Shown here in pieces: positions 1 through 64,000 of a stretch of 64,000 nucleotides of DNA. The stretch covers positions 6,054 to 70,053 of the forward strand of contig JAJHSB010000062.1 of the NCBI GenBank assembly GCA_022684035.1, written 5' to 3'. The notes beneath the pieces were generated by a model, which worked only from the letters and a program-made list of their open reading frames with translations, did no database searches and was not told the origin of the DNA. How positions within the stretch are numbered: position 1 is the first letter of the stretch; every line of letters begins with the position of its first letter. Source of the DNA: Candidatus Acetothermia bacterium (lineage in GTDB: Bacteria > Bipolaricaulota > Bipolaricaulia > UBA7950). Made by a program: the position numbers and the translations under genes.

Positions 1-1
1 C

Positions 2-799
2 AAGACACTTGCTGCCAAAAGTTTTGCCCGGGTCTTAGGGCTTGATTTTAAGCGGATTCAATTTACACCTGATCTGCTGCCGAGTGATATCACCGGCACC
101 CATATTTTCGACCGCAACAGTGGAAAATTCTCTCTCCGGCCTGGTCCGATCTTTGCCAATATTATCTTGGCTGATGAGATCAATCGGGCCACGCCCAAGA
201 CACAGGCGGCTCTCCTGGAAGCAATGCAAGAGTTTCAGGTTACATTGGAAGGAGAGGTCCAGTTTTTGTCGTTACCGTTCATCGTTATCGCAACGCAAAA
301 TCCAATCGAGTATGAAGGTACGTTTCCTCTTCCTGAAGCACAGATCGATCGATTCATGCTTCAGCTGAAGATGGGTTATCCAGACTTAGAGTCAGAGATT
401 GAAATCTTAAATAGACGACACACTCGCAAGAAAGACGAAGTAAAGTTATCGGTGATCACCAGTAAAGAACAATTACTGGAAGCGCGGCAGGCAGTGGAGA
501 GCGTCTTCATTGACCCCGACATTGAACGTTATATTGTCCAACTGGTTCAGCGTACGCGGAGCGATGCAAATGTTTATGTTGGCGCCAGTCCGCGCGGGGC
601 ATTGGCTTTGCTTAAGTTATCGCGCGCGTTAGCAGCGATCGAAGGGCGTGATTATGTTCTCCCTGATGACGTCAAAGAGCTGGCTGTGCCTGCTTTGGCA
701 CACCGCTTGATCCTCAGCCCTGATCTCTGGGCCAAAAAACTGACCGCAACAGATGTAATTGAAACGATCATCCGCACTACAGCTGTGCCGAAGATTTGA
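2..799 (+). CDS. MoxR-like AAA+ ATPase, 5'-truncated at window edge
   Basis: The frame is open from nt 2. The C-terminal region ([21 protein letters not shown]...) matches the AAA_3/MoxR lid and C-terminal domain. A DUF58 gene follows immediately, the classic moxR pairing. Confidence 0.85.
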
Positions 800-800
800 T

Positions 801-2099
801 ATGAGCATGCAACTGAAGAAGTTACCGCGGGTGCAAAGCCGCATCGCCATAACGAGCATCATGATTATCTTGCTGGTGATCGCCGGGATAGTAATGCGCC
901 GGGGAGAACTGATCGCCTTAGCAATGCCGCTTTTTGTATATGGACTCGCCTTTATCATCACTGCTTTGACCGAACAGACGACCGGAATCAAAGCGACCAG
1001 AAGAATATCACTGGTCACTCCGACAGAAGGAGAAGTGGTGGAAGCAGTGGTCACACTTGCCAATGAGACCGGTAGTGCCCTTATGATTGCGGCGATAGAT
1101 CTTTTACCGCCGCTGGTAATAACTGATGGAGAGGCAACGACGCTCATTGAGTTGGCCGGCGGAGAAAGAACGCAAATTACATATTCCTTCTTAACAGAGC
1201 GGGGGAAACATCGCTTCTCTGGAGTGCAGGTAACACAGTGGGACAAGTGGGGAATAGGAAGATGGGAAGAGATCCTGCCGTGTGACAGTACGCTCACTGT
1301 TCTGCCGCGGTACGAAAGACTCAGCAAAATACCGATCAGACCACGACGAACTAAGGTTTACGCTGGTGTAGTTAAATCACTGGAAGGAGGGGAAGGAATC
1401 GAATTCTTCGGCGCACGTGAGTACACTCTCGGTGATGATATCAGACGGATAAACTGGAAGGCTTATGCCCGTCTTGATCGATTGGTTATCAATGAATACG
1501 AACAGGAACGAATCGTCGACGTAACGATTATTCTCGATGCGCGTGCACTGACCAATCAAGACCCTGGTGTCTCGGATCAATTTGCTTACTCAGTCCGGGC
1601 AGCAGCAGCGTTAGCCGATTACTTTCTTGACTTGGGAAATAATGTTGGGCTGTTGACTTATGGTGCTTTTCTCGATTGGATATACCCTGGGTATGGTAAA
1701 CGGCAGCGACAGCGGGTGTTGGAAGCGTTAGCACGTGTTCATATTGCAGATAAAGCCGTATTTCAAGATCTGCGTTTTATGCCAACTCGGTTCTTCCCCA
1801 GCCGTTCTCAACTGGTGATCGTCTCGCCGCTGACCGAAGATGATATCGAGATTCTTGGTATCCTCCATGCACGTGAATATAAAATTATCGTTGTTAGCCC
1901 AAATCCATTGCTGATAGAACGAGCGCAACATACAGATGATCCGGCATGGATTCTCGCATATCGTCTTGCTGCTGCAGAACGTAAGACACTCCTCTCCGCG
2001 TTGATGCGAGTGGGAATACAAGTCGTTGACTGGGACGTTGCGCGGCCATTGTCCCCGCAGATCGAGTGGGCTTTATCTCGGCAAAGGAGCAGAAGATGA
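801..2099 (+). CDS. DUF58 domain protein (vWA-like MoxR partner)
   Basis: The hallmark DUF58 motif FFGAREYTLGDDIRRINWKAYARLDRLVINEYEQE is present. The ORF track starts at 759, but ATG 801 immediately follows the moxR stop; the true start is one of the two. Confidence 0.8.
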   Translation: MSMQLKKLPRVQSRIAITSIMIILLVIAGIVMRRGELIALAMPLFVYGLAFIITALTEQTTGIKATRRISLVTPTEGEVVEAVVTLANETGSALMIAAIDLLPPLVITDGEATTLIELAGGERTQITYSFLTERGKHRFSGVQVTQWDKWGIGRWEEILPCDSTLTVLPRYERLSKIPIRPRRTKVYAGVVKSLEGGEGIEFFGAREYTLGDDIRRINWKAYARLDRLVINEYEQERIVDVTIILDARALTNQDPGVSDQFAYSVRAAAALADYFLDLGNNVGLLTYGAFLDWIYPGYGKRQRQRVLEALARVHIADKAVFQDLRFMPTRFFPSRSQLVIVSPLTEDDIEILGILHAREYKIIVVSPNPLLIERAQHTDDPAWILAYRLAAAERKTLLSALMRVGIQVVDWDVARPLSPQIEWALSRQRSRR

Positions 2100-2656
2100 T
2101 GGGCTACCTCGCACTCGTTCTCTTTACTTTGGCGATGGCGGCAGCAGCGATAGCCGCTTTTCCTGCGCCCATTCTGATGGGGCTCTCGCTTTTGCTCGCT
2201 GTATTGTGGGGTGCGAATGAATTTTATTTTCGTGATGAACGGATAAATTCACTGCTCTTTGTGCTCGGCGCGGGTCTACTTGCTCTCGCTATTCTTATCA
2301 CTGCGATAGATATCCTTGCAATCGGTGGTCTTGCACTTGCACTTGTATCATGGGATATATCTCTCTTTTATCGTGAAATATCACCATATCTTGCCAGCAG
2401 TAAGAACAAGGAGAGCAACGCTTATCAGCAGAGCAATAACCTCGGCAAACGACGGCTGATGACAGTGGCTATGTTAAGCGGAATCGGCCTTTTGATCGGA
2501 GGAGCGGCACGAACAGTGCGCGTTGAACTGCCATTTATTCATGTGCTGCTTGTCATCTGTGTGGCGATAGTCTCGTTGACATTGATCCTCCGCCTGGCCA
2601 GTCGAATATATCCACCTCCACCTGTTACCTCGCGATATCGGCGTAAAAGCAGATAG
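2096..2656 (+). CDS. hypothetical polytopic membrane protein
   Basis: Several hydrophobic helices. The start ATG overlaps the DUF58 stop (ATGATGA), suggesting translational coupling. Confidence 0.5.
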   Translation: MMGYLALVLFTLAMAAAAIAAFPAPILMGLSLLLAVLWGANEFYFRDERINSLLFVLGAGLLALAILITAIDILAIGGLALALVSWDISLFYREISPYLASSKNKESNAYQQSNNLGKRRLMTVAMLSGIGLLIGGAARTVRVELPFIHVLLVICVAIVSLTLILRLASRIYPPPPVTSRYRRKSR

Positions 2657-2691
2657 TAAAACGAGGATAAGGGATTAGAGATTAAGGGAAA

Positions 2692-2724
2692 ACCACGAAC
2701 AACGAACTACGAACTACGAACTCT
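2692..2724. repeat. heptamer tandem array (ACGAACT)x4
   Basis: ccACGAACAACGAACTACGAACTACGAACTc, read directly from the sequence, lying between two convergent gene ends. Confidence 0.8.
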
Positions 2725-3483
2725 TTCTGAATTGCGCAGCAGATGGAGGAGAATCCCTCCACTTACTGCCACGCTTAACGACTCAGCTTGATTACAGAGA
2801 AGAATTGTAATTCTCTTGTTGCAGAGGGCTACCACTGCGCGGTCTAATCCCGCTCCCTCATTTCCAAGCACCAATGCCAGCGGCCGGGTAACGTTTATCT
2901 TCTCTATCGGAACACCGTTGCGTGGTTCTGCGGCGCAGCATGTGAACCCTGTCTGGCGCAATGAGCCGACTAAACCGACCAGGTCATTTACTTCTACTAC
3001 CGGAATATGGAACAGAGATCCCGCTGCAGCGCGAAGTACCTTAGGAGATAATCGATGTGCTGTTCCCGGTCCGAGAATAACGCCTGTTACCCCCATTGCC
3101 CAAGCAGTACGAATCAGTGTTCCTACATTCCCTGGATCTTGTACAGCATCGAGGAGTAAGAGAAAGGCATTGCCTGGTTGCACAATATCTTCTATTGTAT
3201 GCGTACGGATAGCAGCTACAGCGAATACACCAGGGGGAGAGACAGATGAGGCGAGCCGCCTTGCTGTTTGCGCATCAATCTCGATAAATTCCGCATTATG
3301 TCGCGCCGCCCGCGGTGCCCACTCCTCGGCCGAAAGAGCAAATATCGTCTCTACTTGCCAATTTGAGGCAAGGAGTTCATCGACTACTCTTGTGCCCTCG
3401 ACAAGTAATAATCCGCTCTCTTGCCATCCTTCGCAACGTGATAGGCGCCGTAAGCGTTTGATCCTATCCGCTCCCAAGCGCAT
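2707..3483 (-). CDS. TrmH/SpoU family RNA 2'-O-methyltransferase
   Basis: The SPOUT motifs LLLDAVQDPGNVGTLIRTAWAMG and LVLGNEGAGL are present. Confidence 0.8.
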   Translation of the reverse strand: MRLGADRIKRLRRLSRCEGWQESGLLLVEGTRVVDELLASNWQVETIFALSAEEWAPRAARHNAEFIEIDAQTARRLASSVSPPGVFAVAAIRTHTIEDIVQPGNAFLLLLDAVQDPGNVGTLIRTAWAMGVTGVILGPGTAHRLSPKVLRAAAGSLFHIPVVEVNDLVGLVGSLRQTGFTCCAAEPRNGVPIEKINVTRPLALVLGNEGAGLDRAVVALCNKRITILLCNQAESLSVAVSGGILLHLLRNSERVRSS

Positions 3484-3558
3484 CCTACTTCCTCCGTTAT
3501 GACGACAGTTCGTATTATTTCGCCACGAAAATACCTTATTGACACCTGAATGCTGCGT

Positions 3559-4704
3559 TTACGAGCTCGACATGTACTCTTCCGGTGCGCGTAGGGAAGA
3601 AGAGAATTTTTTTAACGCTTCTTTCTGCTCAGCTGTTATCTTTCGCGGCACGACTATCTGTACATTGACCAATTGATCGCCTCGCTTATTGTTGTGCAAT
3701 TCAGGGAACCCTTTGCCCCGCAGGCGGAATATCTTATCAATCTGAGTTCCTGCCGGGATAGTGATCATTTCCTCCCCCCACAGGGTCGGTACTTTGACCT
3801 GATCGCCCAAAACAACCTGATTGTAATGGAGTGGCAGCTTGTACAGAATATCCAGCCCCTGTTTAGTGAACTGGTTATGCGGAATGAGCTCGATTACGAT
3901 ATACAGATCACCGCTCGGGCCGTTGGCTTCTCCGATATTCCCTTGATTACTTAATCGCAGTCGGGATCCGGCATCAACTCCAGATGGAACAGTAATCGAT
4001 ATTTTGCTTTCTTCTTTAACTCGTCCTTTCCCATGGCACCGACTACAAGGTCGCTCGATAATCTCTCCTACTCCTCTGCATTCTGGACATTCCCGGACAT
4101 TGATAAAGCTGCCGAGCAATGATTGCTGGCGATGTTCGACCTGGCCGCTCCCCTTACAGGTAGGACAGAGACGAGCGGAAGATCCCGGTTCCATCCCTGA
4201 ACCGCTGCATGGTTCACAAGCAACATAGCGAGGTACGGTGATCTTCAGCTTCACGCCGAATGCAGCGTCCTCTAATGAGATACGAAGCCGGTATTCAAGA
4301 TTCTCACCTTGCTTGGCCCGGCTTGCACGGCGTGTCGCTGTTGTTGTACCGCCTTGGCGAAAAAAGAGATTGAAGATATCGTCGAACGAATCAGTGCCGA
4401 ACCCAAACTCACTAAATGCCTCTCTACTACGCCGGAAATCAGTCGGTCCGAAATCGACACGTTGGAACGGCGCAGCATGGCCGAATCGATCATATTGAGC
4501 CCGTTTCTCCGGATCAGAGATGATCTCGTAAGCCTCAGTCACCCGTTTGAATTCTTTTTCCGCTTGTTTTTTTGCTTGCGGAGTCATATCCGGATTCATA
4601 TCAGGGTGAAATTGCTTTGCTTTTTTGCGATAGGCACGCTTGATCTCTGCTTGCGAAGCGCTCCGGTCTACTCCTAAGATATCGTAATAATCCTGCTTGG
4701 TCAC
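3559..4704 (-). CDS. dnaJ: molecular chaperone DnaJ
   Basis: A J-domain (DYYDILGV...HPD), CxxCxGxG zinc-finger repeats and a C-terminal domain. It is the last gene of the hrcA-grpE-dnaK-dnaJ operon. Confidence 0.95.
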   Translation of the reverse strand: MTKQDYYDILGVDRSASQAEIKRAYRKKAKQFHPDMNPDMTPQAKKQAEKEFKRVTEAYEIISDPEKRAQYDRFGHAAPFQRVDFGPTDFRRSREAFSEFGFGTDSFDDIFNLFFRQGGTTTATRRASRAKQGENLEYRLRISLEDAAFGVKLKITVPRYVACEPCSGSGMEPGSSARLCPTCKGSGQVEHRQQSLLGSFINVRECPECRGVGEIIERPCSRCHGKGRVKEESKISITVPSGVDAGSRLRLSNQGNIGEANGPSGDLYIVIELIPHNQFTKQGLDILYKLPLHYNQVVLGDQVKVPTLWGEEMITIPAGTQIDKIFRLRGKGFPELHNNKRGDQLVNVQIVVPRKITAEQKEALKKFSSSLRAPEEYMSSS

Positions 4705-4723
4705 ATCTGTCCTTTATTAAAGA

Positions 4724-6553
4724 TCACTCTTCCCGCTCCGCTTCCACATACCCATCTTCTTTTGTCCCTTTCTTAGGATCGGATTCAGGCTTGGCAGCAC
4801 TTTGCGCTTTTTTGTACGCCTCTTCGGCAAGCTGATGCGAAGCCGCTGCCAGTTCATCTATCGCTCGCTTGATCTCTTCGCTGGGCGCCTGTTGCGATAA
4901 TTTCCCCCGCAAGCGACGCACTTTCTCTTCTATCTCGGCGCGTTTATCCTGCGATACCTTCTCTCCAAGCTCATTTAAGCTCTTCTCCACTGAGTATATA
5001 AGCTGATCAGCCTGATTTCGAATTTCAATCTCCTTCGCCCGGCGCTTATCCTCTTCGGCATGCGCCTCTGCTTCGCGCTGCATCGCCTTGATCTCTTCCT
5101 CTGAGAGACGCGAGCTATCTTTGATCGTGATTGAGGCACTCTTTTGTGTTGCTTTATCCTGTGCGGTAACATTGAGTATTCCATCGGTGTCGATACTGAA
5201 GCTGACATCGATCTGCGGAATTCCTCGCGGCGCCGGAGGGATGCCAGAGAGCTGGAATTTTCCCAGCGATTTATTATCAACAGCCATCTTCCGCTCTCCC
5301 TGAACGACATGGATTTCCACACTCGGTTGATTATCTTCTGCCGTGGTAAATGTCTTTGTCTTCTCAGTCGGGATCGTTGTGTTCCGTTCAATGAGTGGAG
5401 TAGCTATACCGCCCAGAGTCTCGATCGAGAGCGTCAGCGGGGTCACATCGAGAAGGACTAACTCATCGACTTCACCGCTTATGATTGCGCCCTGAATCGC
5501 TGCACCGAGGGCGACGACCTCATCAGGGTTGATCTCTTTATTGATCTTTTTGGGAATTATCTTTTCCAATAATGCTTGCACTTTGGGAATGCGGGTCGAT
5601 CCCCCTACCAGCACCAGTTGATCGATTGTAGCAGCATCTTTCCCGGCTGCTTTGAGAGTGGCCTCCACAATATTGATCGTCCGCATAAGAAGATCATCGA
5701 TCATATGTTCCAACTTAGCTCGTGTGAAGCGCTTCTCTAAATGTTTAGGGCCGGTCTGATCTGCGGTGATATAGGGCAGATGGATCGTCGTTTCCATCCG
5801 GGACGAAAGCTCTATCTTTGCGGCTTCTGCAGCATCTTTTAACCGTTGCTTTGCACTGGGATCACTTCGTAGATCGATCCCTGTATCACGTCGGAATTCA
5901 TCGGCAAGCCAATTGAGGATCCGCTCGTCAAAATCGTCTCCGCCTAATTGTGTATCCCCATCAACAGCCAATACTTCGAATACTCCCTCACCGATCTCCA
6001 GAATAGAGACGTCGAAAGTCCCTCCTCCGAGGTCGTAAACAAGGATCGTCTGTTCTCCTTTCCTATCCAGTCCGTAGGCGAGTGATGCAGCTGTTGGTTC
6101 ATTGATGATCCGCTGTACATCTAAGCCGGCGATTTTACCGGCATCCTTCGTCGCCTGACGCTGTGAATCGTTAAAATAAGCAGGGACGGTGATCACTGCT
6201 TTGGATATCTTTCTTCCCAGATGCGCTTCCGCATCCTGCTTTAACTTCTGCAGAATCATCGCTGAAATCTGCTCGGGTGAGTACTGATCAACCTTACCAT
6301 CATGTTCGATTTTGACTCGATAATCCGAGCCCATCTTTCGCTTAATCGAAGCAACAGTACGCTTTGGGTTGGTGATCGCTTGTCGCTTGGCCAATCTTCC
6401 CACCAATCGCTCATTTTTGTCGGTAAATGCAACGACTGAAGGAGTGACGCGTTCTCCTTCGGAGTTGTGAATTACAACCGCCTCACCGCCCTCAACTATT
6501 GCTAAACACGAATTGGTAGTACCAAGATCTATGCCGATTATTTTTTCGCTCAT
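4724..6553 (-). CDS. dnaK: molecular chaperone DnaK (Hsp70)
   Basis: [11 protein letters not shown] and DLGGGTFD motifs; 609 aa. Confidence 0.97.
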
Positions 6554-7092
6554 TATTTATCATCCTCCATCTGCCGTTTACCGACCTTTACTTTACTCGG
6601 TCGGATAACACGGCCGGATCTACAGTATCCCTGTTCAAACTCCTCTAAAATTATCTTATCCTCTTTCTCTGTCGGAACTATAAGGAGTGCTTCATGGCGG
6701 TTAGGATCAAAGAGATTCCCGACCGCTTCAATTGGGGTGATCGCTTTCTGCCGCAATATATCATCAAACTGGGCAAATACCTTCTTCATTCCCTCAATGA
6801 ACGCTTTTGTATCCTCATTGCCATTAAAGGAAGAGAAGGCTCGCCGCATATTGTCGTATAACGGCAGAAAAGAGAGAATTTCCCAATCAGCGACCCTCTC
6901 TTCAAGAACGTGCACCTCTTTTGAGATTCGTTTCTTGTAATTTTCAAAATCAGCCTGCAGTCGCTTGAGCCGATCGACTAACTCTTTCCGTTCTGCCTCT
7001 TTCTTTGCAAGTTCATCTTGCTCAGTTGGGGTAGGTGTATCCCCAAGTTGCGTTTCGTTAACTTGCGGTTGTTGATCACCTGTTATCTTCAT
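6553..7092 (-). CDS. grpE: nucleotide exchange factor GrpE
   Basis: GrpE-like coiled coil and C-terminal domain, sitting between hrcA and dnaK. Confidence 0.9.
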
Positions 7093-7189
7093 TTATTATT
7101 ACCTCCTGGTTTAAATAAAATTATTCTGTCATGCTGATAAAACCTGGCATCCGAACCGTGAACTTCCTTCACCCATAACCGATAATCGT

Positions 7190-8209
7190 TTAAGTTGCGG
7201 TAAATGCTCCTTTCAGTCGTTGCGCGAAATAACTGATTGCTGAAATTGCTTTTGCATAATCCATCCATAACGGTCCGATCGTCCCCAAAACTCCGGCATA
7301 TCTCCCGTAATCAGCCGTTATAATTGCATAATCGCGGAAATTAGCAAGCGGATAATCACCGATAGATGCAACGATACCCGTCTGTCCCTGCCGAACCTCG
7401 GCGATCGCTTTGCTAAACGACTCTGCATCATCTATCGACTCGATCAATCCGGCCAGGTTACGTAACGATTCTTCAGGAGCGCTTCTCTCTGATTTCTTTA
7501 CTATGTTGTAGATACCTTCACAGTAGATACGGCGATACAGTTTCCGTTTCAGTAAATTTCCAAAAAGTATTAGTATACTGCTTACTGCCTTGTTATACCA
7601 ACCATCACGGTCTTTGCTCTCAGCCAAAGTGCGTAAATCTTCCAACTTCATCCCATGGAAATTGTAGTTGATGGCAGCGGTAACTTCATTGATCTCATCG
7701 ATCGACAGGTATTCTTCAAGTTGAGCTATGCCACTTTTAATGATTCCCAGGTCAGTGACAATCACCACCAGCACTGCCCGCGGGCGCCGACTGGTAATAG
7801 TCACGTAATCAAATTTGGCTTCCTCTAACTGCGGCGGGATAACAAACCCTACAACATCTGTGATATTGGCGAGCAGCAGCGCAGTATGTTGTAATAAGTC
7901 ATCGATATCAAAACATTTCATCGGATAAGATTCAATGATCTGAAAAGACTCTTGTCGAATCATATTTGAAAGTTCCAATAACCAGTTTACGAAGAATCGA
8001 TATCCCTTGGGAGTCGGAGTCCGTCCGGCAGATGGATAAGCCTTTTCAATATACCCCTTCTCTTCCAATTCATTCATGTCGTTACGCACTGTGGCGGAAC
8101 TGATCGGTAAGTTATATTCCTGAAGCAGAGTGCGCGAAGATACCGGCTCCTGTTTCTTGACGTAACGATCAACAATCACTTTTAAGATTAGGTTTTGTCT
8201 CTCTTTCAT
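7190..8209 (-). CDS. hrcA: heat-inducible transcription repressor HrcA
   Basis: N-terminal winged helix (VSSRTLLQEYNLPISSATVRNDM) at HrcA length, in the operon-leading position. Confidence 0.9.
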   Translation of the reverse strand: MKERQNLILKVIVDRYVKKQEPVSSRTLLQEYNLPISSATVRNDMNELEEKGYIEKAYPSAGRTPTPKGYRFFVNWLLELSNMIRQESFQIIESYPMKCFDIDDLLQHTALLLANITDVVGFVIPPQLEEAKFDYVTITSRRPRAVLVVIVTDLGIIKSGIAQLEEYLSIDEINEVTAAINYNFHGMKLEDLRTLAESKDRDGWYNKAVSSILILFGNLLKRKLYRRIYCEGIYNIVKKSERSAPEESLRNLAGLIESIDDAESFSKAIAEVRQGQTGIVASIGDYPLANFRDYAIITADYGRYAGVLGTIGPLWMDYAKAISAISYFAQRLKGAFTAT

Positions 8210-8230
8210 AATCCTCTCAATTGAGTCATT

Positions 8231-8257
8231 TTAGCACTCACGACGTCTGTCTGCTAA
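8231..8257. promoter_or_regulatory. CIRCE-like inverted repeat (HrcA operator) upstream of hrcA
   Basis: TTAGCACTC-N9-GTCTGCTAA lies 22 nt upstream of the hrcA start. One arm carries 2 mismatches to the consensus TTAGCACTC-N9-GAGTGCTAA. Confidence 0.6.
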
Positions 8258-8436
8258 TATAATAACGGAGAAGAACTTCCATGTCAAATTATCGCTACTC
8301 AGGTTCAAAATATGCAGATATAATAAACCACAATGATGGAGGTTCTTGCAGGCTCCTCCACCAAATACAACCCATTTTTTGTCTTGACAATGGGGAGGGA
8401 ACTATGTTTATAATCACTCACTAAGAATCAAAAAAT

Positions 8437-8928
8437 ATGGAGAAGAAGATGCAACTAAAGAATGATAAGAACCAGCTATTTGATTTTCTCCTCGGTAGAG
8501 TGGAAGAGATGGTTGAGCAGTCAACTAACATCGAGAAGACTCTTTTAGCCATTTGCAATCTGTTGAAGGATCATTGTACACATTATGACTGGGTGGGATT
8601 CTACCTGGTAGATCAGTCAAGCAAGAGCGAACTTGTACTTGGCCCATTTGTTGGTGAACCGACTGAGCATGTACGAATACCGTTTGGAAAAGGAATTTGC
8701 GGTCAGGCAGCAGCAAGAAAAGAGAGTTTGATTATCCAAGATGTTTCAACAGAGACAAACTATCTCGCGTGCAGTCCAAAGGTGAAAGCTGAAGCAGTGA
8801 TGCCAATTATTAAAGCAGGAAAGATCGTCGGGGAGCTTGACATAGATTCCCATCGTTGCTCAGCGTTTACAAGCAAAGATGAAAAATTCCTCAACCAGGT
8901 CTGTAAAAGTATCTCTAAGCTGTTTTAG
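8437..8928 (+). CDS. GAF domain protein, free methionine-(R)-sulfoxide reductase-like
   Basis: Single GAF domain of about 160 aa (YDWVGFYLVD...GKGICGQAA...). Confidence 0.7.
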   Translation: MEKKMQLKNDKNQLFDFLLGRVEEMVEQSTNIEKTLLAICNLLKDHCTHYDWVGFYLVDQSSKSELVLGPFVGEPTEHVRIPFGKGICGQAAARKESLIIQDVSTETNYLACSPKVKAEAVMPIIKAGKIVGELDIDSHRCSAFTSKDEKFLNQVCKSISKLF

Positions 8929-9039
8929 TCTCTAAAATCTAAAGTCTTACCTGCCCGTTGGTGCATGGGGTCCAGGGCAGTGCGCATGGGGTCTGGTCTT
9001 TACTTTTGATATTTCTCTCTATCATTCAATAATCTGCTT

Positions 9040-10027
9040 ATTGTTGAAAATACTTGTTAGATAACGATACGTTCTATGACAATATTCATTTGCTCTTTCA
9101 AGTATTGAGCCGGGGTTTTGTAGTTCAAAGATTTCAATCTCGTTTCAAAATTGTAACGATTAATAAACTCAATTAGCTTACTATTCATCTCAAATATACT
9201 TTCAAAACGATATTTTGGTAAGGCTTGTTCTCCGGCAGTGCGATTGAATCTCTCAACCATTCCGTTAGTCCAAGGATATTTAAACTTAATTGTGTGGTGT
9301 TTTATCTCATGCTGGCGACAGATTTCTTCAAAGGGATGAATCTTCTTTGTCCGCTTGTCTTTGGGTAAGGCTTTGTAGGTAAACTCAAAGCCACTGTCAG
9401 TTAAGATGTAGTTGATCTTGTAGGGATAGAAATCTAAAACTGCTCTTAAGAACTTAGCTCCAGTCTCTTTTTGCTTATTCTTTCCAATCATAACAAACGC
9501 GATCTTAGCAACTCGGTCAATAGCTGTATAGATGTAGGATCTTTGACCGTTAATCTTGGGTCCATAGAGAAGATCAATGTGCAGATAACCAATGCCATAT
9601 CTCCTGAATTTTTTGATTTTTCTCTCAGCATCGGCAAACTCATTGGGCAAGAGACTGAGATTGTATCTTTTTAGGCAGCGATAGATCTTCATTGGGTAGA
9701 GATTGGGAATCTCACCCTCTAAACTAAAGAAGATATCTTCGATTGTTTTCTTAAACTGTTTCCTTTCAAAACAAATCCGTTCTTCTTCCGCAGGGCTCAA
9801 GGTTGTTTGCAGAACTTTGGGGCGTGAAGATTTATCCTCCAGACTTGTTGCTCTTTTCCACCTTAAAGCAGTAGTCGGAGAGAGACCATACTTTTTAGCT
9901 AAAGCATAAGCAGAAAGGGGCGACTCTTTAATTGCTTTCCTTATCGCCAAAGTTGTGGTAGCATTCTTATGTAATCTTATTTTCATACACTAAGATTATA
10001 CACCTTAATGTCTCGTTAGTCAACAAT
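9040..10027. mobile_element. IS481-family insertion sequence (about 1 kb) abutting the tyrS stop
   Basis: A single transposase ORF in an AT-rich segment. The termini ATTGTTGA...TAGATAACGATAC (left) and, reverse-complemented, ATTGTTGAC-TAACGAGAC (right) form an imperfect inverted repeat. No clear target-site duplication. Confidence 0.5.
9057..9986 (-). CDS. IS481-family DDE transposase (rve integrase core)
   Basis: N-terminal HTH followed by an rve-like catalytic core (HIDL...TDSGFEF...WTNGMVER). Confidence 0.75.
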   Translation of the reverse strand: MKIRLHKNATTTLAIRKAIKESPLSAYALAKKYGLSPTTALRWKRATSLEDKSSRPKVLQTTLSPAEEERICFERKQFKKTIEDIFFSLEGEIPNLYPMKIYRCLKRYNLSLLPNEFADAERKIKKFRRYGIGYLHIDLLYGPKINGQRSYIYTAIDRVAKIAFVMIGKNKQKETGAKFLRAVLDFYPYKINYILTDSGFEFTYKALPKDKRTKKIHPFEEICRQHEIKHHTIKFKYPWTNGMVERFNRTAGEQALPKYRFESIFEMNSKLIEFINRYNFETRLKSLNYKTPAQYLKEQMNIVIERIVI

Positions 10028-11248
10028 TCAAATGAGTTCGACGAACGACCGTTTTCCCACTTTAATAAAGAGTGGGGGTGTAAATTGAATGCTAAGGTCA
10101 ACAGAGGTGATGCGTTCATTATTGATCGTCACTCCCTGTTGGTCGATCAACCGCCGCGCCTCCGAATGGCTCGCGATCAACCCTGTTGCCATCAGTAGAT
10201 TAACCACCCAGATCATTCCTTGCTCATCGAGTAATCTCCGGTCTAGTTTGACCTGCGTCACCTCTGTTGGCCACTTACGTTGGGCAAAGATACGATCAAA
10301 TTCTTCCTGTGCGCGCTGAGCAGCCACGTGGCCATGGTACATTTCTACAAGTGTAAATGCAAGTCGTTGCTTACGCTGTCGCGGATGGAGACTAATGACT
10401 TCCTGGTAAGGAAGATCAGTGAGATATGTAAAATAAGACTCCATTAGCTCATCCGGGATGGACATAACTTTGCCGAATATTTCTCCTGGTGCTTCGTTTA
10501 TCCCGATATAATTCCCTCTGCTTTGACTCATGCTATGCATGCCATCAATACCGATAAGCAGCGGTACAGTTAGTATTACTTGCGGTTCTTGTCCGTATGC
10601 AGACTGTATGTCACGACCGATCAAGAGATTAAATTTTTGGTCAGTACCACCGAGTTCAACATCAGCGCGAATGACGACTGAATCATATGCTTGCGCGAGC
10701 GGGTAGAGAAATTCCAATATACTGATAGGATTATTAGCAGCAAAACGCTGTGCAAAATCGTTTCGTTCCAACATCCGTGCTACTGTATACTTGGAAGCGA
10801 TCTCAATCACATCAGCAAAGGTGAGCGGCGATAGCCATTCAGAATTGTAACGGATTTCTGTTAGATGCGGATCGAGAATCTTAAATACTTGCGTTTCGTA
10901 GGTCGCTAAATTCTGTTTGATCTGTTCAGCGCTCATCCGGGGGCGTGTGGAAGTCTTCCCTGATGGATCGCCAATCAACCGGGTGAAGTCTCCCACAACG
11001 AGGACGGCTGTATGGCCCAGACGTTGGAAATCACGCATTTTACGTAATGGCACTGAATGTCCCAATGTGAGATGCGGAGCAGAGGGATCAATACCTAATT
11101 TGATCCGCAGTGGCTCGTCACGCTCGATTGATCTTGTGAGTTTCTTGTGTAGATCGGTACGAGGAATAAGATCAGCGACTCCACGTTCGATGATCGTCAT
11201 TGCCTCTTCAATTGAATTGTGCATTCTCTCTCCTCGGTTATGCAACAT
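10028..11248 (-). CDS. tyrS: tyrosine--tRNA ligase
   Basis: TyrRS catalytic-core motif PSAPHLTLGH and a C-terminal S4-like domain. Confidence 0.9.
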   Translation of the reverse strand: MLHNRGERMHNSIEEAMTIIERGVADLIPRTDLHKKLTRSIERDEPLRIKLGIDPSAPHLTLGHSVPLRKMRDFQRLGHTAVLVVGDFTRLIGDPSGKTSTRPRMSAEQIKQNLATYETQVFKILDPHLTEIRYNSEWLSPLTFADVIEIASKYTVARMLERNDFAQRFAANNPISILEFLYPLAQAYDSVVIRADVELGGTDQKFNLLIGRDIQSAYGQEPQVILTVPLLIGIDGMHSMSQSRGNYIGINEAPGEIFGKVMSIPDELMESYFTYLTDLPYQEVISLHPRQRKQRLAFTLVEMYHGHVAAQRAQEEFDRIFAQRKWPTEVTQVKLDRRLLDEQGMIWVVNLLMATGLIASHSEARRLIDQQGVTINNERITSVDLSIQFTPPLFIKVGKRSFVELI

Positions 11249-11396
11249 TGCGCCTCCTTATCTTACAAACGAGATTATCGCGTCCCACTTTGCTTTACTC
11301 TGGACTTCGCTCACACCGCTCCTCGCAGTGACAGGACGCAATGAACGAGGTTCGTTTCCGATTACCTTTTGGGGACTGTGAACCGTAATTCTCTGA

Positions 11397-13805
11397 TTAT
11401 ACCTTAATAACTGAAACAATCCTATCTTCGGGTTCTAATTGCATCAACCTTACTCCGCGGGCGTAGCGGCCATAGACATTTATCTCGCTGGCAAGGAGGC
11501 GAATCACTTTTCCGATCTTAGTCATAATGATGATTTCATCTTGATCTGTAACCACTCGAGTCATTATTAGACAGCCGGATGCCTCATCGACTTTGATTCC
11601 CATTACTCCTTTACCTCCCCGCTTTTGCAACGGGAAGTCGATAAATGATACCCGTTTGCCGTATCCATTGGCGGTCACCATAAGGAGCTTCTTCTCCATA
11701 GTGATTCCCTGTTCCAGAGAGATCATACTAACAACATTGTCTCCTTTATCCAAGCGGATACCACAGACTCCCCGAGATGGCCGGCCGGTTAAACGCACAT
11801 CAGAATCGCGAAAACGGATCGATTGTCCTTGTTCAGTGGAAATGATCAATTCTCCATCTCCTGCTGTTTCAATTACCTCGACCAATCGATCGTCAACGTC
11901 GGCATTGAGACTGATAATCCCTTTTGTATGCGTATTAGAATATGCGGTCAATCGATTTTTATTGACGATTCCTTTTGCGGTTACCATTACACAGAAACTA
12001 TCTTCTGATAGACCAAAATCGTGTACCGGGAGGATGGCACACACCGCCTCATCCTGTTTTAACTCGATGATACTGCGCAGGTCCTTGCCGACGGCATCAC
12101 GCCCCATCGACGGCAATCTGTACCCTTGTGTGCGATAGACAGCCCGTTTATCCGTGAAGAAGAGTAATTCATTATGTGTTTTTGCTGTAGTAACGCAACA
12201 TAGGTAATCACCCTCTTTGGCACGGATTCCGATCATCCCTTTTCCCCCCCGACCTTGGCTTTTATATTCGTGCTTCTTGGGTGCATTGACATAACCGCGA
12301 CTGGTCACATTGATCATCAGATCATGGTTCGGAATGAGCGCCGTGAACTCAACCTCACCATCGGCATCACTGATCAGTGTGCGCCGTATATCGCCATGTG
12401 CTTCACTGATCCGGCGTAACTCGGTTTTCAGTCTTTCATCGAGAAGAATTTCATCTTTGAGGATCGCTTTGTATTCACTGATTGCTTGTTTCTTCTCCTC
12501 ATATTCGGCATCAATTTTATTCCGCTCCAGTGCTGTCAATTGCGCGAGACGCAATTTAAGAATGGCGTCGGTCTGCTCAGCAGAGAAGGAGAACTCTTCG
12601 ATAAGGAGTGCTGATGCTTGTTCGGAGTTCTGAACTCCTCTAATTATTTCGATAATTCGATCGATGTTGTCCAGTGCCCGTTGATAGCCAGCTAAAAGAT
12701 GAGCCCGCTTCTCTGCGGCATCGAGTCGATATTCTGTTCGTCGCCTGATAACTTCGCGACGAAACTCAATGAAACAACTTAATATCTCTTTCAGTGAGAG
12801 TACCCGCGGATTGCCGTCCAAGATGACGAGGAAAGAACTACTGAACGTCCACTCCAACGGTGTAAATTCGTACAGCTGGTTAAGGACGAGATTAACATTG
12901 GCCGACCGTGTCAGATCGATCACAATGCGTAGCCCTTCGCGATCAGACTCATCACGTAAGTCAGAGACCCCTTCGATTACACCAGTATGAACCTGGCGTG
13001 CGATCGCTTCGACGATCGTTGATTTATGCACAGAGTATGGTATCTCTGAGATGATAATCTGTTTATCTTCTATTACTGCTTTCCCCCGTATCTTGATCTT
13101 GCCCTGCCCGGTACGGTACATATCTTCGATCCCTCGACGCCCCATAATCAACCCGGCAGTGGGAAAGTCCGGCCCAGGGATACATTCCATCAATTCAGCC
13201 AGACTTGCCGACGGATTATCGATTAATAAGATGATCCCATCAATCAATTCTCCCAGATGGTGCGGTGGAATATGAGTCGTCATCCCGACTGCTATTCCCC
13301 ATGCCCCATTCATCAGTAAGTTGGGGACTTGTGCCGGCAATACCTCTGGTTCTTCCAGTGAGTCATCAAAGTTGAGCGTCCAATCAACTGTCTTTTCGTC
13401 TAATTCAGCAAGGAATTCCATCGCTACTGGTGTCAACTTAGCCTCAGTGTAACGCATTGCCGCTGGTTCATCACCATCAATCGAACCGAAGTTTCCCTGT
13501 CCATCGATCAGGGGGTATCGATAGGAGAAGGGTTGAGCCATATTGACCATTGTATCGTAGATTGCTTGGTCTCCATGCGGATGGAACTTTCCCATCACCT
13601 CTCCCACAATGCGTGCCGCCTTTTTATGTGGTTTACTTGGCACAAGGCCCAGTTCACGCATTCCGTAGAGAATACGCCTTTGTACAGGTTTCAATCCGTC
13701 TCGGACATCAGGAATCGCCCGGCCACGAATTACGCTCATTGCGTAATTGATGTACGATTGCTCCATCTCCTCTTCAATATATGAAGGTTTAATCCTCTCA
13801 TTCAT
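11397..13805 (-). CDS. gyrA: DNA gyrase subunit A
   Basis: [10 protein letters not shown] active-site region and a GyrA-box (QKRGGKG) in the C-terminal domain. The start was reset to ATG 13805 (MNERIKP...), which has an AAGGAG RBS; the ORF-track N-terminal extension is probably not translated. Confidence 0.88.
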
Positions 13806-14081
13806 TAATAGCTCCTTAAGTTTGTTGTTGGCAACACAGAAAAATCTACGATAAAAGATACTAAAAAACTCGTTGAGATGCAAGAAATAAGTTCTTTGTT
13901 GGGTTTGTAAAAAAACCACTGTAAGCGCTGAGAGAGAAAAGGTCAAGAATCATGAGTCATGAGTCAAGGCTGTGCGCTATCTCTTGATCGTGCATTTTGA
14001 TATTGCGTTATCAACCATTGAATACTATAATACTAAATACCAAACAAACGTTCGGTTATTAACGAGCTGACGCGGAGAAAA

Positions 14082-14693
14082 ATGCCTTTGCGAACAGAAA
14101 CAAGAGAGAAGATTCAAAGTGTGGCAGCGGAGATCTTCTCTAAACGTGGGTTTCATAATACAGGTCTACGAGCGATCGCTGCAGACGCGCGCCTATCGAT
14201 CGGTTCCATCTATCACTATTTTAAGAGTAAAGATGATATACTCCTCGCCATACTACGCCGTGAATTAGCTACCTGGAAAGAATTTGTCGCCGATTTAGAG
14301 AGACGCGAACTTCCGGTTTCCAAACAGATCGAAGCGATCGTAGTACAACAAATAAATCGCATCGGCAAAGAGCGAGATCGATCTGCCATCTTTCTTCTCG
14401 GACGTTTAGAACACAGCGCCACTCTCAAAACCAACTTAGTTGAGGTATACGAAGAGATGGCACGTTATCTTGAACGATTGCTCAGAACGGGGATCGAGAG
14501 AAAAGAAATCCGTCCGTGTAACAGCACAGTAGTTGCATATGCAATTTTGGGGATCATTGAGTCGATCAGCACACGCATCTTTTTTCACAATGATAAAATA
14601 ACGGGAATTCTGCGCCATGAAGCACCGGCTGAACTTACTCAATCTCTTAGCAAATGGTTGGCAATTGATCCCCTGCCAGTTAACGGTCGGTAA
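14082..14693 (+). CDS. TetR/AcrR family transcriptional regulator
   Basis: N-terminal TetR HTH (AAEIFSKRGFHNTGLRAIAADARLSIGSIYHYFKSKD). Confidence 0.85.
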   Translation: MPLRTETREKIQSVAAEIFSKRGFHNTGLRAIAADARLSIGSIYHYFKSKDDILLAILRRELATWKEFVADLERRELPVSKQIEAIVVQQINRIGKERDRSAIFLLGRLEHSATLKTNLVEVYEEMARYLERLLRTGIERKEIRPCNSTVVAYAILGIIESISTRIFFHNDKITGILRHEAPAELTQSLSKWLAIDPLPVNGR

Positions 14694-15344
14694 TGGATAG
14701 AACAAAAATCGAATAACGCGAAGGTCATACCGCAAAACCAATAATCCGGAGAAAACCGCAATGAAAATTATGAACCGTAAGAGAATTATAAAAGCGATCA
14801 TCAATCTCTTCACGATAATCATTGCTTTTCTGGGAATTTTGCTCGCTATTTTGGTGGTTACAACGCAGGAGTCTATTGCTTACCTCTCTGTTATGTTGTT
14901 TCAAAAGCGAAAGAAAGAGCCGGAAAAGAAGAAGGAGGAGGAGACGTAAAGGGAAAGGTAATCTGTCACAGGGTTTAACGGTTCACAGTTATTGGCTTAT
15001 TTTTCATTGTCGATGTGTAACTACTCCGCTATTTATGTTGAAGGCCAAAGTATTCTTATCCTCAAGCCTTCTATTTTTAGTCTATTATCCACCGGCATAG
15101 TTACGCAATGCTTTGCTAACCCCATTCTCTGTAATCGGGCTTAGAGACGACTCCGAATAACTGGTTGTGATTCTCAGTAGGGGTACGGCAGGTAGAAAAG
15201 TTAAGGGGTTCACGGTTCATGGTTCAGAAAAACGAGAAATCAATGAAATTTATTAAACCCGCCCCTACGACTTTTCTTAACCCATCACCGCTCGTCCTCG
15301 CTCCCCTTAAGTGCTCTCTGTGGTTTCTTTACGAACTCCACAAA

Positions 15345-15425
15345 CGGGATTGCTTCGCAGACTCGCAATGACGGAGAAAGACGTCTGCAATGCCAGTGAA
15401 AGGCGCTTGCAATGACCTGTCTATT
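15345..15425. repeat. 'gcaatgac' repeat element (copy 1)
   Basis: gggattgcttcgcagactcgcaatgac...cttgcaatgacctgtct recurs at 46536-46592, 55890-55920 and 56896-56990. Confidence 0.7.
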
Positions 15426-15571
15426 ACAGGTAGTGCAACTGTAAGGTCAATCAGGTAGAATCTCTTCGACTATTTCCGCGTCTATTTACACTACTCTGGT
15501 TACGGTCAGTAAAAGGCTAAAACTATTCCGTGTTGGAGTTATCACTGCAAGAGCTAAAGGAGAAGATCAAA

Positions 15572-16609
15572 ATGTTATTTTTCGATGGACATTGCGACAC
15601 AGTAATTAAGGTGTTGGATAAGGAATTTGATTTTATTACTGGAGAGGGAACCGGATCAGTAAGTTTCCCGGATATGGTGCGCGTTGGAGTGTGCACTCAG
15701 CTCTTTGCCTGTTTTGTGTTGAGTAAAACTTATCCTAACCAGACTCGGCAGCGTGCCGAAGCAATGATTGAAACGATCAACAGCATGGCTGCAGCGACAG
15801 AGGGGAAAATGAAGGTCGCACTTACTGCTGATGACGTAAAATCTGCTTGCAGCGGTGGTCCGATAGCCGCAATTATCGGTTTAGAAGGAGCTGATCCTCT
15901 CGAAGGCGAGGTAGAAGCATTACGTCATTTCTTCGCATTGGGAGTACGCAGTCTGATAATCGCTTGGGCTGATAATCCTTTCTCTGGTGCTGTCTTCGGC
16001 TCTGGCTCACCTTTAACCGCTAAAGGAACGAGTTTAGTCGAATTGGCAGAAGAGTTGCGCATTATGATCGATCTGTCTCATATATCTGATCAAGGATTCT
16101 ATGATGTCCTGCAAATCTCCTGCCGGCCGTTTATCGCTAGTCATTCTAATTGTCGTGCAATCTGTCCCAGTACGCGTAATTTAACTGATGATATGATTCG
16201 TAAACTTGCTGATCGTGGCGGTGTAATGGGAATAAATTTCTCTTCAGGATTCCTTTCTCCCCATTTTCATCAGCGAATATCAGCGCTGCGCAAAGAGTTC
16301 TCTGCATACGCTGATGATGATCGCCATTCACAAGAAAAAAGGATTAAAGCAGAAATCGCTGCTTTGGAACGCCCCAAGATCGATTGGATTGCCCAGCATG
16401 TAAAACATGCTATCAATGTGGGAGGAGAAGATTGTATCGCACTTGGCGGAGATTTGGATGGAGTCGCAAGTACACCACAAGGAATTGATAGAATTGGCGA
16501 TTACCCAAAGATCACCCAATTATTGGATAGAGAAGGCTTTACTTTATCCCAAATAGAGAAGATTTGTTTCCGTAACCTTACCCGTGTCTTTACTGAAGTT
16601 TTGCCGTAA
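15572..16609 (+). CDS. membrane dipeptidase (peptidase M19 family)
   Basis: FDGHCDT...HxD motifs of the renal-dipeptidase family. AAGGAG RBS 9 nt upstream of ATG 15572. Confidence 0.8.
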   Translation: MLFFDGHCDTVIKVLDKEFDFITGEGTGSVSFPDMVRVGVCTQLFACFVLSKTYPNQTRQRAEAMIETINSMAAATEGKMKVALTADDVKSACSGGPIAAIIGLEGADPLEGEVEALRHFFALGVRSLIIAWADNPFSGAVFGSGSPLTAKGTSLVELAEELRIMIDLSHISDQGFYDVLQISCRPFIASHSNCRAICPSTRNLTDDMIRKLADRGGVMGINFSSGFLSPHFHQRISALRKEFSAYADDDRHSQEKRIKAEIAALERPKIDWIAQHVKHAINVGGEDCIALGGDLDGVASTPQGIDRIGDYPKITQLLDREGFTLSQIEKICFRNLTRVFTEVLP

Positions 16610-16611
16610 AA

Positions 16612-16700
16612 TTAATGGATCATCTCCCAAAAAGTTGGTAAGATCATGAGTATTCGAGGGATCAAGCCCCGTATCAAGTACGGGGCAAGGATTCGAGGGA
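16612..16700. repeat. hairpin/REP-like element at the 3' end of the dipeptidase gene
   Basis: ggatcatctcccaaaaagttggtaagatcatgag is the inverse of a segment at 53576-53606. A ccccgta...tacgggg hairpin lies at 16667-16685. Confidence 0.6.
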
Positions 16701-16821
16701 AATGCTTTGGAGAAGAACCAAGTTAATTAAATTCCTATTACCTTGCCGCCAACAAATCGCAGTGGCATTGAACAGAACTCATTGTTGCCGAGAGCAAACC
16801 AATGCAAATATAATCTTTAGG

Positions 16822-17331
16822 ATGAACTTAGCCAATACAATCACGATCTTGCGGGGACTGTTAATTCCAGTCGTTATTTATTTTCTCTTCCTCGACAAAC
16901 GGGAGATGGCATTGGCTGTCTTTCTTCTTATCTGTATCAGTGATTCTCTTGATGGGATAATCGCGCGCCGACGAAATACAATTACGACATTAGGCACAAT
17001 CCTCGACCCTGCAGTGGACAAGCTCCTGTACATTTCCGTCCTCACTACGTTAGCCGTTGTTACTAACGATATTCCGGTGGTTTTATTGATTCTCTACGCT
17101 ATTCCTCACATTATTTTGGCGGTCGGTGCCGTAGTCCTTTATCGCACCCAGCGACCAGCGATCGCTGCTCGCTTCAGCGGCAAAGCAGCGGCATGGGTAA
17201 TCATTGGCGGGATCAGTTTCATCTTCATGCAGTGGCCGTATGGATTACTGCTCCTCAGCATCGGCATCGGGCTTTCTTATATCGCCACACTCCATTATGC
17301 ACAAGTCTTTCGCCGCATGCACAGAGATTAA
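16822..17331 (+). CDS. CDP-alcohol phosphatidyltransferase (PgsA-like)
   Basis: DxxDGxxAR motif (DSLDGIIARRR...DPAVDKLL). Start taken at the internal ATG 16822. Confidence 0.75.
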   Translation: MNLANTITILRGLLIPVVIYFLFLDKREMALAVFLLICISDSLDGIIARRRNTITTLGTILDPAVDKLLYISVLTTLAVVTNDIPVVLLILYAIPHIILAVGAVVLYRTQRPAIAARFSGKAAAWVIIGGISFIFMQWPYGLLLLSIGIGLSYIATLHYAQVFRRMHRD

Positions 17332-17463
17332 TAACAAAGCTCAGACTGAAGTTCCCCGGGACTTACACAATCGAATGATTCCCCTAACAAACTCGAGGGT
17401 TCTTTTAGATTATAGCTTTTCTGTTTGAGATTTTGGTGATTGGAATTTGTGATTTCAAATCCT

Positions 17464-18012
17464 TTAAGCCATTGCACTTATCTCCCGCTCTCCCTGAGTA
17501 ATGAACTCGCGTAGCCAATCGCGCACTGTTGGATGTGATATAGGTACATCACCCAGCTCGGTACGAATCTCGGCTGTATCAAACTCAAACCGGCGATCGT
17601 TCACCGTGTGGAGATAGTGCAGATCAACCTGGCTCTCTGACAGCAGCACGGTGAGTAGGCTGCTACAAATATCTCCAATTGGCGCGCGGTCAATATGACT
17701 ATGCTGAAAGACAACCTGAAGCTTGGTCCCTTTGCCCAATTCGGACTCAAGCGTAAGACTACCGCTACACTGCTCAGCGGCAGCAGCAAAGAGAGGCAAT
17801 CCCAGACCAACATGGCGAGTCCTGCGGGTGGTATAAAAAGGATCCACTGCTCTCTTCACTCTCTCTTTATCCATTCCTCGCCCGTTATCTTCAACGATAA
17901 TAGTCAACCGGTCAGCGATCATATCTTCGCTAATCGTTAGTTTTATCCGCGATGCCCCTGCCTCGACAGAGTTTTGCAGAACATCAAGGATATGCAGAGA
18001 GAGTTCACGCAT
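17464..18012 (-). CDS. GHKL/HATPase_c-only ATP-binding protein (anti-sigma/HfsC-like kinase module)
   Basis: N-, G1- and G2-boxes of a histidine-kinase-like ATPase (DNGRGM...GLGLPL) with no sensor or HisKA domain. Confidence 0.7.
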   Translation of the reverse strand: MRELSLHILDVLQNSVEAGASRIKLTISEDMIADRLTIIVEDNGRGMDKERVKRAVDPFYTTRRTRHVGLGLPLFAAAAEQCSGSLTLESELGKGTKLQVVFQHSHIDRAPIGDICSSLLTVLLSESQVDLHYLHTVNDRRFEFDTAEIRTELGDVPISHPTVRDWLREFITQGEREISAMA

Positions 18013-18078
18013 TAGCCAGCTCGCGCACTACCACTAACATACATTCCAGCACCAGATGGTCATTGATCTTAGAGTCCA

Positions 18079-18255
18079 CTATGGTTGCTGGCACCAGTCC
18101 CCATATCTTAAGAATGCAGCCAGCCGCAAATATCTGGCGCTTTCTGACGAACAGGGATCACCGCTCCTTCTTCCCTTTTCTCCTCCGCCGAGAATCTCGT
18201 GTAATGGAGTCAAATCCAGAGCTTCTTGCTCAACTAAGACTTTGCCTTCAGTCAT
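18079..18255 (-). CDS. hypothetical 58-aa protein with strong RBS
   Basis: GAAGGAGGT sits 6 nt upstream of ATG. The product MTEGKVLVEQEALDLTPLHEILGGG... matches no family I recognise. Confidence 0.3.
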   Translation of the reverse strand: MTEGKVLVEQEALDLTPLHEILGGGEKGRRSGDPCSSESARYLRLAAFLRYGDWCQQP

Positions 18256-18317
18256 TGCTGTACCTCCTTCTCGTTCTTATCTTATACTAAACGCACTGGA
18301 GAATTGGTTAAGTTTAT

Positions 18318-18468
18318 CAAATCCTAAGCAAAAACAAATCCTAAATTCTAAGCACCAAATTCCAAACAAATTCAAAATCCGAATGTTCAAAACGTTTTGC
18401 ATTTTGAGTTTTGGTCATTTGGATTTGTTTAGGATTTAGAATTTAGGATTTAGGATTTCGTGCTTCGA
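18318..18468. repeat. MITE-like inverted-repeat element, family 2
   Basis: Arm aaatcctaaattctaagcaccaaattccaaacaaattc pairs with arm ttgagttttggtcatttggatttgtttaggatttagaatttaggatttaggattt. Confidence 0.7.
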
Positions 18469-18501
18469 GTTTCTCCTTAAATTTGCAAATCTGGAGTTCG
18501 C

Positions 18502-19242
18502 TCAGTATATCTCTACCCAACGGCCATCCTCCCCCCGCATTGCCAACACCAACTCAGCCACCGTCGGTGCGGCTATCTTAAAGATTGTCCGCGCCACCAT
18601 CTCGCTTAAACGATGGGCATCGCCACTGGAGACCATGGTAAACCCCCTGATCTGCGGAAATCGCTGGCGTACCTCTGACTCCTGACTGGAGCAAAGAATC
18701 TCCACCGCGGGTAGATCGAGATCCGGTGGTACAAATCCCAGGTTGGCGAGCAGACTGAAAGATGGCCGGTCCACATGGGCTGGTAAAGCCAACCCACCTA
18801 AGTCCTGTACCATCGCCACGACCATCTCCAGTGACATATCCGTCGAGGTCGCAAGAAGCCGTTCGTTGCGGCGTATATATTCACCACTGGCGTCAACGAC
18901 GAACTGGGCACCAAAATGATCCTCGTTATTCTTAAGATTAGGCAGGTGATTAAATACCTCCATCTGCCAGACTAATGCCTGCTGCGCTGTGTCGAAAAGA
19001 GTTACCACGTGCACTTCCTCGCGGGTTTGCACCTCAATGCCTGGTAAAACAGTGATCCCACTTCCCTGAGCAGCCTCGATCACCGCGGCCACATTCTCGG
19101 CGGAATTATGATCCGTAATCCCAATCAGTCCCAAACCCAACTCACGCGCCCGGCGAATGATGAGCGGTGGTATCATCTCCACTTCGGCACAAGGACTGAG
19201 CACCGTGTGGATGTGTAAATCTGCAAGCACATACTGGAACAT
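18502..19242 (-). CDS. PHP (polymerase/histidinol-phosphatase) domain protein, HfsA-like
   Basis: PHP metal-binding motifs LHIHTVLS...ITDHN. Confidence 0.8.
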   Translation of the reverse strand: MFQYVLADLHIHTVLSPCAEVEMIPPLIIRRARELGLGLIGITDHNSAENVAAVIEAAQGSGITVLPGIEVQTREEVHVVTLFDTAQQALVWQMEVFNHLPNLKNNEDHFGAQFVVDASGEYIRRNERLLATSTDMSLEMVVAMVQDLGGLALPAHVDRPSFSLLANLGFVPPDLDLPAVEILCSSQESEVRQRFPQIRGFTMVSSGDAHRLSEMVARTIFKIAAPTVAELVLAMRGEDGRWVEIY

Positions 19243-19255
19243 TCCGTAGTCTGAC

Positions 19256-19627
19256 TCAGTCAGTGCCCTGAATGCCCAACGCCGCCAGCTTACTGACCAC
19301 CGTGAACGTGGGGAGCGGCGTAGTCAGAATCGGAATATGCTCCTCATTGGCCTTCTCAATTGTTGCTTCTTCCAGCCTGCTTCCCTCGGTAATGATGATG
19401 CCGGTTAAGTTAAGTAGAGAGGCCACGGCTACAATGTTGACGTGGGCTTGCAAGGTTACCCAGATGTTGCCCGCTTGCGCCTTGGCCATCACGCAACTGA
19501 GTAAATCCGAGGCATATCCACCGGTGATCGTTTGGTCAAGAGTATCGCTTGCGGAAGCGACCCCCAGGTTCAAGGAGCTAACCACTTCCCGAAGTTTCAT
19601 TTCGCCCTCCCGGTCCATCTTTGCCAT
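19256..19627 (-). CDS. DRTGG domain protein
   Basis: A DRTGG fold of about 120 aa, commonly paired with CBS domains and GHKL ATPases. Confidence 0.7.
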   Translation of the reverse strand: MAKMDREGEMKLREVVSSLNLGVASASDTLDQTITGGYASDLLSCVMAKAQAGNIWVTLQAHVNIVAVASLLNLTGIIITEGSRLEEATIEKANEEHIPILTTPLPTFTVVSKLAALGIQGTD

Positions 19628-19643
19628 CGTAATAGTTTAGTTT

Positions 19644-19900
19644 TCCTAAATCTTTTACTTATTCACCAAATCCTAACTCCTAAACTCTAAATTCTAAATC
19701 CTAAATTCTAAATCCTAAATTCTAAACAAATTTAAATGTTCCAAATCCAAATAACCAAAACTATGTTTTTCTACTTTCTGCATTTTTCTATTATTATTTC
19801 TCTTGCAAACTCCTCTGTTCTTCTCTCTAAATCATAAAGTTTTGAATTTTGGTCATTTGAGTTTTGAGTTTGTTTGGAGTTTAGAGTTTCGGATTTAGAC
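19644..19900. repeat. MITE-like inverted-repeat element, family 2 (larger copy)
   Basis: A tandem 14-mer (taaattctaaatcc)x3 arm, an AT-rich centre, then the inverse arm ttttgaattttggtcatttgagttttgagtttgtttggagtttagagtttcggatttag. Confidence 0.7.
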
Positions 19901-19943
19901 TTTTCCATAATTATTCCCTCTTCTTCTCAGAAAGACTGAACTG

Positions 19944-20867
19944 TTACTTGCCATCTGGCTGTAAATATATGATAATTTGCAGCCTCGTCCCCCCGCCGAG
20001 CGTTGACTGTAGGTCCATCTTGTCAGCGCACTTCTGAATGTTATTTAAGCCGACTCCCGCACCAAAGCCCATCTCCCGCGCCCACTCTGACGCGGTAGAG
20101 AAACCAGGTTGCATAGCTTGTGCAATATCGGCGATGCCCGGTCCGTCGTCCAATGCCACTATCCGTACTCTTTCGGGATTGATCTCAGCCATGATCTCCC
20201 CGCCGCGGTCGGTGTGAATGATAATATTTATCTCCGCCTCGTAGACGGCGATAGCAACACGACGGGTGATCTGCGGATTGCCACCTAAGCGAGTCAGCGC
20301 TCGCTTGATCTTGCTGGACGCTTCTCCACCCCGATCGAAGTCTCTCGGACGCACATCGTAGCGCAGCAGCAGGCTGGTGTGGTCAGAGATAATGTCCTCA
20401 AAGATATGGCTGGCGCGATAGCGGCTGATCTCCTCCGCATGATAGTCCTTCTCAATCGCCTTAAGTAGACCATGCGTGATGTCCCCCCGCGTGATGATGC
20501 CGACTAAATTGCCATCTTCGTTCACCACCGGCAGCCGCCCCACTCCCGTCTTTGAGAAGATCTTGACCGCCGCGATCGCTGATTCGTGAGTCGAGATAGT
20601 ATATACATCGCGGGTCATCCGGTCGCTGACTGGTGATTCCATGTCTCCCTCCGAGAGAGACTTGATCAGGTCTTCCAGGCTGATTATGCCTACCATTCGG
20701 CCATTCTCCACCACCGGTGTGCCCGAGATCCTATTTATGCGTAGCTGTTCCCGCAGCTCGGCCATTGAAGTATCAGGAGTAACAGTAACAATCCTCTTGG
20801 TCATCACCTGCTCGATCTTCAGTTCATAGATTAACTCTTGAACCCTGGTGATCTCGACGCGCTTCAC
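19944..20867 (-). CDS. CBS-pair + GHKL ATPase fusion protein
   Basis: Two CBS domains (N-terminal half) followed by an HATPase_c domain (IHTDRGGEIMAE...DDGPGI...GFGAGVGL). Confidence 0.75.
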   Translation of the reverse strand: MKRVEITRVQELIYELKIEQVMTKRIVTVTPDTSMAELREQLRINRISGTPVVENGRMVGIISLEDLIKSLSEGDMESPVSDRMTRDVYTISTHESAIAAVKIFSKTGVGRLPVVNEDGNLVGIITRGDITHGLLKAIEKDYHAEEISRYRASHIFEDIISDHTSLLLRYDVRPRDFDRGGEASSKIKRALTRLGGNPQITRRVAIAVYEAEINIIIHTDRGGEIMAEINPERVRIVALDDGPGIADIAQAMQPGFSTASEWAREMGFGAGVGLNNIQKCADKMDLQSTLGGGTRLQIIIYLQPDGK

Positions 20868-20935
20868 TATATGCTGTCTCTCCTCTTCTCTCTGGGAGAT
20901 ATGATAAGGGGTGATTTAGATCATTCACCTCATCG

Positions 20936-21286
20936 TTATACGTCACAGCTATTCATCCCAGCCTGAAACAAACAGCCGCATGCTTTGAACATAGTGGATT
21001 TGGTAGTAACTAACGGAATGCCTTTTTCCTCGGCGAGGAGAATGGTCTCCAGCGGGGGACGCTTACCACGAACAAAGACGATGGCCACGATCTCGGCCAT
21101 CTCCGCTGTTCGTACCACCTGTGGGTTTGTCAACCCAGTCAGCAGCACTGCCCCTGATCTGGCATGAGTCAAAACATCGCTCATTAAGTCTGCTCCACAC
21201 GCACTGGAGATGTCCATGTCTAAATCAGCGTTCGCAGTAATAAGCGCGCCATCTACAATCGAGATGACCTCACTCAACTTCATCAT
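20936..21286 (-). CDS. DRTGG domain protein (second copy)
   Basis: DRTGG-like sequence after MMKLSEV. The ORF-track extension to 21355 runs into the MITE fragment. Confidence 0.65.
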   Translation of the reverse strand: MMKLSEVISIVDGALITANADLDMDISSACGADLMSDVLTHARSGAVLLTGLTNPQVVRTAEMAEIVAIVFVRGKRPPLETILLAEEKGIPLVTTKSTMFKACGCLFQAGMNSCDV

Positions 21287-21293
21287 CCCCTCC

Positions 21294-21345
21294 CCTAACC
21301 CGGACAAGCCGGAAATTCCAATGACCAAATCCCAATAACGAAAAT
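21294..21345. repeat. family-1 MITE terminal fragment
   Basis: cccggacaagccggaaattccaatgaccaaatcccaataac matches the family-1 MITE terminus. Confidence 0.6.
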
Positions 21346-21523
21346 TAAATATCAAAGTTTAAATATCAAAATTACATATAAAAATACAAAAATTATTTCC
21401 CCAAACCCCTATACTTCCAATCATTGTTCAACTGATAACGTCGACTTGTTCTTGAGCTTATCATCTCTCACAGAGGTTGTCAAGGAATATCTTTGTTCCG
21501 AGCGATCTTTCTCCTGAAAGAAA

Positions 21524-21572
21524 AAAACACTTGAACCCTTGCACCCTTGAATCCTTTTTAGTAACTAAATTG
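21524..21572. repeat. 'aatttagttgctaaaaagg' 3'-end hairpin element (reverse orientation)
   Basis: Reverse complement ccaatttagttactaaaaaggattcaagggtgcaagggttcaagtg, immediately downstream of the dinB stop. Confidence 0.65.
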
Positions 21573-21584
21573 GAGAAGAACCTC

Positions 21585-22742
21585 TTATTTGTACTGCCAG
21601 CGAATCTTATCATCACCAAATCGTTGCGTTAGGCCATCCACCTCTTCATTCTTCTGTAACTCATCTTGGTCATCGAATAATGATAATTGCCGGAAATGGG
21701 CTTCTACTAGCGAGCTCACTCCCACTCCCACCAGACGGACACCGTCTTCTCCCAGGGCAACGCGATGGCGGAATAGATGAACGACGAAGCTCTGAATAAG
21801 ACGAAACGAATCGACGCCGGAAGCAACGGTTATTTGACGGGTAATCGTACGAAAATCATGGAAGCGAATTTTGATGCGAATAGTACGGGCGAGGAGGCCT
21901 GCTTTACGTAAATCTGCTGCTACTTGTTTTGATAGTCGCTGCAATAAATCTTCAATCTTATCGAGATCGTATAGATCTTCCGGAAGAGTGACTTCACGGG
22001 AGATCGTCTTTGTTTCGCGGGACGGAATGACTGGACTATCATCTCTGCCACGGGCAAGCCGATAGAGAGAGCGGCCATGACGGCCGAACTCAAGGATAAG
22101 TAATTTGAGCGATGCGCGCCGCAAGTCTCTGATCGTGGTCAGACCTAACTTGTTGAGCCGCTGCTCTGTTACTTTTCCTACTCCGATTATTTTGCCCACC
22201 GGAAGAGGATCTAATATCTGTTGCATGTTGTGGTCATCGACTACAACAAGACCAGCCGGTTTTTTTAAATCAGAAGCTAATTTAGCGAGGAATTTGTTGC
22301 TTGCCACTCCAATCGAACATGAGAGTCCGGTGGTGTTCATTATCTCCTCCTGGATCCGGAGTGATAGCGCTTTTGCACTCTCCCAGGAGTGATCGCTGCT
22401 ACTAACATCGAGGAAAGCTTCATCTAATGCAACAACTTCCACCAGCGGTGTAAATGTGCGTAATATTTCCATCACTCGATCGGATATCTCTTTGTACCGG
22501 GAGAAACGCGGGGCAAGAAATATCCCGCGGGGGCATAAATGGCGTGCCTTTGTCATTGGTAAAGCACTGTGAATACCAAATGAACGTGCTTCATACGAAG
22601 CAGCCGCGACGACTCCTCTCTGATGGATACCTCCGACAATCACCGGTTTATTACGGTAGTGGGGATGGTCGAGCTGTTCCACTGCAGCGAAGAATGCATC
22701 CATATCAACATGGAAGATTAGGCGTGATTCTTGGGCACACAT
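21585..22742 (-). CDS. dinB: DNA polymerase IV (Y-family)
   Basis: HVDMDAFFAAVE...KPVIVGG...SIGVASNKFLAK. Confidence 0.9.
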   Translation of the reverse strand: MCAQESRLIFHVDMDAFFAAVEQLDHPHYRNKPVIVGGIHQRGVVAAASYEARSFGIHSALPMTKARHLCPRGIFLAPRFSRYKEISDRVMEILRTFTPLVEVVALDEAFLDVSSSDHSWESAKALSLRIQEEIMNTTGLSCSIGVASNKFLAKLASDLKKPAGLVVVDDHNMQQILDPLPVGKIIGVGKVTEQRLNKLGLTTIRDLRRASLKLLILEFGRHGRSLYRLARGRDDSPVIPSRETKTISREVTLPEDLYDLDKIEDLLQRLSKQVAADLRKAGLLARTIRIKIRFHDFRTITRQITVASGVDSFRLIQSFVVHLFRHRVALGEDGVRLVGVGVSSLVEAHFRQLSLFDDQDELQKNEEVDGLTQRFGDDKIRWQYK

Positions 22743-22859
22743 TATTTAATAGTCCAGAGTCGTCCAACGTCCAATGTCGATAGTCAAGAGTCAAGACGCC
22801 TCTTTTTCTTAACCTATTACCTGGTACCTAGTTCCTCGTACTCTCACCTCATTATCGAT

Positions 22860-22932
22860 TGGGCGAAGCAGGGCTCGAACCTACGACCTTTCGGATGTGA
22901 CCCGAACGCTCTTCCAGCTGAGCTATTCGCCC
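22860..22932 (-). tRNA. tRNA-Val (anticodon CAC)
   Basis: Reverse complement GGGCGAATAGCTCAGCTGG...TTCGAGCCCTGCTTCGCCCA folds as a cloverleaf. The anticodon loop is gtCACat. Confidence 0.7.
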
Positions 22933-23070
22933 GTTGGTCTTAGCGACACAGAAGCAAGGCGAAAGAGTGCAAACTTAGCCTCTTACTTCACTATAGTTTT
23001 GCCAACTGATAGTCTCACTACCAAGGATAATCCATAACGTTTAATTTCGCAAGCAGGCACTAACTGCAAG

Positions 23071-24225
23071 TCAAGCCTTAAAATCAGCATGTTCCAACAT
23101 ATCCGCCAGGCTTTCTCCTTCACGTTTGCGGGTGATTTCTACTAACCCGAGCGCGGTGGTATCAATATAATTAGCCGGCATGCGGTCTCTGTTTAATCCT
23201 TCTCGTAGTCGCGTAATCACTTTATTCATATCACTTTCGTTTTCGACATCGACAAAATCGACGATGATAATTCCGCTGATTTTACGAAGTTGGAGTTGAC
23301 GAGGAATCTCTTCGGCAGCTTCGATGTTGGCGTTTAGAATCGCCGCCGCTTGGTTGCGATAGCGAACATCGCCGCCGGTATTGACATCAATTGCCGTTAA
23401 GGCCTCTGTTTCGTCGATCGTCAGATATCCTCCTCCTTTCAAGTCAACTCGGCGAGAAAAGGTCTGTTGAATCTGGCGCTCCACATCGTACATCTCAAAT
23501 AGAGAGACTTTCCCTTCATAGAGGCGTATATTTTCCGCATACTCATCCATCTTCATGTAATTAAGAAATTGAAGGATTTTTTCATAGAGTCGCGCCGAAT
23601 CGACGACCACTTCGCTAACGTCCGGCAGGAGGCGATCACGCAGAATACTCTGAATCAATCCCATCCCGCGGTAGAGCAGACGCGGTACTGATCCGCTTGC
23701 TGCTGTCTCTTCGATCCCCTGCCAGGTACTGGTGAGAAAGCGATAATCCCGCTCCAGATCATCGCGACTTGCTTGTTGAGCTGCGGTGCGAATGATCAGT
23801 CCTTCGGAAGATTGCTTGAGACTCTGGGCGATTTTACGCAATCGTCTCTCTTCTTTTTCATCTACAATTCGACGTGATACGCCCAGCCGGTCATCAGTCG
23901 GTAGGAAGACCCAAAATCGGCCTGGCAGGCTGATCTTCGTCGTCCCTTGTGGGTTTTTCGTGCCGATTCCTCCCCTCCGTACTTGAATGATCAATGTTTC
24001 GCCGCGTCGTAATATTTTGTCGATCGAGATTGTGCTGCGCTGCGCCTTGATCTTTTTCTTTTCCAGAATAACCTCACTGATTTCACTCTGCGAGAGAAAG
24101 AGGCTCTGCTTTTCACCTATGTCAATGAATGCCGATCCTAACCCAGGCAGGACATCTTCCACCCGACCATGGTAGATATTGCCAACGATCTTTTCCTGTG
24201 CCGGATGGCCATAATATATCTCCAT
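23071..24225 (-). CDS. rng: ribonuclease E/G family protein (short RNase G-like)
   Basis: S1 domain (IVGNIYHGRVEDVLPGLGSAFIDIG) and DNase I-like catalytic region (GIIIVDFVDV). Shorter than E. coli Rng at both ends. Confidence 0.8.
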   Translation of the reverse strand: MEIYYGHPAQEKIVGNIYHGRVEDVLPGLGSAFIDIGEKQSLFLSQSEISEVILEKKKIKAQRSTISIDKILRRGETLIIQVRRGGIGTKNPQGTTKISLPGRFWVFLPTDDRLGVSRRIVDEKEERRLRKIAQSLKQSSEGLIIRTAAQQASRDDLERDYRFLTSTWQGIEETAASGSVPRLLYRGMGLIQSILRDRLLPDVSEVVVDSARLYEKILQFLNYMKMDEYAENIRLYEGKVSLFEMYDVERQIQQTFSRRVDLKGGGYLTIDETEALTAIDVNTGGDVRYRNQAAAILNANIEAAEEIPRQLQLRKISGIIIVDFVDVENESDMNKVITRLREGLNRDRMPANYIDTTALGLVEITRKREGESLADMLEHADFKA

Positions 24226-24293
24226 TAGCGTGCTATCCTCGAGGATTGCTACTCTGGTACGGCGATCTAGCCCTTCATTCTTGTCAATCGATA

Positions 24294-24800
24294 TCAGTAG
24301 GGTAGTAATTCTTTTGTTAATTTTTGCACCTTCTTTTGCTTGTTAAGTCTTCTTAATTTATCACTGAATGCGACGTTATCACGGGGATCGATCAACTGAG
24401 GCTCTATCTCCAATAGCGGCAGGAGCATAAATCGCCGCTCGGTCAGCCGGGGATGGGGAATGATCAGATCATCGGTATTGATGATTGCATTGTCAAATAG
24501 GAGAATATCAATATCTATCTGGCGTGGGCCGAATCGCGGCCCTGGCTTACGGCCGAGACGGAATTCGATCTCTTTGCAACGGGAGAGAAGAGCAAGAGGA
24601 GAAAGATCGGTCTTCACTCGGATAACCATGTTTAAAAACCACGGCTGATCTTCCTGCTCAACCGGCTCTGTCTCATACATTGCAGAGCGAGCAACGATTT
24701 TAACCTTATTTTCTGCCAAGTTGACTTCAGCTCGGTGAATATTTGCGGCGCGATCGCCGATATTAGCTCCTAAAGACAGAAATACACGTTCAGTCTCCAT
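24294..24800 (-). CDS. folK: 2-amino-4-hydroxy-6-hydroxymethyldihydropteridine pyrophosphokinase
   Basis: HPPK motifs (LSLGANIGD...DIDILLF...PHPRL). Confidence 0.9.
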   Translation of the reverse strand: METERVFLSLGANIGDRAANIHRAEVNLAENKVKIVARSAMYETEPVEQEDQPWFLNMVIRVKTDLSPLALLSRCKEIEFRLGRKPGPRFGPRQIDIDILLFDNAIINTDDLIIPHPRLTERRFMLLPLLEIEPQLIDPRDNVAFSDKLRRLNKQKKVQKLTKELLPY

Positions 24801-25173
24801 TTCGTTCTTTCACCAATTCCACTGTTGCGTTGCAGGACGCAGCAAGACCAGGAGGGTCGATCTTCGTGACTCGTACCGCTATCCGTCTTGCCCGCGGAGA
24901 GCGTGTTAAAAGACTATCGGCGATATCATTGGCGAATGATTCGATGAGCTTATATCTGTTAATTGCATTTAATTCGCAGACAGTCTCTGCTGCTATGCTA
25001 TAATCGACTGTATCCTCCAGAGAGCCACTTGCCAGGGCAGTTGCAAAATCACCTTCGATCTGTAGATCAATCCTGAACCGGTTTTTCTGTTGGCGTTCTT
25101 GCTCTGTATAGCCGTGAAATCCTGTCAGTTCCAGCCCTGTGAGGCTAATCTTTATCTCTTTTAAAATAACCAT
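24790..25173 (-). CDS. folB: dihydroneopterin aldolase
   Basis: FolB fold of about 120 aa directly upstream of, and overlapping, folK. Confidence 0.85.
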   Translation of the reverse strand: MVILKEIKISLTGLELTGFHGYTEQERQQKNRFRIDLQIEGDFATALASGSLEDTVDYSIAAETVCELNAINRYKLIESFANDIADSLLTRSPRARRIAVRVTKIDPPGLAASCNATVELVKERNGD

Positions 25174-25244
25174 TAGACGATTGATATTGATTATATCCCA
25201 AGTTGCACGCCATTTTTAGGTTATACAACTACACCATCTTTAAG

Positions 25245-27338
25245 CTAAGAATTCGTATCGACTGTTATCGTGGAGAGATCGCCAATATTAAAGAAGAGAT
25301 CGGATAGATTGGTCAGAAAGGCGAGACGATTAGATCGCTGCGTCTTATCATCCGTCATAACCAGCACTTTATCGAAAAACCGATCGATCGGACCTCGGAG
25401 ACCGATGAGATATCCGATCACTCCACAATAATCCTTCTCCTCTGTCAATCGCTTTATCTGTCCTGCTGCCTTAAGGTACTCGCGCCACAATTCTTTCTCT
25501 TCTGCCTCGATGAAGAGTTGTGGATCAAACTGGCGCGTCTTATATCCTTTTGTAATGTTCCTTACACGCGCAAAAGCAATCACCAGCGAGTCAAACCCTT
25601 CGCTATTGCGCGCATTGACCAGTGCCTTTCCTTTCGCTAATATTCGATAAAAGTTACCTTGATTCATCACACTGCCGGCCATATTGCTTTCAGCCAGGAT
25701 ACAATTGACGACATCATAGGTCAGACCGTATTCATGTAGCAGAATCTGCTCTAAGCGGTCGGAAAGGAATCTAAGCACACCATCGAGGCTGCGTTGGTCG
25801 GTGATCGACGCATATAATTCGTTGAGATCAGTCAGTAAGACGAAGAGATTAATATCGATCTCTTGTTCCAATATAAGTCGTATCATCCCATTTGCTTGTC
25901 GTCTTATTCCATAGGGGTCACGGGAACCAGTCGGTTCCTCTCCGATTGATATTGCACAAACGACTGTATCGAGTTTATCAGCCAAACTGAGGACTACGCC
26001 GATCTCATTTACCGGCAAGGCATCTCCCTTAAACCGTGGTCGGTATTGGTCTTCAATTGCACAAGCAACTGATTCTTTCTCCCCAGCGCAGCGAGCGTAA
26101 ATTTTTCCCATCGTCCCTTGTAACACAGGAAACTCCCGTACCATCTTTGTGACAAGATCACTCTTACATAAGAAAGCGGCGCGGTCGATATCATCTAAAT
26201 TAGGTTGCTTGTTCCGCTGCGCAATTTCACCTGCTAAGCGGCGAATCCTTGCTACCTTCTCCCACAATGAACCGATTCGCTCCTCATAGATTACTGCCCG
26301 CAATTGGTATGTCCATTCAGCTAAAGTGCGTTTGGTATCTTCAGCAAAGAAGAACTGTGAATCGCGTAACCGGGCTTGTACCGCCCGTTCATAACCGGCT
26401 TTTACGATACCGTAACTCTCTTCAGGACCATTACGAAATCCGAGAAAATAGGTGGAAAACTTATCACCGCAAGTGAATGTAATGAACTTCCCTTCTTCGT
26501 ATAGTGTAGTCGAGATTACTTCGCGTGGCAGCGAGAGGAATTCTACCGGGAATTTTCCGAGGATCGCGGTCGGATACTCTGTGCTGTGAACGATATGCGC
26601 GATCAATTCATCATTGGCGATTGAAGTTACTCCCTCTCTTTCTTCCACTGCCGCGATCGCCTTCTGTACACGCTGGTATCTCATTTGTGGATCGACAATA
26701 ACCAGTTGCTCCGCCAATCTCGCTTCATATTCGTCGACGGAGCTTAGCTTTATATCATTGGCAAAACGGTGTCCCCGCGTGCAGTTGGATGAGGCAAGTC
26801 CGTCCCTTCCCACTGTAAAGGGAATAATTGCATTACCGTATAGACAAACGATCCAGCGAATTGGACGGACAAACTCCAGCCCTGATGAGTCCCACCGCAT
26901 CGATTTACCAGCCCGAATCGAAACGATCAATTCAGGGAGGAGAGAGGTCAATACTACCGAAGTCGCCAATTGCGGCAGAGCACGGTGGAGAACGAGGTAC
27001 TCTTTACCACCCATCTTTTGTCGCAATAGATCGCTCACTCTCTTTCCATGGCTCGTTGCAAATCCGGTCGCTGCTGCGGTCGGGTTGTTGTGGGCATCAA
27101 ATGCGACTGCGACTGGTGGTCCTTTGATCTCTTCCGTCATCACGGATTGTATCTCTGATAGGTTATAACAGATTAGCGATAATCGTCGCGGGGTGGATAA
27201 GACCTTGATTCGATCATAGACGAGTCTATGATCCTTAAGTAAGACAGCAGCTTTACTGTGCACTTGCTGCATCAAATCAGGGATCTCTGCTGCCGGCATC
27301 TCTTCTATTCCAATTTCCAGTAGTAGATCAGCGTTCAT
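25245..27338 (-). CDS. glyS: glycine--tRNA ligase beta subunit
   Basis: GlyS N-terminus MNADLLLEIGIEEMPA. The start overlaps the glyQ stop. Confidence 0.92.
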   Translation of the reverse strand: MNADLLLEIGIEEMPAAEIPDLMQQVHSKAAVLLKDHRLVYDRIKVLSTPRRLSLICYNLSEIQSVMTEEIKGPPVAVAFDAHNNPTAAATGFATSHGKRVSDLLRQKMGGKEYLVLHRALPQLATSVVLTSLLPELIVSIRAGKSMRWDSSGLEFVRPIRWIVCLYGNAIIPFTVGRDGLASSNCTRGHRFANDIKLSSVDEYEARLAEQLVIVDPQMRYQRVQKAIAAVEEREGVTSIANDELIAHIVHSTEYPTAILGKFPVEFLSLPREVISTTLYEEGKFITFTCGDKFSTYFLGFRNGPEESYGIVKAGYERAVQARLRDSQFFFAEDTKRTLAEWTYQLRAVIYEERIGSLWEKVARIRRLAGEIAQRNKQPNLDDIDRAAFLCKSDLVTKMVREFPVLQGTMGKIYARCAGEKESVACAIEDQYRPRFKGDALPVNEIGVVLSLADKLDTVVCAISIGEEPTGSRDPYGIRRQANGMIRLILEQEIDINLFVLLTDLNELYASITDQRSLDGVLRFLSDRLEQILLHEYGLTYDVVNCILAESNMAGSVMNQGNFYRILAKGKALVNARNSEGFDSLVIAFARVRNITKGYKTRQFDPQLFIEAEEKELWREYLKAAGQIKRLTEEKDYCGVIGYLIGLRGPIDRFFDKVLVMTDDKTQRSNRLAFLTNLSDLFFNIGDLSTITVDTNS

Positions 27339-28179
27339 CTTCCTCCATTGCCATATACCCTTTAGCACAATCTTTAGTTAACTTGCGGATGCGCGTGATA
27401 TAACGTTCACGTTCTGTGACGCTAATTGCTCCGCGCGAGTCAAGAAGATTGAAGAGATGCGAGCATTTAAGCGCATAGTCGTAGGCGGGAAAGATCAGTC
27501 CTCTAACGCAGTTCGCCTGAGATTCCTCTTCACAAGCAGCAAAGATCTTTTGAATCCTCTCTACCGATGCATGCTCAAAGTTATAAATTGAAAATTGGCG
27601 TTCCTTCTCCCACCACAGTTCGCGATAGGTGGTCTCTTTGTTCCATTTGAGATCGAATACATTCTCTTTGCCTTGCAGTAAGATTGCGATCCGTTCCAAT
27701 CCGTAAGTTAACTCGACTGATATCGGATCGAGCGAGATCCCCCCCATCTGCTGAAAATAGGTGAATTGGGTGATCTCCATCCCATCAAACCATATTTGCC
27801 AGCCGACTCCAGCTGCAGCGAGTGTCGGTGATTCCCAATCATCTTCGGTAAATTTTAGATCGTGCTCGGCGAGGGTAAAGCCGATCTCCTCCAAACTTGA
27901 TAAATAGATATCCTGTATCTGGGCGGGTGCTGGTTTAAGGATCACCTGGTACTGATGGTGGAGATGAAGCCGGATCGGATTATTACCGTAACGGCCATCG
28001 GTCGGCCGGCGGCTCGGTTCTACATAAGCAACACGCAGTGGTTTGACGGAGAGTGTGCCGAAGAAGGTCACCGGGTTAAACGTTCCCGCACCAGTCTCCA
28101 CATCGTATGGGTGGGTGAGCATGCATCCGCGTCTCTGCCAAAAAGAATGCAAAGTAAGGACAATATCCTCAAAATACAT
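27328..28179 (-). CDS. glyQ: glycine--tRNA ligase alpha subunit
   Basis: FQDIVLTLHSFW-type N-terminus, highly conserved across GlyQ. Confidence 0.95.
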   Translation of the reverse strand: MYFEDIVLTLHSFWQRRGCMLTHPYDVETGAGTFNPVTFFGTLSVKPLRVAYVEPSRRPTDGRYGNNPIRLHLHHQYQVILKPAPAQIQDIYLSSLEEIGFTLAEHDLKFTEDDWESPTLAAAGVGWQIWFDGMEITQFTYFQQMGGISLDPISVELTYGLERIAILLQGKENVFDLKWNKETTYRELWWEKERQFSIYNFEHASVERIQKIFAACEEESQANCVRGLIFPAYDYALKCSHLFNLLDSRGAISVTERERYITRIRKLTKDCAKGYMAMEEDER

Positions 28180-28184
28180 TTTAC

Positions 28185-28547
28185 TTACGCGTCAGTCCGT
28201 TCTTGTGTTGCCATCTCCGCAATACAGGCAAAAGTCTCTTTATCACGCACTGCAATATCAGCAAGCATTTTGCGATTGAGTAAGACTCCGCACCGCTGCA
28301 AGCCATTGATCATCCGGGAGTATGAAGTGCCATTCTGCTGCGCTGCTGCACCAATCCGCATAATCCATAATTCCCGAAAATCACCTTTCCGTCTACGTCG
28401 ATCATTATAGCTATGCACAAGTGCTTTCATCACTGCTTGGTTGGCAATTCTTTTGCAAGTACTTCCTTTTCCCCGAAACCCTTTTGCCATTGATAAAATC
28501 TTTTTCCGTTTCTCTGCTCCTCTTGTTCCTCGATGTACACGCGGCAT
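28185..28547 (-). CDS. rplT: 50S ribosomal protein L20
   Basis: MPRVHRGTRGAEKRKKIL... Confidence 0.95.
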   Translation of the reverse strand: MPRVHRGTRGAEKRKKILSMAKGFRGKGSTCKRIANQAVMKALVHSYNDRRRRKGDFRELWIMRIGAAAQQNGTSYSRMINGLQRCGVLLNRKMLADIAVRDKETFACIAEMATQERTDA

Positions 28548-28722
28548 TTCATTTGCCTCCTGTTAAAGTATTCAACCTCAGCGACACGTACGTTGTACGT
28601 TTGTAGAATTCACTATCGTTTACAGCCTTCATCTTGCCGTTTAACCACTTAGCTATGGCTCTCTTATCTTCTTTAAATAGCATCTGGAGATCTTATTCCT
28701 TGATCTCTTCTGTGGCCTCTCC

Positions 28723-28914
28723 TTACTTAATCATTCGGTTGATCGTTTTTGCCTGTGCTGCGGGCAAGCTTTTGTCCTGTCGGGCTTGTCGCTTTGCTTT
28801 TCCTGTCTTTTTTACCATCTTATGGAAATAACCGGAAACCTTGTGCAGCAATTTTCCGCTCTTTGTTATCTTAAACCGTTTGCTTACTCCTTTATGTGTC
28901 TTTTTCTTTCCCAT
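28723..28914 (-). CDS. rpmI: 50S ribosomal protein L35
   Basis: MGKKKTHKGVSKRFKITKSGK... Confidence 0.95.
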   Translation of the reverse strand: MGKKKTHKGVSKRFKITKSGKLLHKVSGYFHKMVKKTGKAKRQARQDKSLPAAQAKTINRMIK

Positions 28915-29458
28915 CTGTCTCCCCTTTGCTGCTGCGTCTTCTCACTTCTTCCTCTATGGGGACTAAAAGCATTTGCAGTATTTTCCCCTTGATATTAGGC
29001 GCAGTACCTGTTTGGGCAATATCTTTTGTTTGTTCTACGATACGCTCCAGCAATTGTTCTCCTCGGTTGAGATGAATAATTTCACGCCCGCGGAAGAATA
29101 TCGTCACTCGGACCTTATCTCCTTTAAGAAGAAACTTACGCATCTGGTTAAGTTTGGTTTCAAAATCGTGATCATCAATTCTTATACTGAATTGCAGTTC
29201 TTTCAGCGATCGCTTCTGCTGTAGTTTGCGCTTTCGTTTTTCTTGTTGATACCGGTACTTTCCATAGTCGACGATTTTACAGACTACTGGATTAGCGGTT
29301 GTAGTTACTTCTACCAGATCCAGCCCTTTCTCTTTCGCAATGACTAATGCTTCATCTGATGTCATTTCTCCTAACTTAACACCGGTATCATCGATAACTA
29401 ACACTCTCCTTGCTCGTATTTGTGAGTTTATCCGCGGTTCTCGTTCAATCCTACTGAT
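28892..29458 (-). CDS. infC: translation initiation factor IF-3
   Basis: IF3 N- and C-terminal domains. Homology extends upstream of the ORF-track start (…RINSQIRARRVLVIDD). The likely start is a non-AUG AUC at about 29458, 8 nt from a GGAGGT RBS (alternatively AUU at about 29449). Confidence 0.85.
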   Translation of the reverse strand: MSRIEREPRINSQIRARRVLVIDDTGVKLGEMTSDEALVIAKEKGLDLVEVTTTANPVVCKIVDYGKYRYQQEKRKRKLQQKRSLKELQFSIRIDDHDFETKLNQMRKFLLKGDKVRVTIFFRGREIIHLNRGEQLLERIVEQTKDIAQTGTAPNIKGKILQMLLVPIEEEVRRRSSKGETDGKEKDT

Positions 29459-29539
29459 ACTGCTTTACCTCCTGTCTCTATCCATAAAAACGGTTGTATC
29501 TGTAAACGATGGTCTCTTCAGCTCGAGAATTATCTCCCT

Positions 29540-30136
29540 TCACCGGTAAATATCTTTCTCCTCAATATACGCTGCAACTCCTGCTGGCACTAATCCATCA
29601 ATATTCTCTCTTTTCCGGTAGGTTTCCCTGACGATGGAAGAAGAGAGTTCCATCTCCTCTATGTCGAGAAAATAGATCTCACCGCGAGAGAATGGAAGAC
29701 GCTCAAACTCCTCTTTCTTAATTCCATTTCGCGGTGCGAGGATGAACGGACAGCTGGTAATAAGATCCTCTGGATCTTTCCATGTTTCGATCTTTTTGAA
29801 GAGGTCTGCCCCGACGATGAAGCAGACTCCTTGTGGATAGAGTTCTTTCATGCTGTTGATCGTATCAATAGTATAAGACGGACCTGGCCGATCGATCTCC
29901 ACGCGTGATACTTCAAAGTGCGGATACCCAATGAGCGCGCGGCGGACCATCTCATACCGACAGTGAGCGGTGGCTCTTTCGATAATCTGCTTGTGAGGCG
30001 GATGTCCACTCGGAATGAAGATTACTTTTGCAAGTGCAAATTGCGTCAGAGCTCGCTCGGCGATAACAATATGAGCGTTATGCACCGGGTTGAATGTCCC
30101 TCCAAACAGACCGACTCGGTTGTAGAGCGGTGACAT
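29540..30136 (-). CDS. nadD: nicotinate-nucleotide adenylyltransferase
   Basis: GLFGGTFNPVHNAH...IPSGHPPHK. Start taken at the internal Met 30136; ORF-track start 30178 is the alternative. Confidence 0.85.
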   Translation of the reverse strand: MSPLYNRVGLFGGTFNPVHNAHIVIAERALTQFALAKVIFIPSGHPPHKQIIERATAHCRYEMVRRALIGYPHFEVSRVEIDRPGPSYTIDTINSMKELYPQGVCFIVGADLFKKIETWKDPEDLITSCPFILAPRNGIKKEEFERLPFSRGEIYFLDIEEMELSSSIVRETYRKRENIDGLVPAGVAAYIEEKDIYR

Positions 30137-30143
30137 CTCTCTA

Positions 30144-31421
30144 TCAGGCACCACCATCACAGATCTCCATAGTTTCAAATTCCATCTCTCCGATTACAAG
30201 CCTGTCACCGTCTTTGTATCCGGCTTTGACAAGTTTCTGTATCACTCCCATCTTCTCTAGTTGCTCATATAGGTAGGCGTGTGCATCTCGACTATCGAGA
30301 ACCAACTTGGTCACCAATTTTTCTACCTTCTCTCCTGAGACGACAAATTTCTCTTCGTCTCGTCTTACCGTAACGCTGGCTACATCTCCTTGAGATCGAT
30401 ATATTCGCCGCCTCGTTACCTGGATACTCTCTCGCTCGCGCATCGTAGCGAGGAGGTAATAAGTCTGTTTTACCAAATTCCGCACGTTTGCCCCTGTAAC
30501 GACCGATATCGGCAACAGATCAATTCCCTGTTCTTTAAACCTCATGCAGACTTCATCGACTCTCTTCTCGTCCACCAGGTCGATTTTATTCCCAACGACA
30601 AGCTGCGGCTTATCCGCTAAGCGGCTGTTAAAAGCTGATAGTTCAGCGTTGATTCGCATGTAGTCGTCAAGCGGATCATCCCTCTCTAAAGCAGTGATAT
30701 CCACAATATGAATCAACACTCGTGTCCGTTCAATATGTTTGAGAAACTTATCTCCTAACCCTTTACCGGCGTGCGCTCCTTCGATCAATCCTGGTATGTC
30801 AACGGCAACAAATTGATTGATTCCATCTACATCAACGACACCGAGATTCGGAACCACCGTTGTGAATGGATAAGGGGCTATTTTAGCTTTACGCGCGGAA
30901 ATTGCAGAGATCAAGCTCGATTTACCGACATTAGGAAAGCCGATTATCCCAACGTCAGCCAGGAGCTTTAACTCTAAGTCGATCGATCGTTGCTCGCCGG
31001 GTAAGCCGCGTTCGCAGATCCGCGGTGCCTGCCTAACCGAAGTAACAAAACTGGCATTACCCCGTCCTCCTTCCCCGCCCCTCGCCAGCAGGATCTCTGC
31101 TCCGCTGTGGGAAAGGTCGGCTAATATCTCTCCAGTGACGGAATCACGCACTACTGTTCCGATAGGAACATGGATTATTGTATCATCTCCGCTATATCCC
31201 TGACGTTTATTCTTTCCCCCGGGTTGGCCGTCCTTACCACGAAACCTGCGTTGATCTTTGAACGAAGACAACGTAGTGATATGCGGTGATGCTTGTATCA
31301 CTATATCGCCGCCATTGCCGCCATTACCACCTGCCGGCCCGCCTTTATAACTATAAAAGCAGATGATGCCGTTTCCACCTCGACCGGCTTGGACGTGAAT
31401 CTTCGCCTCATCTATAAACAT
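30144..31421 (-). CDS. obg: GTPase Obg
   Basis: Glycine-rich Obg fold, G1-G4 motifs (GFPNVGKSS) and a C-terminal OCT-like domain. Confidence 0.95.
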   Translation of the reverse strand: MFIDEAKIHVQAGRGGNGIICFYSYKGGPAGGNGGNGGDIVIQASPHITTLSSFKDQRRFRGKDGQPGGKNKRQGYSGDDTIIHVPIGTVVRDSVTGEILADLSHSGAEILLARGGEGGRGNASFVTSVRQAPRICERGLPGEQRSIDLELKLLADVGIIGFPNVGKSSLISAISARKAKIAPYPFTTVVPNLGVVDVDGINQFVAVDIPGLIEGAHAGKGLGDKFLKHIERTRVLIHIVDITALERDDPLDDYMRINAELSAFNSRLADKPQLVVGNKIDLVDEKRVDEVCMRFKEQGIDLLPISVVTGANVRNLVKQTYYLLATMRERESIQVTRRRIYRSQGDVASVTVRRDEEKFVVSGEKVEKLVTKLVLDSRDAHAYLYEQLEKMGVIQKLVKAGYKDGDRLVIGEMEFETMEICDGGA

Positions 31422-31459
31422 CGGATTGCAATGGTCATCCGTAACATAAACTTGATCAT

Positions 31460-31714
31460 CTAATCAGTAATCGGGAGGACATCGACATATTTTTGTTCCC
31501 GTCCGACAAACTGCACGTAACCTTTAACCGTAGCAAAGATTGTGTGGTCACGTCCCATACCGACATTCTTTCCGGGCTTGAACTTCGTTCCCCTCTGTCG
31601 AACAATAATCGTTCCCGCATTGACCATTTGACCACCAAAGCGCTTCACACCCAATCGCTGTCCCGGAGAATCTTTGAGGTTACGTGTCGATCCACTACTC
31701 GTCTTATGTGCCAT
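31460..31714 (-). CDS. rpmA: 50S ribosomal protein L27
   Basis: [28 protein letters not shown]. There is no N-terminal propeptide extension. Confidence 0.95.
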
Positions 31715-31770
31715 ATTTCAATCACTTCCTGCTAACCAAATCCAATATAATCGTTCTTTCTCTATCTCGT

Positions 31771-32103
31771 TTACGAAAGACTCACCGCGGCTGTCATATC
31801 TTGCACGACAAATTCGGCCTGGTAATCGCGCTCAAGGAGCTTAAGTCCACAGAGCACAGTCTCTAAAATCGCATCAATCTCCCTGTTTAAAGAAGCAGTA
31901 GCAGCGCTACGGTTGATCAACCAGGAGAATTCGCCGTTCTTTGCGCGAAAGGTTGACTCAACATACAAGTAGCTGGCTAAGCCGGTAACAGCAGCCTGAA
32001 CAAGATAACGAGAGGCTATCCCTGGACTATTATTCTCTATTTGGCGTCCTTGGAACCTACAAATACGATTCTCCTCGTCTCTCTCTACAATAATTTCAGC
32101 CAA
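31771..32103 (-). CDS. Prp (YsxB/DUF464)-like protein, probably catalytically inactive
   Basis: 110 aa, sitting between rplU and rpmA, with Prp-like blocks. The catalytic His (GHAG) is replaced in GRQI, the catalytic Cys (IVCAAVS) is replaced in LVQAAVT, and the protein has no histidine at all. Confidence 0.55.
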   Translation of the reverse strand: MAEIIVERDEENRICRFQGRQIENNSPGIASRYLVQAAVTGLASYLYVESTFRAKNGEFSWLINRSAATASLNREIDAILETVLCGLKLLERDYQAEFVVQDMTAAVSLS

Positions 32104-32131
32104 ATTCTCTCCTCTGGCATCTACTCATATC

Positions 32132-32452
32132 TTATGCCACTACTTCGATCGTCTTTATTAATGTAGACATGTAAGGTTGCCGGTGACCTCGTTTACGCCG
32201 GTATCCCTTCTTTGGTTTATACTTGTAGATGATCACCTTCTCATCCAAACCCGCTTCACTGATTACCCCGGTTATCGTGGCGCCTTTGAGGTAGGGAGTG
32301 CCGATCTGAGGACCATTCTCATCGACTACAAGGAGAACTTTGTCGAATTTGATTGCCTCCCCGACTCTATATCCATCAATTTTCTCATGGACTACCACTG
32401 CGCCTGGTTCAACACGATACTGCTTTCCGCACGTTTCAATTATTGCATACAT
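32132..32452 (-). CDS. rplU: 50S ribosomal protein L21
   Basis: MYAIIETCGKQYRV... Confidence 0.95.
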   Translation of the reverse strand: MYAIIETCGKQYRVEPGAVVVHEKIDGYRVGEAIKFDKVLLVVDENGPQIGTPYLKGATITGVISEAGLDEKVIIYKYKPKKGYRRKRGHRQPYMSTLIKTIEVVA

Positions 32453-32501
32453 CTTTATTTCACCAATTTAAGATAAATTTTAACGTCACTCGATAATGAT
32501 T

Positions 32502-34169
32502 TCAACCGACCCGATTCTTCATCTCATTATACCTTCTCTCCAATTCAATGACATCAATCTTAGCGAGCAAAAAAGCTTCGGAAGAGATCTTTCTGCCTCC
32601 CGCAATCATATTGATTTCATCCCATCTGTTTTTAGACGCACCCATCCGGGTGAGAATCACTGTCGCAAACCGTGGTATAAATGGCTGCAGCAAAACAGCG
32701 ATTGCCTTGACAAGATGAAACCCGGCGATTACTCCTTGCGGATCCTTCGTCTGCCAGGGACGTTGCTGCTGGAAATACTCATTTCCGAAAACGGCCAACG
32801 AGGCGACGATGCGTGCAGCAGCAGCGATGCTCCCCTCTTCCATTGCACGTTCGTATTCCATGGTAGCTACTTTTACACGCTCTGCGACCTTGGAATCAAG
32901 GTCGCCACTCGGGACAATTCCGTCGTAATTACGGGTGATAAAGGATAAGACCCGATTGATCAGGTTGCTGATATTGTCAATCAGTATTCCGTTTATCACC
33001 CGATCAAGCTCAGCCCATGAGAAGTTAACATCCTGCGTTTCAGGACGTTCATACAAGAGGTAAAAACGCCAATATTCAGGATCAAGGAGCTTGATCGCCT
33101 CATCCGCATAGATCCCTTTACCCTCACTCTTTGAAAACCGTTCGCCTCCGGTCCAATTTAGGTATTCACTGGCCGCAATCTGATCAGGAAGATGGTACCC
33201 CTCCCCTGAGGCAATCAGTTGCGCCGGAAAGATAATTACATGGAACGGAATATTATCCTTGCCTTGAGTATAAACTTGTTTTACATCATCTCCGAACCAG
33301 AACTTTCGCCACTTATCTTCTTGACCCTCGTTACGAAAATATTCGATCGTTGCAGAGAGATAACCGAGTGCTGCTTCTGCCCAAACATAGATCACTTTCC
33401 CCTCCGCGCCAACGAACGGAGCAGGAATTCCCCACTCTAAATCACGGGTAATTGCGCGTGGGCGCAGTCCATCTTCGATCATTTGCTCAGCAAATAGGTT
33501 CACATTACTACGAAAGTTACGTGAAGCGATATACTCGCGTAATTTGGGGGAGAGCTTCACCAAATCAAGATACCAATGGCGTGTACGTTTACGCACGATC
33601 ATCCCTTTGCCACAAAAACTGCACTTGGCATCGCTCAACTCTTCCGGTTCAAGCATAAGACCACACGCATCACATTGGTTCCCCTTTGCGCGTTCGTTCC
33701 CACACTTCGGACAGCGGCCGATGATGAACCGATCAGCCAGAAAAGAGTTACAGAGAGTACAGAAAACCCGTTCCTCCTCTGCCGTAGTAATATAGCCGTT
33801 GGCATCCATTTTGCGATAGATGTCAACAACGAACTCCTTGTGCACCGGTGATTCGGTAGTTGTGTAATTATCGATGGCGATATCAAAGGCTTTAATTATC
33901 GCGAGGATTTGCGAATGAATCTGTTCGACCAGCTTTGCTGGAGATACTTTGATGCGCGCTGCTTCATATTCAATCCGTGTGCCATGAGCATCAGTCCCTG
34001 AGACATGGAGTGTCTCATAGCCGCGCAGACGGTAGTAAGAGGTAAGCGCCCCTCCGGAAAGTAGGCACCCGATAAGATTTCCCAAATGAGGGATACCTGA
34101 ACCGTAGGGCCAAGCGCTACATATCAAGATACGGCTTGGGCGTGTATCTTTACTATTTTTAATCTCCAT
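32502..34169 (-). CDS. metG: methionine--tRNA ligase (short form, no C-terminal tRNA-binding domain)
   Basis: HLGN (HIGH) motif, a zinc-knuckle cysteine cluster and KMSKS-class anticodon-binding helices; 555 aa. Confidence 0.92.
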   Translation of the reverse strand: MEIKNSKDTRPSRILICSAWPYGSGIPHLGNLIGCLLSGGALTSYYRLRGYETLHVSGTDAHGTRIEYEAARIKVSPAKLVEQIHSQILAIIKAFDIAIDNYTTTESPVHKEFVVDIYRKMDANGYITTAEEERVFCTLCNSFLADRFIIGRCPKCGNERAKGNQCDACGLMLEPEELSDAKCSFCGKGMIVRKRTRHWYLDLVKLSPKLREYIASRNFRSNVNLFAEQMIEDGLRPRAITRDLEWGIPAPFVGAEGKVIYVWAEAALGYLSATIEYFRNEGQEDKWRKFWFGDDVKQVYTQGKDNIPFHVIIFPAQLIASGEGYHLPDQIAASEYLNWTGGERFSKSEGKGIYADEAIKLLDPEYWRFYLLYERPETQDVNFSWAELDRVINGILIDNISNLINRVLSFITRNYDGIVPSGDLDSKVAERVKVATMEYERAMEEGSIAAAARIVASLAVFGNEYFQQQRPWQTKDPQGVIAGFHLVKAIAVLLQPFIPRFATVILTRMGASKNRWDEINMIAGGRKISSEAFLLAKIDVIELERRYNEMKNRVG

Positions 34170-34401
34170 CCAAACTTCCTCGTATCACAAATTATGTAAA
34201 GCCAGAGTATATCGCCTTATGCGAAGTGTTACAAGATACCGCATTGCCTCATCAAAAAAGTACTCCAAATCGTATCGTTGCCTTAAATGAAAAATGTACT
34301 TAAATTTGGCGGTAAAGGAAGAGATGGTTGTCTCCTACCATGGTGTGCAGTTACGCCTCGCCTCGTGGAATAGACTATTCCCATGGAGCCTGTCATCTAT
34401 T

Positions 34402-34480
34402 AAAATTTAGTTGCTAAAAAGGATTCAAGGATTCAAGTATTCAAGTATTCCGCTTGACTCCTTGACCCCTTGACCCCTGG
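34402..34480. repeat. 'aatttagttgctaaaaagg' hairpin element between the hydA 3' end and metG
   Basis: A (gattcaag)x3-4 array followed by an inverse (ccttgacc)x3 array forms a long imperfect hairpin. The same family occurs at 53500-53606 and 21524-21572. Confidence 0.7.
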
Positions 34481-34490
34481 AATTGTCCTG

Positions 34491-36533
34491 TCAGTCTTTG
34501 ACGCACGAGATACTTTGTAAAGATAGCTGCGCCAACTTCTTCACCACCATCTCCTCAAAGATCGCTGGAAGGCGCTCTTCGGTCACTCCTTCAAGTATTT
34601 GTCCATCAATAACTGCTGATGGTCCACGATCGCATTGCTCAAGACAGAAAGTGGCTTGCACGTTGACGCGATCGGATAGTCCCTGCTTTTCAATCAAGGC
34701 TGCCAATTCTTGTATCACACCATAAGACCCTCGCAGATAGCAACTAGTGCCGACACAAACCTGGATCTCCATCGTAGGCCGCTCAGCGGCTACAACTGGG
34801 ATGAATTGTTCAAATACGCGCCGGCGTGAGGCGTAGGTAGTATGCAAGGCGTGGTGGGCAACATCGCTTCCTGGCTCCTTCAGCCATTGCTGGTAAAGTT
34901 CGCTAATGAATGGATTATCCTGTACTGTTCGTATCTGCTTCAGCCGGTCTGCTGCTCGCATACCTCCTGCTCGCTGCTGCCGGACCTGGATATTGTTGAT
35001 TAGGGGTTGTCCACCGCCAGCGACACATCCTCCTGGGCAGGCCATTACCTCCACCAGATGGTATGAGAGTTCTCCCGCGCGCAGGGCAGCGATCAACTTC
35101 TTGGCTGCCCCCAAAGTGTGTACCGTAGCGATGCGAATTACCCTGTTACCTACGGGTACGATAGCCTCATTCACATTGGGGAATCCCTCCACCGGAGTAA
35201 AGGCAAAATCAACCGGCGGCCTTTTCCCGGACAACTTATAGATCGCGGTTCGTATTACTGCCGTGCTCACTCCGCTGAAGACGCCGAAGATGGTGCCCGC
35301 ACCGCTAGCAAATCCAAATGGCAAATCGAAGGAGTCATCTTCAAGTTCCGCAAAGACGATTCCCATCTCGCGAATCATCCGCGCCAGTTCGTGAGTGGAA
35401 ATAACGGCGTCGACATCAGGACTTCCCTCTGTAGTGAGTTCCGGCCGCCTGGCCTCAAACTTCTTGGCTGTGCAGGGCATCACCGAAACCACAAAGATAT
35501 CCTGTGGGGAGAGCCCTTGTTCTTTGGCATAGAACTTCTTGAGCAGTGAGCCGAGCATCTGTTGGGGAGAACGGCAAGTTGAGAGTTGAGGCAGAAGATC
35601 AGAGTGGAAGTGTTCAGCATACTTTACCCACGCTGGACAGCAACTGGTAAATTGCGGTAGATGCTCCCCTGTTTCGAGATGATGCAAGAATTCGGTCGTT
35701 TCCTCCATCGTTGTCAAATCAGCAGCAAAAGAGGTATCGTAAATCTCGTGAAATCCCAGCCGACGCAGAGCAGCGACCATCTTACCGGTACTGATTGTGC
35801 CTGCTTTCTCCCCGAACTCTTCGCCCAGGGCGACGCGCACCGCCGGGGCTGTCTGAACGATCACTCGCTTATGTGGGTCGCTTAGAGCTGCCCAGACAGC
35901 ATCAATCTCGAATTTTATCGTCAGCGCAGCAGTAGGACAGGCCTGGATACACTGACCGCATCCCACACATTCCCCCTCAGCCAGAGATTTATTGAATGCC
36001 GGTATTACTTGTACTGCCGCACCCCGGTAGGCAAAGTCCAGCACTCCGATTCCTTGAATCTCGGAACAGTTGCGCACGCAGTTCCCACACAGCACGCACT
36101 TATTCGGATCGCGTACCAGGCTAGGGCTCGATGTGTCGCGCGGCAGTGGTTCTCGATCTTTACCAAAGCGAATATTGCCAATGCCGAAGCGGAGTGTTAA
36201 TTCCTGCAGCCGGCACTGGCCGCTCTTCTCACAGATAGTGCAATCACGATCGTGATCAGCGAGGAGCAGCTCCAGAATGGTGCGGCGCATTCGTTGCAAA
36301 CGAGGAGTAGTGGTGCGAATGACCATTCCGTCGGCTGGCGGGGTGGAGCAGGAAGCAATAAAGCCCAGTTTTTCTTCCTCTACTATACACATGCGGCATG
36401 CTCCGAAGTCCGATAACTCGAAGTGGTAACAGAAGGCCGGGAGATCCACACCGGCTTTGCGAACTAGCTCCAGGATGTTTGTTTCTCCATCGATGGGTAA
36501 GACTTTTTTGTCAATCGTGATTGTACCACTCAC
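34491..36533 (-). CDS. hydA: [FeFe]-hydrogenase catalytic subunit HydA (group A3, Thermotoga-type, with C-terminal thioredoxin-like 2Fe-2S domain)
   Basis: N-terminal 2Fe-2S and 4Fe-4S ferredoxin domains. H-cluster motifs L1 TSCCPAWV, L2 MPCTAKKFE and L3 EVMACPGGC. C-terminal NuoE-like CVGTSCY...CLEQCDRGP. GTG start with a GGAGGT RBS. Confidence 0.9.
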   Translation of the reverse strand: MSGTITIDKKVLPIDGETNILELVRKAGVDLPAFCYHFELSDFGACRMCIVEEEKLGFIASCSTPPADGMVIRTTTPRLQRMRRTILELLLADHDRDCTICEKSGQCRLQELTLRFGIGNIRFGKDREPLPRDTSSPSLVRDPNKCVLCGNCVRNCSEIQGIGVLDFAYRGAAVQVIPAFNKSLAEGECVGCGQCIQACPTAALTIKFEIDAVWAALSDPHKRVIVQTAPAVRVALGEEFGEKAGTISTGKMVAALRRLGFHEIYDTSFAADLTTMEETTEFLHHLETGEHLPQFTSCCPAWVKYAEHFHSDLLPQLSTCRSPQQMLGSLLKKFYAKEQGLSPQDIFVVSVMPCTAKKFEARRPELTTEGSPDVDAVISTHELARMIREMGIVFAELEDDSFDLPFGFASGAGTIFGVFSGVSTAVIRTAIYKLSGKRPPVDFAFTPVEGFPNVNEAIVPVGNRVIRIATVHTLGAAKKLIAALRAGELSYHLVEVMACPGGCVAGGGQPLINNIQVRQQRAGGMRAADRLKQIRTVQDNPFISELYQQWLKEPGSDVAHHALHTTYASRRRVFEQFIPVVAAERPTMEIQVCVGTSCYLRGSYGVIQELAALIEKQGLSDRVNVQATFCLEQCDRGPSAVIDGQILEGVTEERLPAIFEEMVVKKLAQLSLQSISCVKD

Positions 36534-36587
36534 TTTTTACCTCCGATGATAAAATTAACCACGAATATACGCGAATTGACACGAATG

Positions 36588-36986
36588 TTATAAAACTATT
36601 CTTTCATATTCTAACTTCGGTCTTGCAAAATTTATTATTATTCCTAACTTTAACCCAGTTGCTTTAAGATAATTTATTACTTGAGCACGGTGAATATCAG
36701 TAATCTTCTCAACACACTTCATCTCTAAAATTATTTCATCCTCTACAAGTATATCAGCAAAATATTCGCCGACTATTTCTCCCTCAAAATGCACTTTGAG
36801 CGGTGCTTGCTGAACTACCTTCATCCCATTTTTATTCAATTTTATTATTACTGCATTTTCATACACTTTCTCTAAAAATCCTGCTCCAAGAGTATTATGC
36901 ACCTCCATTACTGCGCCTATCACTTTATAGGAAAGTTCTTTATGCAGTATTTTTTCGTGTTCATTAGTGTTCATTCGTGGTTTCAT
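36588..36986 (-). CDS. GxxExxY family protein (PD-(D/E)XK-like) inserted between hydB and hydA
   Basis: The family signature reads GAGFLEKVYENA; 132 aa. Its first 11 codons are encoded by a 30-bp repeat that also occurs intact directly after the hydB stop. Confidence 0.8.
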   Translation of the reverse strand: MKPRMNTNEHEKILHKELSYKVIGAVMEVHNTLGAGFLEKVYENAVIIKLNKNGMKVVQQAPLKVHFEGEIVGEYFADILVEDEIILEMKCVEKITDIHRAQVINYLKATGLKLGIIINFARPKLEYERIVL

Positions 36987-37116
36987 TAGGTAATTCGGTA
37001 ATTCGGGGTCAGGTCTTGAATTTTAACATTTATCTTAAGCCACGAATTAACACGAAAAGTTATAAAACAAGCTCTTTATAAATAATTTCGTGTTCATTAG
37101 TGTTCATTCGTGGTTT
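36954..37116. repeat. duplicated intergenic segment flanking the GxxExxY gene
   Basis: The 30-mer ttcgtgttcattagtgttcattcgtggttt is identical at 36954-36983 and 37087-37116. cgaattNacacgaaNNgttataaaac is also present at 36572-36596 and 37043-37068. Confidence 0.85.
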
Positions 37117-37119
37117 TAT

Positions 37120-38943
37120 CTATTTAAGTCGTCCCGGAATGCATGTCACCGCGGCAAATCGCTCCGGGCATACACTCAAGCATATCCCACATCTGTTACA
37201 CTTATCCTGGTCTATAACGTGAACCTCTTTCTTACCACCTGTAATCGCTCCGATAGGGCACTTCCGCAGACAGATCATACAGGCTTTACATTTATCCGGC
37301 GCGATATAGTAAGAGATAAGCGGCGGGCACACCCTTGCGGGGCATTTTTGTTCACAGATATGAGCGATGTACTCATCATGGAAGTAGCGAAGCGTTGTGA
37401 GCACCGGGTTGGGAGCTGTTTTCCCCAGTTGACAGAGTGATCCATCCTTGACGGTAGTAGCTATTTCTTGTAGCAAATCGAGGTCCTCTTCCCGCCCATC
37501 TCCGCTGGTGATTCGGGTGAGAATCTCCAGCATCCGCTTCGTCCCCTCGCGACAGGGCACGCACTTACCACAGGATTCATTCTGGGTAAACTTCATAAAG
37601 TAGCGAGCTACCTCTACCATGCAATCATCCTCACTGAGAACTACCAGCCCGCCCGAACCCATGATCGCTCCTGCGGAGGTTAAAGATTCATAATCTATAC
37701 CATAATCCAGGTGTGTCGCCGGAAGGCATCCCCCAGAAGGGCCGCCTATTTGCACCGCCTTGAACTTTTTGCCGCCTTCTACACCTCCTCCGATATCAAA
37801 GATGATTTGGCGTATGGTGAGGCCAAATGGTATTTCGACCAATCCAGTGTTATTTACCTTTCCGGTCAAAGCGAAGGTCTTTGTCCCGGGATTAGTAGGT
37901 GTACCAAAGCTGCGAAACCAATCCGCCCCGTTTAATATGATTCCTGGTACATGGCCTAAAGTCTCGACGTTATTGATGACTGTCGGATTACCCCGCAGCC
38001 CTGAAGTTGCCGGAAAAGGAGGTCGCTGCCGTGGCATTCCACGTCTGCCTTCCATGGCAGCAATCATCGCCGTCTCTTCGCCGCAGACAAAGGCACCTGC
38101 CCCTTCCATGATATCGATCTGACAGGAGAAATCGCTTCCGAGAATCCCATCGCCAATCAAACTATATCCTTGGGCATCATCTATCGCCTGCTGCAAGCGC
38201 TTTACGGCGAGTGGGTACTCAGCTCGTACGTAATAAATATATCCCTGCCGAGCTCCAATCGCATAGGCGGCAATCAGCATTCCCTCTAATACCCGATGGG
38301 GATCGCCCTCAAGTAAGCTGCGGTTCATAAATGCCCCTGGATCACCCTCATCACCGTTACAGACCACATACTTCACCTCTCCGGGAGCGCGGTAAGCAAA
38401 CTCCCACTTCCGCCCAGTGGGGAACCCGGCACCGCCACGGCCGCGCAGGATTGAGCGTTTGATCTCTTCAATAACATCTTCCGGGTTCATTTCAAAGAGG
38501 GCTTTACCGAGAGCCTCATATCCACCCCGAGCGATATACTCCTCGATGTTCTCCGGATTAATCACACCGCAGTTGCCGAGAACAATACGCTGCTGCTTGG
38601 CGTAGAAGGGCATCTCGCTGTAGTGCGGCAAGGCCTGATGAGAGATCGGTTCTTTATAGGTAAGGGCTTCCACCACCCGACCTTTCACAAAGGTCTCCTC
38701 CACCAGATGAGGGATGTCTTTCTCCTGAACACGGCAGTAAAGAATTCCCTCGGGATAGATGATCACCAACGGGCCCATTTCGCAGAGCCCGTGACAACCG
38801 GTGAAAATTACCCGCACCTCATCTTCAAGGCCGCGGCGTGCAATCTCTACCTTCAGGAGATTGAATATCTTGTCCGCACCGGAGGCAACACATCCGGTAC
38901 CTCTACATACCAGGGCATTTGCTCGATAAAAAGCTTCAGTCAT
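37120..38943 (-). CDS. hydB: [FeFe]-hydrogenase beta subunit HydB (NuoF-like NADH/FMN-binding flavoprotein with 2Fe-2S and 2x4Fe-4S)
   Basis: NuoF motifs (GRGGAGFPTG, C-x2-C-x2-C-x3-CP pairs). Start reset to ATG 38943, which has an AAGGAGGT RBS; the ORF-track extension to 38988 runs into the MITE. Confidence 0.9.
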   Translation of the reverse strand: MTEAFYRANALVCRGTGCVASGADKIFNLLKVEIARRGLEDEVRVIFTGCHGLCEMGPLVIIYPEGILYCRVQEKDIPHLVEETFVKGRVVEALTYKEPISHQALPHYSEMPFYAKQQRIVLGNCGVINPENIEEYIARGGYEALGKALFEMNPEDVIEEIKRSILRGRGGAGFPTGRKWEFAYRAPGEVKYVVCNGDEGDPGAFMNRSLLEGDPHRVLEGMLIAAYAIGARQGYIYYVRAEYPLAVKRLQQAIDDAQGYSLIGDGILGSDFSCQIDIMEGAGAFVCGEETAMIAAMEGRRGMPRQRPPFPATSGLRGNPTVINNVETLGHVPGIILNGADWFRSFGTPTNPGTKTFALTGKVNNTGLVEIPFGLTIRQIIFDIGGGVEGGKKFKAVQIGGPSGGCLPATHLDYGIDYESLTSAGAIMGSGGLVVLSEDDCMVEVARYFMKFTQNESCGKCVPCREGTKRMLEILTRITSGDGREEDLDLLQEIATTVKDGSLCQLGKTAPNPVLTTLRYFHDEYIAHICEQKCPARVCPPLISYYIAPDKCKACMICLRKCPIGAITGGKKEVHVIDQDKCNRCGICLSVCPERFAAVTCIPGRLK

Positions 38944-38956
38944 CAGATTACCTCCT

Positions 38957-39200
38957 TCCCCGGACAAGCCGGAAATCCCAATAACCAAATCTCAATTTCC
39001 AAACAATAATCAAATTTCAATAATCAAACTTCTATTGCGATTTGTCGATAATCGAGGAGAAGACTCCGGCCTTTCTGTTTGAGATTTTGGTCATTGGTCA
39101 TTGAGCTTTGTTTGGAAATTGGTGCTTGGAATTTGTGATTTCAACTCCTTGCCATTCCCCGCCTTCGCGAGGACAAGTTTGCGTCAGATTTCAGATTTTG
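38957..39200. repeat. family-1 MITE-like element, about 245 bp, complete, inside the hyd operon
   Basis: Left arm ccggacaagccggaaatcccaataaccaaatctcaatttccaaacaataatcaaa. Right arm tttgagattttggtcattggtcattgagctttgtttggaaattggtgcttggaatttgtgatttcaa. About 90% identical, as reverse complement, to 55611-55865. Confidence 0.85.
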
Positions 39201-39215
39201 GGGACTTATAGATGA

Positions 39216-39590
39216 TCAGTCTCGTTCCACTCGGCCAAACGCCCATTCCTGGACCACGTTGCCCTTGACCAGATGCTCCTCGATCAGGCGAGAGACCATA
39301 TCGGGATGGACATTTCCATAGGTGATCCGCGGGTGACCGGCCTGTTCGATATCTACCAGTGGCTCCTTGTAGCACATTCCAATACAGCCCACAGTAGTCA
39401 CATGAGCATCGATCTCTCGCCGACGCAGCTCCTCCAGAATGGCGAGCATCGTCTCCCGTGCGCCGGCAGCGATCCCGCAGGTTCCCATACCCACGGTGAT
39501 CGTCGTTCCCGTTTTCAGCCGTACTTTAATATTCTTCTGAGCTTCTTCTCGGATTCGCTTCAGATCCTCCAAACTTTTCATCCGGGGCAT
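39216..39590 (-). CDS. thioredoxin-like [2Fe-2S] ferredoxin (NuoE-like fold) of the hydrogenase cluster
   Basis: CGIAAG...CIGMC cysteine pattern. ATG 39590 with an AAGGAGGA RBS. Confidence 0.8.
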   Translation of the reverse strand: MPRMKSLEDLKRIREEAQKNIKVRLKTGTTITVGMGTCGIAAGARETMLAILEELRRREIDAHVTTVGCIGMCYKEPLVDIEQAGHPRITYGNVHPDMVSRLIEEHLVKGNVVQEWAFGRVERD

Positions 39591-39647
39591 TCTCAAATCC
39601 TCCTTCCCTACTTCAATTTCTTTCCATTTCGCGCACGACTTTAGATT

Positions 39648-39890
39648 TTAGACCTTAAGCCCTTCCTTAAAATTCATTACATCAACGGTAACGCGGGAAA
39701 AGGGCTTTCCCTCTCTTTGAACCATGCTCTCCATTTCCTTATAAACTTCAGAGCTGAAGAACTTCTCGCCACACTGTTGACATACCTTTGCCGGAACATC
39801 CTCAAAAATAACCAGCTTCTCACCCTACCAGAAATCTACATTGACCTCCTCTTTCACCTTCCCCCCACAGAAATAGCACTTAGTTAACAT
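39648..39890 (-). pseudogene. YgiT-type zinc-finger (MqsA-like) antitoxin with in-frame TAG at codon 22
   Basis: MLTKCYFCGG...DFW*GEKLVIFEDVPAKVCQQCGEKFF shows the two CxxC pairs of the YgiT zinc finger. The in-frame amber codon sits at 39825-39827 and the frame stays open to 39648. The start is 3 nt after the DUF4258 stop. Confidence 0.6.
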
Positions 39891-39892
39891 TT

Positions 39893-40195
39893 CTATCTTC
39901 TCCTTGTTCTTAAATCCTCTTCCCATTCGGCGGGCTGTGGTTCGTACGCTATTATAATCTCCTCTTCTGCTTTACCGCAAACCACATGTAACGGTCTTCC
40001 TTCGTGAGTGAAGCCCAGGATCAGACAACTTGGTCCTCTATGATCACGTGGATAATCCTCGATTATCTCGCCTTTAGAAATAGCTTCTTCAATCTCCCGA
40101 ACGCCTATCCTTCTCCTTCGAATCTTTTCAGTATGTGTAAACGACCCATGATACTTCCCCTCTTTAACCTTCTGCCTAATTTCGTTTAAAGTCAC
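39893..40195 (-). CDS. DUF4258 protein (putative toxin of a DUF4258/YgiT-ZnF pair)
   Basis: The motifs GEIIEDYPRDHRGPSCLILGF...GRPLHVVCG...IIIAYEPQPAEWEEDLRTRRR match the DUF4258 consensus. GTG start. Confidence 0.8.
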   Translation of the reverse strand: MTLNEIRQKVKEGKYHGSFTHTEKIRRRRIGVREIEEAISKGEIIEDYPRDHRGPSCLILGFTHEGRPLHVVCGKAEEEIIIAYEPQPAEWEEDLRTRRR

Positions 40196-40276
40196 TCTCG
40201 ACCCCCTTTACGCACTTAAGAACCTTATGCCCAATGATGAAGTCAAATACTACATAGGGTTCTCATTGCAATCCTC

Positions 40277-40396
40277 CTAACCCGAACAAGCCGGAAATCC
40301 CAATGACCAAATCTCAAATTCCAAACAATAATCAAATTCCAATAACCAATCCCTGCCTTCGGCTCGTGGCTCGTGGCTCGTGGCTCGTGGCTCGAA
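40277..40396. repeat. family-1 MITE half-element plus (GGCTCGT)x5 heptamer array
   Basis: cccgaacaagccggaaatcccaatgaccaaatctcaaattccaaacaataatcaaattccaataaccaa followed by ggctcgtggctcgtggctcgtggctcgtggctcg. Confidence 0.8.
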
Positions 40397-40451
40397 GGAT
40401 TTGATTAAAGACCTTTTCCTCCAGCCTCCAGCCACCAGTCACCAGCTACTT

Positions 40452-40982
40452 TCAACTTTCCTTGCGACTGGCCAGCGTGTCGATAATAGTTACCGCCGCA
40501 TCCGGACTCATGTGAGCGTGTACCTGGCCGTTGATTGTCATTACCGGCGCCAGAGCGCAGCATCCAACACAAGCGACTGTCTCTAAGGTAAAGAGCATAT
40601 CTGAGGTGGTCGAGTCTCCCTCTTTGAGGTCATACTTACGGCAAATAGCGTCATAGATAGACATAGAGCGCTTGACGTGACAGGCTGTGCCATCGCATAC
40701 AGTCACCAAATAACGACCTTTGGGCTTAAGTGAGAACTGGGCGAAGAAAGTGGCCACCCCAAAGACAGTAGCTGGGGAAAGATCCAGTGCAGTAGCGATG
40801 TAGGTAAGAACCTCCTCAGGTAGGTAGCGATACTCTTCCTGCACCGCCTGCAAAATGGAGATCAGAGACTGATTGCGGCTAGTTTGCTCGGCGATTATCT
40901 CGTTCAAGCGGAAAAACCGGCGGCGCCTCCTGTCTCCATCTGGGGAGACTCGTATTTGCTGTTTACCCTGCTCAGTGCTCAT
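40452..40982 (-). CDS. hydC: [FeFe]-hydrogenase gamma subunit HydC (NuoE-like 2Fe-2S)
   Basis: CDGTACH...CVGCCALAP motif of the NuoE family. Confidence 0.9.
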   Translation of the reverse strand: MSTEQGKQQIRVSPDGDRRRRRFFRLNEIIAEQTSRNQSLISILQAVQEEYRYLPEEVLTYIATALDLSPATVFGVATFFAQFSLKPKGRYLVTVCDGTACHVKRSMSIYDAICRKYDLKEGDSTTSDMLFTLETVACVGCCALAPVMTINGQVHAHMSPDAAVTIIDTLASRKES

Positions 40983-41002
40983 AGATGAATCTCCTCTTAT
41001 TT

Positions 41003-41038
41003 TCGTTGCTCGTGACTTGTGACTTGTGACTCGTTGCC
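41003..41038. repeat. heptamer array (GTGACTT/GTGACTC) in the hydC 5' leader
   Basis: tcgttgctcgtgacttgtgacttgtgactcgttgcc lies about 20 nt upstream of the hydC start and abuts its RBS on the coding strand. Confidence 0.75.
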
Positions 41039-41151
41039 ACCAGCACCGAGCCTAAGTCAGTTTAGCTTAAAGTAGTTTCATCTGCAAGTTTACCCCTCTT
41101 CTCATCTTTCTGATTTTCTGCTGCGCTGGCAGTGAACCTGACATTTAGTAC

Positions 41152-41385
41152 CTAAATTCTGAAGTTTTGCGCAAAATGGCAAGGAATTGAAATCTCAAAT
41201 CCCAAGCACCAATTTCCAAACAAAGCTCAATGACCAATGACCAAAATCTCAGACAGAAAAGCCAGAGTATTTTTCTCGCTTAGGGACAAATTGCTCATAG
41301 AAGTTTGGTTATTGGGATTTGGTTATTGTTTGGAAATTGAGATTTGGTCATTGGGATTTCCAGCTTGTCCGGTTTAGGGACAGAA
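41152..41385. repeat. family-1 MITE-like element (complete copy)
   Basis: ctaaattctgaagttttgcgcaaaatgg...aatgaccaatgaccaaaatctca [about 50-bp core] tttggttattgggatttggttattgtttggaaattgagatttggtcattgggatttccagcttgtccgg. Confidence 0.85.
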
Positions 41386-41475
41386 CAAACTTTGTCGATT
41401 ACCGAACAAAAAATAGCCGGTCTGGACTTACGTGATCGCAATCCAGCCCGGCTATAAAGAGTTATCTTTTATCGT

Positions 41476-42444
41476 TTACCAGTTCGGGAACAACTCTCCC
41501 AATGCGAACTCAGCTGAAATAATCAGCGTATGATTGCCTACCAGGCCGCCAAACGCTACTCCGCCGAGGCCGTGTAATAGGTATGCTACATCAACCCGCA
41601 ATCCGGCGATGCTGATCCCAGCTCCGACGCTGAAGAGGCTCTGTTCGCCGATCAGGGTTATACCGGCACGGAGAGCCAGTTCTTCGATTACCGCGACTTC
41701 CAATCCGACACGGATGTCACCGAGCGCAAGATCGCCGAATGCGAGTCCAGTGCCGGCAGTGACATCGACATCCACCGTAGCGAGGAGCCGACCCTCAAGT
41801 GCGGTAAGTGCGCCGCCGATCGTAAAGACTCCAGTTACGATGCCAAAATCACCGACCGTTGTTCCGCCGATATCAGTGGCGCGAAACCCGAGTGTAAAGA
41901 CCTCGCCGATTGGGACAAGTAGACCGAGATCGAATCCGAAACCAGTATCACCGCCGGCGATGGTTGGCGCCATGTAGAATTTAAAGTTAAGGCCAGCAAG
42001 CCCGAAATCAAGGTCGGTAGCGAGACTGGCAGTGATCACTGATTCTTCCCAATGGATTGGAGCAGCAATGGGGATACGACGAATATCTGCGCCACGTCCT
42101 CCCTCGAGGAAGTGCGTTATCGTCATCCTCTGCCAACTGGCACCGAGAGCAAACCCATTGAGCGGGATACTGGCATGGGCAAATTGGTGTGTCGCTCCGA
42201 TGCCGAACAGATTGGTCGACATTCCGCCGAGCCGGATATCAGGCAGAGTTGCCAGACCTGCTGGATTCCAAAATCCGGCTGTGCCGTCATCTGCGACAGC
42301 GACGAATGCGCCGCCCATTGCCAGCGCTCGCGCACCGATTCCGTGCCGGAAGGCAAGGAAAGCATCTCGGCCAAGACCAGTGGCACCAGCAACAGCAGAG
42401 AGTGCCAAAGTAAGGGCCAGCGTCAATATTATTACTCGTTTCAT
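41476..42444 (-). CDS. FadL/PorV-like outer-membrane beta-barrel protein
   Basis: Signal peptide, then an N-terminal LAMGGAFVAVADDGTAGFWNPAGLA (FadL/PorV-type NPA) motif, a Gly/aromatic-rich beta-strand pattern and a C-terminal aromatic residue. Confidence 0.55.
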   Translation of the reverse strand: MKRVIILTLALTLALSAVAGATGLGRDAFLAFRHGIGARALAMGGAFVAVADDGTAGFWNPAGLATLPDIRLGGMSTNLFGIGATHQFAHASIPLNGFALGASWQRMTITHFLEGGRGADIRRIPIAAPIHWEESVITASLATDLDFGLAGLNFKFYMAPTIAGGDTGFGFDLGLLVPIGEVFTLGFRATDIGGTTVGDFGIVTGVFTIGGALTALEGRLLATVDVDVTAGTGLAFGDLALGDIRVGLEVAVIEELALRAGITLIGEQSLFSVGAGISIAGLRVDVAYLLHGLGGVAFGGLVGNHTLIISAEFALGELFPNW

Positions 42445-42520
42445 CTTAAGTTTTAACCTCCTATTTCATACCCGTAGATCAGCGAAGCCAGCTAGGCCTC
42501 GCTGATCATTACAGGTCAAT

Positions 42521-45500
42521 TTACTTACGAAAGACCGTGCCACGGAAGGTGTAGATTATAGCACCATCGCGCAACACAGCAACGAAGATATACGGCCCTT
42601 TAGCAAGTAGAACGCCGGCTTCATCCCGACCGTCCCAGACGACTTCCTCTCCAGGACCGACATCGTGCGCTATGATATCCCGTACCTCACGTCCGAGCAT
42701 ATTGAAGATCCTTATGGTAAACGTCTCGGCAACACCGACTCCTTTAAAGGAGAAGCGCGACCCCCGCTCATGGACGACGATGAACTCGTCAATCTCGAGG
42801 GGTGGTGGTACCACTACTACTGGTTTGACAGTGATCGTTACCGTAGTTATATCTGATATGCCGCCACGGTCATCCAGCGCACGGTAGGTAAAAGTAACGA
42901 TGCCGTGCCACCCAGCAGGCGGCGTAAAGGTGAAGGAGCCGTCAGGACGCAGATCCAACACGCCGTGGACAGGTGCTGTTACCAGTTGCGCTCGCAGTGG
43001 GTCATTATCCGGGTCAGTGTCATTTGCCAGTACTCCTGGCGCAGGAACAGTGAGAACCGTGTCCATAAGGACTGGATAGGTATCAGCTACTGCGACTGGC
43101 GGACGGTTGACGACTGCCACGACTCGTGTGGCGATCAATGCCGCATCACCAGGATCAGATGGATCCTGGAAAAAGGCGAGGATCGTATCACCGGTCCGTG
43201 CCCCAAGGTGCTCTACAAGTCTAATCGGCGTAACGCTGCGGAAAAGCCCGCTGCCAATCTCGGTCTCCCAGAGCACTACCCGCACCCTCACATTTGTGCG
43301 TGAGTTGAAGACTTCAATTAGTATTGAAGGGTGTTCTACCTCTGGAACTGAAACGAGCGATTCACGTCGGTAATTATCTTCGTTCTGATCCGGGTCATAG
43401 ACCTCGATAAAGGCCGCTTCAGCGATCGTATAGCCGATGACCGGCACGCCGGCAGCATCGACAAATCGCATATTGAGACGACCGGTTTTACCATCAAAGA
43501 CCAGTGTGCGACTGACTTCCATCTCCGCGAATGCGACCCGGTAATGAGCATACCAGTAGGTGATCCGCTCGGGTTCAGCAGGATAACTTGCAACCTCTAC
43601 CGCGTTAAACTGGACAATCACTGCACTCCGATTGAACGTCTCAAGGTCCTTATTACCCAGATCGAACGGAGCCCATGGAGGTTCAGCGATGCCACCAGCC
43701 CATACCACTGGATAGAGACCCAGACCGGTTCGAGCGCGAAAGATCGGTGCGTTGACTCCAACCTCATCGAGGATGATCCATTCCCGGTCAGTAGATTGAG
43801 GGCTAAATATCTGCACCACGACCGCGTCGCGTGCTCGACGGTTGCGATTGAGAGGAGAGTACATTACCTCAACATTGATCCGGTCACGACCGAGGTCAAA
43901 TTCCTCTGGGCGAGTCCAATCTGCGGCAGCAAAGTAAATTTGAGGACTTACCACCGGCGTGCGTATTGCATATGCAGTGTCAAACGCCACATCACTGAAG
44001 TCATTCGGATCAACGTAAAACGCAGCAAGGACATATTCTACCCGCAGGCGCGTAAATCCGAGCGCTCTCTGAATATCGATAAGCCTGAGCTCAAATATAC
44101 CGGTATTGGCACCTGTCTCCTGAGCAAAGAAGACGATGCGAGTTAGTCCGGGTCCGGCCGGATCTCCGGGGAGCGGAGCACCGGCAACATTTAGTGTGTC
44201 AAAGCCATACCCACGCCCTTCGTTATTGATAAGACGCATAGGTTCACCAGGCCGAGCCATATCGACAACATAGACGATAAAGCGATCCGGATCATAGATA
44301 TTGTACCAGCGGATCGGTTCGCCGCGACAGACCCAGCTCTTTATCGGGGGAGGCACATCAGGCGCAGTGACAGTGATCGTTACCGTTGCCGGTCCTGATA
44401 CACCGCCTCTAACATCTCTTGCGTGGTAGGTAAAGGTGACGATGCCGAAGAACCTGACCGGCGGCGTGAAGGTAAAGGAGCCGTCAGGACGCAGATCCAA
44501 CACGCCATGGGCAGGTCTTTCTACCAGCACTGCGCTCAGTGGGGCAGCAACCGGAGCCACGGTGTCATTTGCCAGTACTCCTAGCGCAGGAACAGTGAGA
44601 ATTTCCCCCCATGGTATAGTATAAGTATTAGGGAGCGCGACCGGCGGAGTAAATCCAAGGGGATGAGCAACAGTGATTGTTACCGTTGTCTCTGGTATTG
44701 TAACCAATCCTGATACGCCGCCTGTAGAATCTACTGCGCGGTAGGTAAAGGTGACGATACCGAAGAACCCGCGTGGTGGGCTAAAGGTAAAGGAGCCGTC
44801 AGGACGCAGATCCAACACGCCGTGGGATACCGGACGTACCAGCACTGCTCTCAGTGGGAAGTTACCGTCCGGGTCAGTGTCATTTGCCAGTACTCCTGGT
44901 ACTCCTGGTACTCCTGCAGTGAGAACCAGGTCCATAGGGACTGTATAGAAGAGATCAGCTACTGCGACTGGCAACAGAAAGCCGGCACGCAGAACAGTGA
45001 TCGATACCGTTGCCGGTTCTGATACACCGCCTCTAATATCTTCTTCTGCGCGGTAGGTAAAGGTGACAACACCGTGAAAGTCGGGCGGTGGCGTGAAGGT
45101 AAAGGAACCGTCAGGACGCAGATCCAACACGCCGTGGCATACCGGACGTACCAGCACTGCTCTCAGTGGGGCACCATCCGGAGCCACGATGTCATTTGCC
45201 AGTACTCCTGCTGGCAGCGCAGCAACGCGGAGAATTCCCCTCCATTGTATTGTATAAGTATTAGGGAGCGCGACCGGCGGAGTCTGGAGTGCCGGATCCA
45301 CAGAGATTCCTTCTACTCCGCCTGATTCAAACAACATCTGGAAATTTGTGGCGCTTCGCCCTCGCGCGGCAGGAAATTGAATTGGCTCAGGACCAGCAGC
45401 AGATATCTCAACTGGATTCCACGACCCTGGATTGACGATGATAAATATTGGTACCTCTTCTACTTCCATCGGGTCCAGGTTCTCATCAGGATCAGTAATC

Positions 45501-46246
45501 CTGATCAGAGCATCGTCCTCCTCTATGTCAGGGTAATGCGTTTTGTCCCAGGTAATTGTGGCTTCAGTCCGGATGATCTGCACCATTGCACTGGCAGCAT
45601 CAGCCTGATCTATCGCCGATATATAGAACCCGATCAGCGTATCGCCATCGACAAACCGGCCAAGACGTGGCGGGTAAGGAGAAAGGGTAGGGCGTGCGAC
45701 ATCCCTTTGGCCTGCGCCACCTAAGCGAAATGTGTCGCCCAGCGCGAATTCCAGTGGGATTATCCACATTTCTGGCAGCGGCGGCACTTGCAACGGCCGC
45801 AGCGGCGCTGGAATGTGCGTTCCGAGTGGAAGCCTTGTTCTGATTACATCCTCAGGATGCAGCACACGTGCACCGATGATGATCGCTTCTGAAAGGACAA
45901 AGTAGCCGGTATTAGGTCCGGTCTCCTCCAAATAGCGCTTAGGTGCGCCGTCCTTTAGTTCTGCAAGCCAGGCAGGGTTAAGCTCAAGGCGGGTATTAGG
46001 GTTAAAAACGCTGATCTCTATGGCAGCTATTCTATCAGGTTCAGCAGAATCGATATTACGGTCTGGATCAAAGACAACGATCCAGAGCCTATCTCCTGCT
46101 CTGACCTCTGTCACCCTGTCTCCGCGCTGGCCCAAAGGACACCGGGAAAACCATATCTCAGGTGCACTTGCCAGCGCATCGCCGGAAAAAACCGCGATGA
46201 AGAGAAGGGTTGCCAGACCGATTATATGAAACTTCTTGTTATTCAA
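42521..46246 (-). CDS. giant cell-surface protein with about 95-aa cadherin/VCBS-like repeats and a T9SS type-A C-terminal sorting domain
   Basis: Signal peptide. At least 4 repeats of the pattern VLANDTDPDG..LRAVLV.P.HGVLDLRPDGSFTFTPP..F.GIVTFTYRA.D..GG.S. The last about 70 aa (IRIFNMLGREV...VWDGRDEAGVLLAKGPYIFVAVL...FRGTVFRK) resemble Por_Secre_tail/FlgD-Ig. The gene contains near-identical DNA repeats of about 45 bp and longer. Confidence 0.75.
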   Translation of the reverse strand: MNNKKFHIIGLATLLFIAVFSGDALASAPEIWFSRCPLGQRGDRVTEVRAGDRLWIVVFDPDRNIDSAEPDRIAAIEISVFNPNTRLELNPAWLAELKDGAPKRYLEETGPNTGYFVLSEAIIIGARVLHPEDVIRTRLPLGTHIPAPLRPLQVPPLPEMWIIPLEFALGDTFRLGGAGQRDVARPTLSPYPPRLGRFVDGDTLIGFYISAIDQADAASAMVQIIRTEATITWDKTHYPDIEEDDALIRITDPDENLDPMEVEEVPIFIIVNPGSWNPVEISAAGPEPIQFPAARGRSATNFQMLFESGGVEGISVDPALQTPPVALPNTYTIQWRGILRVAALPAGVLANDIVAPDGAPLRAVLVRPVCHGVLDLRPDGSFTFTPPPDFHGVVTFTYRAEEDIRGGVSEPATVSITVLRAGFLLPVAVADLFYTVPMDLVLTAGVPGVPGVLANDTDPDGNFPLRAVLVRPVSHGVLDLRPDGSFTFSPPRGFFGIVTFTYRAVDSTGGVSGLVTIPETTVTITVAHPLGFTPPVALPNTYTIPWGEILTVPALGVLANDTVAPVAAPLSAVLVERPAHGVLDLRPDGSFTFTPPVRFFGIVTFTYHARDVRGGVSGPATVTITVTAPDVPPPIKSWVCRGEPIRWYNIYDPDRFIVYVVDMARPGEPMRLINNEGRGYGFDTLNVAGAPLPGDPAGPGLTRIVFFAQETGANTGIFELRLIDIQRALGFTRLRVEYVLAAFYVDPNDFSDVAFDTAYAIRTPVVSPQIYFAAADWTRPEEFDLGRDRINVEVMYSPLNRNRRARDAVVVQIFSPQSTDREWIILDEVGVNAPIFRARTGLGLYPVVWAGGIAEPPWAPFDLGNKDLETFNRSAVIVQFNAVEVASYPAEPERITYWYAHYRVAFAEMEVSRTLVFDGKTGRLNMRFVDAAGVPVIGYTIAEAAFIEVYDPDQNEDNYRRESLVSVPEVEHPSILIEVFNSRTNVRVRVVLWETEIGSGLFRSVTPIRLVEHLGARTGDTILAFFQDPSDPGDAALIATRVVAVVNRPPVAVADTYPVLMDTVLTVPAPGVLANDTDPDNDPLRAQLVTAPVHGVLDLRPDGSFTFTPPAGWHGIVTFTYRALDDRGGISDITTVTITVKPVVVVPPPLEIDEFIVVHERGSRFSFKGVGVAETFTIRIFNMLGREVRDIIAHDVGPGEEVVWDGRDEAGVLLAKGPYIFVAVLRDGAIIYTFRGTVFRK

Positions 46247-46264
46247 TTTACGACCTCCTTAAAT

Positions 46265-46285
46265 TTCGTGGTTCGTGGTTCGTAG
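46265..46285. repeat. heptamer array (TTCGTGG)x3
   Basis: ttcgtggttcgtggttcgtag, immediately upstream of the adhesin start codon. Confidence 0.8.
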
Positions 46286-46445
46286 CTTACAATACATTTT
46301 CCGTCGTTTGTCGTTTATTATCATATTTTTTGCTCCGTATGGCGCTGGTTGTGATCCTCCCTGATCATATACGGAAAACTGTCAAGGAGTATAGTGTTTT
46401 TTCTGCGTGATGTCAAGTGGTTTCGTTCGGAAATACAATACTAAC

Positions 46446-46640
46446 CACAGAGAACACAGAGAACTCAGAGAAGAGAAGAACAGAAGTCAGGAGCCAGGAG
46501 CCAGAATCCGCCTGCCTGTGCGTCTCCGCACGTAGACAGGTCATTGCGAATTACCTTCCTTTGTCATTGCGAGTCTGCGAAGCAATCTCGTTCGTAGAAG
46601 AGAGGTGGCTGGTGGCTGAATCCTGGCTACTGTCTACTGT
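46446..46640. repeat. composite repeat: purine-rich heptamer-like array + 'gcaatgac' element + GGTGGCT array
   Basis: Homologous, as reverse complement, to 56896-57005 and 50300-50400. Confidence 0.7.
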
Positions 46641-46647
46641 CTTTTGC

Positions 46648-47553
46648 TTAACGCTTCAGGCGGGGATCGAGTGCGTCACGGAGGCCGTCACCGAGGAAAT
46701 TATACCCCAATACGCAGAGGAAGATTGCGATACCGGGAAAGAGAGGCAGCCACCACGCAGTACGGAAAAAGGGCATTCCGAGGTTAATCAGTGTCCCCCA
46801 GCTCATCTGGGGCGGCATCACTCCCAAACCGAGGAAACTGAGTGCACTTTCGCCCAGAATCACACTGGGGATTCCCAGTGTCACGGCAACGATGACCGGC
46901 GCCATAGTGTTGGGCAGAAGATGGCGGAAGATGATCCGCGCATTTCCTACTCCGAGAGCACGGGCCGCTTCAGTAAATTCTTGTGCGCGCAGTTTCAAAA
47001 ACTCGGCGCGCACAATACGAGATATCCCTGTCCACCCCAATCCGCCCATTATGAGAATCAATACCCAGATGGACGGTCCGAGCAGCGCCACCAGAGACAA
47101 GATGAGGAACAGACTGGGAAAGGAAAGTAAGATATCGACAAATCTCATTGCGAGACTATCGATAATACCGCCGTAATAGCCGGCCAGCGCACCGATCAGC
47201 ACACCGATTGTGACCGAAAGTGCTACTGCCAGCAGGGCGATCAGAAGTGAGATGCGTGATCCATAGATGATCCGACTGAGCATATCTCGTCCTAATGAAT
47301 CGGTGCCGAGCCGATGCTCTTGACTCGGTGGTTGCAACCGATTACGCACATTTGTTTTTAATGGATCTTGCGGAGTGAGAAAGGAAGCGAATATAGCGAC
47401 CAGCGTAAAGAAGAGAACGAGGATTGCGCCGCCAACTGCCAGCCGGTTGCGACGAAATCGGCGACAAAAAGAGGCAAAGAAAGTCTGACGCTGCTCATTA
47501 ATCAATTCTTCTGCTGGTTTAGTCATATCTGATTCTCGGGTCGAGGAATGCAT
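46648..47553 (-). CDS. peptide ABC transporter permease (OppC/DppC-like)
   Basis: BPD_transp_1 EAA loop (SRIVRAEFLKLRAQEFTEAARALG). Confidence 0.9.
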   Translation of the reverse strand: MHSSTRESDMTKPAEELINEQRQTFFASFCRRFRRNRLAVGGAILVLFFTLVAIFASFLTPQDPLKTNVRNRLQPPSQEHRLGTDSLGRDMLSRIIYGSRISLLIALLAVALSVTIGVLIGALAGYYGGIIDSLAMRFVDILLSFPSLFLILSLVALLGPSIWVLILIMGGLGWTGISRIVRAEFLKLRAQEFTEAARALGVGNARIIFRHLLPNTMAPVIVAVTLGIPSVILGESALSFLGLGVMPPQMSWGTLINLGMPFFRTAWWLPLFPGIAIFLCVLGYNFLGDGLRDALDPRLKR

Positions 47554-48490
47554 ACGCTACATCGGCCATTAGATTGCCGAGGACAACCAAGGCGGCGGTT
47601 ATCATGTTAATTCCCATTACGAGCGGAAAATCACGCGCAAAGACAGCTGCAACAAAGAGTCTTCCCATTCCTGGCCAGGCAGAGATGACCTCAGCGATCA
47701 TCGCTCCACCGAGGAGGAACGGAACCCATAGTCCGAGAATCGTTACTACCGGCAGTAATGAATTGCGGAGCGCGTGTTTCCAAATAACTATTTGCTGGCC
47801 CAGTCCTTTTGCTTGTGCGGTACGGATGTAATCCTGATTGATGACCTCAAGCATGCTGCCGCGCATATAGCGGATGAGCCCGGCGGTAAAGCCTAACCCG
47901 AGCACGATACCACCGGGAATGACCAGATGGCGCAATCGATCGATAAAGATTGTCCACCAGGTGGGGTCGCGCAGCCCAACGGTGCTCATCCCAGATAGCG
48001 GCAGCCACCCTAAATGGACGGAAAAGATAATAATCGCAATTATTCCTAAAAAGAACGAAGGGGTGGAGACAAAGAGAAATGCGGATAAGGTCGCAATATT
48101 ATCAGCGATAGAATACTGTTTGACAGCAGACAGAATCCCGATTGGAATCGCAACGATGACGCTCACCAAGACCGCCGGTATGGTAAGTTGTAGTGTCGCC
48201 GGAATACGTTCGGCAATCATCTCGAGTACCGGTCGCCGATGCACGAGCGAGTGGCCAAAATCACCTTCTAATATTCTTCCCAACCAACGCACATAGCGAA
48301 TATGGAAAGGTTGATCGAGACCGAAGTGTCTGATAATGGCCATCCGGTCCTCTTCCCGGCGCACACGGGCACCGATAAATACGGTTGAGAGACCTCCTGG
48401 AGCAAGATGCATCATGCTGAAGGTAATAAAGGTAATGACTAGCAACAACGGCAACGCAACAGCGCTGCGGCGGATTATGTATGTCAGCAT
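47519..48490 (-). CDS. peptide ABC transporter permease (OppB/DppB-like)
   Basis: MLTYIIRR-type N-terminus and an EAA motif (RTAQAKGL). Confidence 0.9.
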   Translation of the reverse strand: MLTYIIRRSAVALPLLLVITFITFSMMHLAPGGLSTVFIGARVRREEDRMAIIRHFGLDQPFHIRYVRWLGRILEGDFGHSLVHRRPVLEMIAERIPATLQLTIPAVLVSVIVAIPIGILSAVKQYSIADNIATLSAFLFVSTPSFFLGIIAIIIFSVHLGWLPLSGMSTVGLRDPTWWTIFIDRLRHLVIPGGIVLGLGFTAGLIRYMRGSMLEVINQDYIRTAQAKGLGQQIVIWKHALRNSLLPVVTILGLWVPFLLGGAMIAEVISAWPGMGRLFVAAVFARDFPLVMGINMITAALVVLGNLMADVAYAFLDPRIRYD

Positions 48491-48561
48491 CTCTAAGTCA
48501 CCTCCCGATAGGTTAAGACCGGGGAGCAGATCAGCCTCGACCCGCTCCCCGATAGTAGTCT

Positions 48562-50133
48562 TTAGTACCGCTGCAGATCCTCAGGGACCCACCAGTACTC
48601 AACGTTCCATAAGAAGCCGACCGGTGAAGGAACTACTCCACGGAAGCGGCGGCTGATTCCCATTATCGCCTCAACGTGGAACATGAAGCTCAGCGGCTGC
48701 AGTTCGTTCAGCCGTTCATGCAGCTCCCAATAGATCGCTCTTCTAGCCTCAAAATCCAACTCACGGCGACCGGCCTCGATCAATTGGTCCACGCGGGCAT
48801 CGACGAAGTTGGTGTCGTTGAACCCCCATTCCGCTTGACTGGAATGGAAGTAGATGTGAGGATCAGGTTCAACACCAACGCCAAAGCCGAGGAAGAAGGC
48901 TTCAAAGGCACGGCGCGGCGGATCGAGCCGGCTGACAAAGTCGCCCCACTCTAAAAAGAGAGGATTGAGACGGACACCGATCGCTGCATAGTGCTCCATT
49001 GCCAATTCGATGATCATCATTGCTACAGCATCACCGCTAAGGCCGAGGAACTCAAACTCAAAGATTACCCCATCTCGATCGAGCCAGCCGTCGCCATCAG
49101 TGTCTCGCCAGCCTGCTTCAGCGAGGAGCCTTCTCGCTTGTTCTGGATCGTAGGGCAACGGCTTTACTTCCGGGTTGAATGCCCAGGAGATGGGAGGGAA
49201 GGAGCTACTGGCCACTACAGCCAATCCTTCATAAACAACTTCGGCCATTGTTTCACGGTCGATCGCCAGAGTGAGCGCCTTTCTTACCCGGTCATCGTCG
49301 AACTTTGGAATACGTTCGTTCCAACCAAAGTAGTTGAAACTTAACGATGGGTAGCGATGGACATAGATGTGTTCCACTCTCAACATGCGCTGATAATGGA
49401 TCGGCGGGATACCAACCAGATCGATCGTACCGGCCTCAAGTTCGAGCATGCGCACCTCAAGGTCAGGGATTATTCTCCACATAATGCTATCAAGATAGGG
49501 AACTTGTCCAAAGTAGTTTTCGTTCCGATCAACGATGACATGGACATCGCTGATCCACTCACGGAAGATGAACGGCCCGGTCCCCACTGGGTTGTGGTTG
49601 AACGGAGCAACATTGACATCTACACCCTCAAGCAGGTGCCTGGGAATAATCCCCATCGCAAAGGCCTCCAATGCCGGAGCGAACGGCTCACGGAAGGTAA
49701 CTTGGAAAGTATAGGGATCGACAACCTTCCATTCTGTTACCTTTTCGTAATCACCGCGACGGATGGTGATCGTATGCGGGTCCATAATTGTTTCAAAGGT
49801 GAAGAGGAGATCTTCGGCCGTAAGTGGAACTCCGTCGTGCCAATAGACATCATCACGCAGGTGAAAAGTCCACACTAATCCGTCTTCTGAAACTTCCCAC
49901 GAACGCGCCAGATTTGGTTCAAATTCCAACCTGTCATTTATCTTAACCAATCCGCTGAATATCGTTCCGATTATCATCCCTGATGGAGTGTCTGTAAAGA
50001 GAATCGGATTGAGTACCATCGGGCTGACCATACCAATAATCAATGTGTCTCCACGGACTGGAACCTCCGCGGATGCGCTTGCAGCGAAGCTGACCAATAT
50101 TATCATTAATACCCAACTGATAACGATTTTCAT
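48562..50133 (-). CDS. ABC transporter substrate-binding protein, family 5 (OppA/DppA-like)
   Basis: Signal peptide plus an SBP_bac_5 fold; 523 aa. Confidence 0.88.
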   Translation of the reverse strand: MKIVISWVLMIILVSFAASASAEVPVRGDTLIIGMVSPMVLNPILFTDTPSGMIIGTIFSGLVKINDRLEFEPNLARSWEVSEDGLVWTFHLRDDVYWHDGVPLTAEDLLFTFETIMDPHTITIRRGDYEKVTEWKVVDPYTFQVTFREPFAPALEAFAMGIIPRHLLEGVDVNVAPFNHNPVGTGPFIFREWISDVHVIVDRNENYFGQVPYLDSIMWRIIPDLEVRMLELEAGTIDLVGIPPIHYQRMLRVEHIYVHRYPSLSFNYFGWNERIPKFDDDRVRKALTLAIDRETMAEVVYEGLAVVASSSFPPISWAFNPEVKPLPYDPEQARRLLAEAGWRDTDGDGWLDRDGVIFEFEFLGLSGDAVAMMIIELAMEHYAAIGVRLNPLFLEWGDFVSRLDPPRRAFEAFFLGFGVGVEPDPHIYFHSSQAEWGFNDTNFVDARVDQLIEAGRRELDFEARRAIYWELHERLNELQPLSFMFHVEAIMGISRRFRGVVPSPVGFLWNVEYWWVPEDLQRY

Positions 50134-50299
50134 ATTTATAACCTCCTGAAATATTTTCTTGTTCTTGCTTTGCTGATACTGGCTGCGATCTAATTACTCC
50201 ATAATCTCACCTCCCACAATTATACAGTATAACATTGCGAGCGATCGTTTGCAAGGTCGAGAGAGCCGAGAAATAATCAGGGCTCACGGTCTGGAAAGG

Positions 50300-50400
50300 G
50301 TTCGGAGAAGAGAGGTTGCTGGTGGTTGGTCGCTGTCTCCTGTCTCCTGTTTCCTGTCTCCTGGCTACTGGCTCGACTCGCAATGACAAGAAAGCGAAGG
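50300..50400. repeat. composite repeat with (TGTCTCC)x4 heptamers and 'ctcgcaatgac'
   Basis: gttcggagaagagaggttgctggtggttggtcgctgtctcctgtctcctgtttcctgtctcctggctactggctcgactcgcaatgac. Confidence 0.7.
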
Positions 50401-50530
50401 CACGGCGCATCTCTTAACGAATCGCGCTTGAATATAACTTAGATCACCTCTTTTCCGAACATACATCTTCTTGCTCTGGAAGTTAGATCCTTCGTTGCGG
50501 ACGCCAATGCGTGTATTATCCTCTGCAAAG

Positions 50531-53476
50531 ATGATCAGAAAAGAATCTCTGCGGCGCATGGATGGAAGAGCAGTGGCTATTCTCTTGGTAGTAGTTGGCG
50601 CGTTATTGCTCGGTTGGGGATGTACTGCTTACTCATCCGGCGAAATCGTTGTTCAAGTCCTCTCTCCTCCTAAGGATGCCGAGCCAGGTGACTTTGTCTC
50701 GCATGTATTTAGTGTGACCAATCTGGGAGAAGTAAGAGAATCAATCCTTATTACCACTGAAATTCCTGCTGGTTGGCGTCTACTTGGAGTGCCGCCGGTA
50801 CTGAGGATCGATGCGGGTGAGGAAGAAGTTATCTTTCTTACAGTGATCATACCGCCGGTGGCGCTCGCTGGTGAATATACGATTACACTCACCGCTAAAT
50901 TAGAACGTGATCCTGCTGTGAGAGACAGCGCCGTAGCAATGGTAACAGTGCTCCCTGTCGTTGGAGTGCAGGTCATTCCTCCAGAAGGAGCGTATGTCGA
51001 TCCCGGCGAGAGAGTCTATTACGAATTTATCGTCGTCAATACAGGAAACGCGCCGGATGCTTTCCAGATCGAGGCAACATCAGGACATCATTGGGATGTA
51101 AATCTTCCCGTCACTCTGATCAGTCTCGCGCCAGGGGAGAGAGGATCGATCAAAGTGGTGCTTACTGTTCCTCCCGATGCTCTCCCTAGTCGTGACCCTT
51201 TGCGATTCAGCGCGCGTTCGATTATTACTGTGATGGTCTTGGCAGAGACATTTCTCTTCACGACTATCCTCCCTCCTCCTCCGCACCTAATCGGTGGGAC
51301 ACTATTCGAAGATGTACTGGCAACGCTGCGTCTCTCATTAGGACAAGATATGATAATCGGTGATATTAGAAGCGATCTTTTGTTCTCACTACGGGGAATC
51401 GTTAAAGAAGGACTCTTTACTTTCGCGATGCGGGGAGCTCCTCTGTTTGGGCCTGACCCATTTCAGCTTGCAGCGATAACTGCCCGCTACCAATACGGTG
51501 TCACTGATTTCGCTGTAGGCGATGTATCACAGAGATTTACAAGGTTACTTAGCCTCTCTGGTCGCGGCGGAAGTGTACGAATAAACAAAGAGATGTTCCG
51601 TCTGGGCTTTCTCGCTGCTCAAGCAGCCGATGAGTTACGCAGTGGCGGGGTAATTAATATCGGCCCGGCAATCCTTAACTTTGGCCTCGCCTACATGGAA
51701 CAGACTGGTAATAAGGAACAAAGGAGGAGTTGGAGCATCACAGGTCGTCTGTTCCCCTTACCAGAATGGGAGCTGTCAGTTGAAGGCGCGCTGGGAAAGG
51801 TAGATGAATTACCAAGTCGGGCATTATGGTTCAACACAACCATCGATACTGGCAATTATGATCTTATTGCTGACCTCTTTTCCGTGGGCAGCCATTTCCC
51901 CGGGGCGATGCGCGATAGAGAGGGAGTTCGGATTACACAATGGATACGCTTCGGAGATTTTGCTCTGCGTTCTAATTTTAACCATGTACGTGATAATGTC
52001 GATCGTAACCCACTCGTTGCTACCTCTGTCTCTGATCAAGTGCGCCTGAACGTCTCACTTATTCCTTGGGAAGATGCCCCCCGGGTCATCGCTGGAGTTG
52101 AATTTGATCGAGACAGAACCACAGAGCCCTTGCCGGCTGATGAACATCGACGTGTCTTCTTCCTTACCATCTCTCACCCGGTTGATCCTCTGCCATATTC
52201 ACTCGGTATGCGGATCTCCGACCAACGAGATCTGATCGCCGACACTCACTTCCGTACCTTTAGCTTTACTCAAGGAGTCGGATTCTCTATCGACGAACAT
52301 GACTTTTTCCTTTCTCTGTCACAAAGACGGAGATTGGATCTTCTGACCAACGAGATCATTAGTCGTGAGGTCGATACACACCTTCGATTTCGTCCTCGCG
52401 GTGTACTGCACTCAGCAATCTTCTCTCTCTTTATAAATGAAGGTGAATTTTCGCTTGCCGGCAGCGCGACGATCAGACTGACTCCCAGGCAGAGCATCAT
52501 ACTTAGCGCTCGTTGGGCATGGGATGAGGATGATCGAGATGTTGATTTCTCAATACTTGTGACAGCAGACATCTCTTTCGATCTGCCGATTCCGTTCTTC
52601 TTGACAAGAGGACGGATCGAGGGACGGGTATTTATCGATCGAAATGGCAACTTCGTCTTTGATGAAGGAGATGAAGGAGTGCCAGGGGCAGTCGTATGGA
52701 GCGAAAGAAGCGAGGTTTCAACCGGCGAGACAGGTTTCTTCCGCTTCCTTCCCTTTCAACCGGGGATTCATCCGGTCAACGTACGCCTCTTGCCGCATGG
52801 AACAACACCGGCAATTCCATTACCGGTGCAGGTCGCTCTCCAAGCAGGCGAGACGGTGTGGGTCGATATACCGCTGCGCCCGATCTTATCAGTCAGTGGG
52901 TATCTCTTTAATGATCTTGACCAGGATGGACTACATGATCCAGGAGAAGGAGGATTCGCTACAGTTAGAGCATTACTCACCGACAGAGATAGAGAACTGA
53001 TTGCTGTCACCCATACTGCTGCATTGGGTCGATTCGATTTCTGGGATGTCTTGCCCGGGCAATACATCGTCTCAATCGATCCTGCCACTTTGCCGGAGCG
53101 ATTCGTCTTTACCACCCCCGAGACAGCGGCAGTGGAAGTTGTGATCGATATTGCAGTCACAGAGGTGATCTTCGGCGGCTATATCGCTCCACCAGTGATT
53201 ATCATTCCGTTGATACCTCCCACAGCTGATTTTGTCTTTACGCCGCAGGTGCCGCGGGTTGGCGAAGTGGTTCAATTTGATGGCGGGTATTCGTTCGACC
53301 TTGACGGCTGGATCATCTCTTTTGAATGGGATTTTGATGACGACGGAGTGATCGATATTGTCGGCGAAATTGTCGAACATACTTTCACTGCTGTGGGTCA
53401 GTTTCCTGTTACATTGATCGTTACGGATAATGACGGTCTTAGTAATTCGATCACCCTTATCGTCGTTGTGCAGTAG
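50531..53476 (+). CDS. large secreted/surface protein with CARDB-like N-terminal domains and a C-terminal PKD domain
   Basis: Signal peptide (MIRKESLRRMDGRAVAILLVVVGALLL). Repeated beta-sandwich modules (VFSVTNLGEV..., FIVVNTGNAPDAF). A C-terminal PKD-like stretch (FDGGYSFDLDG...WDFDDDGVID...TLIVTDNDG). The central 500 aa match no family I recognise. Confidence 0.6.
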   Translation: MIRKESLRRMDGRAVAILLVVVGALLLGWGCTAYSSGEIVVQVLSPPKDAEPGDFVSHVFSVTNLGEVRESILITTEIPAGWRLLGVPPVLRIDAGEEEVIFLTVIIPPVALAGEYTITLTAKLERDPAVRDSAVAMVTVLPVVGVQVIPPEGAYVDPGERVYYEFIVVNTGNAPDAFQIEATSGHHWDVNLPVTLISLAPGERGSIKVVLTVPPDALPSRDPLRFSARSIITVMVLAETFLFTTILPPPPHLIGGTLFEDVLATLRLSLGQDMIIGDIRSDLLFSLRGIVKEGLFTFAMRGAPLFGPDPFQLAAITARYQYGVTDFAVGDVSQRFTRLLSLSGRGGSVRINKEMFRLGFLAAQAADELRSGGVINIGPAILNFGLAYMEQTGNKEQRRSWSITGRLFPLPEWELSVEGALGKVDELPSRALWFNTTIDTGNYDLIADLFSVGSHFPGAMRDREGVRITQWIRFGDFALRSNFNHVRDNVDRNPLVATSVSDQVRLNVSLIPWEDAPRVIAGVEFDRDRTTEPLPADEHRRVFFLTISHPVDPLPYSLGMRISDQRDLIADTHFRTFSFTQGVGFSIDEHDFFLSLSQRRRLDLLTNEIISREVDTHLRFRPRGVLHSAIFSLFINEGEFSLAGSATIRLTPRQSIILSARWAWDEDDRDVDFSILVTADISFDLPIPFFLTRGRIEGRVFIDRNGNFVFDEGDEGVPGAVVWSERSEVSTGETGFFRFLPFQPGIHPVNVRLLPHGTTPAIPLPVQVALQAGETVWVDIPLRPILSVSGYLFNDLDQDGLHDPGEGGFATVRALLTDRDRELIAVTHTAALGRFDFWDVLPGQYIVSIDPATLPERFVFTTPETAAVEVVIDIAVTEVIFGGYIAPPVIIIPLIPPTADFVFTPQVPRVGEVVQFDGGYSFDLDGWIISFEWDFDDDGVIDIVGEIVEHTFTAVGQFPVTLIVTDNDGLSNSITLIVVVQ

Positions 53477-53499
53477 ATTCTTATTTTTGGTTCTTTTCC

Positions 53500-53606
53500 A
53501 ATTTAGTTGCTAAAAAGGATTCAAGAATTCGAGGGTTCAAGTATTCCCCTTGACTCCTTAACCCCTCGAATCCTCATGATCTCACCAACTTTTGGGGAGA
53601 TGATCC
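53500..53606. repeat. 'aatttagttgctaaaaagg' hairpin element, 24 nt after the stop codon
   Basis: aatttagttgctaaaaaggattcaagaattcgagggttcaagtattccccttgactccttaacccctcgaatcctcatgatctcaccaacttttggggagatgatcc. Confidence 0.7.
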
Positions 53607-53896
53607 TTATTTATTAAAAGATAATGATACATTCTATATAAAATCTATCTTCCATGTTTTCTGCTTCTTTTTAATTCTTACTGTGTCGCCACTAAAATGA
53701 AGTATCCACTTGACTTTTGCAAAGAGATATATATAATTAATTTAATGTCTATGTTGTTGTGGGCAACTTGGCGAGACAGTTGTACAACTCTTCTTTGCCT
53801 GCTGCTCGGCAACTGAAAAGAAAATCGACAATAGCAAGAGGTGGTCGGTCGAGTAAGTTGATTATAGATTAATCATAGTTAAAATAGACGTTAAAA

Positions 53897-54340
53897 GCCA
53901 GATAAACCTAACGGAGGTAAATGCGATGACCGGAAAAAAGGACATCAAAAAGCCAGATAAGCCTAATGTCGGCAAGAGCGATGCCCAGAAAAAAGGGCCA
54001 GCAAAAAGATAGATAAACCTAATGGAGGTAAATGCGATGACCGGAAAAAAGGACATCAAAAAGCCAGATAAGCCTAACGGCGGCAAGAGCGATGCCCAGA
54101 AAAAAGGGCCACAAAAAGCTAGATAAGTATAGCTAACGTAGGAGCGATGCCCAGAAAAAAGGGCAAAAACAAAAGAACAGATAACAATAGCGGAGGTAAG
54201 AGCGATGGCCGAAAAAAAGGGCAGCAAAAAGCCAGATAAGTCTAGCCAACGTAAGAGCGATGCCCAGAAAAAAGGGCAAAAACAAAAGAACAGATAACAA
54301 TAGCGGAGGTAAGAGCGATGGCCGAAAAAAAGGGCAAAAA
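53897..54340. repeat. tandem array (about 8 units of 50-60 bp) duplicating the RBS, start codon and first codons of the downstream beta-CA gene
   Basis: Units follow the form gccagataaRcctaaYgg(a/c)gg(t/c)aa(a/g)Ngcgatg(a/c/g)ccNgaaaaaaggNc...aaaaa. Each unit carries GGAGGTAA-N-GCGATG and short Lys-rich ORFs (for example MTGKKDIKKPDKPNVGKSDAQKKGPAKR*). The last unit is the real gene start at 54318. Confidence 0.85.
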
Positions 54341-55373
54341 CAACAAAAAGCCTGATAAGACTATCGGTATACTTCTGGTTGTAGTCGTTGGTTTAGCGCT
54401 ATATTCTGCTCTATTTATGTCATTTACTCTGCCGGGAATTGGCGGTCGATTAGCAGAGCTCCGCGATGATGTAGGAGCGATTGTCGCCAATGTCGCTGGC
54501 TTAGTAGCACCGATAAGAGCAGAAGTAACAGGTGTACGCGCAGAAGTAACTGGTGTACGCGCAGAAATGGCAGCTGTGGGAGATGCTGTAGCAGTAACCC
54601 GCACTCAAATAATAGCCCAAATAGAAGCTTTGGAAGAAGCGCTAACCCCAGAATACTATCTCCGTCCCGCTGATCTAACGCAAAATCCGGAGGCAGCATG
54701 GCAGGAACTGACGGTAGGTAACGCACGGTTCATTGCCGGTGCAACAGTAGTACGGGATTGGGCCGCATTGCGAAAAAAGCATGCAGTTGGACAATGGCCG
54801 TTTGTTTCCATTGTCTCTTGCTCCGACTCCAGATTCTCTCCGGAAGTAATCTTCGATCAGGGGATCGGCGATGTATTTAGCGTCCGTACCGCGGGCAATA
54901 TAGTTGATGAGATAGCATTAGGCTCGCTCGAATTTTCAGTCAATGTGCTTGGAGCTCCATTGATAGTTGTGCTCGGGCACGAGGGTTGTGGTGCGGTATT
55001 TTCTACTGTCGATGCTCTGAAAGAAGTACTTAAGCTTCCGCCTGGGTTTGAGCCCGACAAGTTGATGTATGTTGTCGGTGAGATCATCCCTGCAGCGGAA
55101 GAAGCAATCGCAACAGGAAAAACCGGGATTGAACTCAGAGAATATGCGACGACAGTGAACGTCCGTATAGTCGCAGCAGAAATCATCATCGACGCATTTG
55201 GGATTGCCGACGCTATCCGAAGGGGAGATGTTATCGTCATTGGCGCTAAGGTCATGTTCGATGGCACCGTCACCGAACTATTTCGGGTAGATGAAGCTAA
55301 TATCGACGAGTTTATCGCCGCAATGGTTTATCTCAGAGATATTGCCGGACAACCATGTGAATGTTGCAGCTAA
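54318..55373 (+). CDS. membrane-anchored beta-class carbonic anhydrase with Lys-rich N-terminus, a TM helix and RAEVTGV heptad repeats
   Basis: Beta-CA motifs CSDSR and HEGCGAV in the C-terminal 200 aa. The N-terminus is MAEKKGKNNKKPDK followed by a hydrophobic helix and RAEVTGVRAEVTGVRAEMAAV. Confidence 0.8.
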   Translation: MAEKKGKNNKKPDKTIGILLVVVVGLALYSALFMSFTLPGIGGRLAELRDDVGAIVANVAGLVAPIRAEVTGVRAEVTGVRAEMAAVGDAVAVTRTQIIAQIEALEEALTPEYYLRPADLTQNPEAAWQELTVGNARFIAGATVVRDWAALRKKHAVGQWPFVSIVSCSDSRFSPEVIFDQGIGDVFSVRTAGNIVDEIALGSLEFSVNVLGAPLIVVLGHEGCGAVFSTVDALKEVLKLPPGFEPDKLMYVVGEIIPAAEEAIATGKTGIELREYATTVNVRIVAAEIIIDAFGIADAIRRGDVIVIGAKVMFDGTVTELFRVDEANIDEFIAAMVYLRDIAGQPCECCS

Positions 55374-55610
55374 TATCAATGCGTTTACCAAAGTAGGGCA
55401 GTCCGAAGAGACCGTCCGGTAGCTGTACAAGTAGAAGTAGGGGCGATCTGCACACCGCCCCTACTTTTTATTAGATAGAGCTTGTCTAAAAACTCCAATG
55501 ACGATTTCCTATGGAAGCAGCAGTTTTTAGACAGCCTCAATAGATAGAGGTGTTTGACACCATAAGAATTTCAAAGTGCAGAATAAAGTAGATAGACTAG
55601 ACTATTAGGG

Positions 55611-55920
55611 TCTAAAATCTAAAGTCTTGCGCAAACTTGTCCTCGCGAAGGCGGGGAATGGAAAGAAGTTAAACTCACAAATTCCAAGCACCAATTTCCA
55701 AACAAATCTCAATGACCAATGACCAAAATCTCAAACAGAAAGGCCGGAGTCTTTTCCTCGATTGTCGACAAATCGCTCATAGAAGTTTGGTTATTAGGAT
55801 TTGGTTATTGTTTGGAAATTGAGATTTGGTCATTGGGATTTCCGGCTTGTCCGGGTTAGGGGCAAAACAAACTCTGTAGGATTAAGCAACGGGATTGCTT
55901 CGCAGACTCACAATGACAAA
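55611..55920. repeat. family-1 MITE-like element (complete) plus 'gcaatgac' tail, 5' of the tRNA cluster
   Basis: ggtctaaaatctaaagtcttgcgcaaa ... aatgaccaatgaccaaaatctcaaacag [core] tttggttattaggatttggttattgtttggaaattgagatttggtcattgggatttccggcttgtccgggttagg, then gggattgcttcgcagactcacaatgac. Confidence 0.85.
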
Positions 55921-55988
55921 GGGGAGAGAGGGCTATTTTGTATTCTCCTTGACCGATAGAACAGAACTTGGTAATATTCATTAGAGTT

Positions 55989-56060
55989 GCGGGAGTAGCT
56001 CAGTGGTAGAGCACTGCCTTGCCAAGGCAGACGTCGCGGGTTCGAATCCCGTTTCCCGCT
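55989..56060 (+). tRNA. tRNA-Gly (GCC)
   Basis: GCGGGAGTAGCTCAGTGGTAGAGCACTGCCTTGCCAAGGCAG...TTCGAATCCCGTTTCCCGCT, with anticodon loop ttGCCaa. Confidence 0.85.
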
Positions 56061-56099
56061 TAGCCTCGTTAATCGATATTACGTTAGCGTACTACGATC

Positions 56100-56185
56100 G
56101 CCGGGGTGGCGGAATTGGCAGACGCAAGGGACTTAAAATCCTTTGAGGGTATCCCCTCGTGCGGGTTCAAGTCCCGCTCCCGGCA
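56100..56185 (+). tRNA. tRNA-Leu (TAA)
   Basis: 86 nt with a long variable arm; anticodon loop ctTAAaa. Confidence 0.8.
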
Positions 56186-56204
56186 AAGAGAAAGATAAAG
56201 ATAT

Positions 56205-56278
56205 CGCGGGGTGGAGCAACCTGGAAGCTCGTCGGGCTCATAACCCGGAGGTTGTCGGTTCGAATCCGACCCCCGCAA
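56205..56278 (+). tRNA. tRNA-fMet initiator (CAT), copy 1
   Basis: C1:A72 mismatch and three G-C pairs in the anticodon stem (gggCTCATAAccc). Confidence 0.8.
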
Positions 56279-56302
56279 CTAGTTGCAATATTTAGTATTT
56301 AC

Positions 56303-56376
56303 CGCGGGGTGGAGCAACCTGGAAGCTCGTCGGGCTCATAACCCGGAGGTTGTCGGTTCGAATCCGACTCCCGCAA
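56303..56376 (+). tRNA. tRNA-fMet initiator (CAT), copy 2
   Basis: Near-identical to copy 1, differing by 1 nt in the acceptor 3' strand. Confidence 0.8.
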
Positions 56377-56388
56377 CTATGTCAAGTC

Positions 56389-56463
56389 GGCGACGTAGCT
56401 CAACCGGCTTAGAGCGCTCGGCTCATATCCGAGAGGTTCAGGGTTCAAGTCCCTGCGTCGCCA
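56389..56463 (+). tRNA. tRNA with CAT anticodon (elongator Met or lysidine-modified Ile2)
   Basis: GGCGACGTAGCTCAACCGGCTAGAGCGCTCGGCTCATATCCGAG...TTCAAGTCCCTGCGTCGCCA. I cannot tell Met from Ile2 by eye. Confidence 0.7.
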
Positions 56464-56467
56464 TATC

Positions 56468-56541
56468 GGGGGTGTAGCTCTAACTGGGAGAGCGCTGCGT
56501 TCGCATCGCAGAGGATGGCGGTTCGAATCCGCTCACCTCCA
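56468..56541 (+). tRNA. tRNA-Ala (CGC)
   Basis: G3:U70 in the acceptor stem; anticodon loop ttCGCat. Confidence 0.75.
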
Positions 56542-56605
56542 TTCTCTGTCATTGCGAGAGTTCGCAGAACTCGTGGCAATCTCAAAGAGATAATTCTCGT
56601 TTAGA

Positions 56606-57005
56606 TGCTAAAATCTGAAGTCTTGCGCAAAATGGAAAGGAATTGAAATCACAAATTCCAAGCACCAATAACTAACTACCAGAAAGAGTGACTCGTGACT
56701 CGTGACTGGTAACTGGAGGGGAAGATCCCACGAGCCACGAGTCACGAACCACGAGTCACGAACCACGAGCCACGAGCCGAAGGCAGGGATTGGTTATTGG
56801 GATTTGGTTATTGTTTGGAAATTGAGATTTGGTCATTGGGATTTCCGGCTTGTCCGGGTTAGGGGCAAAACAAACTCTGTAGGATTATAAGGAATGAGAT
56901 TGCTTCGCTGACTCGCAATGACAAAGGAAGGTAATTTGCAATGACCTGCGAAGAGACTCGCAATGACCTGTCTGCGTGCGGGAGACGTACAGGCAGGCGG
57001 AATAG
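56606..57005. repeat. family-1 MITE-like element with internal heptamer arrays plus 'gcaatgac' tail, 3' of the tRNA cluster
   Basis: The core contains gactcgtgactcgtgactggtaactgg and the inverse array cacgagccacgagtcacgaaccacgagtcacgaaccacgagccacgagcc. Arms as in the other family-1 copies. The tail gagattgcttcgctgactcgcaatgacaaaggaaggtaatttgcaatgacc is about 95% identical, as reverse complement, to 46541-46592. Confidence 0.85.
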
Positions 57006-57028
57006 AAGTTGCGGCGCGTCTTGTTATA

Positions 57029-57916
57029 TTAAAGCCACCACAATAGCAACCCCAATAGACTGGAAAAAAGGCTTATAGTAGCGAGAATAATTACCGCGCG
57101 AATCGGTCCGAATCGGCGGTAGAGACGATGGTGTATATGGTCTTGGTCTCGGCAAAATATTGAACGCTGTTGTCGCTTACGCCGCACAACTGCGAAGATC
57201 GTATCAGCAAGTGGTAGTCCGGCAATCAACAGCGCCGGCATGAGATGCCAGGATTCGTTTTTCCCTGCGCCAAATGCTGTTAAGGTAAGAATAGCCAGTA
57301 AATACCCGAGTAACTCACTGCCGCTGTCTCCTAATAGGAGCTTGGCCGGATAATGATTCCATCGATAAAAAGCGATGATTGCTCCCAGGCCGACGACTGA
57401 TAAAATAACTATTTCCTCATTCCTTCCTGCCAGCGCGGGGATGATCACTACTACCAAGGCGGGAATCAGAACCAAGGAGAGCAGTCCGTCAAGTCCATCG
57501 ATGAGATTGGCAGCATTGACCAGACCCACGATCCACAGCACCGCAAAGAGATAGCCACTGGGTCCCAGGGATATCTCCACTCCTACAGTCACTGTGTATA
57601 TAACGACGCCACCGGCAACCGGGGGAATAGCAGCCAAGAACTGACCGAATAGTTTTTGTCGTGGTGAGAGAGAGATAAGATCATCAACGAGTCCAACGAT
57701 GAAGATTAGTGATAGACCAATAATAATCAATACCAGTTGCGGGTCCACCATACCCAAAACGATTAACCCACTGATAATTCCGATGAAGACTGCTGGTCCA
57801 CCGATCTGTCGGCCATCGGCGCGGTCGACAAACTTAGCTTTCAAGTGTGCCAAAAGCCAGCTACTGATACTGCATATCAAAGCTGCTGTCAGAACGGGCA
57901 AGATTATAAATCGCAT
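57029..57916 (-). CDS. undecaprenyl-phosphate N-acetylhexosamine-1-phosphate transferase (WecA/TagO-like, MraY family)
   Basis: VGLVDDL...NAANLIDGLDGL motifs and about 10 TM segments; 295 aa. Confidence 0.8.
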   Translation of the reverse strand: MRFIILPVLTAALICSISSWLLAHLKAKFVDRADGRQIGGPAVFIGIISGLIVLGMVDPQLVLIIIGLSLIFIVGLVDDLISLSPRQKLFGQFLAAIPPVAGGVVIYTVTVGVEISLGPSGYLFAVLWIVGLVNAANLIDGLDGLLSLVLIPALVVVIIPALAGRNEEIVILSVVGLGAIIAFYRWNHYPAKLLLGDSGSELLGYLLAILTLTAFGAGKNESWHLMPALLIAGLPLADTIFAVVRRKRQQRSIFCRDQDHIHHRLYRRFGPIRAVIILATISLFSSLLGLLLWWL

Positions 57917-58132
57917 TATGCGTTGATTGTAATCTCCAACTGTTGATTAGGCGAATTATACCAGTTCTGTGTCCAGTTATCTATGAGATGCCCCCCAATT
58001 ACAATTGAGAGGAGCATGATTCCTACGGCACAATTAATGTCACTGATCCTATGGTTGAATCCGAGTCTTTCGTAAGATAGCTATTCATCCACTTCATACA
58101 ACCTTGGTTGCGTAGACTCCGACAAAGCACAG

Positions 58133-59026
58133 TCAGAGCAGAAGGGAGAGCAGGATGCCGATTGTGATCAAGCTTCCAACGGTGGTAAGGAGAACGATTG
58201 CCGCGACAAGGTCGGCACGGCGGTTGTAACGCAGAGTGAGAATTAATATGTTTACTGCAGTAGGGGTGCTCGCCTGGATGATCAGAACGGCGCGTAGCAG
58301 TCCTTCGATTCCGAGCGCGGCTGTCAATCCCCAAGCCAGCAACGGTGGGATTATTACCTTGGTCAATGCGATCGGCACGGCTAACCGGAAGAGGCTCCCA
58401 ATCTTGACCCAAGATAATTCAACTCCCAAAACAAGCAGCTGGATCGGGATTGCTGCCTGGGCAAGGAGTTCGATCGGGCGGATGAGCCACGCAGGGATAA
58501 TGACTGCTGTTGTACGTAAAAGTAAGGCGATTATAAATGCGTACACCCATGGAACTGACAGCAAGGCGGTGATAAAGGTGAGCAATGAGCGACCTTTTGA
58601 CCAAACTGCAAGTCCTACTCCTAGCGTTGCCTGTATCGTGATCTGAGAGACCATATAGATAATCCCGAGGACGAGCCCTGGTTCACCGAACGCAAAGAGA
58701 AGGAGCGGTAATCCATAATTTCCAACATTGTTGAACGACAACGATAGAGTTGTAGCGATGCGTAAATCTTCATCTAACCGCATAATTCGTGTCCCGATCA
58801 TCCCAAGGGTTATCAGAGTAAGGTGCAGAATAATGACGAAGAGAATCACTGTGCCGACCTCTCCGCCCACGAATCTACGTGCATAAATGGAGTGGAAGAT
58901 GAGCGCTGGGGTGAGGAGGTAGAAGACGATCTTGGTCAATGGTTGTGAATCAAGGCGTAACAGACGCCCAATCCCGTACCCACTCCCTGCTACCAGAAAG
59001 ACCGGTAGTAAAATATTAATCAACAC
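58133..59026 (-). CDS. AEC (auxin efflux carrier) family transporter
   Basis: MLINILLPVFLVAGSGYGIGR N-terminus and a polytopic pattern typical of AEC proteins. Confidence 0.85.
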   Translation of the reverse strand: MLINILLPVFLVAGSGYGIGRLLRLDSQPLTKIVFYLLTPALIFHSIYARRFVGGEVGTVILFVIILHLTLITLGMIGTRIMRLDEDLRIATTLSLSFNNVGNYGLPLLLFAFGEPGLVLGIIYMVSQITIQATLGVGLAVWSKGRSLLTFITALLSVPWVYAFIIALLLRTTAVIIPAWLIRPIELLAQAAIPIQLLVLGVELSWVKIGSLFRLAVPIALTKVIIPPLLAWGLTAALGIEGLLRAVLIIQASTPTAVNILILTLRYNRRADLVAAIVLLTTVGSLITIGILLSLLL

Positions 59027-59044
59027 AAGTAATTCCTCAGGAGT

Positions 59045-59192
59045 CAGAAGTCAGGAGCCAGAATCCAGAATAGAGGATAAAACGAATTGATGAGCCTTTT
59101 GCCAAACAATTAAGTCTTGAAAATGCTTGGCTGAGTTTCTCTTCATTCTGACTCCTGAATTCTGGCTCCTGGCTACTGAGTAGTTACGCGTA
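59045..59192. repeat. long inverted repeat (arms of about 37 bp with a 65-bp loop) between the PNP 3' end and the AEC start
   Basis: cctcaggagtcagaagtcaggagccagaatccagaat ... attctgactcctgaattctggctcctggctactgagtag. Confidence 0.8.
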
Positions 59193-59397
59193 ATCTATGT
59201 CGATGCTCAAATATAAATGGGACTATGCGGTATGGAAGGTGAAGCCAACATGACTTGAAATTCAAGCGGAATGCTTGGCCCTTGTTGCTTACTATCTTCA
59301 TACCTTAAAGTCGCAATCGTAAACTTTAATTGGGAAGAAAAATACCGGAAATTAAGGTCTTACTATGACCTCATTCCACTACTTGTGCCACTGATAT

Positions 59398-60240
59398 TCA
59401 GCTCGGTAATCTTTGCAGAATGCTTGTGATGAGTTTTCCCAATTCCTGCTCCTTTCTTTTTGTTACCTTGATCACTTCTTTATGCGACAGACGAGCTTGC
59501 GGATCGATCCCTGCTGCCATATTCGTTGCGCAAGAGATGCCTAATACTTCTATACCGGCATGAACCGCAGTGATCACCTCAGGGACGGTGGACATTCCAA
59601 CTAAATCAGCGCCGAGAGTGCGGAATGCTCTGATCTCCGCCGGAGTTTCATAGGATGGTCCAAGGACAGCTATATAGACTCCTTCTTTGAGAGTAATCTT
59701 TGTCGAAGAGGCTACTTCTTTAGCTAACGTACGTAAACGAGAACTGTATGCGTCGGACATATCAGGAAAACGTGGTCCTAAACGATCAAAGTTCTCTCCT
59801 CGCAGTGGATTATCGCCAAGAAAATTGATGTGGTCGGTGATTAATACCAATTCCCCCACCGCAAAGTCGGAGTTGATCGCGCCGGCAGCATTGGTGATGA
59901 TCAACGTCTTTATTCCGAGCAAGGCGAACATCCGTACCGAAAATGATACTTCATCAATTGTGAATCCTTCATAACAATGGACGCGACCACGTTGGAGTAG
60001 TATTTTGCGACCGTTGATCTCTCCTGCCCAGAAATCTCCTCGATGGCCGGCCACAGTGGAAAGGGGAAAGTGGGGAATTTCATTCCAGGTGATCGTCTCA
60101 CCATCTTCTGTCGGCAGAATTTGGGATAACCCACTGCCGCAGATGATTGCAACCTCAGGTTCGATACGGATTCGCCTTTGCACCATAGCAGTTGCTTCTT
60201 CTATCTTCTGTAGTAATTCTTCACGACAACTCGCATTCAT
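59398..60240 (-). CDS. purine nucleoside phosphorylase (PNP/MTAP family 2, PunA-like)
   Basis: ICGSGL...GHRGDF...QRGRVHCYEG...ITNAAG. Confidence 0.85.
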   Translation of the reverse strand: MNASCREELLQKIEEATAMVQRRIRIEPEVAIICGSGLSQILPTEDGETITWNEIPHFPLSTVAGHRGDFWAGEINGRKILLQRGRVHCYEGFTIDEVSFSVRMFALLGIKTLIITNAAGAINSDFAVGELVLITDHINFLGDNPLRGENFDRLGPRFPDMSDAYSSRLRTLAKEVASSTKITLKEGVYIAVLGPSYETPAEIRAFRTLGADLVGMSTVPEVITAVHAGIEVLGISCATNMAAGIDPQARLSHKEVIKVTKRKEQELGKLITSILQRLPS

Positions 60241-60350
60241 AATAATCTCCTCGTTAAGTTTATTGAGTTCATTGGATTCCTATTACAACATCAACTTTCG
60301 CATGAACGTTGCATTTGCAGCTCCTTACAACTCACTGGTGATCACTTCGT

Positions 60351-61340
60351 TTATTCTCGTTTCAGTGGCCTAGTCATCAATGCATCTACTATAGTGGCAG
60401 GATCACCTTTTTTATATAGTAAGTGATAAACCGCTTCGGTTATCGGCATTTCGAGTTCCTCTCTTATTGCCAAGCGATGGATAATCTCCGTGGCATACAC
60501 CCCTTCGGCGACCATCGTCATTTGCCGCAGGATGTCGGCAATCGGTTCACCTTGTCCGATTTGATATCCCACACGACGATTACGGCTATGGTTGCTTGTA
60601 CAGGTAGCAACGAGATCACCAAGACCAGAAAGGCCGAACAGAGTCTCTTCTCGTATATCAAAGACTCGGCCGAACAGGACCATCTCTGCCAAACCGCGGG
60701 TAACCACTGCCCCCCGACTATTATCGCCATAACCGAGGCCATCGGCAACTCCGGTGGCAATAGCGATAATATTCTTTATTGTGGAGCAATATTCCACTCC
60801 TTTGATATCGTCGGAGAGGTAGATACGGAATCTCGGCGTGGAGAGTGATCTTTGGAGCTCTTTTCCTAACGCAAGATCCTTCCCTGCAAGGACGACTGCT
60901 GTCGGCATATCCCTCCCCACCTCTTCGGCATGGCTCGGTCCTGCGAGGGTGAAGACGGCTTTTGGACCAGCGGTTTCTTCAATCACAGTCGAGAGTCTCT
61001 TGCCGGAAGTGCGATCAAGTCCTTTTGCTAAATTGATAAAGATCTTACGATCGCGTGATGCCGGCAGAGCAGAGATCTTCTCCACCATTTCTCGGACAGC
61101 AAAGGAAGGGACCGCAAGAACAAGGATTTCACTGCCAATGGCCTCCTTTAAAGAGGCGGTTATTCTCAGATTATCTGGGAGAATCACTCCTGGAAGATAC
61201 CGCCGATTTTCGCGTAATCGATCGATTGCCGATGCATTGACCGGATCGCGGACCCACAAAATCACATTGTGACCACTCTTAGCCGTTACACGGGCAAATG
61301 CGCTACCCCATCCCCCTGCTCCGATCACTGAGAGGTGCAT
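60351..61340 (-). CDS. gpsA: NAD(P)H-dependent glycerol-3-phosphate dehydrogenase
   Basis: VIGAGGWGSAFA Rossmann motif and a GpsA C-terminal domain. Confidence 0.92.
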   Translation of the reverse strand: MHLSVIGAGGWGSAFARVTAKSGHNVILWVRDPVNASAIDRLRENRRYLPGVILPDNLRITASLKEAIGSEILVLAVPSFAVREMVEKISALPASRDRKIFINLAKGLDRTSGKRLSTVIEETAGPKAVFTLAGPSHAEEVGRDMPTAVVLAGKDLALGKELQRSLSTPRFRIYLSDDIKGVEYCSTIKNIIAIATGVADGLGYGDNSRGAVVTRGLAEMVLFGRVFDIREETLFGLSGLGDLVATCTSNHSRNRRVGYQIGQGEPIADILRQMTMVAEGVYATEIIHRLAIREELEMPITEAVYHLLYKKGDPATIVDALMTRPLKRE

Positions 61341-61355
61341 TCTTCTATTTACCCT

Positions 61356-62498
61356 TTACCGCAACGGCATTAGGTGGCCAACGCGTGCTAAGAGCCATTC
61401 AATCGCCACTGCAAGTGGATCTTCATCCTCTGTCAGTTCAATATTCGGAGTCAATCCATACTTATTGACAGGATGGCCGAGCGGGGTGAAGTATTCACCT
61501 GTAGTAAGCCGTAATACCGATCCGTCAGCGAATTCGATCATCCGCTGGATGACTCCTTTGCCGAATGAACGTTCACCGATGAGCACTCCCATCCGGTGGT
61601 CTTGAATCGCGCCAGCAACGATCTCAGCTGCGCTGGCTGTTCCTCTGTTGATCAATACAACCAAAGGAAGATTAGGAATATTATTACCCGCTGAGCGGAA
61701 CGGTGGTCTCGGTACACCACGTTCGTTGATCGAAACGATCACTCCTGAATCGACAAACTGACTCGCTATTGAGACTGCCGCTGATAAAAATCCGCCCGGA
61801 CTGTTACGCAAATCAATAATCAACCCATCTAACTCCTCTGGATTAAGAGAAGCGAGCGCTGCATTAAGTGCAGTGACCGCCCCGAGGCTGAAACGCATAA
61901 TGCGGATGTATCCGATGCGCCCCTCGGCAAGGAGTTCATAGCGTACAGGCTCAATATGGATGATATCACGAATGATCGTGATATCTTTTTCCACTCCGTC
62001 TGCACGAAGAATGCGGAGAATCACCGGCGTCCCTACTTCACCGCGAATCCGCATTACTGCCCCTTTTAATGTGATCCCTTCCGTGGTTTCACCGTCGATA
62101 GCAATAATAAAATCACCTGCTCGTATACCAGCGTAATAGGCCGGTGTCCCTTCGATCGGCGCAACTACCATCAATCGCCCGTCTTGAAGCGTAATCTCAA
62201 TTCCTATTCCACTGAACCGTCCCTCGAGTCTCTCCTGCCATTGCCGGTTCTCTTCCGGCGTAAGAAATTCACTGTAAGGATCATTCAGTTCCTGTACCAT
62301 GCCTCGCAGCGCTCCGTGCAGTAATCTTTGCGAATCTATGCGATCAGACCAATGAAAGTGATTGCGGATCAGGCGGTATATCTCAATTACCGGTGTAAAT
62401 ATCTCTGATTCATTACGCTGTGCGCCACTGACCCCAATTACCAATATGGCCAAGATTATGACCATCAATAATGCTTTAGTGCCTTTTCTTATTATCAA
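61356..62498 (-). CDS. carboxy-terminal processing protease (S41A)
   Basis: PDZ domain plus an S41 catalytic region (LIIDLRNSPGG...). Confidence 0.9.
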   Translation of the reverse strand: MIIRKGTKALLMVIILAILVIGVSGAQRNESEIFTPVIEIYRLIRNHFHWSDRIDSQRLLHGALRGMVQELNDPYSEFLTPEENRQWQERLEGRFSGIGIEITLQDGRLMVVAPIEGTPAYYAGIRAGDFIIAIDGETTEGITLKGAVMRIRGEVGTPVILRILRADGVEKDITIIRDIIHIEPVRYELLAEGRIGYIRIMRFSLGAVTALNAALASLNPEELDGLIIDLRNSPGGFLSAAVSIASQFVDSGVIVSINERGVPRPPFRSAGNNIPNLPLVVLINRGTASAAEIVAGAIQDHRMGVLIGERSFGKGVIQRMIEFADGSVLRLTTGEYFTPLGHPVNKYGLTPNIELTEDEDPLAVAIEWLLARVGHLMPLR

Positions 62499-62712
62499 CT
62501 TCGATCACCCCGTTACTGATTTTCTCTATTATTCTATCTGATTACGCTGGAAAATGAAAGGGTGAGTTGTGAGTATCGTGTGTGCTTCTAAGGCCAAGCA
62601 ATAAAATTTAAGATTCTTCGCGGTGCTACTAAAAAAGCAACCCGCTTAAGAATCAGCGAGAAAAGGTTTAGAGTTTTGCGTATTAACGAAAAGATCTTCT
62701 CTGTATCTTCTC

Positions 62713-63804
62713 TTACTCCTCTTGTTGCGAGTTCTCTTCGTGCGGTTCAACGAACAACATTCGCCCTGCTTCAGTTTGCAAGGCACTCGTCACCGTTGTT
62801 TTTATCCTTTGCCCGATGAAGCGACGGCCGTTCTTCACTACAACCATTGTTCCATCATCGAGGTAACCGATTCCTTGGTCGATCCCTTCTCCGCGATCGA
62901 TGACATTTAATAGTAATTCTTCTCCCGGAATAAATCGTGGTTTCACTGCATTAGCCAATTCGTTGACATTAAGAACTTTGATGTTTTCTACGCTAGCAAC
63001 CCGATTTAAATTGTAATCGGTGGTGATGAGACTGCCCCCGATGTCTTTGACTAATTGAATCAATTTCCGATCAACTTCTTTGATCGCGGGATAGTCCTTC
63101 TCCAGCACCTGAGCTTGTGTATTCCGATTGGACATGAGTTCATTTAAAATTTCCAGGCCACGCCGCCCTTTACGCCGCCGCAAATTATTTGAGGAATCAG
63201 CTATTCCATGCAACTCCGTGAGGATAAAGCCGGGAATAATGATCGGGCCATCGATAAATCCGGTGTTAACCAAATCACCGATTCTTCCGTCGATGATCGA
63301 GCTGGTGTCGATAATCTTGTCTGTCTTACCTCCTACTTGCCGATTAATTTGAGCTGCAGTCGTCCGTTTGGAAGAGAATAATGATCCTTTATATCCATAT
63401 CCCAAGCGAAAACCGAACAACGTGCCACTGAGCAATATGACTCCTTGAACGATTTTCAGCCAATGCCCGGTGAAAAAGATAAAATCCAAGCCCACACAGA
63501 CGATAATTCCAAGCACTGCGCCGCCAATTGCCGCTGCTCCTCCGTTTATAATCTTTAGCGATTCGCCTTCTTTGGCTGCTATTTGCCCCATGAACCGCCA
63601 CCCAATAAGAAGAACCCCACCGATCAAAAGACCACTTCCACCTCCGATAAAGACGTTTACCGCCCATACTGGCAATCCAAATATTGAAGAAAGAAGCTGC
63701 CCTTGATATGAGAATACAACAACTATGCCAATACCCATCACGGCCAGGAAAAATAAATAAATTTGCACACTACTCACCTCTAATATAAGTTGAAAAACTA
63801 ACAC
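62713..63804 (-). CDS. PIN/TRAM domain membrane protein (YacL-like)
   Basis: N-terminal TM helices, a PIN domain (IIDTSSIIDGRI...) and a C-terminal TRAM domain. Confidence 0.8.
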   Translation of the reverse strand: MLVFQLILEVSSVQIYLFFLAVMGIGIVVVFSYQGQLLSSIFGLPVWAVNVFIGGGSGLLIGGVLLIGWRFMGQIAAKEGESLKIINGGAAAIGGAVLGIIVCVGLDFIFFTGHWLKIVQGVILLSGTLFGFRLGYGYKGSLFSSKRTTAAQINRQVGGKTDKIIDTSSIIDGRIGDLVNTGFIDGPIIIPGFILTELHGIADSSNNLRRRKGRRGLEILNELMSNRNTQAQVLEKDYPAIKEVDRKLIQLVKDIGGSLITTDYNLNRVASVENIKVLNVNELANAVKPRFIPGEELLLNVIDRGEGIDQGIGYLDDGTMVVVKNGRRFIGQRIKTTVTSALQTEAGRMLFVEPHEENSQQEE

Positions 63805-64000
63805 TTAAGTTCTGTAGTACGTCAATCACTCATTGAGTCACCGCCCATGAGAAGGGGGATTCTCTCCTCTTACCGGCTATTTTCTTATTTAATTGTATAC
63901 AACACTTGACTCTCGTACAATATTCTGCTATCCTCTACATCGGTTGTGATAGCGCGAGGGGGGTGATAGCACTGGGAGATAATTGGACGGTTAGGAAAGT

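Follow-up and report, generated by a model that had tools for sequence, protein, structure and literature searches.

The DNA analysed here, a 64,000-nt stretch from Candidatus Acetothermia bacterium (GCA_022684035.1, JAJHSB010000062.1:6054-70053; the window), contains a cluster of five intact minus-strand genes: a DRTGG protein gene (DRTGGa), a fusion of a CBS pair with a GHKL kinase domain (CBS-kinase), a second DRTGG protein gene (DRTGGb), a PHP protein gene, and a stand-alone GHKL ATPase gene. The features are listed in Table 1. The preliminary description had counted six genes; all six ORFs lie where it placed them, but only five are genes, the 58-aa ORF being excluded. Its domain calls (HATPase_c, PHP, DRTGG, and CBSx2+HATPase_c_2) were upheld by Pfam, with DRTGGa slightly below the threshold.

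Table 1. Features of the module and of the hydrogenase locus in the window.
Feature	Position	Strand	Details and evidence
Repeat arm directly past the GHKL ATPase stop codon	17415..17455	-	Repeat family D15; inverted repeats I22, I23
Stand-alone GHKL ATPase, 182 aa	17464..18012	-	Pfam HATPase_c 1.4e-17
NuoE-like [2Fe-2S] subunit, pseudogene relic	18017..18255	-	Contains the 58-aa ORF 18079-18255; tblastn with L001 NuoE
MITE-like palindromic insertion, PHP / NuoE relic	18256..18501	-	Repeat families D4, D5; DNA fold z-score -3.29
PHP-family metal-dependent phosphoesterase, 246 aa	18502..19242	-	Pfam PHP 3.2e-9
DRTGGb, 123 aa	19256..19627	-	Pfam DRTGG 1e-7, Hpr_kinase_N 1.6e-4
MITE-like palindromic insertion, kinase gene / DRTGGb	19628..19943	-	Repeat families D4, D5; DNA fold z-score -3.06
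CBS-pair + SpoIIAB-like Ser/Thr-kinase-type GHKL protein, 307 aa	19944..20867	-	Central element of the module
DRTGGa, 116 aa, first module gene	20936..21286	-	Pfam DRTGG 24.2 bits, likeness to DRTGGb, orthologues
hydC, (repeat + DUF4258/zinc-ribbon cassette), hydD, (repeat), hydB, (PDDEXK_3 gene), hydA	34491..40982	-	Pfam
HydA	34491-36533		Confirmed real
HydB	37120-38988		Confirmed real
HydD/HndB-like thioredoxin-type [2Fe-2S] protein	39216..39590	-	93% identity to the L001 gene

Proteins encoded by the cluster

The CBS-kinase matched two CBS domains (3e-32), HATPase_c_2 (PF13581), and HATPase_c in Pfam, and the NCBIfam model spIIAB over residues 204-299 (9.5e-13). In its AF2 model, the kinase half was similar to SpoIIAB (1TIL; Foldseek, TM 0.84), and the CBS half resembled CBS pairs binding AMP, ADP, ATP, or Ap4A. 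The ATP-binding N, G1, and G2 boxes do not vary, nor does the linker (residues 142-164), which was modelled with a pLDDT below 50. More than 6000 homologues of the protein were detected, and relatives of its kinase occur in at least 597 species genomes.

The DRTGGa ORF at 20936-21355 scored 24.2 bits against a Pfam DRTGG cut-off of 25.2; it shares 30% identity with DRTGGb (E 5e-15), and orthologues of DRTGGa score above the Pfam threshold, which backs the domain call made earlier. The start given for this gene in the preliminary description did not hold: judging by the ribosome-binding site GGGGAGGGG and the lengths of homologues, translation probably begins at the ATG at 21286, and the TTG at 21355 falls within a repeat copy. 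The D-L-M-S-D motif (D33-D37) is invariant in DRTGGa, as are Y38, D41, L43, S44, W56, T58, Q60, H62, and N64 in DRTGGb. A DRTGGa-type domain is fused to the same kinase domain in P0464, P0487, P0496, and P0497, an arrangement no less compatible with a sensor-domain role for DRTGG than with a substrate role.

The metal-ligand positions of the PHP protein (H10, H12, D44, H45, E70, H156, D208, and H210) are conserved at 95% or more. Its best relatives of solved structure belong to the RNase AM-type and pAp-phosphatase-type PHP enzymes, with the match confined to the N-terminal 80 aa; the enzyme is nearest to nucleotide/RNA phosphoesterases and not to protein phosphatases.

No DHp/HisKA domain or H-box was found in the stand-alone GHKL ATPase, and its closest fold is the MutL N-terminal domain; its assignment as a histidine kinase was therefore rejected. 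In contrast to the GHL-type ATPase domains (MutL N-terminal domain, GyrB, and Topo VI-B), its sequence is nearest to histidine-kinase CA domains, it lacks transducer, DNA-binding, and dimerisation domains, and it has a family-specific F-x3-H-x-D-x2-P-x-G motif. With its MutL-like fold, it may function as a clamp or chaperone and not in signalling.

Repeat insertions and rearrangement of the locus

Both large gaps of the cluster hold palindromic repeats of a family with at least 8 copies in the window. In relatives, the kinase gene and DRTGGb overlap or lie less than 35 nt apart; the insertion that separates them here was found in independent assemblies, its copy number differing by 14 nt between assemblies. 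The description of the cluster as split by two MITEs thus stands for the gaps, but further repeat pieces flank both ends, one at 21291-21367 and the other (17415..17455) occupying the site where relatives have HydD.

What remains in the 58-aa ORF is the 5' end of a NuoE-like gene. Three tblastn pieces of the L001 NuoE map to 18255..18017: residues 1-30, residues 28-48 in another frame, and residues 134-161. The relic is frameshifted and has lost about 85 codons, so that residues 49-133, including the Fe-S region, are gone. In a comparison of two assemblies over 8.2 kb, the frameshift is absent from the second assembly, and four of the five differences fall inside the 240-nt relic, with one in the other 8 kb.

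In L001, the counterpart of the window's HydD gene lies downstream of the GHKL ATPase. Here, it separates HydC from HydB and follows an inserted toxin-antitoxin cassette, while HydC directly adjoins HydB in L087 and L088. The DNA homology of the window to L001 stops at about 17479 on the ATPase side; in L001 coordinates, it ends there at 10579 and starts again at 10583 towards HydD. These abutting ends are weaker evidence for a single break than they seem at first sight because the break coincides with a conserved coding end and the HydD ribosome-binding site. The group-A3-type [FeFe] hydrogenase locus that received HydD is the sole hydrogenase in the window and is itself broken up by repeats, the toxin-antitoxin cassette, and a PDDEXK_3 gene, and hydCBA holds HydD as a fourth gene; its arrangement is identical in JGI contig Ga0484004_000287. 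The whole layout recurs in Ga0484004_000287 and a second JGI contig (Ga0484004_000863), in NCBI JAJHSE010000083.1, and in a Logan contig, with 99.8-100% identity; an assembly artefact was rejected since four independent assemblies agree. A rearrangement has stranded the module in this genome, with NuoE dead and HydD shifted into hydCBA.

It is unlikely that the cluster is a non-functional leftover whose partner hydrogenase genes were lost and whose five genes are decaying more slowly than NuoE. The NuoE pseudogene, the relocated HydD, and the three repeat insertions that break the compact operon of relatives would fit such decay, as would the absence from the window of genes for NuoF/GltD, NuoG, HoxYH, Rex, HydEFG, HydS-like proteins, and PP2C (the last two sought by tblastn, in agreement with the preliminary description). 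Against it, none of the five ORFs is truncated and every conserved catalytic residue is intact, departures from positions conserved at 90% or more number 0-1, as in intact relatives, inter-assembly polymorphism is concentrated in the relic and not in the genes, and another stand-alone module with four genes exists (L065). By these measures, the five remaining genes still look constrained.

Conservation of the module and its hydrogenase neighbourhoods

The cluster is a copy of a conserved, widely distributed module composed of DRTGGa, CBS-kinase, DRTGGb, PHP, (NuoE), GHKL ATPase, and (HydD). A linkage census covered 44 loci with sufficient flank from at least 10 phyla. DRTGGa was present in 43 of them, DRTGGb in 42, PHP in 41, GHKL ATPase in 39, and HydD, NuoE-like, and NuoF-like genes in 40 each. 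The usual gene order is DRTGG, CBS-kinase, DRTGG, PHP, NuoE, GHKL ATPase, HydD, and NuoF; in a second order type, the module is flanked by NuoF on one side and by a NuoG/HdrA-like subunit gene of an [NiFe] enzyme on the other. The two fixed orders recur in Chloroflexota, Planctomycetota, Cloacimonadota, Bipolaricaulota, Desulfobacterota, and others. The earlier view that the gene set is hydrogenase-linked was strongly borne out, as NuoE, NuoF, or hydrogenase genes lie within 10 kb of the module in 43/44 loci, with NuoE/HydD/NuoF genes no farther than 5.5 kb away. The nearest NuoF-like gene is at a median distance of 2.8 kb (maximum 5.5 kb) in the census and at 16.2 kb in the window, so the cluster is truly displaced, as had been proposed.

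The module was not found to be typical of trimeric [FeFe]-hydrogenase operons, as first supposed: its neighbours are mostly Hox-type [NiFe] enzymes, with a HoxH-like gene in 24/44 loci and HydA in 1/44. The constant neighbour across phyla is the NuoE/HydD/NuoF diaphorase, not the [FeFe] hydrogenase, and the home of the module is in operons of soluble hydrogenases with a NuoE/NuoF NAD(P)H-diaphorase. A published Firmicutes parallel is the Halanaerobium hydrogeniformans operon Halsa_1862-1871, with PHP, NuoE, a 'histidine kinase', ferredoxin, NuoF, HydA, and an anti-sigma-type kinase (PMC4237134). Its core order (PHP, NuoE, 'histidine kinase'-like ATPase, small ferredoxin (HydD), NuoF, hydrogenase) matches the module, as does the anti-sigma-type Ser/Thr kinase gene upstream; there, however, the kinase has Fe-S and hydrogenase-like (sensory) proteins beside it in place of a CBS pair and DRTGG proteins, and NuoE-HydD-NuoF has been lost from the copy in the window. 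No paper placing DRTGG proteins in Firmicutes hydrogenase operons was found.

The distance of 13 kb to hydCBA given in the preliminary description was confirmed (the HydA end lies 13.2 kb from the cluster). Its proposal that the module is an Hfs-like regulator of this hydrogenase, merely displaced, is possible but doubtful. There is no other hydrogenase in the window, and hydCBA now holds HydD from the module's operon; the module lies just downstream of hydBA and hydFGE in L001, L007, and L088, and its genes immediately precede an [FeFe] hydrogenase in L083 and in Halanaerobium (PMC4237134). In the closest relatives, however, the module is contiguous and co-directional with an [NiFe] operon that it heads (NuoE, GHKL ATPase, HydD, NuoF/GltD, NuoG-like, HoxY, and HoxH), and hydCBA has its own separate Rex/ferredoxin/HydS/PP2C (Hfs-like) set in the three closest of them, so hydCBA is not obviously the native target. 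The single HydA in the census and the lack of HydS and PP2C genes in the window also speak against this proposal, and the label "Hfs-like" merges two distinct modules.

The constancy of the diaphorase, regardless of hydrogenase class, would also suit an assembly, repair, or quality-control device for NuoE/NuoF/HydD (flavin, iron-sulfur), in which the GHKL ATPase would be the clamp or chaperone and PHP would process a nucleotide cofactor. In relatives, the ATPase gene lies between NuoE and HydD and is translationally coupled to them, its fold is nearest to MutL, GyrB, and Hsp90-type ATPases, and PHP is nearest to nucleotide phosphoesterases. We consider such a device quite unlikely: the module centres on a SpoIIAB-type kinase that carries a CBS sensor, the kinase domain is fused elsewhere to HydS-like sensory hydrogenases, and type Ib loci lack the GHKL ATPase and keep the other module genes. 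These fusions point to signalling.

Related systems and proposed function

Literature and structure searches returned no biochemical or genetic work on any module member and no solved structures of close relatives of its proteins. The CBS-DRTGG-CBS regulatory insert of family II (CBS-) pyrophosphatases reportedly binds AMP/ADP and diadenosine polyphosphates (Tuominen et al. 2010). The CBS pair and DRTGG act there as one unit, as they would in the module, and the NCBIfam PRK14869 models match both CBS-kinase and DRTGGb. In the module, by contrast, separate polypeptides carry CBS and DRTGG, or DRTGG replaces CBS on the kinase, and the output domain is a kinase, not a pyrophosphatase.

The anti-sigma-factor Ser/Thr kinases SpoIIAB/RsbW have the same fold and Pfam family (PF13581) as the kinase half. 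As in their partner-switching modules (SpoIIAA/RsbV, SpoIIE/RsbU), the gene directly upstream of the kinase gene codes for a small alpha/beta protein (about 115 aa), like spoIIAA and rsbV, and the operon also includes a phosphoesterase gene. Unlike them, the window module has no STAS protein, sigma factor, or PP2C; its small partners are DRTGG proteins, its phosphoesterase is PHP, its kinase is fused to a CBS pair, and its context is hydrogenase/diaphorase operons. Putative sensory [FeFe] hydrogenases of group C (HydS/Hfs type, HydDB C1-C3) also have kinase/phosphatase partners (PMC5037454, PMC11406978). The window kinase domain shares 45-55% identity with kinase domains found in fusion with Fe-S + Fe_hyd_lg_C + PF04060 (HydS-like) proteins, and relatives of this organism have Rex/HydS/PP2C beside hydCBA, whereas the window lacks an H-cluster-domain sensor, a PAS domain, and PP2C. 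Since the sensor here is a CBS pair, a nucleotide is a likelier signal than H2.

Pipeline annotations of 'histidine kinase' and 'anti-sigma regulatory factor', and the HydDB designation of group C1 hydrogenases as 'histidine kinase-linked' (PMC5037454), would suggest a classical two-component or anti-sigma circuit controlling hydrogenase gene expression. This is very improbable, given that HisKA/DHp domains and an H-box are lacking and that response regulator, STAS, and sigma factor genes occur in none of the inspected neighbourhood gene tables.

A kinase-type signalling role, as initially put forward, remains the best reading of the cluster; overall, the initial observation was confirmed in part and its interpretation supported in part. 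With moderate confidence, we regard the module as a conserved adenine-nucleotide-sensing kinase/phosphoesterase switch for NuoEF-type hydrogenases, stranded in this genome and still under constraint, and we infer the following mechanism. The CBS pair and DRTGG proteins would bind adenine nucleotides, rebuilding the CBS-DRTGG unit of CBS-pyrophosphatases from separate polypeptides, and this binding would gate the SpoIIAB-like kinase domain. The kinase would phosphorylate or sequester a small partner, the best candidate target being the invariant Ser of D-L-x-S in the DRTGG proteins, and the PHP enzyme would reset the switch by removing the phosphate or hydrolysing the signal nucleotide. In intact operons, the small GHKL ATPase is co-translated with NuoE and HydD, and it would be the ATP-driven element touching the diaphorase. 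The switch would act post-translationally on the flow of electrons between NAD(P)H and H2; a conserved DNA-binding component is lacking. In this organism, the module would act in trans, plausibly on HydABC, since HydABC gained HydD.

Genes of the cluster, assembly, and constraint

All six minus-strand ORFs named in the preliminary description are present at their places, and the domains assigned there (HATPase_c, PHP, DRTGG, and two CBS domains joined to HATPase_c) survived the Pfam search (see the table below). Five of them form a signalling module with the order DRTGGa, CBS-kinase, DRTGGb, PHP, and GHKL ATPase on one strand, corresponding to the type I order of other genomes. The module proteins are 78-85% identical to those of two loci from other assemblies, L001 and L005. 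DRTGGa and DRTGGb are paralogues (30% identity, E 5e-15), and the Pfam DRTGG threshold is passed by the DRTGGa orthologues in relatives. The TTG proposed as the DRTGGa start, at 21355, belongs to a repeat copy (21291-21367); the ATG at 21286, located behind GGGGAGGGG, is preferred and gives a protein of 116 aa (homologues, 114-127 aa). The NCBIfam matches of the CBS-kinase and of the stand-alone HATPase_c protein were all far under the equivalog cut-offs, and the nearest models to the latter were histidine-kinase catalytic domains. An anti-phage defence system was also considered, and PADLOC returned nothing meaningful. The Rfam search of the window detected tRNAs only, and the promoter/terminator consensus scan gave counts not above those of shuffles.

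Coordinates of the module genes, the relic, the repeats, and other features of the window
Feature	Position	Strand	Match or remark
GHKL ATPase	17464-18012	minus	Pfam HATPase_c 1.4e-17
NuoE relic, residues 134-161	18100-18017	minus	50% identity, tblastn
NuoE relic, residues 28-48	18173-18111	minus	other frame, 76% identity, tblastn
NuoE relic, residues 1-30	18255-18172	minus	70% identity, tblastn
PHP	18502-19242	minus	Pfam PF02811 3.2e-9, 37.8 bits
DRTGGb	19256-19627	minus	Pfam DRTGG (PF07085) 1e-7, 32.1 bits, passes; weaker Hpr_kinase_N
CBS-kinase	19944-20867	minus	Pfam two CBS (3e-32, 111 bits), then HATPase_c and HATPase_c_2
DRTGGa, ORF	20936-21355	minus	Pfam DRTGG 24.2 bits, narrowly under the 25.2-bit cut-off
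Palindromic repeats filling gaps	18256-18501, 19628-19943		divergent members of one AT-rich family
Further repeat copies	17415-17455, 21291-21400, 38951-39211, 40273-40394, 41144-41402, 55602-55884, 56600-56887
14-nt unit	19713-19726		copy number not the same in two assemblies from one population
PD-(D/E)XK_3 gene	36588-36986	minus	PF13366
HydB	37120-38988	minus
HydD	39216-39590	minus
Zinc-ribbon ORF	~39650-39890	minus	MqsA/YokU-like, antitoxin-like; weak matches only; in-frame stop
DUF4258 toxin-like gene	39893-40195	minus	Pfam 5.6e-21
(GAGCCAC)n run	~40365-40400
1241-aa protein	42521-46246	minus	four Big_9/cadherin-like repeats
Internal DNA repeats of the 1241-aa gene	42826-45283
Tandem units	53890-54348		eight units of 55-58 nt
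tRNA cluster	55989-56541

Misassembly at the repeats was rejected, every junction being found again in JGI, NCBI, and Logan contigs. The JGI contig Ga0484004_000287 corresponds to window positions 19586-50893 (100% and 99.86% identity) and runs through the repeat to 19586; it carries HydC, DUF4258, HydD, HydB, PDDEXK_3, and HydA, 13 kb of housekeeping genes, DRTGGa, the kinase gene, and the repeat. The remainder is covered by NCBI JAJHSE010000083.1, JGI Ga0484004_000863, and one Logan contig, and the NCBI, JGI, and Logan contigs span the relic as well as the junction to the CDP-alcohol phosphatidyltransferase gene, which is convergent. The layout of the displaced cluster is real. Over window positions 30452-50893, the internal repeats of the gene for the 1241-aa protein account for about one-third of the JGI contig's differences from the window. 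In a separate array of tandem units, every unit combines a Lys-rich mini-ORF with a GGAGG...ATG signal, and the units do not measure a multiple of three.

The cluster had been described as split by two MITEs, which is a fair account: multicopy, MITE-like palindromic elements fill both gaps. The family has at least eight copies in the window; they are short and non-coding, with 57-nt arms and terminal inverted repeats, are 63-94% identical, and have ill-defined ends. Both gap repeats fold as long imperfect hairpins (z -3.3 for the one beside PHP and the relic, -3.1 for the one between DRTGGb and the CBS-kinase). Since the corresponding gene pairs in relatives overlap or lie less than 35 nt apart, the gap repeats are insertions. 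The family also flanks the tRNA cluster on both sides and fills many intergenic gaps. A 45-aa ORF within one repeat (19771-19908) was considered as a fragment of a 23S-rRNA-IVS four-helix-bundle gene, a reading that was dropped because neither Pfam nor tblastn gave support.

The 58-aa ORF between PHP and the GHKL ATPase, counted earlier as a gene, matched nothing in Pfam and proved to be part of a NuoE pseudogene. In relatives this place is occupied by a NuoE-like [2Fe-2S] gene of 156-162 aa, the stop codon of which overlaps the ATPase start. The L001 NuoE aligned with the window by tblastn in three collinear pieces; residues 49-133, including the cluster-binding cysteines, are missing. The strong RBS reported for the ORF does exist, yet it is the former ribosome-binding site of NuoE. 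Between the window and L094, a second assembly of the same population, only five positions differ in 8,249 nt, and four of them (three substitutions and the 1-nt indel behind the frameshift) are inside the 240-nt relic. The chance of this, if differences were uniformly spread, was estimated at ~4e-6. The relic thus changes freely, in contrast to its neighbours.

This contrast bears on the explanation that the module is merely decaying in this genome, as the loss of NuoE could suggest. Constraint was gauged by departures from conserved sites and by inter-assembly polymorphism, synonymous sites being expected to be saturated for pairwise dN/dS at 80% amino-acid identity. All residues at least 95% conserved among 65-80 orthologues are present in the window copies, and where conservation reaches 90% or more, each gene departs at 0-1 positions, as in relatives with intact operons. 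The GHKL ATPase has 182 aa (family range, 178-232 aa), the difference being confined to a variable tail. The intact conserved residues, together with the contrast in polymorphism to the relic, argue for continued constraint on the five genes.

The module in other genomes

More than 6000 homologues of the CBS-kinase were found in the 90%-clustered collection, and a scan of one genome per species placed a relative in at least 597 species. The nearest homologues (60-86% identity) are labelled Dehalococcoidia or Anaerolineae. For comparison, 80 loci were kept from Chloroflexota, Desulfobacterota, Planctomycetota, TA06, Cloacimonadota, Fidelibacterota, Bipolaricaulota, Hydrogenedentota, Spirochaetota, Gemmatimonadota, and Acidobacteriota, and 17 reference proteins were mapped on all of them by tblastn. 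Among the 44 well-flanked loci (those extending at least 3.5 kb on the upstream side of the kinase gene and at least 6 kb on its downstream side), DRTGGa was found in 43, DRTGGb in 42, PHP in 41, and the GHKL ATPase in 39. HydD, NuoE-like, and NuoF-like genes were each detected in 40/44 loci, HoxH-like genes in 24/44, and HydA in 1/44. One or more genes for NuoE, NuoF, or a hydrogenase occur in 43/44 loci, and the distance from the kinase gene to the nearest NuoF-like gene has a median of 2.8 kb and a maximum of 5.5 kb.

Two gene orders predominate. Type I (37/80 loci, mostly Chloroflexota) comprises DRTGGa, CBS-kinase, DRTGGb, PHP, NuoE, and GHKL ATPase, followed by HydD, NuoF (or a NuoF/GltD fusion), NuoG-like, HoxY, and HoxH. 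Type II (20/80 loci; Planctomycetota, Cloacimonadota, Bipolaricaulota, and others) runs NuoE, HydD, NuoF, DRTGGa, CBS-kinase, DRTGGb, PHP, and GHKL ATPase, then a protein of ~1090 aa that combines HdrA-like flavin domains with a NuoG-type N-terminus, and finally the [NiFe] small and large subunits. From the gene counts and these two orders, the invariant partner is the NuoE/HydD/NuoF diaphorase and not one hydrogenase class. One locus (L065) holds only DRTGGa, CBS-kinase, DRTGGb, and PHP, amid housekeeping genes. Judged by gene content and order, the module is a fixed unit of five to seven genes that many phyla have conserved.

The hydrogenase [FeFe] locus hydCBA, assumed earlier to be the target of the cluster, is accordingly not borne out as such, HydA being nearly absent from the loci and the diaphorase genes being the constant neighbours. 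The Hfs-like label likewise did not hold, since the set of H-cluster sensor and PP2C was not found in the window.

Displacement and rearrangement in the window

The description of the cluster as displaced was confirmed: the nearest NuoF-like gene lies 16.2 kb from the kinase gene, an outlier against the 44-locus maximum. Contiguity with intact NuoE, HydD, and NuoF-like genes (~5.5 kb) is lost, as only the NuoE relic remains in place and HydD and the NuoF-like gene are 16-21 kb off. None of Rex, HydS, PP2C, HydE/F/G, NuoF/GltD, NuoG-like, and HoxYH was found in the window. The reported lack of HydS and PP2C was verified by tblastn, in which HydS of the comparison locus L088 matched HydA only (25% identity) and PP2C gave 0 matches.

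Three arrangements were compared in the closest relatives. In L001 and L007, from Dehalococcoidia single-cell genomes with 80-93% protein identity to the window, the order is HydB, HydA, HydG, HydE, module, NuoE, GHKL ATPase, and HydD, and then NuoF/GltD, NuoG-like, HoxY, and HoxH. L088 begins with Rex, a small ferredoxin, a HydS-like sensory hydrogenase, PP2C, HydC, HydB, and HydA and continues with HydF, HydG, HydE, and the module. In the JGI contig Ga0484004_000207, comprising loci L005 and L087, the module/Hox operon precedes the Rex-to-HydA set. Rex, an 86-aa thioredoxin-like ferredoxin, HydS-like (PF04060), and PP2C stand directly upstream of hydCBA in both L087 (5662-9528) and L088 (6154-9983). 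HydB directly follows HydC, and HydD follows the GHKL ATPase, in all three arrangements. In the window, HydC is preceded by a repeat and a 322-aa gene, the Rex/ferredoxin/HydS/PP2C set is missing there, and HydD is located between HydC and HydB.

The window HydD is 93% identical to that of L001, the highest identity of the genes compared with this locus, and a repeat copy, the DUF4258 gene, and the zinc-ribbon ORF lie just upstream of it. DNA homology to L001 ends at L001:10579 on the ATPase side (window ~17479) and restarts at L001:10583 on the HydD side (window ~39606). Exactly at this site, L005 carries a repeat-like insert of 116 nt. The pattern is consistent with breakage at an ATPase|HydD junction of the ancestor, with the reservation that the two end points also correspond to the end of the conserved coding sequence and to the HydD RBS.

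The window HydB is a mosaic. Its first ~150 residues (thioredoxin-like) are 85-94% identical to the NuoF/GltD N-terminus of L001 and L005 and 24-45% to HydB of L088, whereas the remainder is 82-95% identical to L088 HydB. This suggests recombination between paralogous NuoF genes. A clean circular permutation, in which recombination of NuoF/GltD with HydB gave the window order, was rejected because HydB of L087 shows the same mosaic in an unrearranged locus; the mosaic thus does not date the rearrangement.

Small inserted genes were observed in several places. The DUF4258/zinc-ribbon pair between HydC and HydD is adjoined by the (GAGCCAC)n run and a repeat copy, and the PD-(D/E)XK_3 gene is wedged between HydB and HydA, two genes that in relatives overlap, with the start of HydA ahead of the stop of HydB. 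In L087, a 23S_rRNA_IVP gene is present between PP2C and HydC. The gaps of the hydrogenase operon seem to be colonised by small selfish-looking genes. Proteins identical to those of the window (P0121 and P0241) carry the NCBI label 'Candidatus Acetothermia bacterium'. For every module and hydrogenase gene, the label of the nearest relatives is Dehalococcoidia, and the taxonomic placement of the MAG may deserve a second look.

Predicted protein functions and mode of regulation

No solved structures exist for close relatives of any of the five proteins. The AF2 model of the CBS-kinase had a mean pLDDT of 76. Its CBS half (pLDDT 85-96) superposes on AcuB and CBSX bound to AMP/ADP/ATP/Ap4A and is predicted to be a Bateman module (tandem CBS), a putative adenosyl-ligand sensor. 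The best match of the C-terminal half was SpoIIAB (1TIL; TM 0.84, 2.4 A), in line with PF13581 (1.3e-7) and NCBIfam spIIAB (9.5e-13, under the equivalog cut-off). The N (E210, N214, H218), G1 (D240-x-G-P-G-I), and G2 (G-F-G-A-G-x-G-L) boxes are invariant. The most conserved stretch is the 25-residue linker between the CBS pair and the kinase domain (142-164; window ~20376-20444; Y142, E146, Y150, R151, A152, H154, I155, F156, D158...), with the invariant pattern Y142...H154-I-F-x-D...T164. Its pLDDT of <50 would fit a segment folding on a partner. The DRTGG-kinase and kinase-HydS fusions do not contain this linker.

When 1.84 billion cluster representatives were searched for the family, 120 matches had E <= 1e-30. 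Among the best 150 matches listed, three architectures were read beside the full-length family, each with 45-55% identity: solo domains in proteins of ~140-170 aa, C-terminal fusions to 4Fe-4S, Fe_hyd_lg_C, and PF04060 (HydS-like, 435-599 aa), and N-terminal fusions to a DRTGGa-type domain. The last matched the DRTGGa profile at 1e-26 to 1e-38, one passing Pfam DRTGG, and kept the L-x-S-D-[VI]-L motif. The CBS, DRTGG, and HydS-like parts are thus alternative or cooperating inputs of one kinase.

The stand-alone GHKL ATPase (AF2 pLDDT 88, pTM 0.86) shares the CA domain boxes of two-component histidine kinases (N14, D42xGxG, D57-P-F, G69-L-G), without the phospho-accepting His of DHp/HisKA: it has neither a DHp domain nor an H-box, the AF2 models lack the helical hairpin, and HisKA had no Pfam match in either GHKL protein. 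Response_reg genes were absent from the inspected neighbourhoods. The label 'histidine kinase' is a misnomer for this protein. A family-specific motif, F102-x3-H106-x-D108-x2-P-x-G, follows the G3 box. In PHP, the metal ligands (HxH, DH, E, H, DxH) are present as H10, H12, D44, H45, E70, H156, D208, and H210, at positions at least 95% conserved among 70 orthologues; the nearest characterised relatives (RNase AM, 3',5'-bisphosphonucleotide phosphatases, and TrlF) match over the first 80-90 residues only.

The kinase shares with SpoIIAB/RsbW partner switching the HATPase_c_2-type GHKL domain and its intact boxes, but the STAS antagonist, PP2C, and target sigma factor are absent from the window cluster and from the module operons of relatives; PP2C occurs in relatives only beside HydS. 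The window likewise differs from the Hfs/group C sensory [FeFe] set in having no H-cluster-domain sensor (PAS or PF04060 FeS) or PP2C. The gene list of Halanaerobium hydrogeniformans (anti-sigma-type kinase, Fe-S protein, Fe-S hydrogenase-like protein, PHP, NuoE, 'histidine kinase', ferredoxin, NuoF, and HydA; PMC4237134) shows the Firmicutes counterpart of the module. Group C1 hydrogenases have been termed 'histidine kinase-linked (putative)', with HATPase_c fusions noted (PMC5037454, PMC11406978, PMC8542988). In the open-access literature, only genome descriptions and no functional study of the module were found, nor any paper on the DRTGG/CBS version or a tie to Hox-type [NiFe] enzymes.

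The linkage, folds, intact active sites, and domain fusions are established. CBS-pyrophosphatases contain a CBS-DRTGG-CBS regulatory insert, and by analogy the CBS pair and DRTGG proteins would form a nucleotide sensor governing the SpoIIAB-like kinase. The DRTGG proteins or diaphorase subunits could be phospho-acceptors or binding partners, PHP could reverse the signal, and the GHKL ATPase, co-produced with NuoE and HydD, may be the contact to the enzyme. The linkage to the diaphorase might alternatively reflect a role of the module in diaphorase assembly or repair, to be set against the putative sensor parts attached to the kinase core. A classical transcriptional circuit is considered very unlikely: no DNA-binding protein is conserved in the inspected module operons, so that a post-translational output is most likely. 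A joint reading, which we consider rather improbable as a whole, would make the module a new partner-switching/kinase class. DRTGG proteins, phosphorylated at the invariant Ser of D-L-x-S-D, would stand for STAS antagonists and PHP for PP2C, the CBS pair would read adenylate/Ap4A, and the target would be the NuoE/HydD/NuoF diaphorase instead of a sigma factor. Such a system would directly toggle NAD(P)H-linked H2 metabolism in at least 10 phyla, with both [NiFe] and [FeFe] enzymes, and the stranded window copy would show that it can act in trans.

The redox balance of many anaerobes is governed by their soluble NAD(P)H-linked and electron-bifurcating hydrogenases, and to our knowledge almost nothing is known about the control of their activity beyond Rex and putative HydS sensors. 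The 'histidine kinase' and PHP genes of these operons have been listed in genome papers and then passed over. The module is a variant, with CBS/DRTGG input and diaphorase linkage in [NiFe] and [FeFe] systems, of a neighbourhood seen but never studied; added here are its association with the NuoE/NuoF diaphorase instead of a particular hydrogenase class and its SpoIIAB-like kinase core, for which CBS, DRTGG, or HydS-like parts are interchangeable as sensors. The window copy is a real but ordinary, degraded member of a large family. As a natural dissection, in which four to five signalling genes were kept and the adjacent structural genes lost, it mainly hints that signalling genes can be retained without neighbouring structural genes, while the family offers a good lead, open to testing, on how hydrogenases are regulated.

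Follow-up and report, generated by a model that had tools for sequence, protein, structure and literature searches.

Organization of the rplU-rpmA locus

The gene under study lies on the reverse strand, between the genes for the ribosomal proteins bL21 (rplU) and bL27 (rpmA), in a 64-kb stretch of DNA from Candidatus Bipolaricaulota (Acetothermia) that was analysed as a whole and is called the window here. The features of the locus are as follows:

32132..32452, reverse strand: rplU (bL21), 106 aa, first gene of the rplU-prp-rpmA cluster (PF00829, E 1e-32; TIGR00061, E 7.6e-31)
32109..32114, reverse strand: GAGGAG, Shine-Dalgarno-like, read from the sequence, 5 nt 5′ of the TTG of the Prp-like gene and within the 28-nt rplU-prp spacer
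31771..32103, reverse strand: Prp-like ORF, 110 aa, TTG start, between rplU and rpmA
32026..32049, reverse strand: residues 19-26 (GRQIENNS), what is left of catalytic loop L2 plus the first part of helix 1, where canonical Prp has G-H-A-G-x5-6-G-x-D-I-V-C
31870..31890, reverse strand: lineage-specific L72-N-R-E-I-D-A78 motif at the N-terminus of helix 2, a candidate non-catalytic surface together with R8-D9, Y45-L46 and R65
31725..31730, reverse strand: AGGAAG, Shine-Dalgarno-like, read from the sequence, upstream of rpmA and within the 56-nt prp-rpmA spacer
31718..31720, reverse strand: in-frame TGA stop, two codons 5′ of the rpmA ATG (direct reading)
31460..31714, reverse strand: rpmA (bL27), 84 aa, MAHK start without propeptide (PF01016, E 6.1e-36; TIGR00062, E 6.5e-34)
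30144..31421, reverse strand: obg (50S-assembly GTPase), 425 aa, downstream neighbour of rpmA, 82% identical to the Obg of Ca. Acetothermia UBA7950
29540..30178, reverse strand: nadD, 212 aa

The Obg protein of the window is 47-55% identical to those of other Bipolaricaulota members, and the order rplU-prp-rpmA-obg was also found at loci L161 and L164-L167 (Pfam GTP1_OBG). JGI and NCBI (P0001 and P0262) also call the Prp-like gene from this TTG, and its product, hereafter the window protein, is identical to MCI2425479.1, labelled by NCBI as 'hypothetical protein [Candidatus Acetothermia bacterium]'. For rpmA, the first possible start in the ORF list is at position 31714 and, as the in-frame TGA stands two codons upstream of this ATG, no L27 propeptide can be encoded, thus confirming the proposal of the first-pass annotation that this L27 has no cleavable N-terminal extension. 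Sigma-70-like sites were seen 5′ of rplU at 32554-32526 and 32505-32477, such sites not being enriched over shuffled sequences.

When the 64-kb window was searched with an HMM of canonical Prps, no second, active copy of Prp was detected in it. The L27-like cleavage motif [DN][LIVM]Q[LFW][FL][AS] was absent from all six frames and from every ORF of the window.

The gene between rplU and rpmA encodes a Prp homologue

The 110-aa product of this slot had been proposed as a homologue of Prp, the ribosomal-processing cysteine protease known from S. aureus and other Firmicutes, which corresponds to MEROPS C108, Pfam PF04327/DUF464 and B. subtilis YsxB, with PDB structures 4PEO, 7KLD, 2IDL and 2G0I. 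When assayed alone, the window protein scored 12.7 bits (E 0.16) against PF04327 and 14.7 bits (E 0.028) against NF011133, under the Pfam gathering cut-off of 27 and the NCBIfam cut-off of 171, respectively, and phmmer gave no match among PDB sequences. The best PDB match of the profile of alignment A2 was to 4PEO at only E 0.17. Taken by themselves, such scores would be compatible with an unrelated small ORF in the slot whose likeness to Prp is spurious. As single-sequence searches were insufficient, homology was established through intermediates and by comparison between profiles.

When 1.84 billion representatives were searched with a profile, 21 relatives were obtained, and 14 of the 21 members of alignment A2 match PF04327 (best, 4.7e-23). 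A word-indexed profile search gave 209 clusters at 90% identity, nearly all of 106-110 aa with intact ORFs, and those of them that carry a name belong to Bipolaricaulota/Acetothermia. By BLASTP, the window protein matches over its full length a canonical Prp of Bipolaricaulota, P0103 (E 2e-18, 37% identity), which in turn matches the S. aureus Prp of 4PEO with E 3e-8, and active and dead forms (with and without the catalytic His and Cys) are joined by an unbroken series of intermediates. When a profile built only from dead sequences (65 sequences) was compared by hhalign to a canonical profile (46 Prps of other lineages, mostly Firmicutes), the two were aligned over 107 columns with a probability of 99.2% and an E-value of 1.3e-19. 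In the opposite direction, the canonical HMM singled out exactly the Prp-like ORF among the 497 ORF pieces of the window (E 1.4e-10). These data refuted the spurious resemblance, to which we assign practically no probability.

The structural prediction that had been recommended as a check was in agreement, as the AF2 model of the window protein, obtained with a 75-sequence alignment, reached a pLDDT of 93 and a pTM of 0.85, and the top 14 Foldseek matches of this model were all Prp structures. The comparison with PF04327, also recommended, stayed below the cut-off for the protein on its own, and the catalytic positions could be mapped in the alignment of the dead profile to the canonical one. 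By these profiles, intermediates and predicted fold, the window protein is a true homologue of Prp (MEROPS C108/PF04327) by descent.

The active site of Prp is lost

Seven columns are invariant in the canonical Prp alignment (G, H, D, I, V, C and A), and the window protein has lost every one of them. In S. aureus numbering, the His22 column is occupied by Ile22 in both MAFFT and hhalign alignments, and the Cys34 column either falls within a deletion of the R-D-I-V-C segment (hhalign) or is occupied by Gly28 (MAFFT). Likewise, Gly21 is aligned to Gln21, Ser38 to Arg32, and Asp31 is either deleted or aligned to Asn; mutation of any one of Gly21, His22, Asp31, Cys34 or Ser38 abolishes the activity of the S. 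aureus enzyme (PMC9261936, PMC9405229). Loop L2, the clamp loop that spans Gly21 to Asp31, is 5-8 residues shorter than its canonical counterpart, with only 5 residues separating strand 2 (14-20) from helix 1 (26-46) in the AF2 model.

The window protein contains two Cys (C15 and C85), conserved only in its closest relatives, and no His at all, as had been pointed out beforehand, so that an alternative Cys-His pair, named beforehand as an observation that would refute the claim, is impossible. The earlier claim that the catalytic His and Cys had been replaced was right regarding their loss but not regarding the register of the Cys motif: LVQAAVT (residues 34-40) is not the equivalent of IVCAAVS, from which it is displaced by around 8 residues, but the counterpart of the downstream canonical LxQTAVxGL, with Q36 as the conserved Gln. 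As judged from these alignments, the catalytic apparatus of Prp is gone from the window protein.

The Prp active site and the L27 propeptide are lost together

A survey of related genomes for a correlation between both losses had been suggested. The rplU-x-rpmA regions of 80 genome loci selected via Obg, 80 metagenome loci selected via a motif of the family and the window itself were inspected with the canonical and the dead HMMs, yielding 121 non-redundant loci with an L27 match. The expected correlation was found without a single discordant locus among the 121. In 76 loci, Prp was dead (without the His and the Cys) and L27 started with MAHK and had no propeptide, whereas in 10 loci Prp was intact (G-H...D-I-V-C) and L27 carried a propeptide. 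Prp was absent from the remaining 35 loci, 34 of them with an L27 devoid of propeptide and one (L076) with an unclassified L27 start. The 10 intact loci correspond to four Bipolaricaulota, in which L27 begins M..RFDLQLF|AHK, and six Firmicutes. Over most of the phylum, a Prp deprived of its catalytic apparatus is thus paired with an L27 that has lost its propeptide.

The dead gene occupied the rplU-x-rpmA slot at all 76 dead loci and also at L161 and L162, often with 4-nt overlaps with its neighbours, and no relocated dead copy was seen among the dead-Prp loci examined. The slot was empty at L010 and L047, with only 15-16 nt between rplU and rpmA.

Three lineages beyond the 121-locus survey were also analysed, two of them dead without propeptide and one transitional. 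When P0103 was used as query, both His and Cys were present in 117 of the 120 Prps among the matches listed. One of the three exceptions, P0153, is an incomplete sequence in which the Cys is retained, and the other two (P0151 and P0152) are freshly dead Prps from Bipolaricaulota, 68-71% identical to the active P0103, in which the GH pair is deleted and the Cys is replaced by Ser (P0151) or Tyr (P0152); the L27 encoded on their contigs starts with MAHK. The transitional lineage comprises GCA_036507575.1 and several ENA and Logan assemblies, with seven near-identical proteins from at least 14 contigs, in which Prp retains the His but has Thr instead of Asp and Gly instead of Cys (GH..ATIVGAGAS). 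In this same lineage, the L27 ORF begins with MLKFERMFAYAHK, a propeptide that is degenerate but of equal length, and is preceded by a strong GGAGGAGG.

History of the inactivation

Neighbour-joining trees based on Kimura distances, with bootstraps, were built for the neighbouring proteins and for Prp. In the L21+L27+Obg tree (609 columns), the Bipolaricaulota formed a clade (bootstrap 96), which was split into an all-dead clade that includes the window (bootstrap 100) and a second clade composed of the active group plus two dead groups (bootstrap 96). Once taxa were added, the deep nodes within Bipolaricaulota fell to bootstraps of 7-50, which leaves the ancient losses without a firm count; L161, from the P0152 lineage, was sister to the active clade with a bootstrap of 100, also with the added taxa. 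In the tree of the Prp protein, P0151 was nested among seven active sequences (bootstrap 100), with P0152 outside of them. On these topologies, Prp was inactivated at least three times, with at least one ancient loss plus two recent ones.

The active state is taken as ancestral, as regain of the dyad, of the loop and of a Firmicutes-like propeptide is implausible and active and dead Prps of Bipolaricaulota have motifs in common. Horizontal re-acquisition of an active rplU-prp-rpmA cluster by the active clade was considered and rejected, because these common motifs are absent from Firmicutes; it is contradicted as well by the AHK[ST]S start of the active-clade L27, which is typical of the phylum. 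Regarding the order of events, the earlier proposal that the propeptide was lost before the protease may be wrong, since a Cys-less Prp coexists with a degenerate propeptide of unchanged length in the GCA_036507575.1 lineage.

Selection and shift of constraint in the dead proteins

The dN/dS values (Nei-Gojobori) of 12 dead-dead orthologue pairs ranged from 0.055 to 0.35, with the highest value corresponding to the window/L001 pair, so that some relaxation is allowed in this case. Of the two active pairs assayed, one gave a similar value (0.106) and the other was saturated. If the gene were a decaying relic without function at the protein level, persisting only to space rplU and rpmA so that the coupling of their translation or the structure of their mRNA is preserved, the clear decay of the catalytic site, the value of the window/L001 pair and the capacity of the slot to be emptied, as in L010 and L047, would be accounted for. 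However, dN/dS is well below 1 in every one of the 12 informative dead pairs, ORFs of 106-110 aa are intact in more than 200 clusters, seven columns are invariant despite just 28-42% identity to the window protein, and the AF2 model corresponds to a well-packed fold. We consider such a relic improbable, and the dead Prp is almost certainly retained under selection, in keeping with the earlier proposal that the Prp scaffold is kept, to which these data add that purifying selection is phylum-wide.

The invariant columns of the dead alignment are D9, Y45, L46, R65, R74, E75 and A78, and 12 further columns are conserved at 90% or above. In the 65 dead sequences, R74, E75 and A78 are conserved at 100% and D77 at 98%, all four reach 100% in 17 sequences from the active clade of Bipolaricaulota, and none is conserved in the canonical set, which is mostly from Firmicutes. 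In a similar way, Y45-L46 and R65 are 100% conserved in active and dead Bipolaricaulota Prps but variable in the canonical set. As Y45-L46, R65 and N-R-E-I-D-A are common to active and dead proteins, these motifs are older than the catalytic loss.

Conservation by region was expressed as the mean frequency of the top residue, in window numbering:

Active-site pole (19-33, 55-59): dead, 0.39; active Bipolaricaulota, 0.81; canonical Prp, 0.75
Opposite pole (7-14, 43-48, 63-66, 71-78): dead, 0.79; active Bipolaricaulota, 0.91; canonical Prp, 0.41

The assignment of the conserved residues to the pole opposite the active site is deduced from the topology and from a published contact between Gly21 and Gly65, which locates the active site at the beta3-beta4 turn and the end of strand 2.

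The presence in the dead family of its own conserved polar residues (D9, R65, R74, E75 and D77) could be read as a relocated or different catalytic set, for instance built on the invariant acidic residues D9, E75 and D77, so that the protein would still be a peptidase or some other enzyme; pseudoenzymes whose catalytic residues have migrated are a known phenomenon (PMC10211241). This is very improbable, as active Bipolaricaulota Prps, endowed with the Cys-His dyad, already have the same five residues, which are therefore not replacements of it. In addition, neither a nucleophile (Cys, Ser or Thr) nor a His is invariant in the dead clade, the window protein having no His, and the L27 propeptide, the presumed cognate substrate, is absent. 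With its catalytic residues absent and purifying selection kept, the window protein is, as far as its sequence tells, a pseudoenzyme, specifically a pseudo-protease. Its identity as a Prp-derived pseudo-protease under selection, coupled to the loss of the L27 propeptide, is regarded as secure.

A putative role in ribosome assembly

The above results are best explained by the following sequence of events, whose order, together with the location of the functional surface and the role in ribosome assembly, we infer. In the lineage of the window, the cleavable N-terminal propeptide of L27 would have disappeared. The proteolytic pole of the vertically inherited Prp, then freed from selection, would have decayed, with loss of the Cys-His dyad, of the supporting Gly, Asp and Ser, and of most of the loop that clamps the substrate. 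The rest of the protein would still be under purifying selection because of a second function, independent of proteolysis, most likely located on the opposite pole, formed by R8-D9 in the beta1-beta2 turn, Y45-L46 at the end of helix 1, R65 and the N-R-E-I-D-A motif of helix 2. The most likely role would be in large-subunit biogenesis, as escort or delivery factor for L27 and/or L21, encoded in the same operon just before obg. Thus, a protease-independent function, probably linked to ribosome assembly, would be exerted through the conserved distal surface.

The proposal of an assembly role is based on the position in the operon, on selection, on a surface that is conserved at a distance from the active site and on hints in the literature on S. 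aureus Prp. For the latter, a chaperone or assembly role was proposed from the growth defects caused by pre-cleaved L27 and from the presence of Prp-L27 on pre-50S particles (PMC9405229), and binding of Prp to L21 has also been suggested (PMC12324487). Against this role, the F12A form of S. pneumoniae L27, mutated in the cleavage motif, does not bind Prp, and wild-type Prp leaves L27 once it is cleaved; the authors argue against an action of Prp on the ribosome (PMC12324487). These data weigh against any lasting contact of Prp with L27 or the ribosome, and against a model in which L27 would simply be bound as it was before. Moreover, the window protein has lost most of the clamp loop for the propeptide, so that it cannot bind L27 in the known way. 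With these data, the specific mechanism as an assembly factor has to be taken as tentative, a little below an even chance, and the account as a whole (pseudo-protease, history, second function on the opposite pole and large-subunit biogenesis) as evenly poised between right and wrong.

Retention for a function outside the ribosome must also be weighed. The dead protein could be a small acidic dimeric scaffold for another partner, its place between rplU and rpmA being historical and maintained because a packed operon is costly to break. Purifying selection and a conserved surface indicate that the protein matters but do not specify for what, and Prp has been tied to non-ribosomal substrates elsewhere, with FlhB proposed as one of them (PMC9405229) and the glucosyltransferases of S. 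mutans cited as Prp-linked substrates (PMC12324487); furthermore, wild-type Prp is not kept on L27 in vitro (PMC12324487). In contrast, the rplU-x-rpmA slot is maintained in every dead-Prp locus (the 76 of the survey plus L161 and L162), without relocated dead copies among those examined, and the window contains no ORF with an L27-like cleavage motif. A non-ribosomal function is accordingly judged rather unlikely, and the assembly role is kept as the preferred reading.

In a more general form of the assembly role, Prp would ancestrally have a second, non-proteolytic function in large-subunit biogenesis, exerted by a surface far from the catalytic pole, and the dead Prps of Bipolaricaulota would be natural separation-of-function alleles that arise repeatedly with the loss of the propeptide. 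This generalization is rather doubtful at present. If true, Firmicutes would have added an assembly checkpoint, in the form of the L27-propeptide/Prp system, to an escort protein, and the non-catalytic function would also exist in pathogens in which Prp is a drug target.

Significance

No description of a naturally inactive Prp, or of a Prp from Bipolaricaulota/Acetothermia, was found in the searchable literature, which was incompletely covered. Lists of 'non-peptidase homologues' of the MEROPS type may hold such sequences without comment.

In the prevailing view, Prp is a protease whose sole established job is the removal of the L27 propeptide, and the known exceptions keep the dyad. The Bipolaricaulota show the opposite, as dyad and propeptide vanished together, at least three times, while the protein was kept in place under purifying selection. 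On comparative grounds, this pattern speaks for a role of the Prp scaffold that does not depend on protease activity, and a single lineage offers active, transitional, freshly dead and dead orthologues as material with which the long-standing chaperone or assembly question can be addressed without the protease as a confounding factor. There is also a consequence for annotation, as PGAP names one Cys-less member 'ribosomal-processing cysteine protease Prp' and labels most dead members 'hypothetical protein'.

Comparison with known systems

With the Prp of Firmicutes, the window protein shares the length class (around 106-113 aa), the slot between rplU and rpmA, and the core motifs xxQxAVxGL in helix 1 and A-I-L-x-T-M-x-x-G-L plus Y-P in helix 2. 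In contrast to it, the equivalents of Cys34, His22, Gly21, Asp31 and Ser38 are missing, L2 is 5-8 residues shorter, the cognate L27 has no propeptide and conservation is centred on a different pole. The L27 extension that is the substrate of the Firmicutes enzyme ends in (D/N)LQ(F/L)F|A(S/H)K, and the L27 of the window has no such extension.

Prp without a long L27 is found in spirochaetes and in some Thermotogae and Tenericutes, all with the dyad kept, and cleavage of FlhB has been proposed for them (PMC9405229). Like TM1457 of Thermotoga maritima (PDB 1S12), the window protein has the Prp fold, was kept without an L27 extension and has a short L2, which is of 5 residues in the Thermotoga protein. 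However, TM1457 and the Prps of spirochaetes and Tenericutes retain His and Cys, in TM1457 in an active-like geometry, whereas the window protein has neither catalytic residue, so that an explanation by a substitute substrate is inapplicable to it.

The closest artificial counterparts are the engineered C34A and C34S forms of Prp from S. aureus and S. pneumoniae, which still bind L27 and join pre-50S particles (PMC9405229; PMC12324487). As with these mutants, the window protein is a predicted folded Prp without nucleophile. The mutants, however, hold on to uncleaved L27 and are for that reason dominant-negative, whereas the natural dead Prp lacks the loop for propeptide binding and coexists with an L27 in which there is nothing to remove.

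Finally, the active Prps from the minority clade of Bipolaricaulota (such as P0103, L005, L006, L137 and L145), which NCBI labels 'ribosomal-processing cysteine protease Prp', have in common with the window protein the Y-L pair, R65, the L-N-R-E-I-D-A-I-L-E-T motif, the C-terminal V-x-V and the same operon, but differ from it in that they keep G-H...D-I-V-C-A-G-V-S and are accompanied by an L27 that begins M..RFDLQLF|AHK. These active proteins represent the ancestral state and the source from which the window protein was derived.

Prp and L27 in related loci

Two Prp proteins appear to have lost their catalytic residues only recently:

L161:1973-2302, P0152, freshly dead Prp
L162:276-608, P0151, freshly dead Prp

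Both retain 68-71% identity to active relatives, and in both of them the GH is missing by deletion, while the catalytic Cys is replaced by Tyr in P0152 and by Ser in P0151, with the remaining loop still there. The L27 adjoining them starts with MAHK. These proteins are useful snapshots of the earliest steps of Prp decay.

The loci L163-L167 (GCA_036507575.1, contig DATCIV010000072.1, plus ENA assemblies) form a lineage in which the Prp/L27 state is transitional, represented by:

L164:1783-2121, Prp
L164:2108-2380, rpmA

In this Prp the His is retained, with Asp replaced by Thr and Cys by Gly (GH..ATIVGAGAS); despite both replacements, the NCBI label of the Cys-less protein is 'ribosomal-processing cysteine protease Prp'. 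The N-terminus of the L27 ORF, MLKFERMFAYAHK, corresponds to a degenerate propeptide of unchanged length, and a strong GGAGGAGG precedes the ORF.

The slot between rplU and rpmA can also be fully emptied, as in L047 (CAZMFS010000139.1) and L010 (CAVXZA010000002.1), where the spacing between the two genes is just 15-16 nt and both the Prp gene and the L27 propeptide are absent. L047 was placed beside Bipolaricaulota in one NJ tree, but this placement was unstable.

Other features of the window

When nadD is read as its longest ORF, from a TTG at position 30178, its first 35 nt are shared with the 3' end of obg (30144-30178); the real nadD start may lie further downstream. Repeats and tRNA genes were found as follows:

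53893-54337, tandem repeat, period 55/113 nt, about 8 copies
41304-41359, 55786-55841 and 56786-56844, dispersed short repeat of 14-nt period (TTTGGTTATTGGGA)
38979-39029 and 41196-41245, complement, same dispersed repeat
55989-56541, +, compact cluster of six tRNA genes

Although stops occur in all frames of the tandem repeat, every unit bears GGAGGT and an ATG, with a mini-ORF that is rich in Lys and about 28 aa long (MTGKKDIKKPDKPNGGKSDAQKKGP...). The ORF at 54318-55373 (+) follows immediately downstream, and the repeat extends slightly into it. The dispersed repeat sits in intergenic DNA, and two copies flank the tRNA cluster, which contains Gly(GCC), Leu(TAA), three CAT-anticodon genes in a row and Ala(CGC). 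The CAT trio presumably comprises one gene each for the initiator Met, elongator Met and Ile2 tRNAs, in any order.

N-terminus of L27 in Bipolaricaulota

The N-terminus of L27 extends to the peptidyl-transferase centre, and AHKK is near-universal there. In the window L27 (31460-31714, -) and in all Bipolaricaulota L27 among L001-L160, the rplU-rpmA loci taken from genomes and metagenomes, it is replaced by AHK[TS]S; the window protein also carries NLKDS, compared to NGRDS in the others.

Follow-up and report, generated by a model that had tools for sequence, protein, structure and literature searches.

The [FeFe]-hydrogenase genes of the Candidatus Acetothermia bacterium analysed here follow each other on one strand, with stretches of apparently foreign DNA between them, which raises the question of what the ancestral gene order was, how the additional DNA came to lie there and whether the hydrogenase is still functional. 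The window (the whole stretch analysed, 64,000 nucleotides of contig JAJHSB010000062.1) holds the features listed below; all those described in the first-pass annotation were recovered at their positions on the minus strand.

34404-34478: octamer arrays and a second small repeat family, 3' of hydA
34491-36533, minus: hydA, [FeFe]-hydrogenase catalytic subunit, 680 aa, GTG start (Pfam, TIGR02512, PDB)
36539-36543, minus: ancestral Shine-Dalgarno (SD) site of hydA
36557-36986, minus: element with a GxxExxY (PD-(D/E)XK) gene (36588-36986) within inverted arms (TIGR04256, PDDEXK_3)
37040-37119, minus: ORF-less hairpin copy of the GxxExxY arms, directly 3' of the hydB stop (arm identity, RNA fold)
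37120-38943, minus: hydB, NuoF-like flavoprotein subunit, 607 aa (Pfam Complex1_51K, NADH_4Fe-4S)
38947-38955, minus: ancestral SD site of hydB
38952-39207, minus: MITE-like palindromic repeat copy A, ~249 bp, filling the fdx-hydB spacer (nhmmer E=2.6e-91)
39208-39606, minus: fdx segment, probably captured (ORF 39216-39590, 124 aa, thioredoxin-like fold)
39648-39890, minus: YgiT-type zinc-finger antitoxin ORF (TIGR03831 at 7e-14)
39893-40195, minus: DUF4258 toxin gene (RelE/ParE superfamily), GTG start, 100 aa (PF14076 at 5.6e-21)
40267-40451, minus: truncated repeat copy E, one arm plus heptamer arrays, abutting the hydC stop codon
40452-40982, minus: hydC, NuoE-like [2Fe-2S] subunit, 176 aa (PF01257 at 2e-47)
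41152-41401, minus: full MITE-like copy B, 5' of hydC and outside the interval first annotated, inverted relative to copy A (nhmmer E=4e-85)

Judged by their sequences, hydC, hydB and hydA together form an intact [FeFe]-hydrogenase set of the HydABC type, predicted to belong to the electron-bifurcating class. The gene identities originally proposed were correct according to Pfam, TIGRFAM-type models, solved-structure matches and H-cluster motifs alike. HydA combines the Pfam domains Fe_hyd_lg_C (3e-94) and Fe_hyd_SSU with a C-terminal 2Fe-2S_thioredx domain (residues 580-662) and carries the motifs TSCCPAW (296-302), MPCTAKKFE (352-360) and EVMACPGGCVAGG (495-507); it exceeds the TIGR02512 cutoff (476 vs 406) and scores slightly below the 765-bit cutoff of the NCBIfam group A6 model (730.5 bits). 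Its PDB matches are 8a6t_A and, over residues 9-655, 7p5h_A; those of HydB, with a 2Fe-2S domain at the N-terminus and 4Fe-4S domains at the C-terminus (Pfam), are 7t2r_B, 7q4v_B and 7p5h_B, and the best one for HydC is the T. maritima HydC (7p5h_C). Amino acid identity to the relatives described below is 80-89% for HydA, 82-86% over the full length for HydB (L091 and L092) and 83-86% for HydC (L084, L088, L091, L092). The hydB start is the ATG at 38943; the TTG at 38988 given in the ORF list was rejected.

The three subunits and their domain layout are those of HydABC from T. maritima (7p5h), T. kivui (8a6t) and A. woodii (7q4v). As in T. maritima, HydA comprises an N-terminal 2Fe-2S domain, 4Fe-4S domains, an H-domain and, at the C-terminus, a thioredoxin-like 2Fe-2S domain; the NuoF-like HydB carries a 2Fe-2S domain at its N-terminus and 2x[4Fe-4S] at its C-terminus, and HydC is NuoE-like. 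Unlike T. maritima-type systems, the one predicted in the window has its hydC-hydB-hydA order broken by 2.1 kb of foreign DNA and includes an extra small thioredoxin-fold gene (fdx) with three conserved Cys only. It also lacks nearby accessory genes: the maturase genes hydE, hydF and hydG are absent from the window, and neither hydS nor rex is found near the operon within the window, unlike in the relatives.

The nearest hyd homologues lie on contigs labelled as other phyla (Ca. Hakubella, Dehalococcoidia, Syntrophomonadaceae), and the sister-species contigs all end just 5' of metG, as might be expected of an assembly or binning chimera in which foreign hydrogenase genes were joined to Bipolaricaulota DNA via shared repeats. 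This explanation is exceedingly unlikely, as three separate public assembly records contain the locus as one continuous sequence at 99.95-100% identity. The first (L001) spans 22 kb at 99.95% identity and includes a cadherin-like gene, the whole operon and folB, the second (L002) runs from part of hydB through hydA to folB (100%), and the third, a separate Logan read-set assembly (L003), covers GxxExxY and hydA (100%). The agreement of these independent records argues that the locus is no assembly artefact; the repeat family found inside the operon, moreover, is also present at a distance of 15 kb, next to typical host genes.

The ancestral arrangement was approached through the two closest full-length orthologues (L091 and L092, ~85% nucleotide identity) together with L088, L090 and L084. 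In all five loci hydC, hydB and hydA are adjacent or overlapping (with ATGA overlaps in L088, L090, L084 and also L089), and fdx, the toxin-antitoxin pair, the MITE-like repeat and the GxxExxY gene are absent. Relative to them the window has 1505 bp of extra DNA at hydC/hydB and 582 bp at hydB/hydA, together ~2.1 kb. It aligns with L091 in three blocks (40995-40461 with 9444-9978, 38955-37128 with 9989-11813, and 36545-34512 with 11821-13855). At the 582-bp junction the relatives read CGACTCAATAA[T/C]GGAGGTGAAAAATGAGTGG, and the window reads CGACTTAAATAG-[582 bp]-GGAGGTAAAAAGTGAGTGG. Homology restarts 12-17 nt 5' of each start codon (for hydC, 13-17 nt 5' of the ATG in both L091 and L092), so the SD sites of the three genes are ancestral. 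As reconstructed from these sequences, the ancestral unit is hydC-hydB-hydA, joined by a stop/start overlap or a 4-nt gap; the overlap is lost in the window. The intergenic content is therefore a lineage-specific insertion rather than ancestral spacer, given the compactness of the five loci. The ancestral order hydC-fdx-hydB-hydA and the three interrupted junctions of the first-pass annotation were not borne out: because fdx belongs to the 1505-bp block and not to the ancestral unit, the expanded ancestral junctions number two.

We consider it likely that a compact HydABC-type operon of Bipolaricaulota (Acetothermia) was expanded at these two junctions in this lineage and is functional. The locus is a thoroughly documented example of phenomena already known, together with one element type that has been little described. 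The hydC/hydB block is made up of the truncated repeat, a toxin-antitoxin cassette, a probably captured fdx and a MITE-like repeat, and the hydB/hydA block of an AT-rich GxxExxY nuclease gene in inverted arms and an ORF-less arm copy.

The thioredoxin-like 2Fe-2S match of fdx is under the Pfam cutoff (20.5 vs 24.8 bits). Its nearest homologue (88% amino acid and 86% nucleotide identity, dN/dS 0.12) is the fdx of L093, a cluster of a different type (hydC'-HATPase-fdx-hydB') in which the gene lies 27 nt 5' of hydB'; the flanks TCATCTAT and AGGAGGTAATCTGATG are common to both. Because its closest homologue sits directly 5' of hydB in another cluster type, recombination with an fdx-type hydrogenase cluster is the probable source of fdx; it would have come with its 3' spacer, and homologous recombination within hydB would be the simplest route. 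The hydB gene shows patchwork similarity to L088, L090 and L093: codons 1-225 are 81-85% identical in nucleotides to L093 hydB', and over codons 151-225 L093 shares more with the window (82%) than L091 (78%) and L092 (76%) do. Codons 1-225 might conceivably have arrived with fdx, the signal being an identity gap of a few percent and the quartet test being confounded by the sisterhood of L091 and L092.

Loss rather than gain of fdx would imply that hydC-fdx-hydB-hydA was ancestral for the window, L091 and L092, and that the latter two lost fdx by deletion between SD regions. Such a precise deletion could be mediated by the near-identical direct-repeat SD regions (GGAAGGAGG 5' of fdx and GGAAGGAGG 5' of hydB), and HydB codons 1-150 are equally similar (81-86% nucleotide identity) in the window, L091, L092 and L093, which would make an fdx-type hydB 5' end common to the whole group. 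We nevertheless hold this scenario to be unlikely, as fdx is missing from all five other compact-type loci, hydC of L091 and L092 joins the hydB SD directly with no sequence remnant, and gain in the window lineage takes one step where gain followed by loss takes two.

Under the preferred capture of fdx, the MITE-like copy A would have landed later, in the 27-nt fdx-hydB spacer that fdx brought. The empty site in L093 reads TAA-TCATCTAT-TTTGCA-AGGAGGTAATCTG-ATG and the occupied one in the window TGA-TCATCTAT-[~249 bp]-GGA-AGGAGGTAATCTG-ATG. Copy A, compared as 38952-39201, is 92% identical to 55614-55855 and 89% to 41175-41372 (copy B), values far above chance for repeats ~250 bp long. Copy E, which as 40267-40450 is 94% identical to 56745-56863, lacks the second arm present in copy D; beyond its arm (40267-40350) it carries mutually complementary heptamer arrays (40361-40394 and 40421-40446; GGCTCGT x4.9 and CCAGCCA x3.7 by TRF) that pair as a long hairpin (RNA fold z = -2.4; copy A, z = -2.8). 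The family also occurs ~15 kb away in ordinary intergenic DNA of the window. As copies recur elsewhere in the window and none is present in the related hyd loci, the repeats appear native to this genome.

MITEs within operons have precedent, and transcripts with a MITE are cut by RNase III (PMC10969869). Like Chunjie (Geobacter uraniireducens), Correia (Neisseria) and ERIC (Yersinia), the window repeats are multicopy, ~250 bp long and have long inverted arms forming hairpins, and like the operon-borne members of those families they are intercistronic, with undamaged flanking genes (PMC10969869). Unlike them, they have asymmetric ends and a subterminal inverted repeat of ~70% complementarity, and one variant has internal heptamer arrays. 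The MITE label first given to them is justified in part: no target-site duplication is visible at copy A, the sole site with an empty-site comparison, and neither a transposase partner nor a parent IS was seen.

The toxin-antitoxin pair between copy E and fdx was assigned to the right families (DUF4258 and YgiT zinc finger), but its antitoxin is not intact: codon 22 is an in-frame TAG (39827-39825), and the TIGR03831 match (residues 5-48) runs across this stop. The TAG is also present in L001, which shows zero base differences from the window between 40969 and 35865. The antitoxin is probably a pseudogene. DUF4258 is counted among the BECR-fold type II toxins, and fusions of DUF4258 to MqsA have been reported (PMC11980606). 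As in MqsR/MqsA-type modules, the toxin gene comes first, followed by that of a CxxC...CxxC zinc-finger antitoxin; unlike in MqsR/MqsA, the antitoxin comprises the zinc-finger part alone (TIGR03830, full-length MqsA, 22 vs cutoff 61.8), is interrupted by the stop, and the cassette sits within a metabolic operon.

At the hydB/hydA junction, the GxxExxY gene (PDDEXK_3 at 1e-41; TIGR04256 147.9 bits vs cutoff 35) lies in an AT-rich element (32.6% GC) with inverted arms of ~29 nt (36954-36982 and 36557-36585) and is absent there in all relatives compared. The duplicated flank noted earlier exists as a 34-nt direct repeat (97% identity; 36953-36986 and 37086-37119), and its reading as flanking sequence does not hold: the duplicate, which pairs with 37041-37058 in the fold, is an arm of the neighbouring ORF-less hairpin copy. 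A target-site duplication was rejected on the same grounds. Such arms are a general feature of the GxxExxY family, since significant 5'/3' inverted arms were found at 44 of 75 homologous metagenomic loci. Like the ORF-bearing 23S rRNA intervening sequences (IVS; Coxiella burnetii, S23p), the element has a small ORF and inverted arms that could form a long stem, and it behaves like selfish DNA that has entered a transcribed region (PMC4990558). Unlike in the IVS, the ORF encodes a PD-(D/E)XK GxxExxY protein and the host transcript is an mRNA, with RNase III excision hypothetical. The IVS ORF family itself (PF05635) occupies hyd junctions in sister loci, leaving ORF-less hairpins there too: L091 has a full 23S_rRNA_IVP-gene hairpin element between spoIIE and hydC, L092 has an ORF-less derivative of one at hydB/hydA, and both stop directly at AGGAGG. 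This independent insertion at the same hydB/hydA junction in L092 supports the earlier idea of permissive sites.

A GGAGG-type site lies 5' of each of hydC, fdx, hydB and hydA. Each gene indeed keeps its own ribosome-binding site, as first proposed, the fdx SD being common to L093. Insertions would survive solely in the short gap, a few nucleotides long, that separates the end of an essential upstream coding region from the next SD, and so narrow a survivable gap may explain the pile-up of independent elements at the same spots. Each retained SD would now initiate translation independently, in place of translational coupling. The genes may still be co-transcribed, with structured intercistronic hairpins that could be cut or could stabilise segments; the model for such processing would be the RNase III or RNase E cleavage of Correia/ERIC elements and of rRNA intervening sequences.

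The insertions might instead have broken the operon, polar effects or hairpin termination leaving hydB and/or hydA unexpressed and pseudogenisation under way. Long hairpins 3' of hydC and of hydB, the lack of nearby hydEFG, hydS and rex, unlike in relatives, and a species-specific position would fit such decay. It is nonetheless very unlikely: hydA, hydB, hydC and fdx are all full length with every catalytic motif present and every SD kept; dN/dS of 0.12-0.14 points to purifying selection, as a long-branch average that very recent loss of function could escape; and no hairpin has a T-run terminator behind it beyond chance level (terminator scan 8 vs 6.4 in shuffled sequence). The hydA of L092, which also follows an independent insertion, likewise starts with GTG and has retained its SD.

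Within a functional expanded operon, it is rather unlikely that the repeats are more than neutral passengers, that is, were recruited as regulatory modules (internal promoters, attenuators or RNA-processing sites) setting subunit levels. Copies A and E do end at the same internal consensus point, abutting AGGAGG, the 3' flank of GxxExxY holds a -35/-10-like pair 31 nt 5' of hydA, and Correia and ERIC provide precedents (PMC10969869). However, neither promoter-like sites (11 vs 9.2) nor terminator-like ones are enriched over shuffled expectation, the family's ordinary intergenic copies elsewhere in the window speak against a dedicated role, and the toxin-antitoxin cassette is decaying, as junk would.

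The hyd operon occupies a species-specific genomic position. The octamer arrays 3' of hydA (AAGGATTC x4 and CTTGACCC x3.2 by TRF) belong to a region whose second small repeat family recurs in the window, 34404-34470 being 91% identical to 53500-53566.

Profile searches identified seven reading frames on the minus strand of the window between 34491 and 40982, as follows:

hydC, 40452-40982, minus strand, NuoE-like subunit
toxin gene, 39893-40195, minus strand, DUF4258 protein (PF14076 at 5.6e-21)
antitoxin ORF, 39648-39890, minus strand, YgiT-type zinc finger (TIGR03831 at 7e-14)
fdx, 39216-39590, minus strand, small thioredoxin-fold protein
hydB, 37120-38943, minus strand, NuoF-like subunit
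GxxExxY gene, 36588-36986, minus strand, PD-(D/E)XK protein
hydA, 34491-36533, minus strand, [FeFe]-hydrogenase catalytic subunit

As the first-pass annotation had proposed, HydA carries the H-cluster motifs L1 (TSCCPxW; TSCCPAW at residues 296-302), L2 (MPCxxKxxE; MPCTAKKFE at residues 352-360) and L3 (ExMxCxxGCxxGG; EVMACPGGCVAGG at residues 495-507) as well as a C-terminal 2Fe-2S domain detected by Pfam. The protein passes the TIGR02512 FeFe_hydrog_A model (score 476, cutoff 406) and falls just under the cutoff of NF040763 for the NADH-dependent group A6 (730.5 against 765). The partner set beside it is complete, and both Pfam and the PDB alignments agree with the earlier assignment of HydC as NuoE-like and HydB as NuoF-like, the latter with an FMN/NADH site, an N-terminal 2Fe-2S and a C-terminal 2x4Fe-4S domain. 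All three proteins align over nearly their full length to chains A, B and C of 7p5h, the HydA alignment with the T. maritima protein (7p5h_A) extending over residues 9-655; HydB matches 7t2r_B, 7q4v_B and 7p5h_B, and HydC matches 7p5h_C. The true start of hydB is the ATG at 38943, with GGAGG 8 nt upstream and kept in relatives, so the TTG at 38988 given in the ORF list was rejected. The reading frames of hydC, hydB and hydA are intact, with dN/dS of 0.12-0.14. The hydEFG genes, which in relatives lie directly downstream of the operon, are absent from the 64-kb window. HydA is 680 aa long as compared with 668-669 aa in relatives, and its end (34491-34526) is a lineage-specific C-terminal tail that enters repeat-rich DNA, homology to the related locus L091 stopping at 34512.

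Relatives were traced to their contigs via HydA homologues at 80-89% identity, and HydB homologues led to L091 and L092, the closest full-length orthologous loci (85-86% identity to the window for HydC, 82-86% for HydB and 86-87% for HydA). In every related compact locus examined the three genes follow one another as hydC-hydB-hydA without a spacer. For example, ATGA overlaps are found at both junctions in L084, L088 and L090 and at the hydB/hydA junction of L089 (a locus cut within hydB), and hydC of L091 has its stop codon between the Shine-Dalgarno site (SD) and the ATG of hydB. The usual setting of the operon in these relatives is rex-fdx86-hydS-spoIIE-[hydCBA]-hydF/G/E. The homology of the window to L091 (blastn) falls into three blocks, 40995-40461, 38955-37128 and 36545-34512, which follow directly on one another in L091. 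The window thus holds 1505 bp of extra DNA at the hydC/hydB junction and 582 bp at the hydB/hydA junction. Every block begins 12-17 nt before a start codon, which makes each SD ancestral and bears out, for hydB and hydA, the earlier statement that each downstream gene has kept a ribosome-binding site of its own. The hydB/hydA junction reads CGACTCAATAA[T/C]GGAGGTGAAAAATGAGTGG in relatives and CGACTTAAATAG-[insert]-GGAGGTAAAAAGTGAGTGG in the window, where HydB is without its last five residues and the hydA start has changed from ATG to GTG. Since the intergenic content of the window was not found in the relatives, the reading of this DNA as inserted stands. Overall, the observation made earlier is borne out and its interpretation holds in part; three points are corrected, namely where fdx came from, the state of the antitoxin, which is broken, and what the GxxExxY flanks are.

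No gene lies between hydC and hydB in the compact-type relatives whose loci include that junction, and fdx, previously taken for an original operon member, is on this comparison part of the inserted material. It is 88% identical in amino acids (86% in nucleotides) to a gene of L093, a hydrogenase cluster with the order hydC'-HATPase-fdx-hydB', which among the matches listed is common in Firmicutes and Synergistota clusters; a genome-collection scan with HydB likewise showed the fdx-type gene order, in relatives of at most 65% identity among the matches listed. The site downstream of fdx is empty in L093 (TAA-TCATCTAT-TTTGCA-AGGAGGTAATCTG-ATG), and the window retains both TCATCTAT and AGGAGGTAATCTG-ATG with a copy of its MITE-like repeat (copy A) in between. 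From this pair of empty and filled sites it follows that copy A is an insertion without visible target-site duplication and, as TCATCTAT and AGGAGGTAATCTG are common to both loci, that fdx came with its native downstream spacer. The similarity between L093 hydB' and window hydB continues at 81-85% (nucleotides) through codon 225 and then drops to ~60%. The simplest reading would be that homologous recombination with an fdx-type cluster, with a crossover inside hydB, brought in fdx.

How far the recombined tract extends into hydB is only weakly indicated by the comparison of its segments. In codons 1-225 the window groups with L091, L092 and L093, in codons 226-420 with L091 and L092 only, and in codons 421-600 with every compact-type locus, L088 and L090 among them. 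The resulting three-zone patchwork is common to the window, L091 and L092, and implies old recombination between hydrogenase cluster types. The alternative of HydB as a two-part mosaic with fdx at the breakpoint was ruled out, as L091 and L092 are 82-86% identical to the window over the full length of the protein. Only codons 151-225, where the window is nearer to L093 than to L091 or L092, hint at an L093-like tract specific to the window; a quartet informative-site test of this tract was discarded because the favoured split is equally expected with L091 and L092 as sisters. Judging from these patterns, paralogous hydrogenase clusters evidently recombine, and such an exchange with a paralogous cluster type would offer a hydrogenase operon a route to gain a small subunit gene. 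Two hydrogenase clusters stand side by side on the L092 contig. Its positions 1533-1589 hold a duplicated piece of the 5' end of hydC (82% identity to 40995-40939 of the window) between an IVP element and the second, different cluster hydB2-hydA2-hydC2, which suggests a rearrangement between paralogous clusters beside IVP elements.

The captured gene is under purifying selection (dN/dS 0.12). Its family (the window gene, those of the further loci L004-L044, and L093) has only three conserved Cys residues, GMGTCG...TGCIGMC, as compared with four in the homologous domain at the N-terminus of HydB, so that "ferredoxin" is a loose label for fdx; the family may be without canonical [2Fe-2S] cluster binding. 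Presumably fdx is similar to HydD, a small subunit of the enzyme from A. woodii.

The repeat that fills the fdx-hydB spacer is small, non-coding and present in the 64 kb in three full, one variant, one truncated and four degenerate copies. The copies referred to here are:

copy A, 38952-39207, minus strand, repeat of ~250 bp taking up nearly the whole fdx-hydB spacer
copy B, 41152-41401, inverted, full copy just upstream of hydC
copy C, 55612-55884, full copy
copy D, 56608-56887, variant with internal heptamer arrays
copy E, 40267-40451, truncated D-type copy abutting the hydC stop

Folding predicts a long imperfect hairpin for copy A (z = -2.8) and, in copy E, pairing between the two heptamer arrays. 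The 57-nt arms of the repeat are 70-72% complementary and subterminal, and its outer ends are asymmetric. The designation as a MITE made in the first-pass annotation agrees with the small size, non-coding nature and copy number of the repeat but not with copy A, where the single comparison available, that with the empty site of L093, shows TTTGCA replaced by the element and no target-site duplication. No transposase with ends matching the repeat was noticed within the window, and Rfam returned no family for the repeats and only one chance hairpin match. A MITE end was considered as the source of the hydB SD and ruled out, as AGGAGGTAATCTGATG is common to L093 and L091, both of which are without the MITE. 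Copies A (at 38952-38960) and E (at 40267-40275) do not have the outer 14-21 consensus positions present in B, C and D, and each directly abuts an AGGAGG; the one after copy E is followed only by a 7-codon ORF (ATGAGAACCCTATGTAGTATTTGA).

The hydC/hydB junction also holds the DUF4258 and YgiT-type ORFs, adjacent, co-oriented and 2 nt apart. Families and adjacency are those expected from the toxin-antitoxin pair described earlier, but the antitoxin frame is broken by an in-frame TAG at codon 22 (39825-39827), between the two CxxC pairs; the toxin ORF upstream of it is intact. No base of the antitoxin stretch differs in the assembly L001. Either the antitoxin ORF is a pseudogene or its stop codon is read through, and the cassette is probably decaying. 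DUF4258 has been placed among the RelE/ParE (BECR) toxins, with fusions to MqsA-type antitoxins known (PMC11980606). PADLOC made no call for the toxin-antitoxin or GxxExxY proteins, and a solved relative was found in the PDB for neither the DUF4258 nor the GxxExxY protein.

The block at the hydB/hydA junction (32% GC as compared with 52-53% in the flanking hydB and hydA) encodes a GxxExxY protein (TIGR04256, 147.9 bits against a cutoff of 35; PF13366 PDDEXK_3, 142 bits against 22) and consists of two parts: an 80-bp ORF-less hairpin (37040-37119) directly after the hydB stop, and the gene itself between inverted arms of ~29 nt, the 5' arm encoding its first 11 codons. What had been described as duplicated flanking sequence is an arm common to both parts; a target-site duplication was ruled out for the 34-nt direct repeat, which is the arm of the separate ORF-less hairpin. 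Of 75 metagenomic loci encoding homologues 46-69% identical to the GxxExxY protein, 44 have a significant inverted repeat (z > 4), with one arm in the start region and the other in the 3' flank. The arms consist of tandem 8-10-nt units that differ between lineages and are complementary within a locus, and in many cases the 3' arm is followed by an ATG at a distance of no more than ~25 nt (a qualitative observation). An exact-protein lookup of the GxxExxY protein found no second genomic context. The single survey retrieved lists the family as of unknown function, with multiple transfers (PMC3424549); the literature consulted is otherwise nearly silent on it. Like IVS elements, the window copy has an ORF between stem-forming inverted arms plus an ORF-less derivative (37040-37119); unlike IVS proper, which lie in rRNA and are cut out by RNase III, it is intercistronic in an mRNA operon. 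In a family this widespread, an ORF in a hairpin with ORF-less derivatives would amount to a general and barely described architecture.

Comparable insertions recur at the same operon in sister lineages. In L091 a gene for a four-helix-bundle 23S_rRNA_IVP protein (PF05635) with AAATCAAAA-type arms lies between spoIIE and hydC (8985-9450). In L092 an ORF-less hairpin with the same AAATCAAAA-type arms (84-94% identity) occupies the hydB/hydA junction (11279-11412), within a few nt of the GxxExxY insertion site of the window, and L092 hydA also starts with GTG. Another 23S_rRNA_IVP element lies at L092 1091-1539. The GxxExxY, L091 and L092 insertions all end immediately before the AGGAGG of the next gene. 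Either the elements have a preference for such sites, or selection tolerates insertion only in a gap of ~15 nt. We put forward, as a tentative and rather doubtful proposal, that the GxxExxY genes and those of the four-helix-bundle 23S rRNA IVS proteins form one under-described class of small mobile elements. Such elements would consist of a short ORF in lineage-specific inverted arms of tandem 8-10-nt units, would spawn ORF-less hairpins, would prefer the few nt just upstream of an SD, in transcribed operons and rRNA, and could be rendered harmless by stem excision or transcript processing. If this were true, the hyd operon would record how two such families repeatedly and independently struck one junction in sister lineages.

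An assembly chimera is very unlikely, since three separate public assembly records contain the locus. Of these, L001 (GCA_025994725.1) covers the whole operon and both flanks at 99.95% identity; L002 (GCA_022684005.1) covers it from a point within hydB, and L003, assembled from a Logan read set, covers the GxxExxY gene and hydA, the latter two at 100% over the covered part. The source is labelled Candidatus Acetothermia at NCBI, and the MetG encoded beside hydA has 84-90% identity to its best matches, which are Bipolaricaulota proteins, followed by ~63% to the rest of the phylum. Contigs of sister species (MetG 89-90%) have only 65 nt upstream of metG in common with the window (34171-34235), which indicates that the position of the hyd cassette between a PorV-like gene and metG is species-specific. 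In one of them, L174 (1-637), DNA resembling a tyrosine recombinase stands upstream of metG where the window has hydA. An empty site for the whole cassette was not found on these contigs (L174-L182), which end 113-704 nt upstream of metG (all but L174 within 113-274 nt); the region appears to be a variable hotspot, rich in repeats, at which assemblies break, a point of practical concern for annotators of Bipolaricaulota, serpentinite or subsurface MAGs. The nearest hyd homologues lie on contigs assigned to other phyla, which suggests horizontal movement of the cassette. The GC content (52-55% in the hyd genes, 46-49% in housekeeping genes) is too weak as proof of such an origin because other genes of the window also exceed 52%. 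Two proteins are encoded directly upstream of the cassette (41476-46246): an outer-membrane protein resembling PorV/PorQ, which scores below the cutoff of the family, and one of 1241 aa with Cadherin/Big_9 repeats. Nearly all positions at which L001 differs from the window cluster in the larger of the two.

The operon of the window has kept its SDs and lost the stop/start overlaps, and translation would now begin independently at each SD. Promoter and terminator scans gave nothing above shuffled expectation; as the blocks hold no convincing terminators or promoters, transcription probably continues from upstream of hydC through hydA. By analogy with Correia and ERIC elements and with rRNA intervening sequences, the hairpins between the genes may serve as stabilisers or as targets of RNase III or RNase E. 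The individual pieces are all of known kinds. The history resolved to the base pair is less ordinary, as are the captured subunit gene, the repeated insertion of two hairpin-ORF families at one junction, and hairpin arms as a general trait of GxxExxY genes. With filled and empty sites compared at this resolution, the locus is a natural experiment on operon architecture, in which selfish DNA amounting to 2.1 kb was tolerated by an overlapping, translationally coupled operon of three genes for a multi-subunit redox enzyme, but only with the next SD left intact.

Further small repeats are spread through the window. Copies C and D are each preceded (55890-55930 and 56890-56930) by a common GC-rich palindrome, GTCATTG[T/C]GAGTC[T/A]GCGAAGCAATC, representing another family of repeats, and a second small family occurs at 34404-34470, 53500-53566 and 21526-21571. 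Tandem arrays of 7-8 nt (AAGGATTC, CTTGACCC and GTGACTT) are found in intergenic DNA around the operon, also at 41012-41031, and seem general in the spacers of this genome. A second hydrogenase-associated set (DRTGG / CBS-HATPase / DRTGG / PHP) lies at 18334-21369, two of its genes having 46-53% amino acid identity to a set beside hydEFG in Ca. Hakubella. Degenerate copies of the MITE-like repeat lie in and around the gene junctions of this set (especially 19696-19896), one of them within the 317 bp that separate a pair of genes whose counterparts in L089 overlap by 14 nt.
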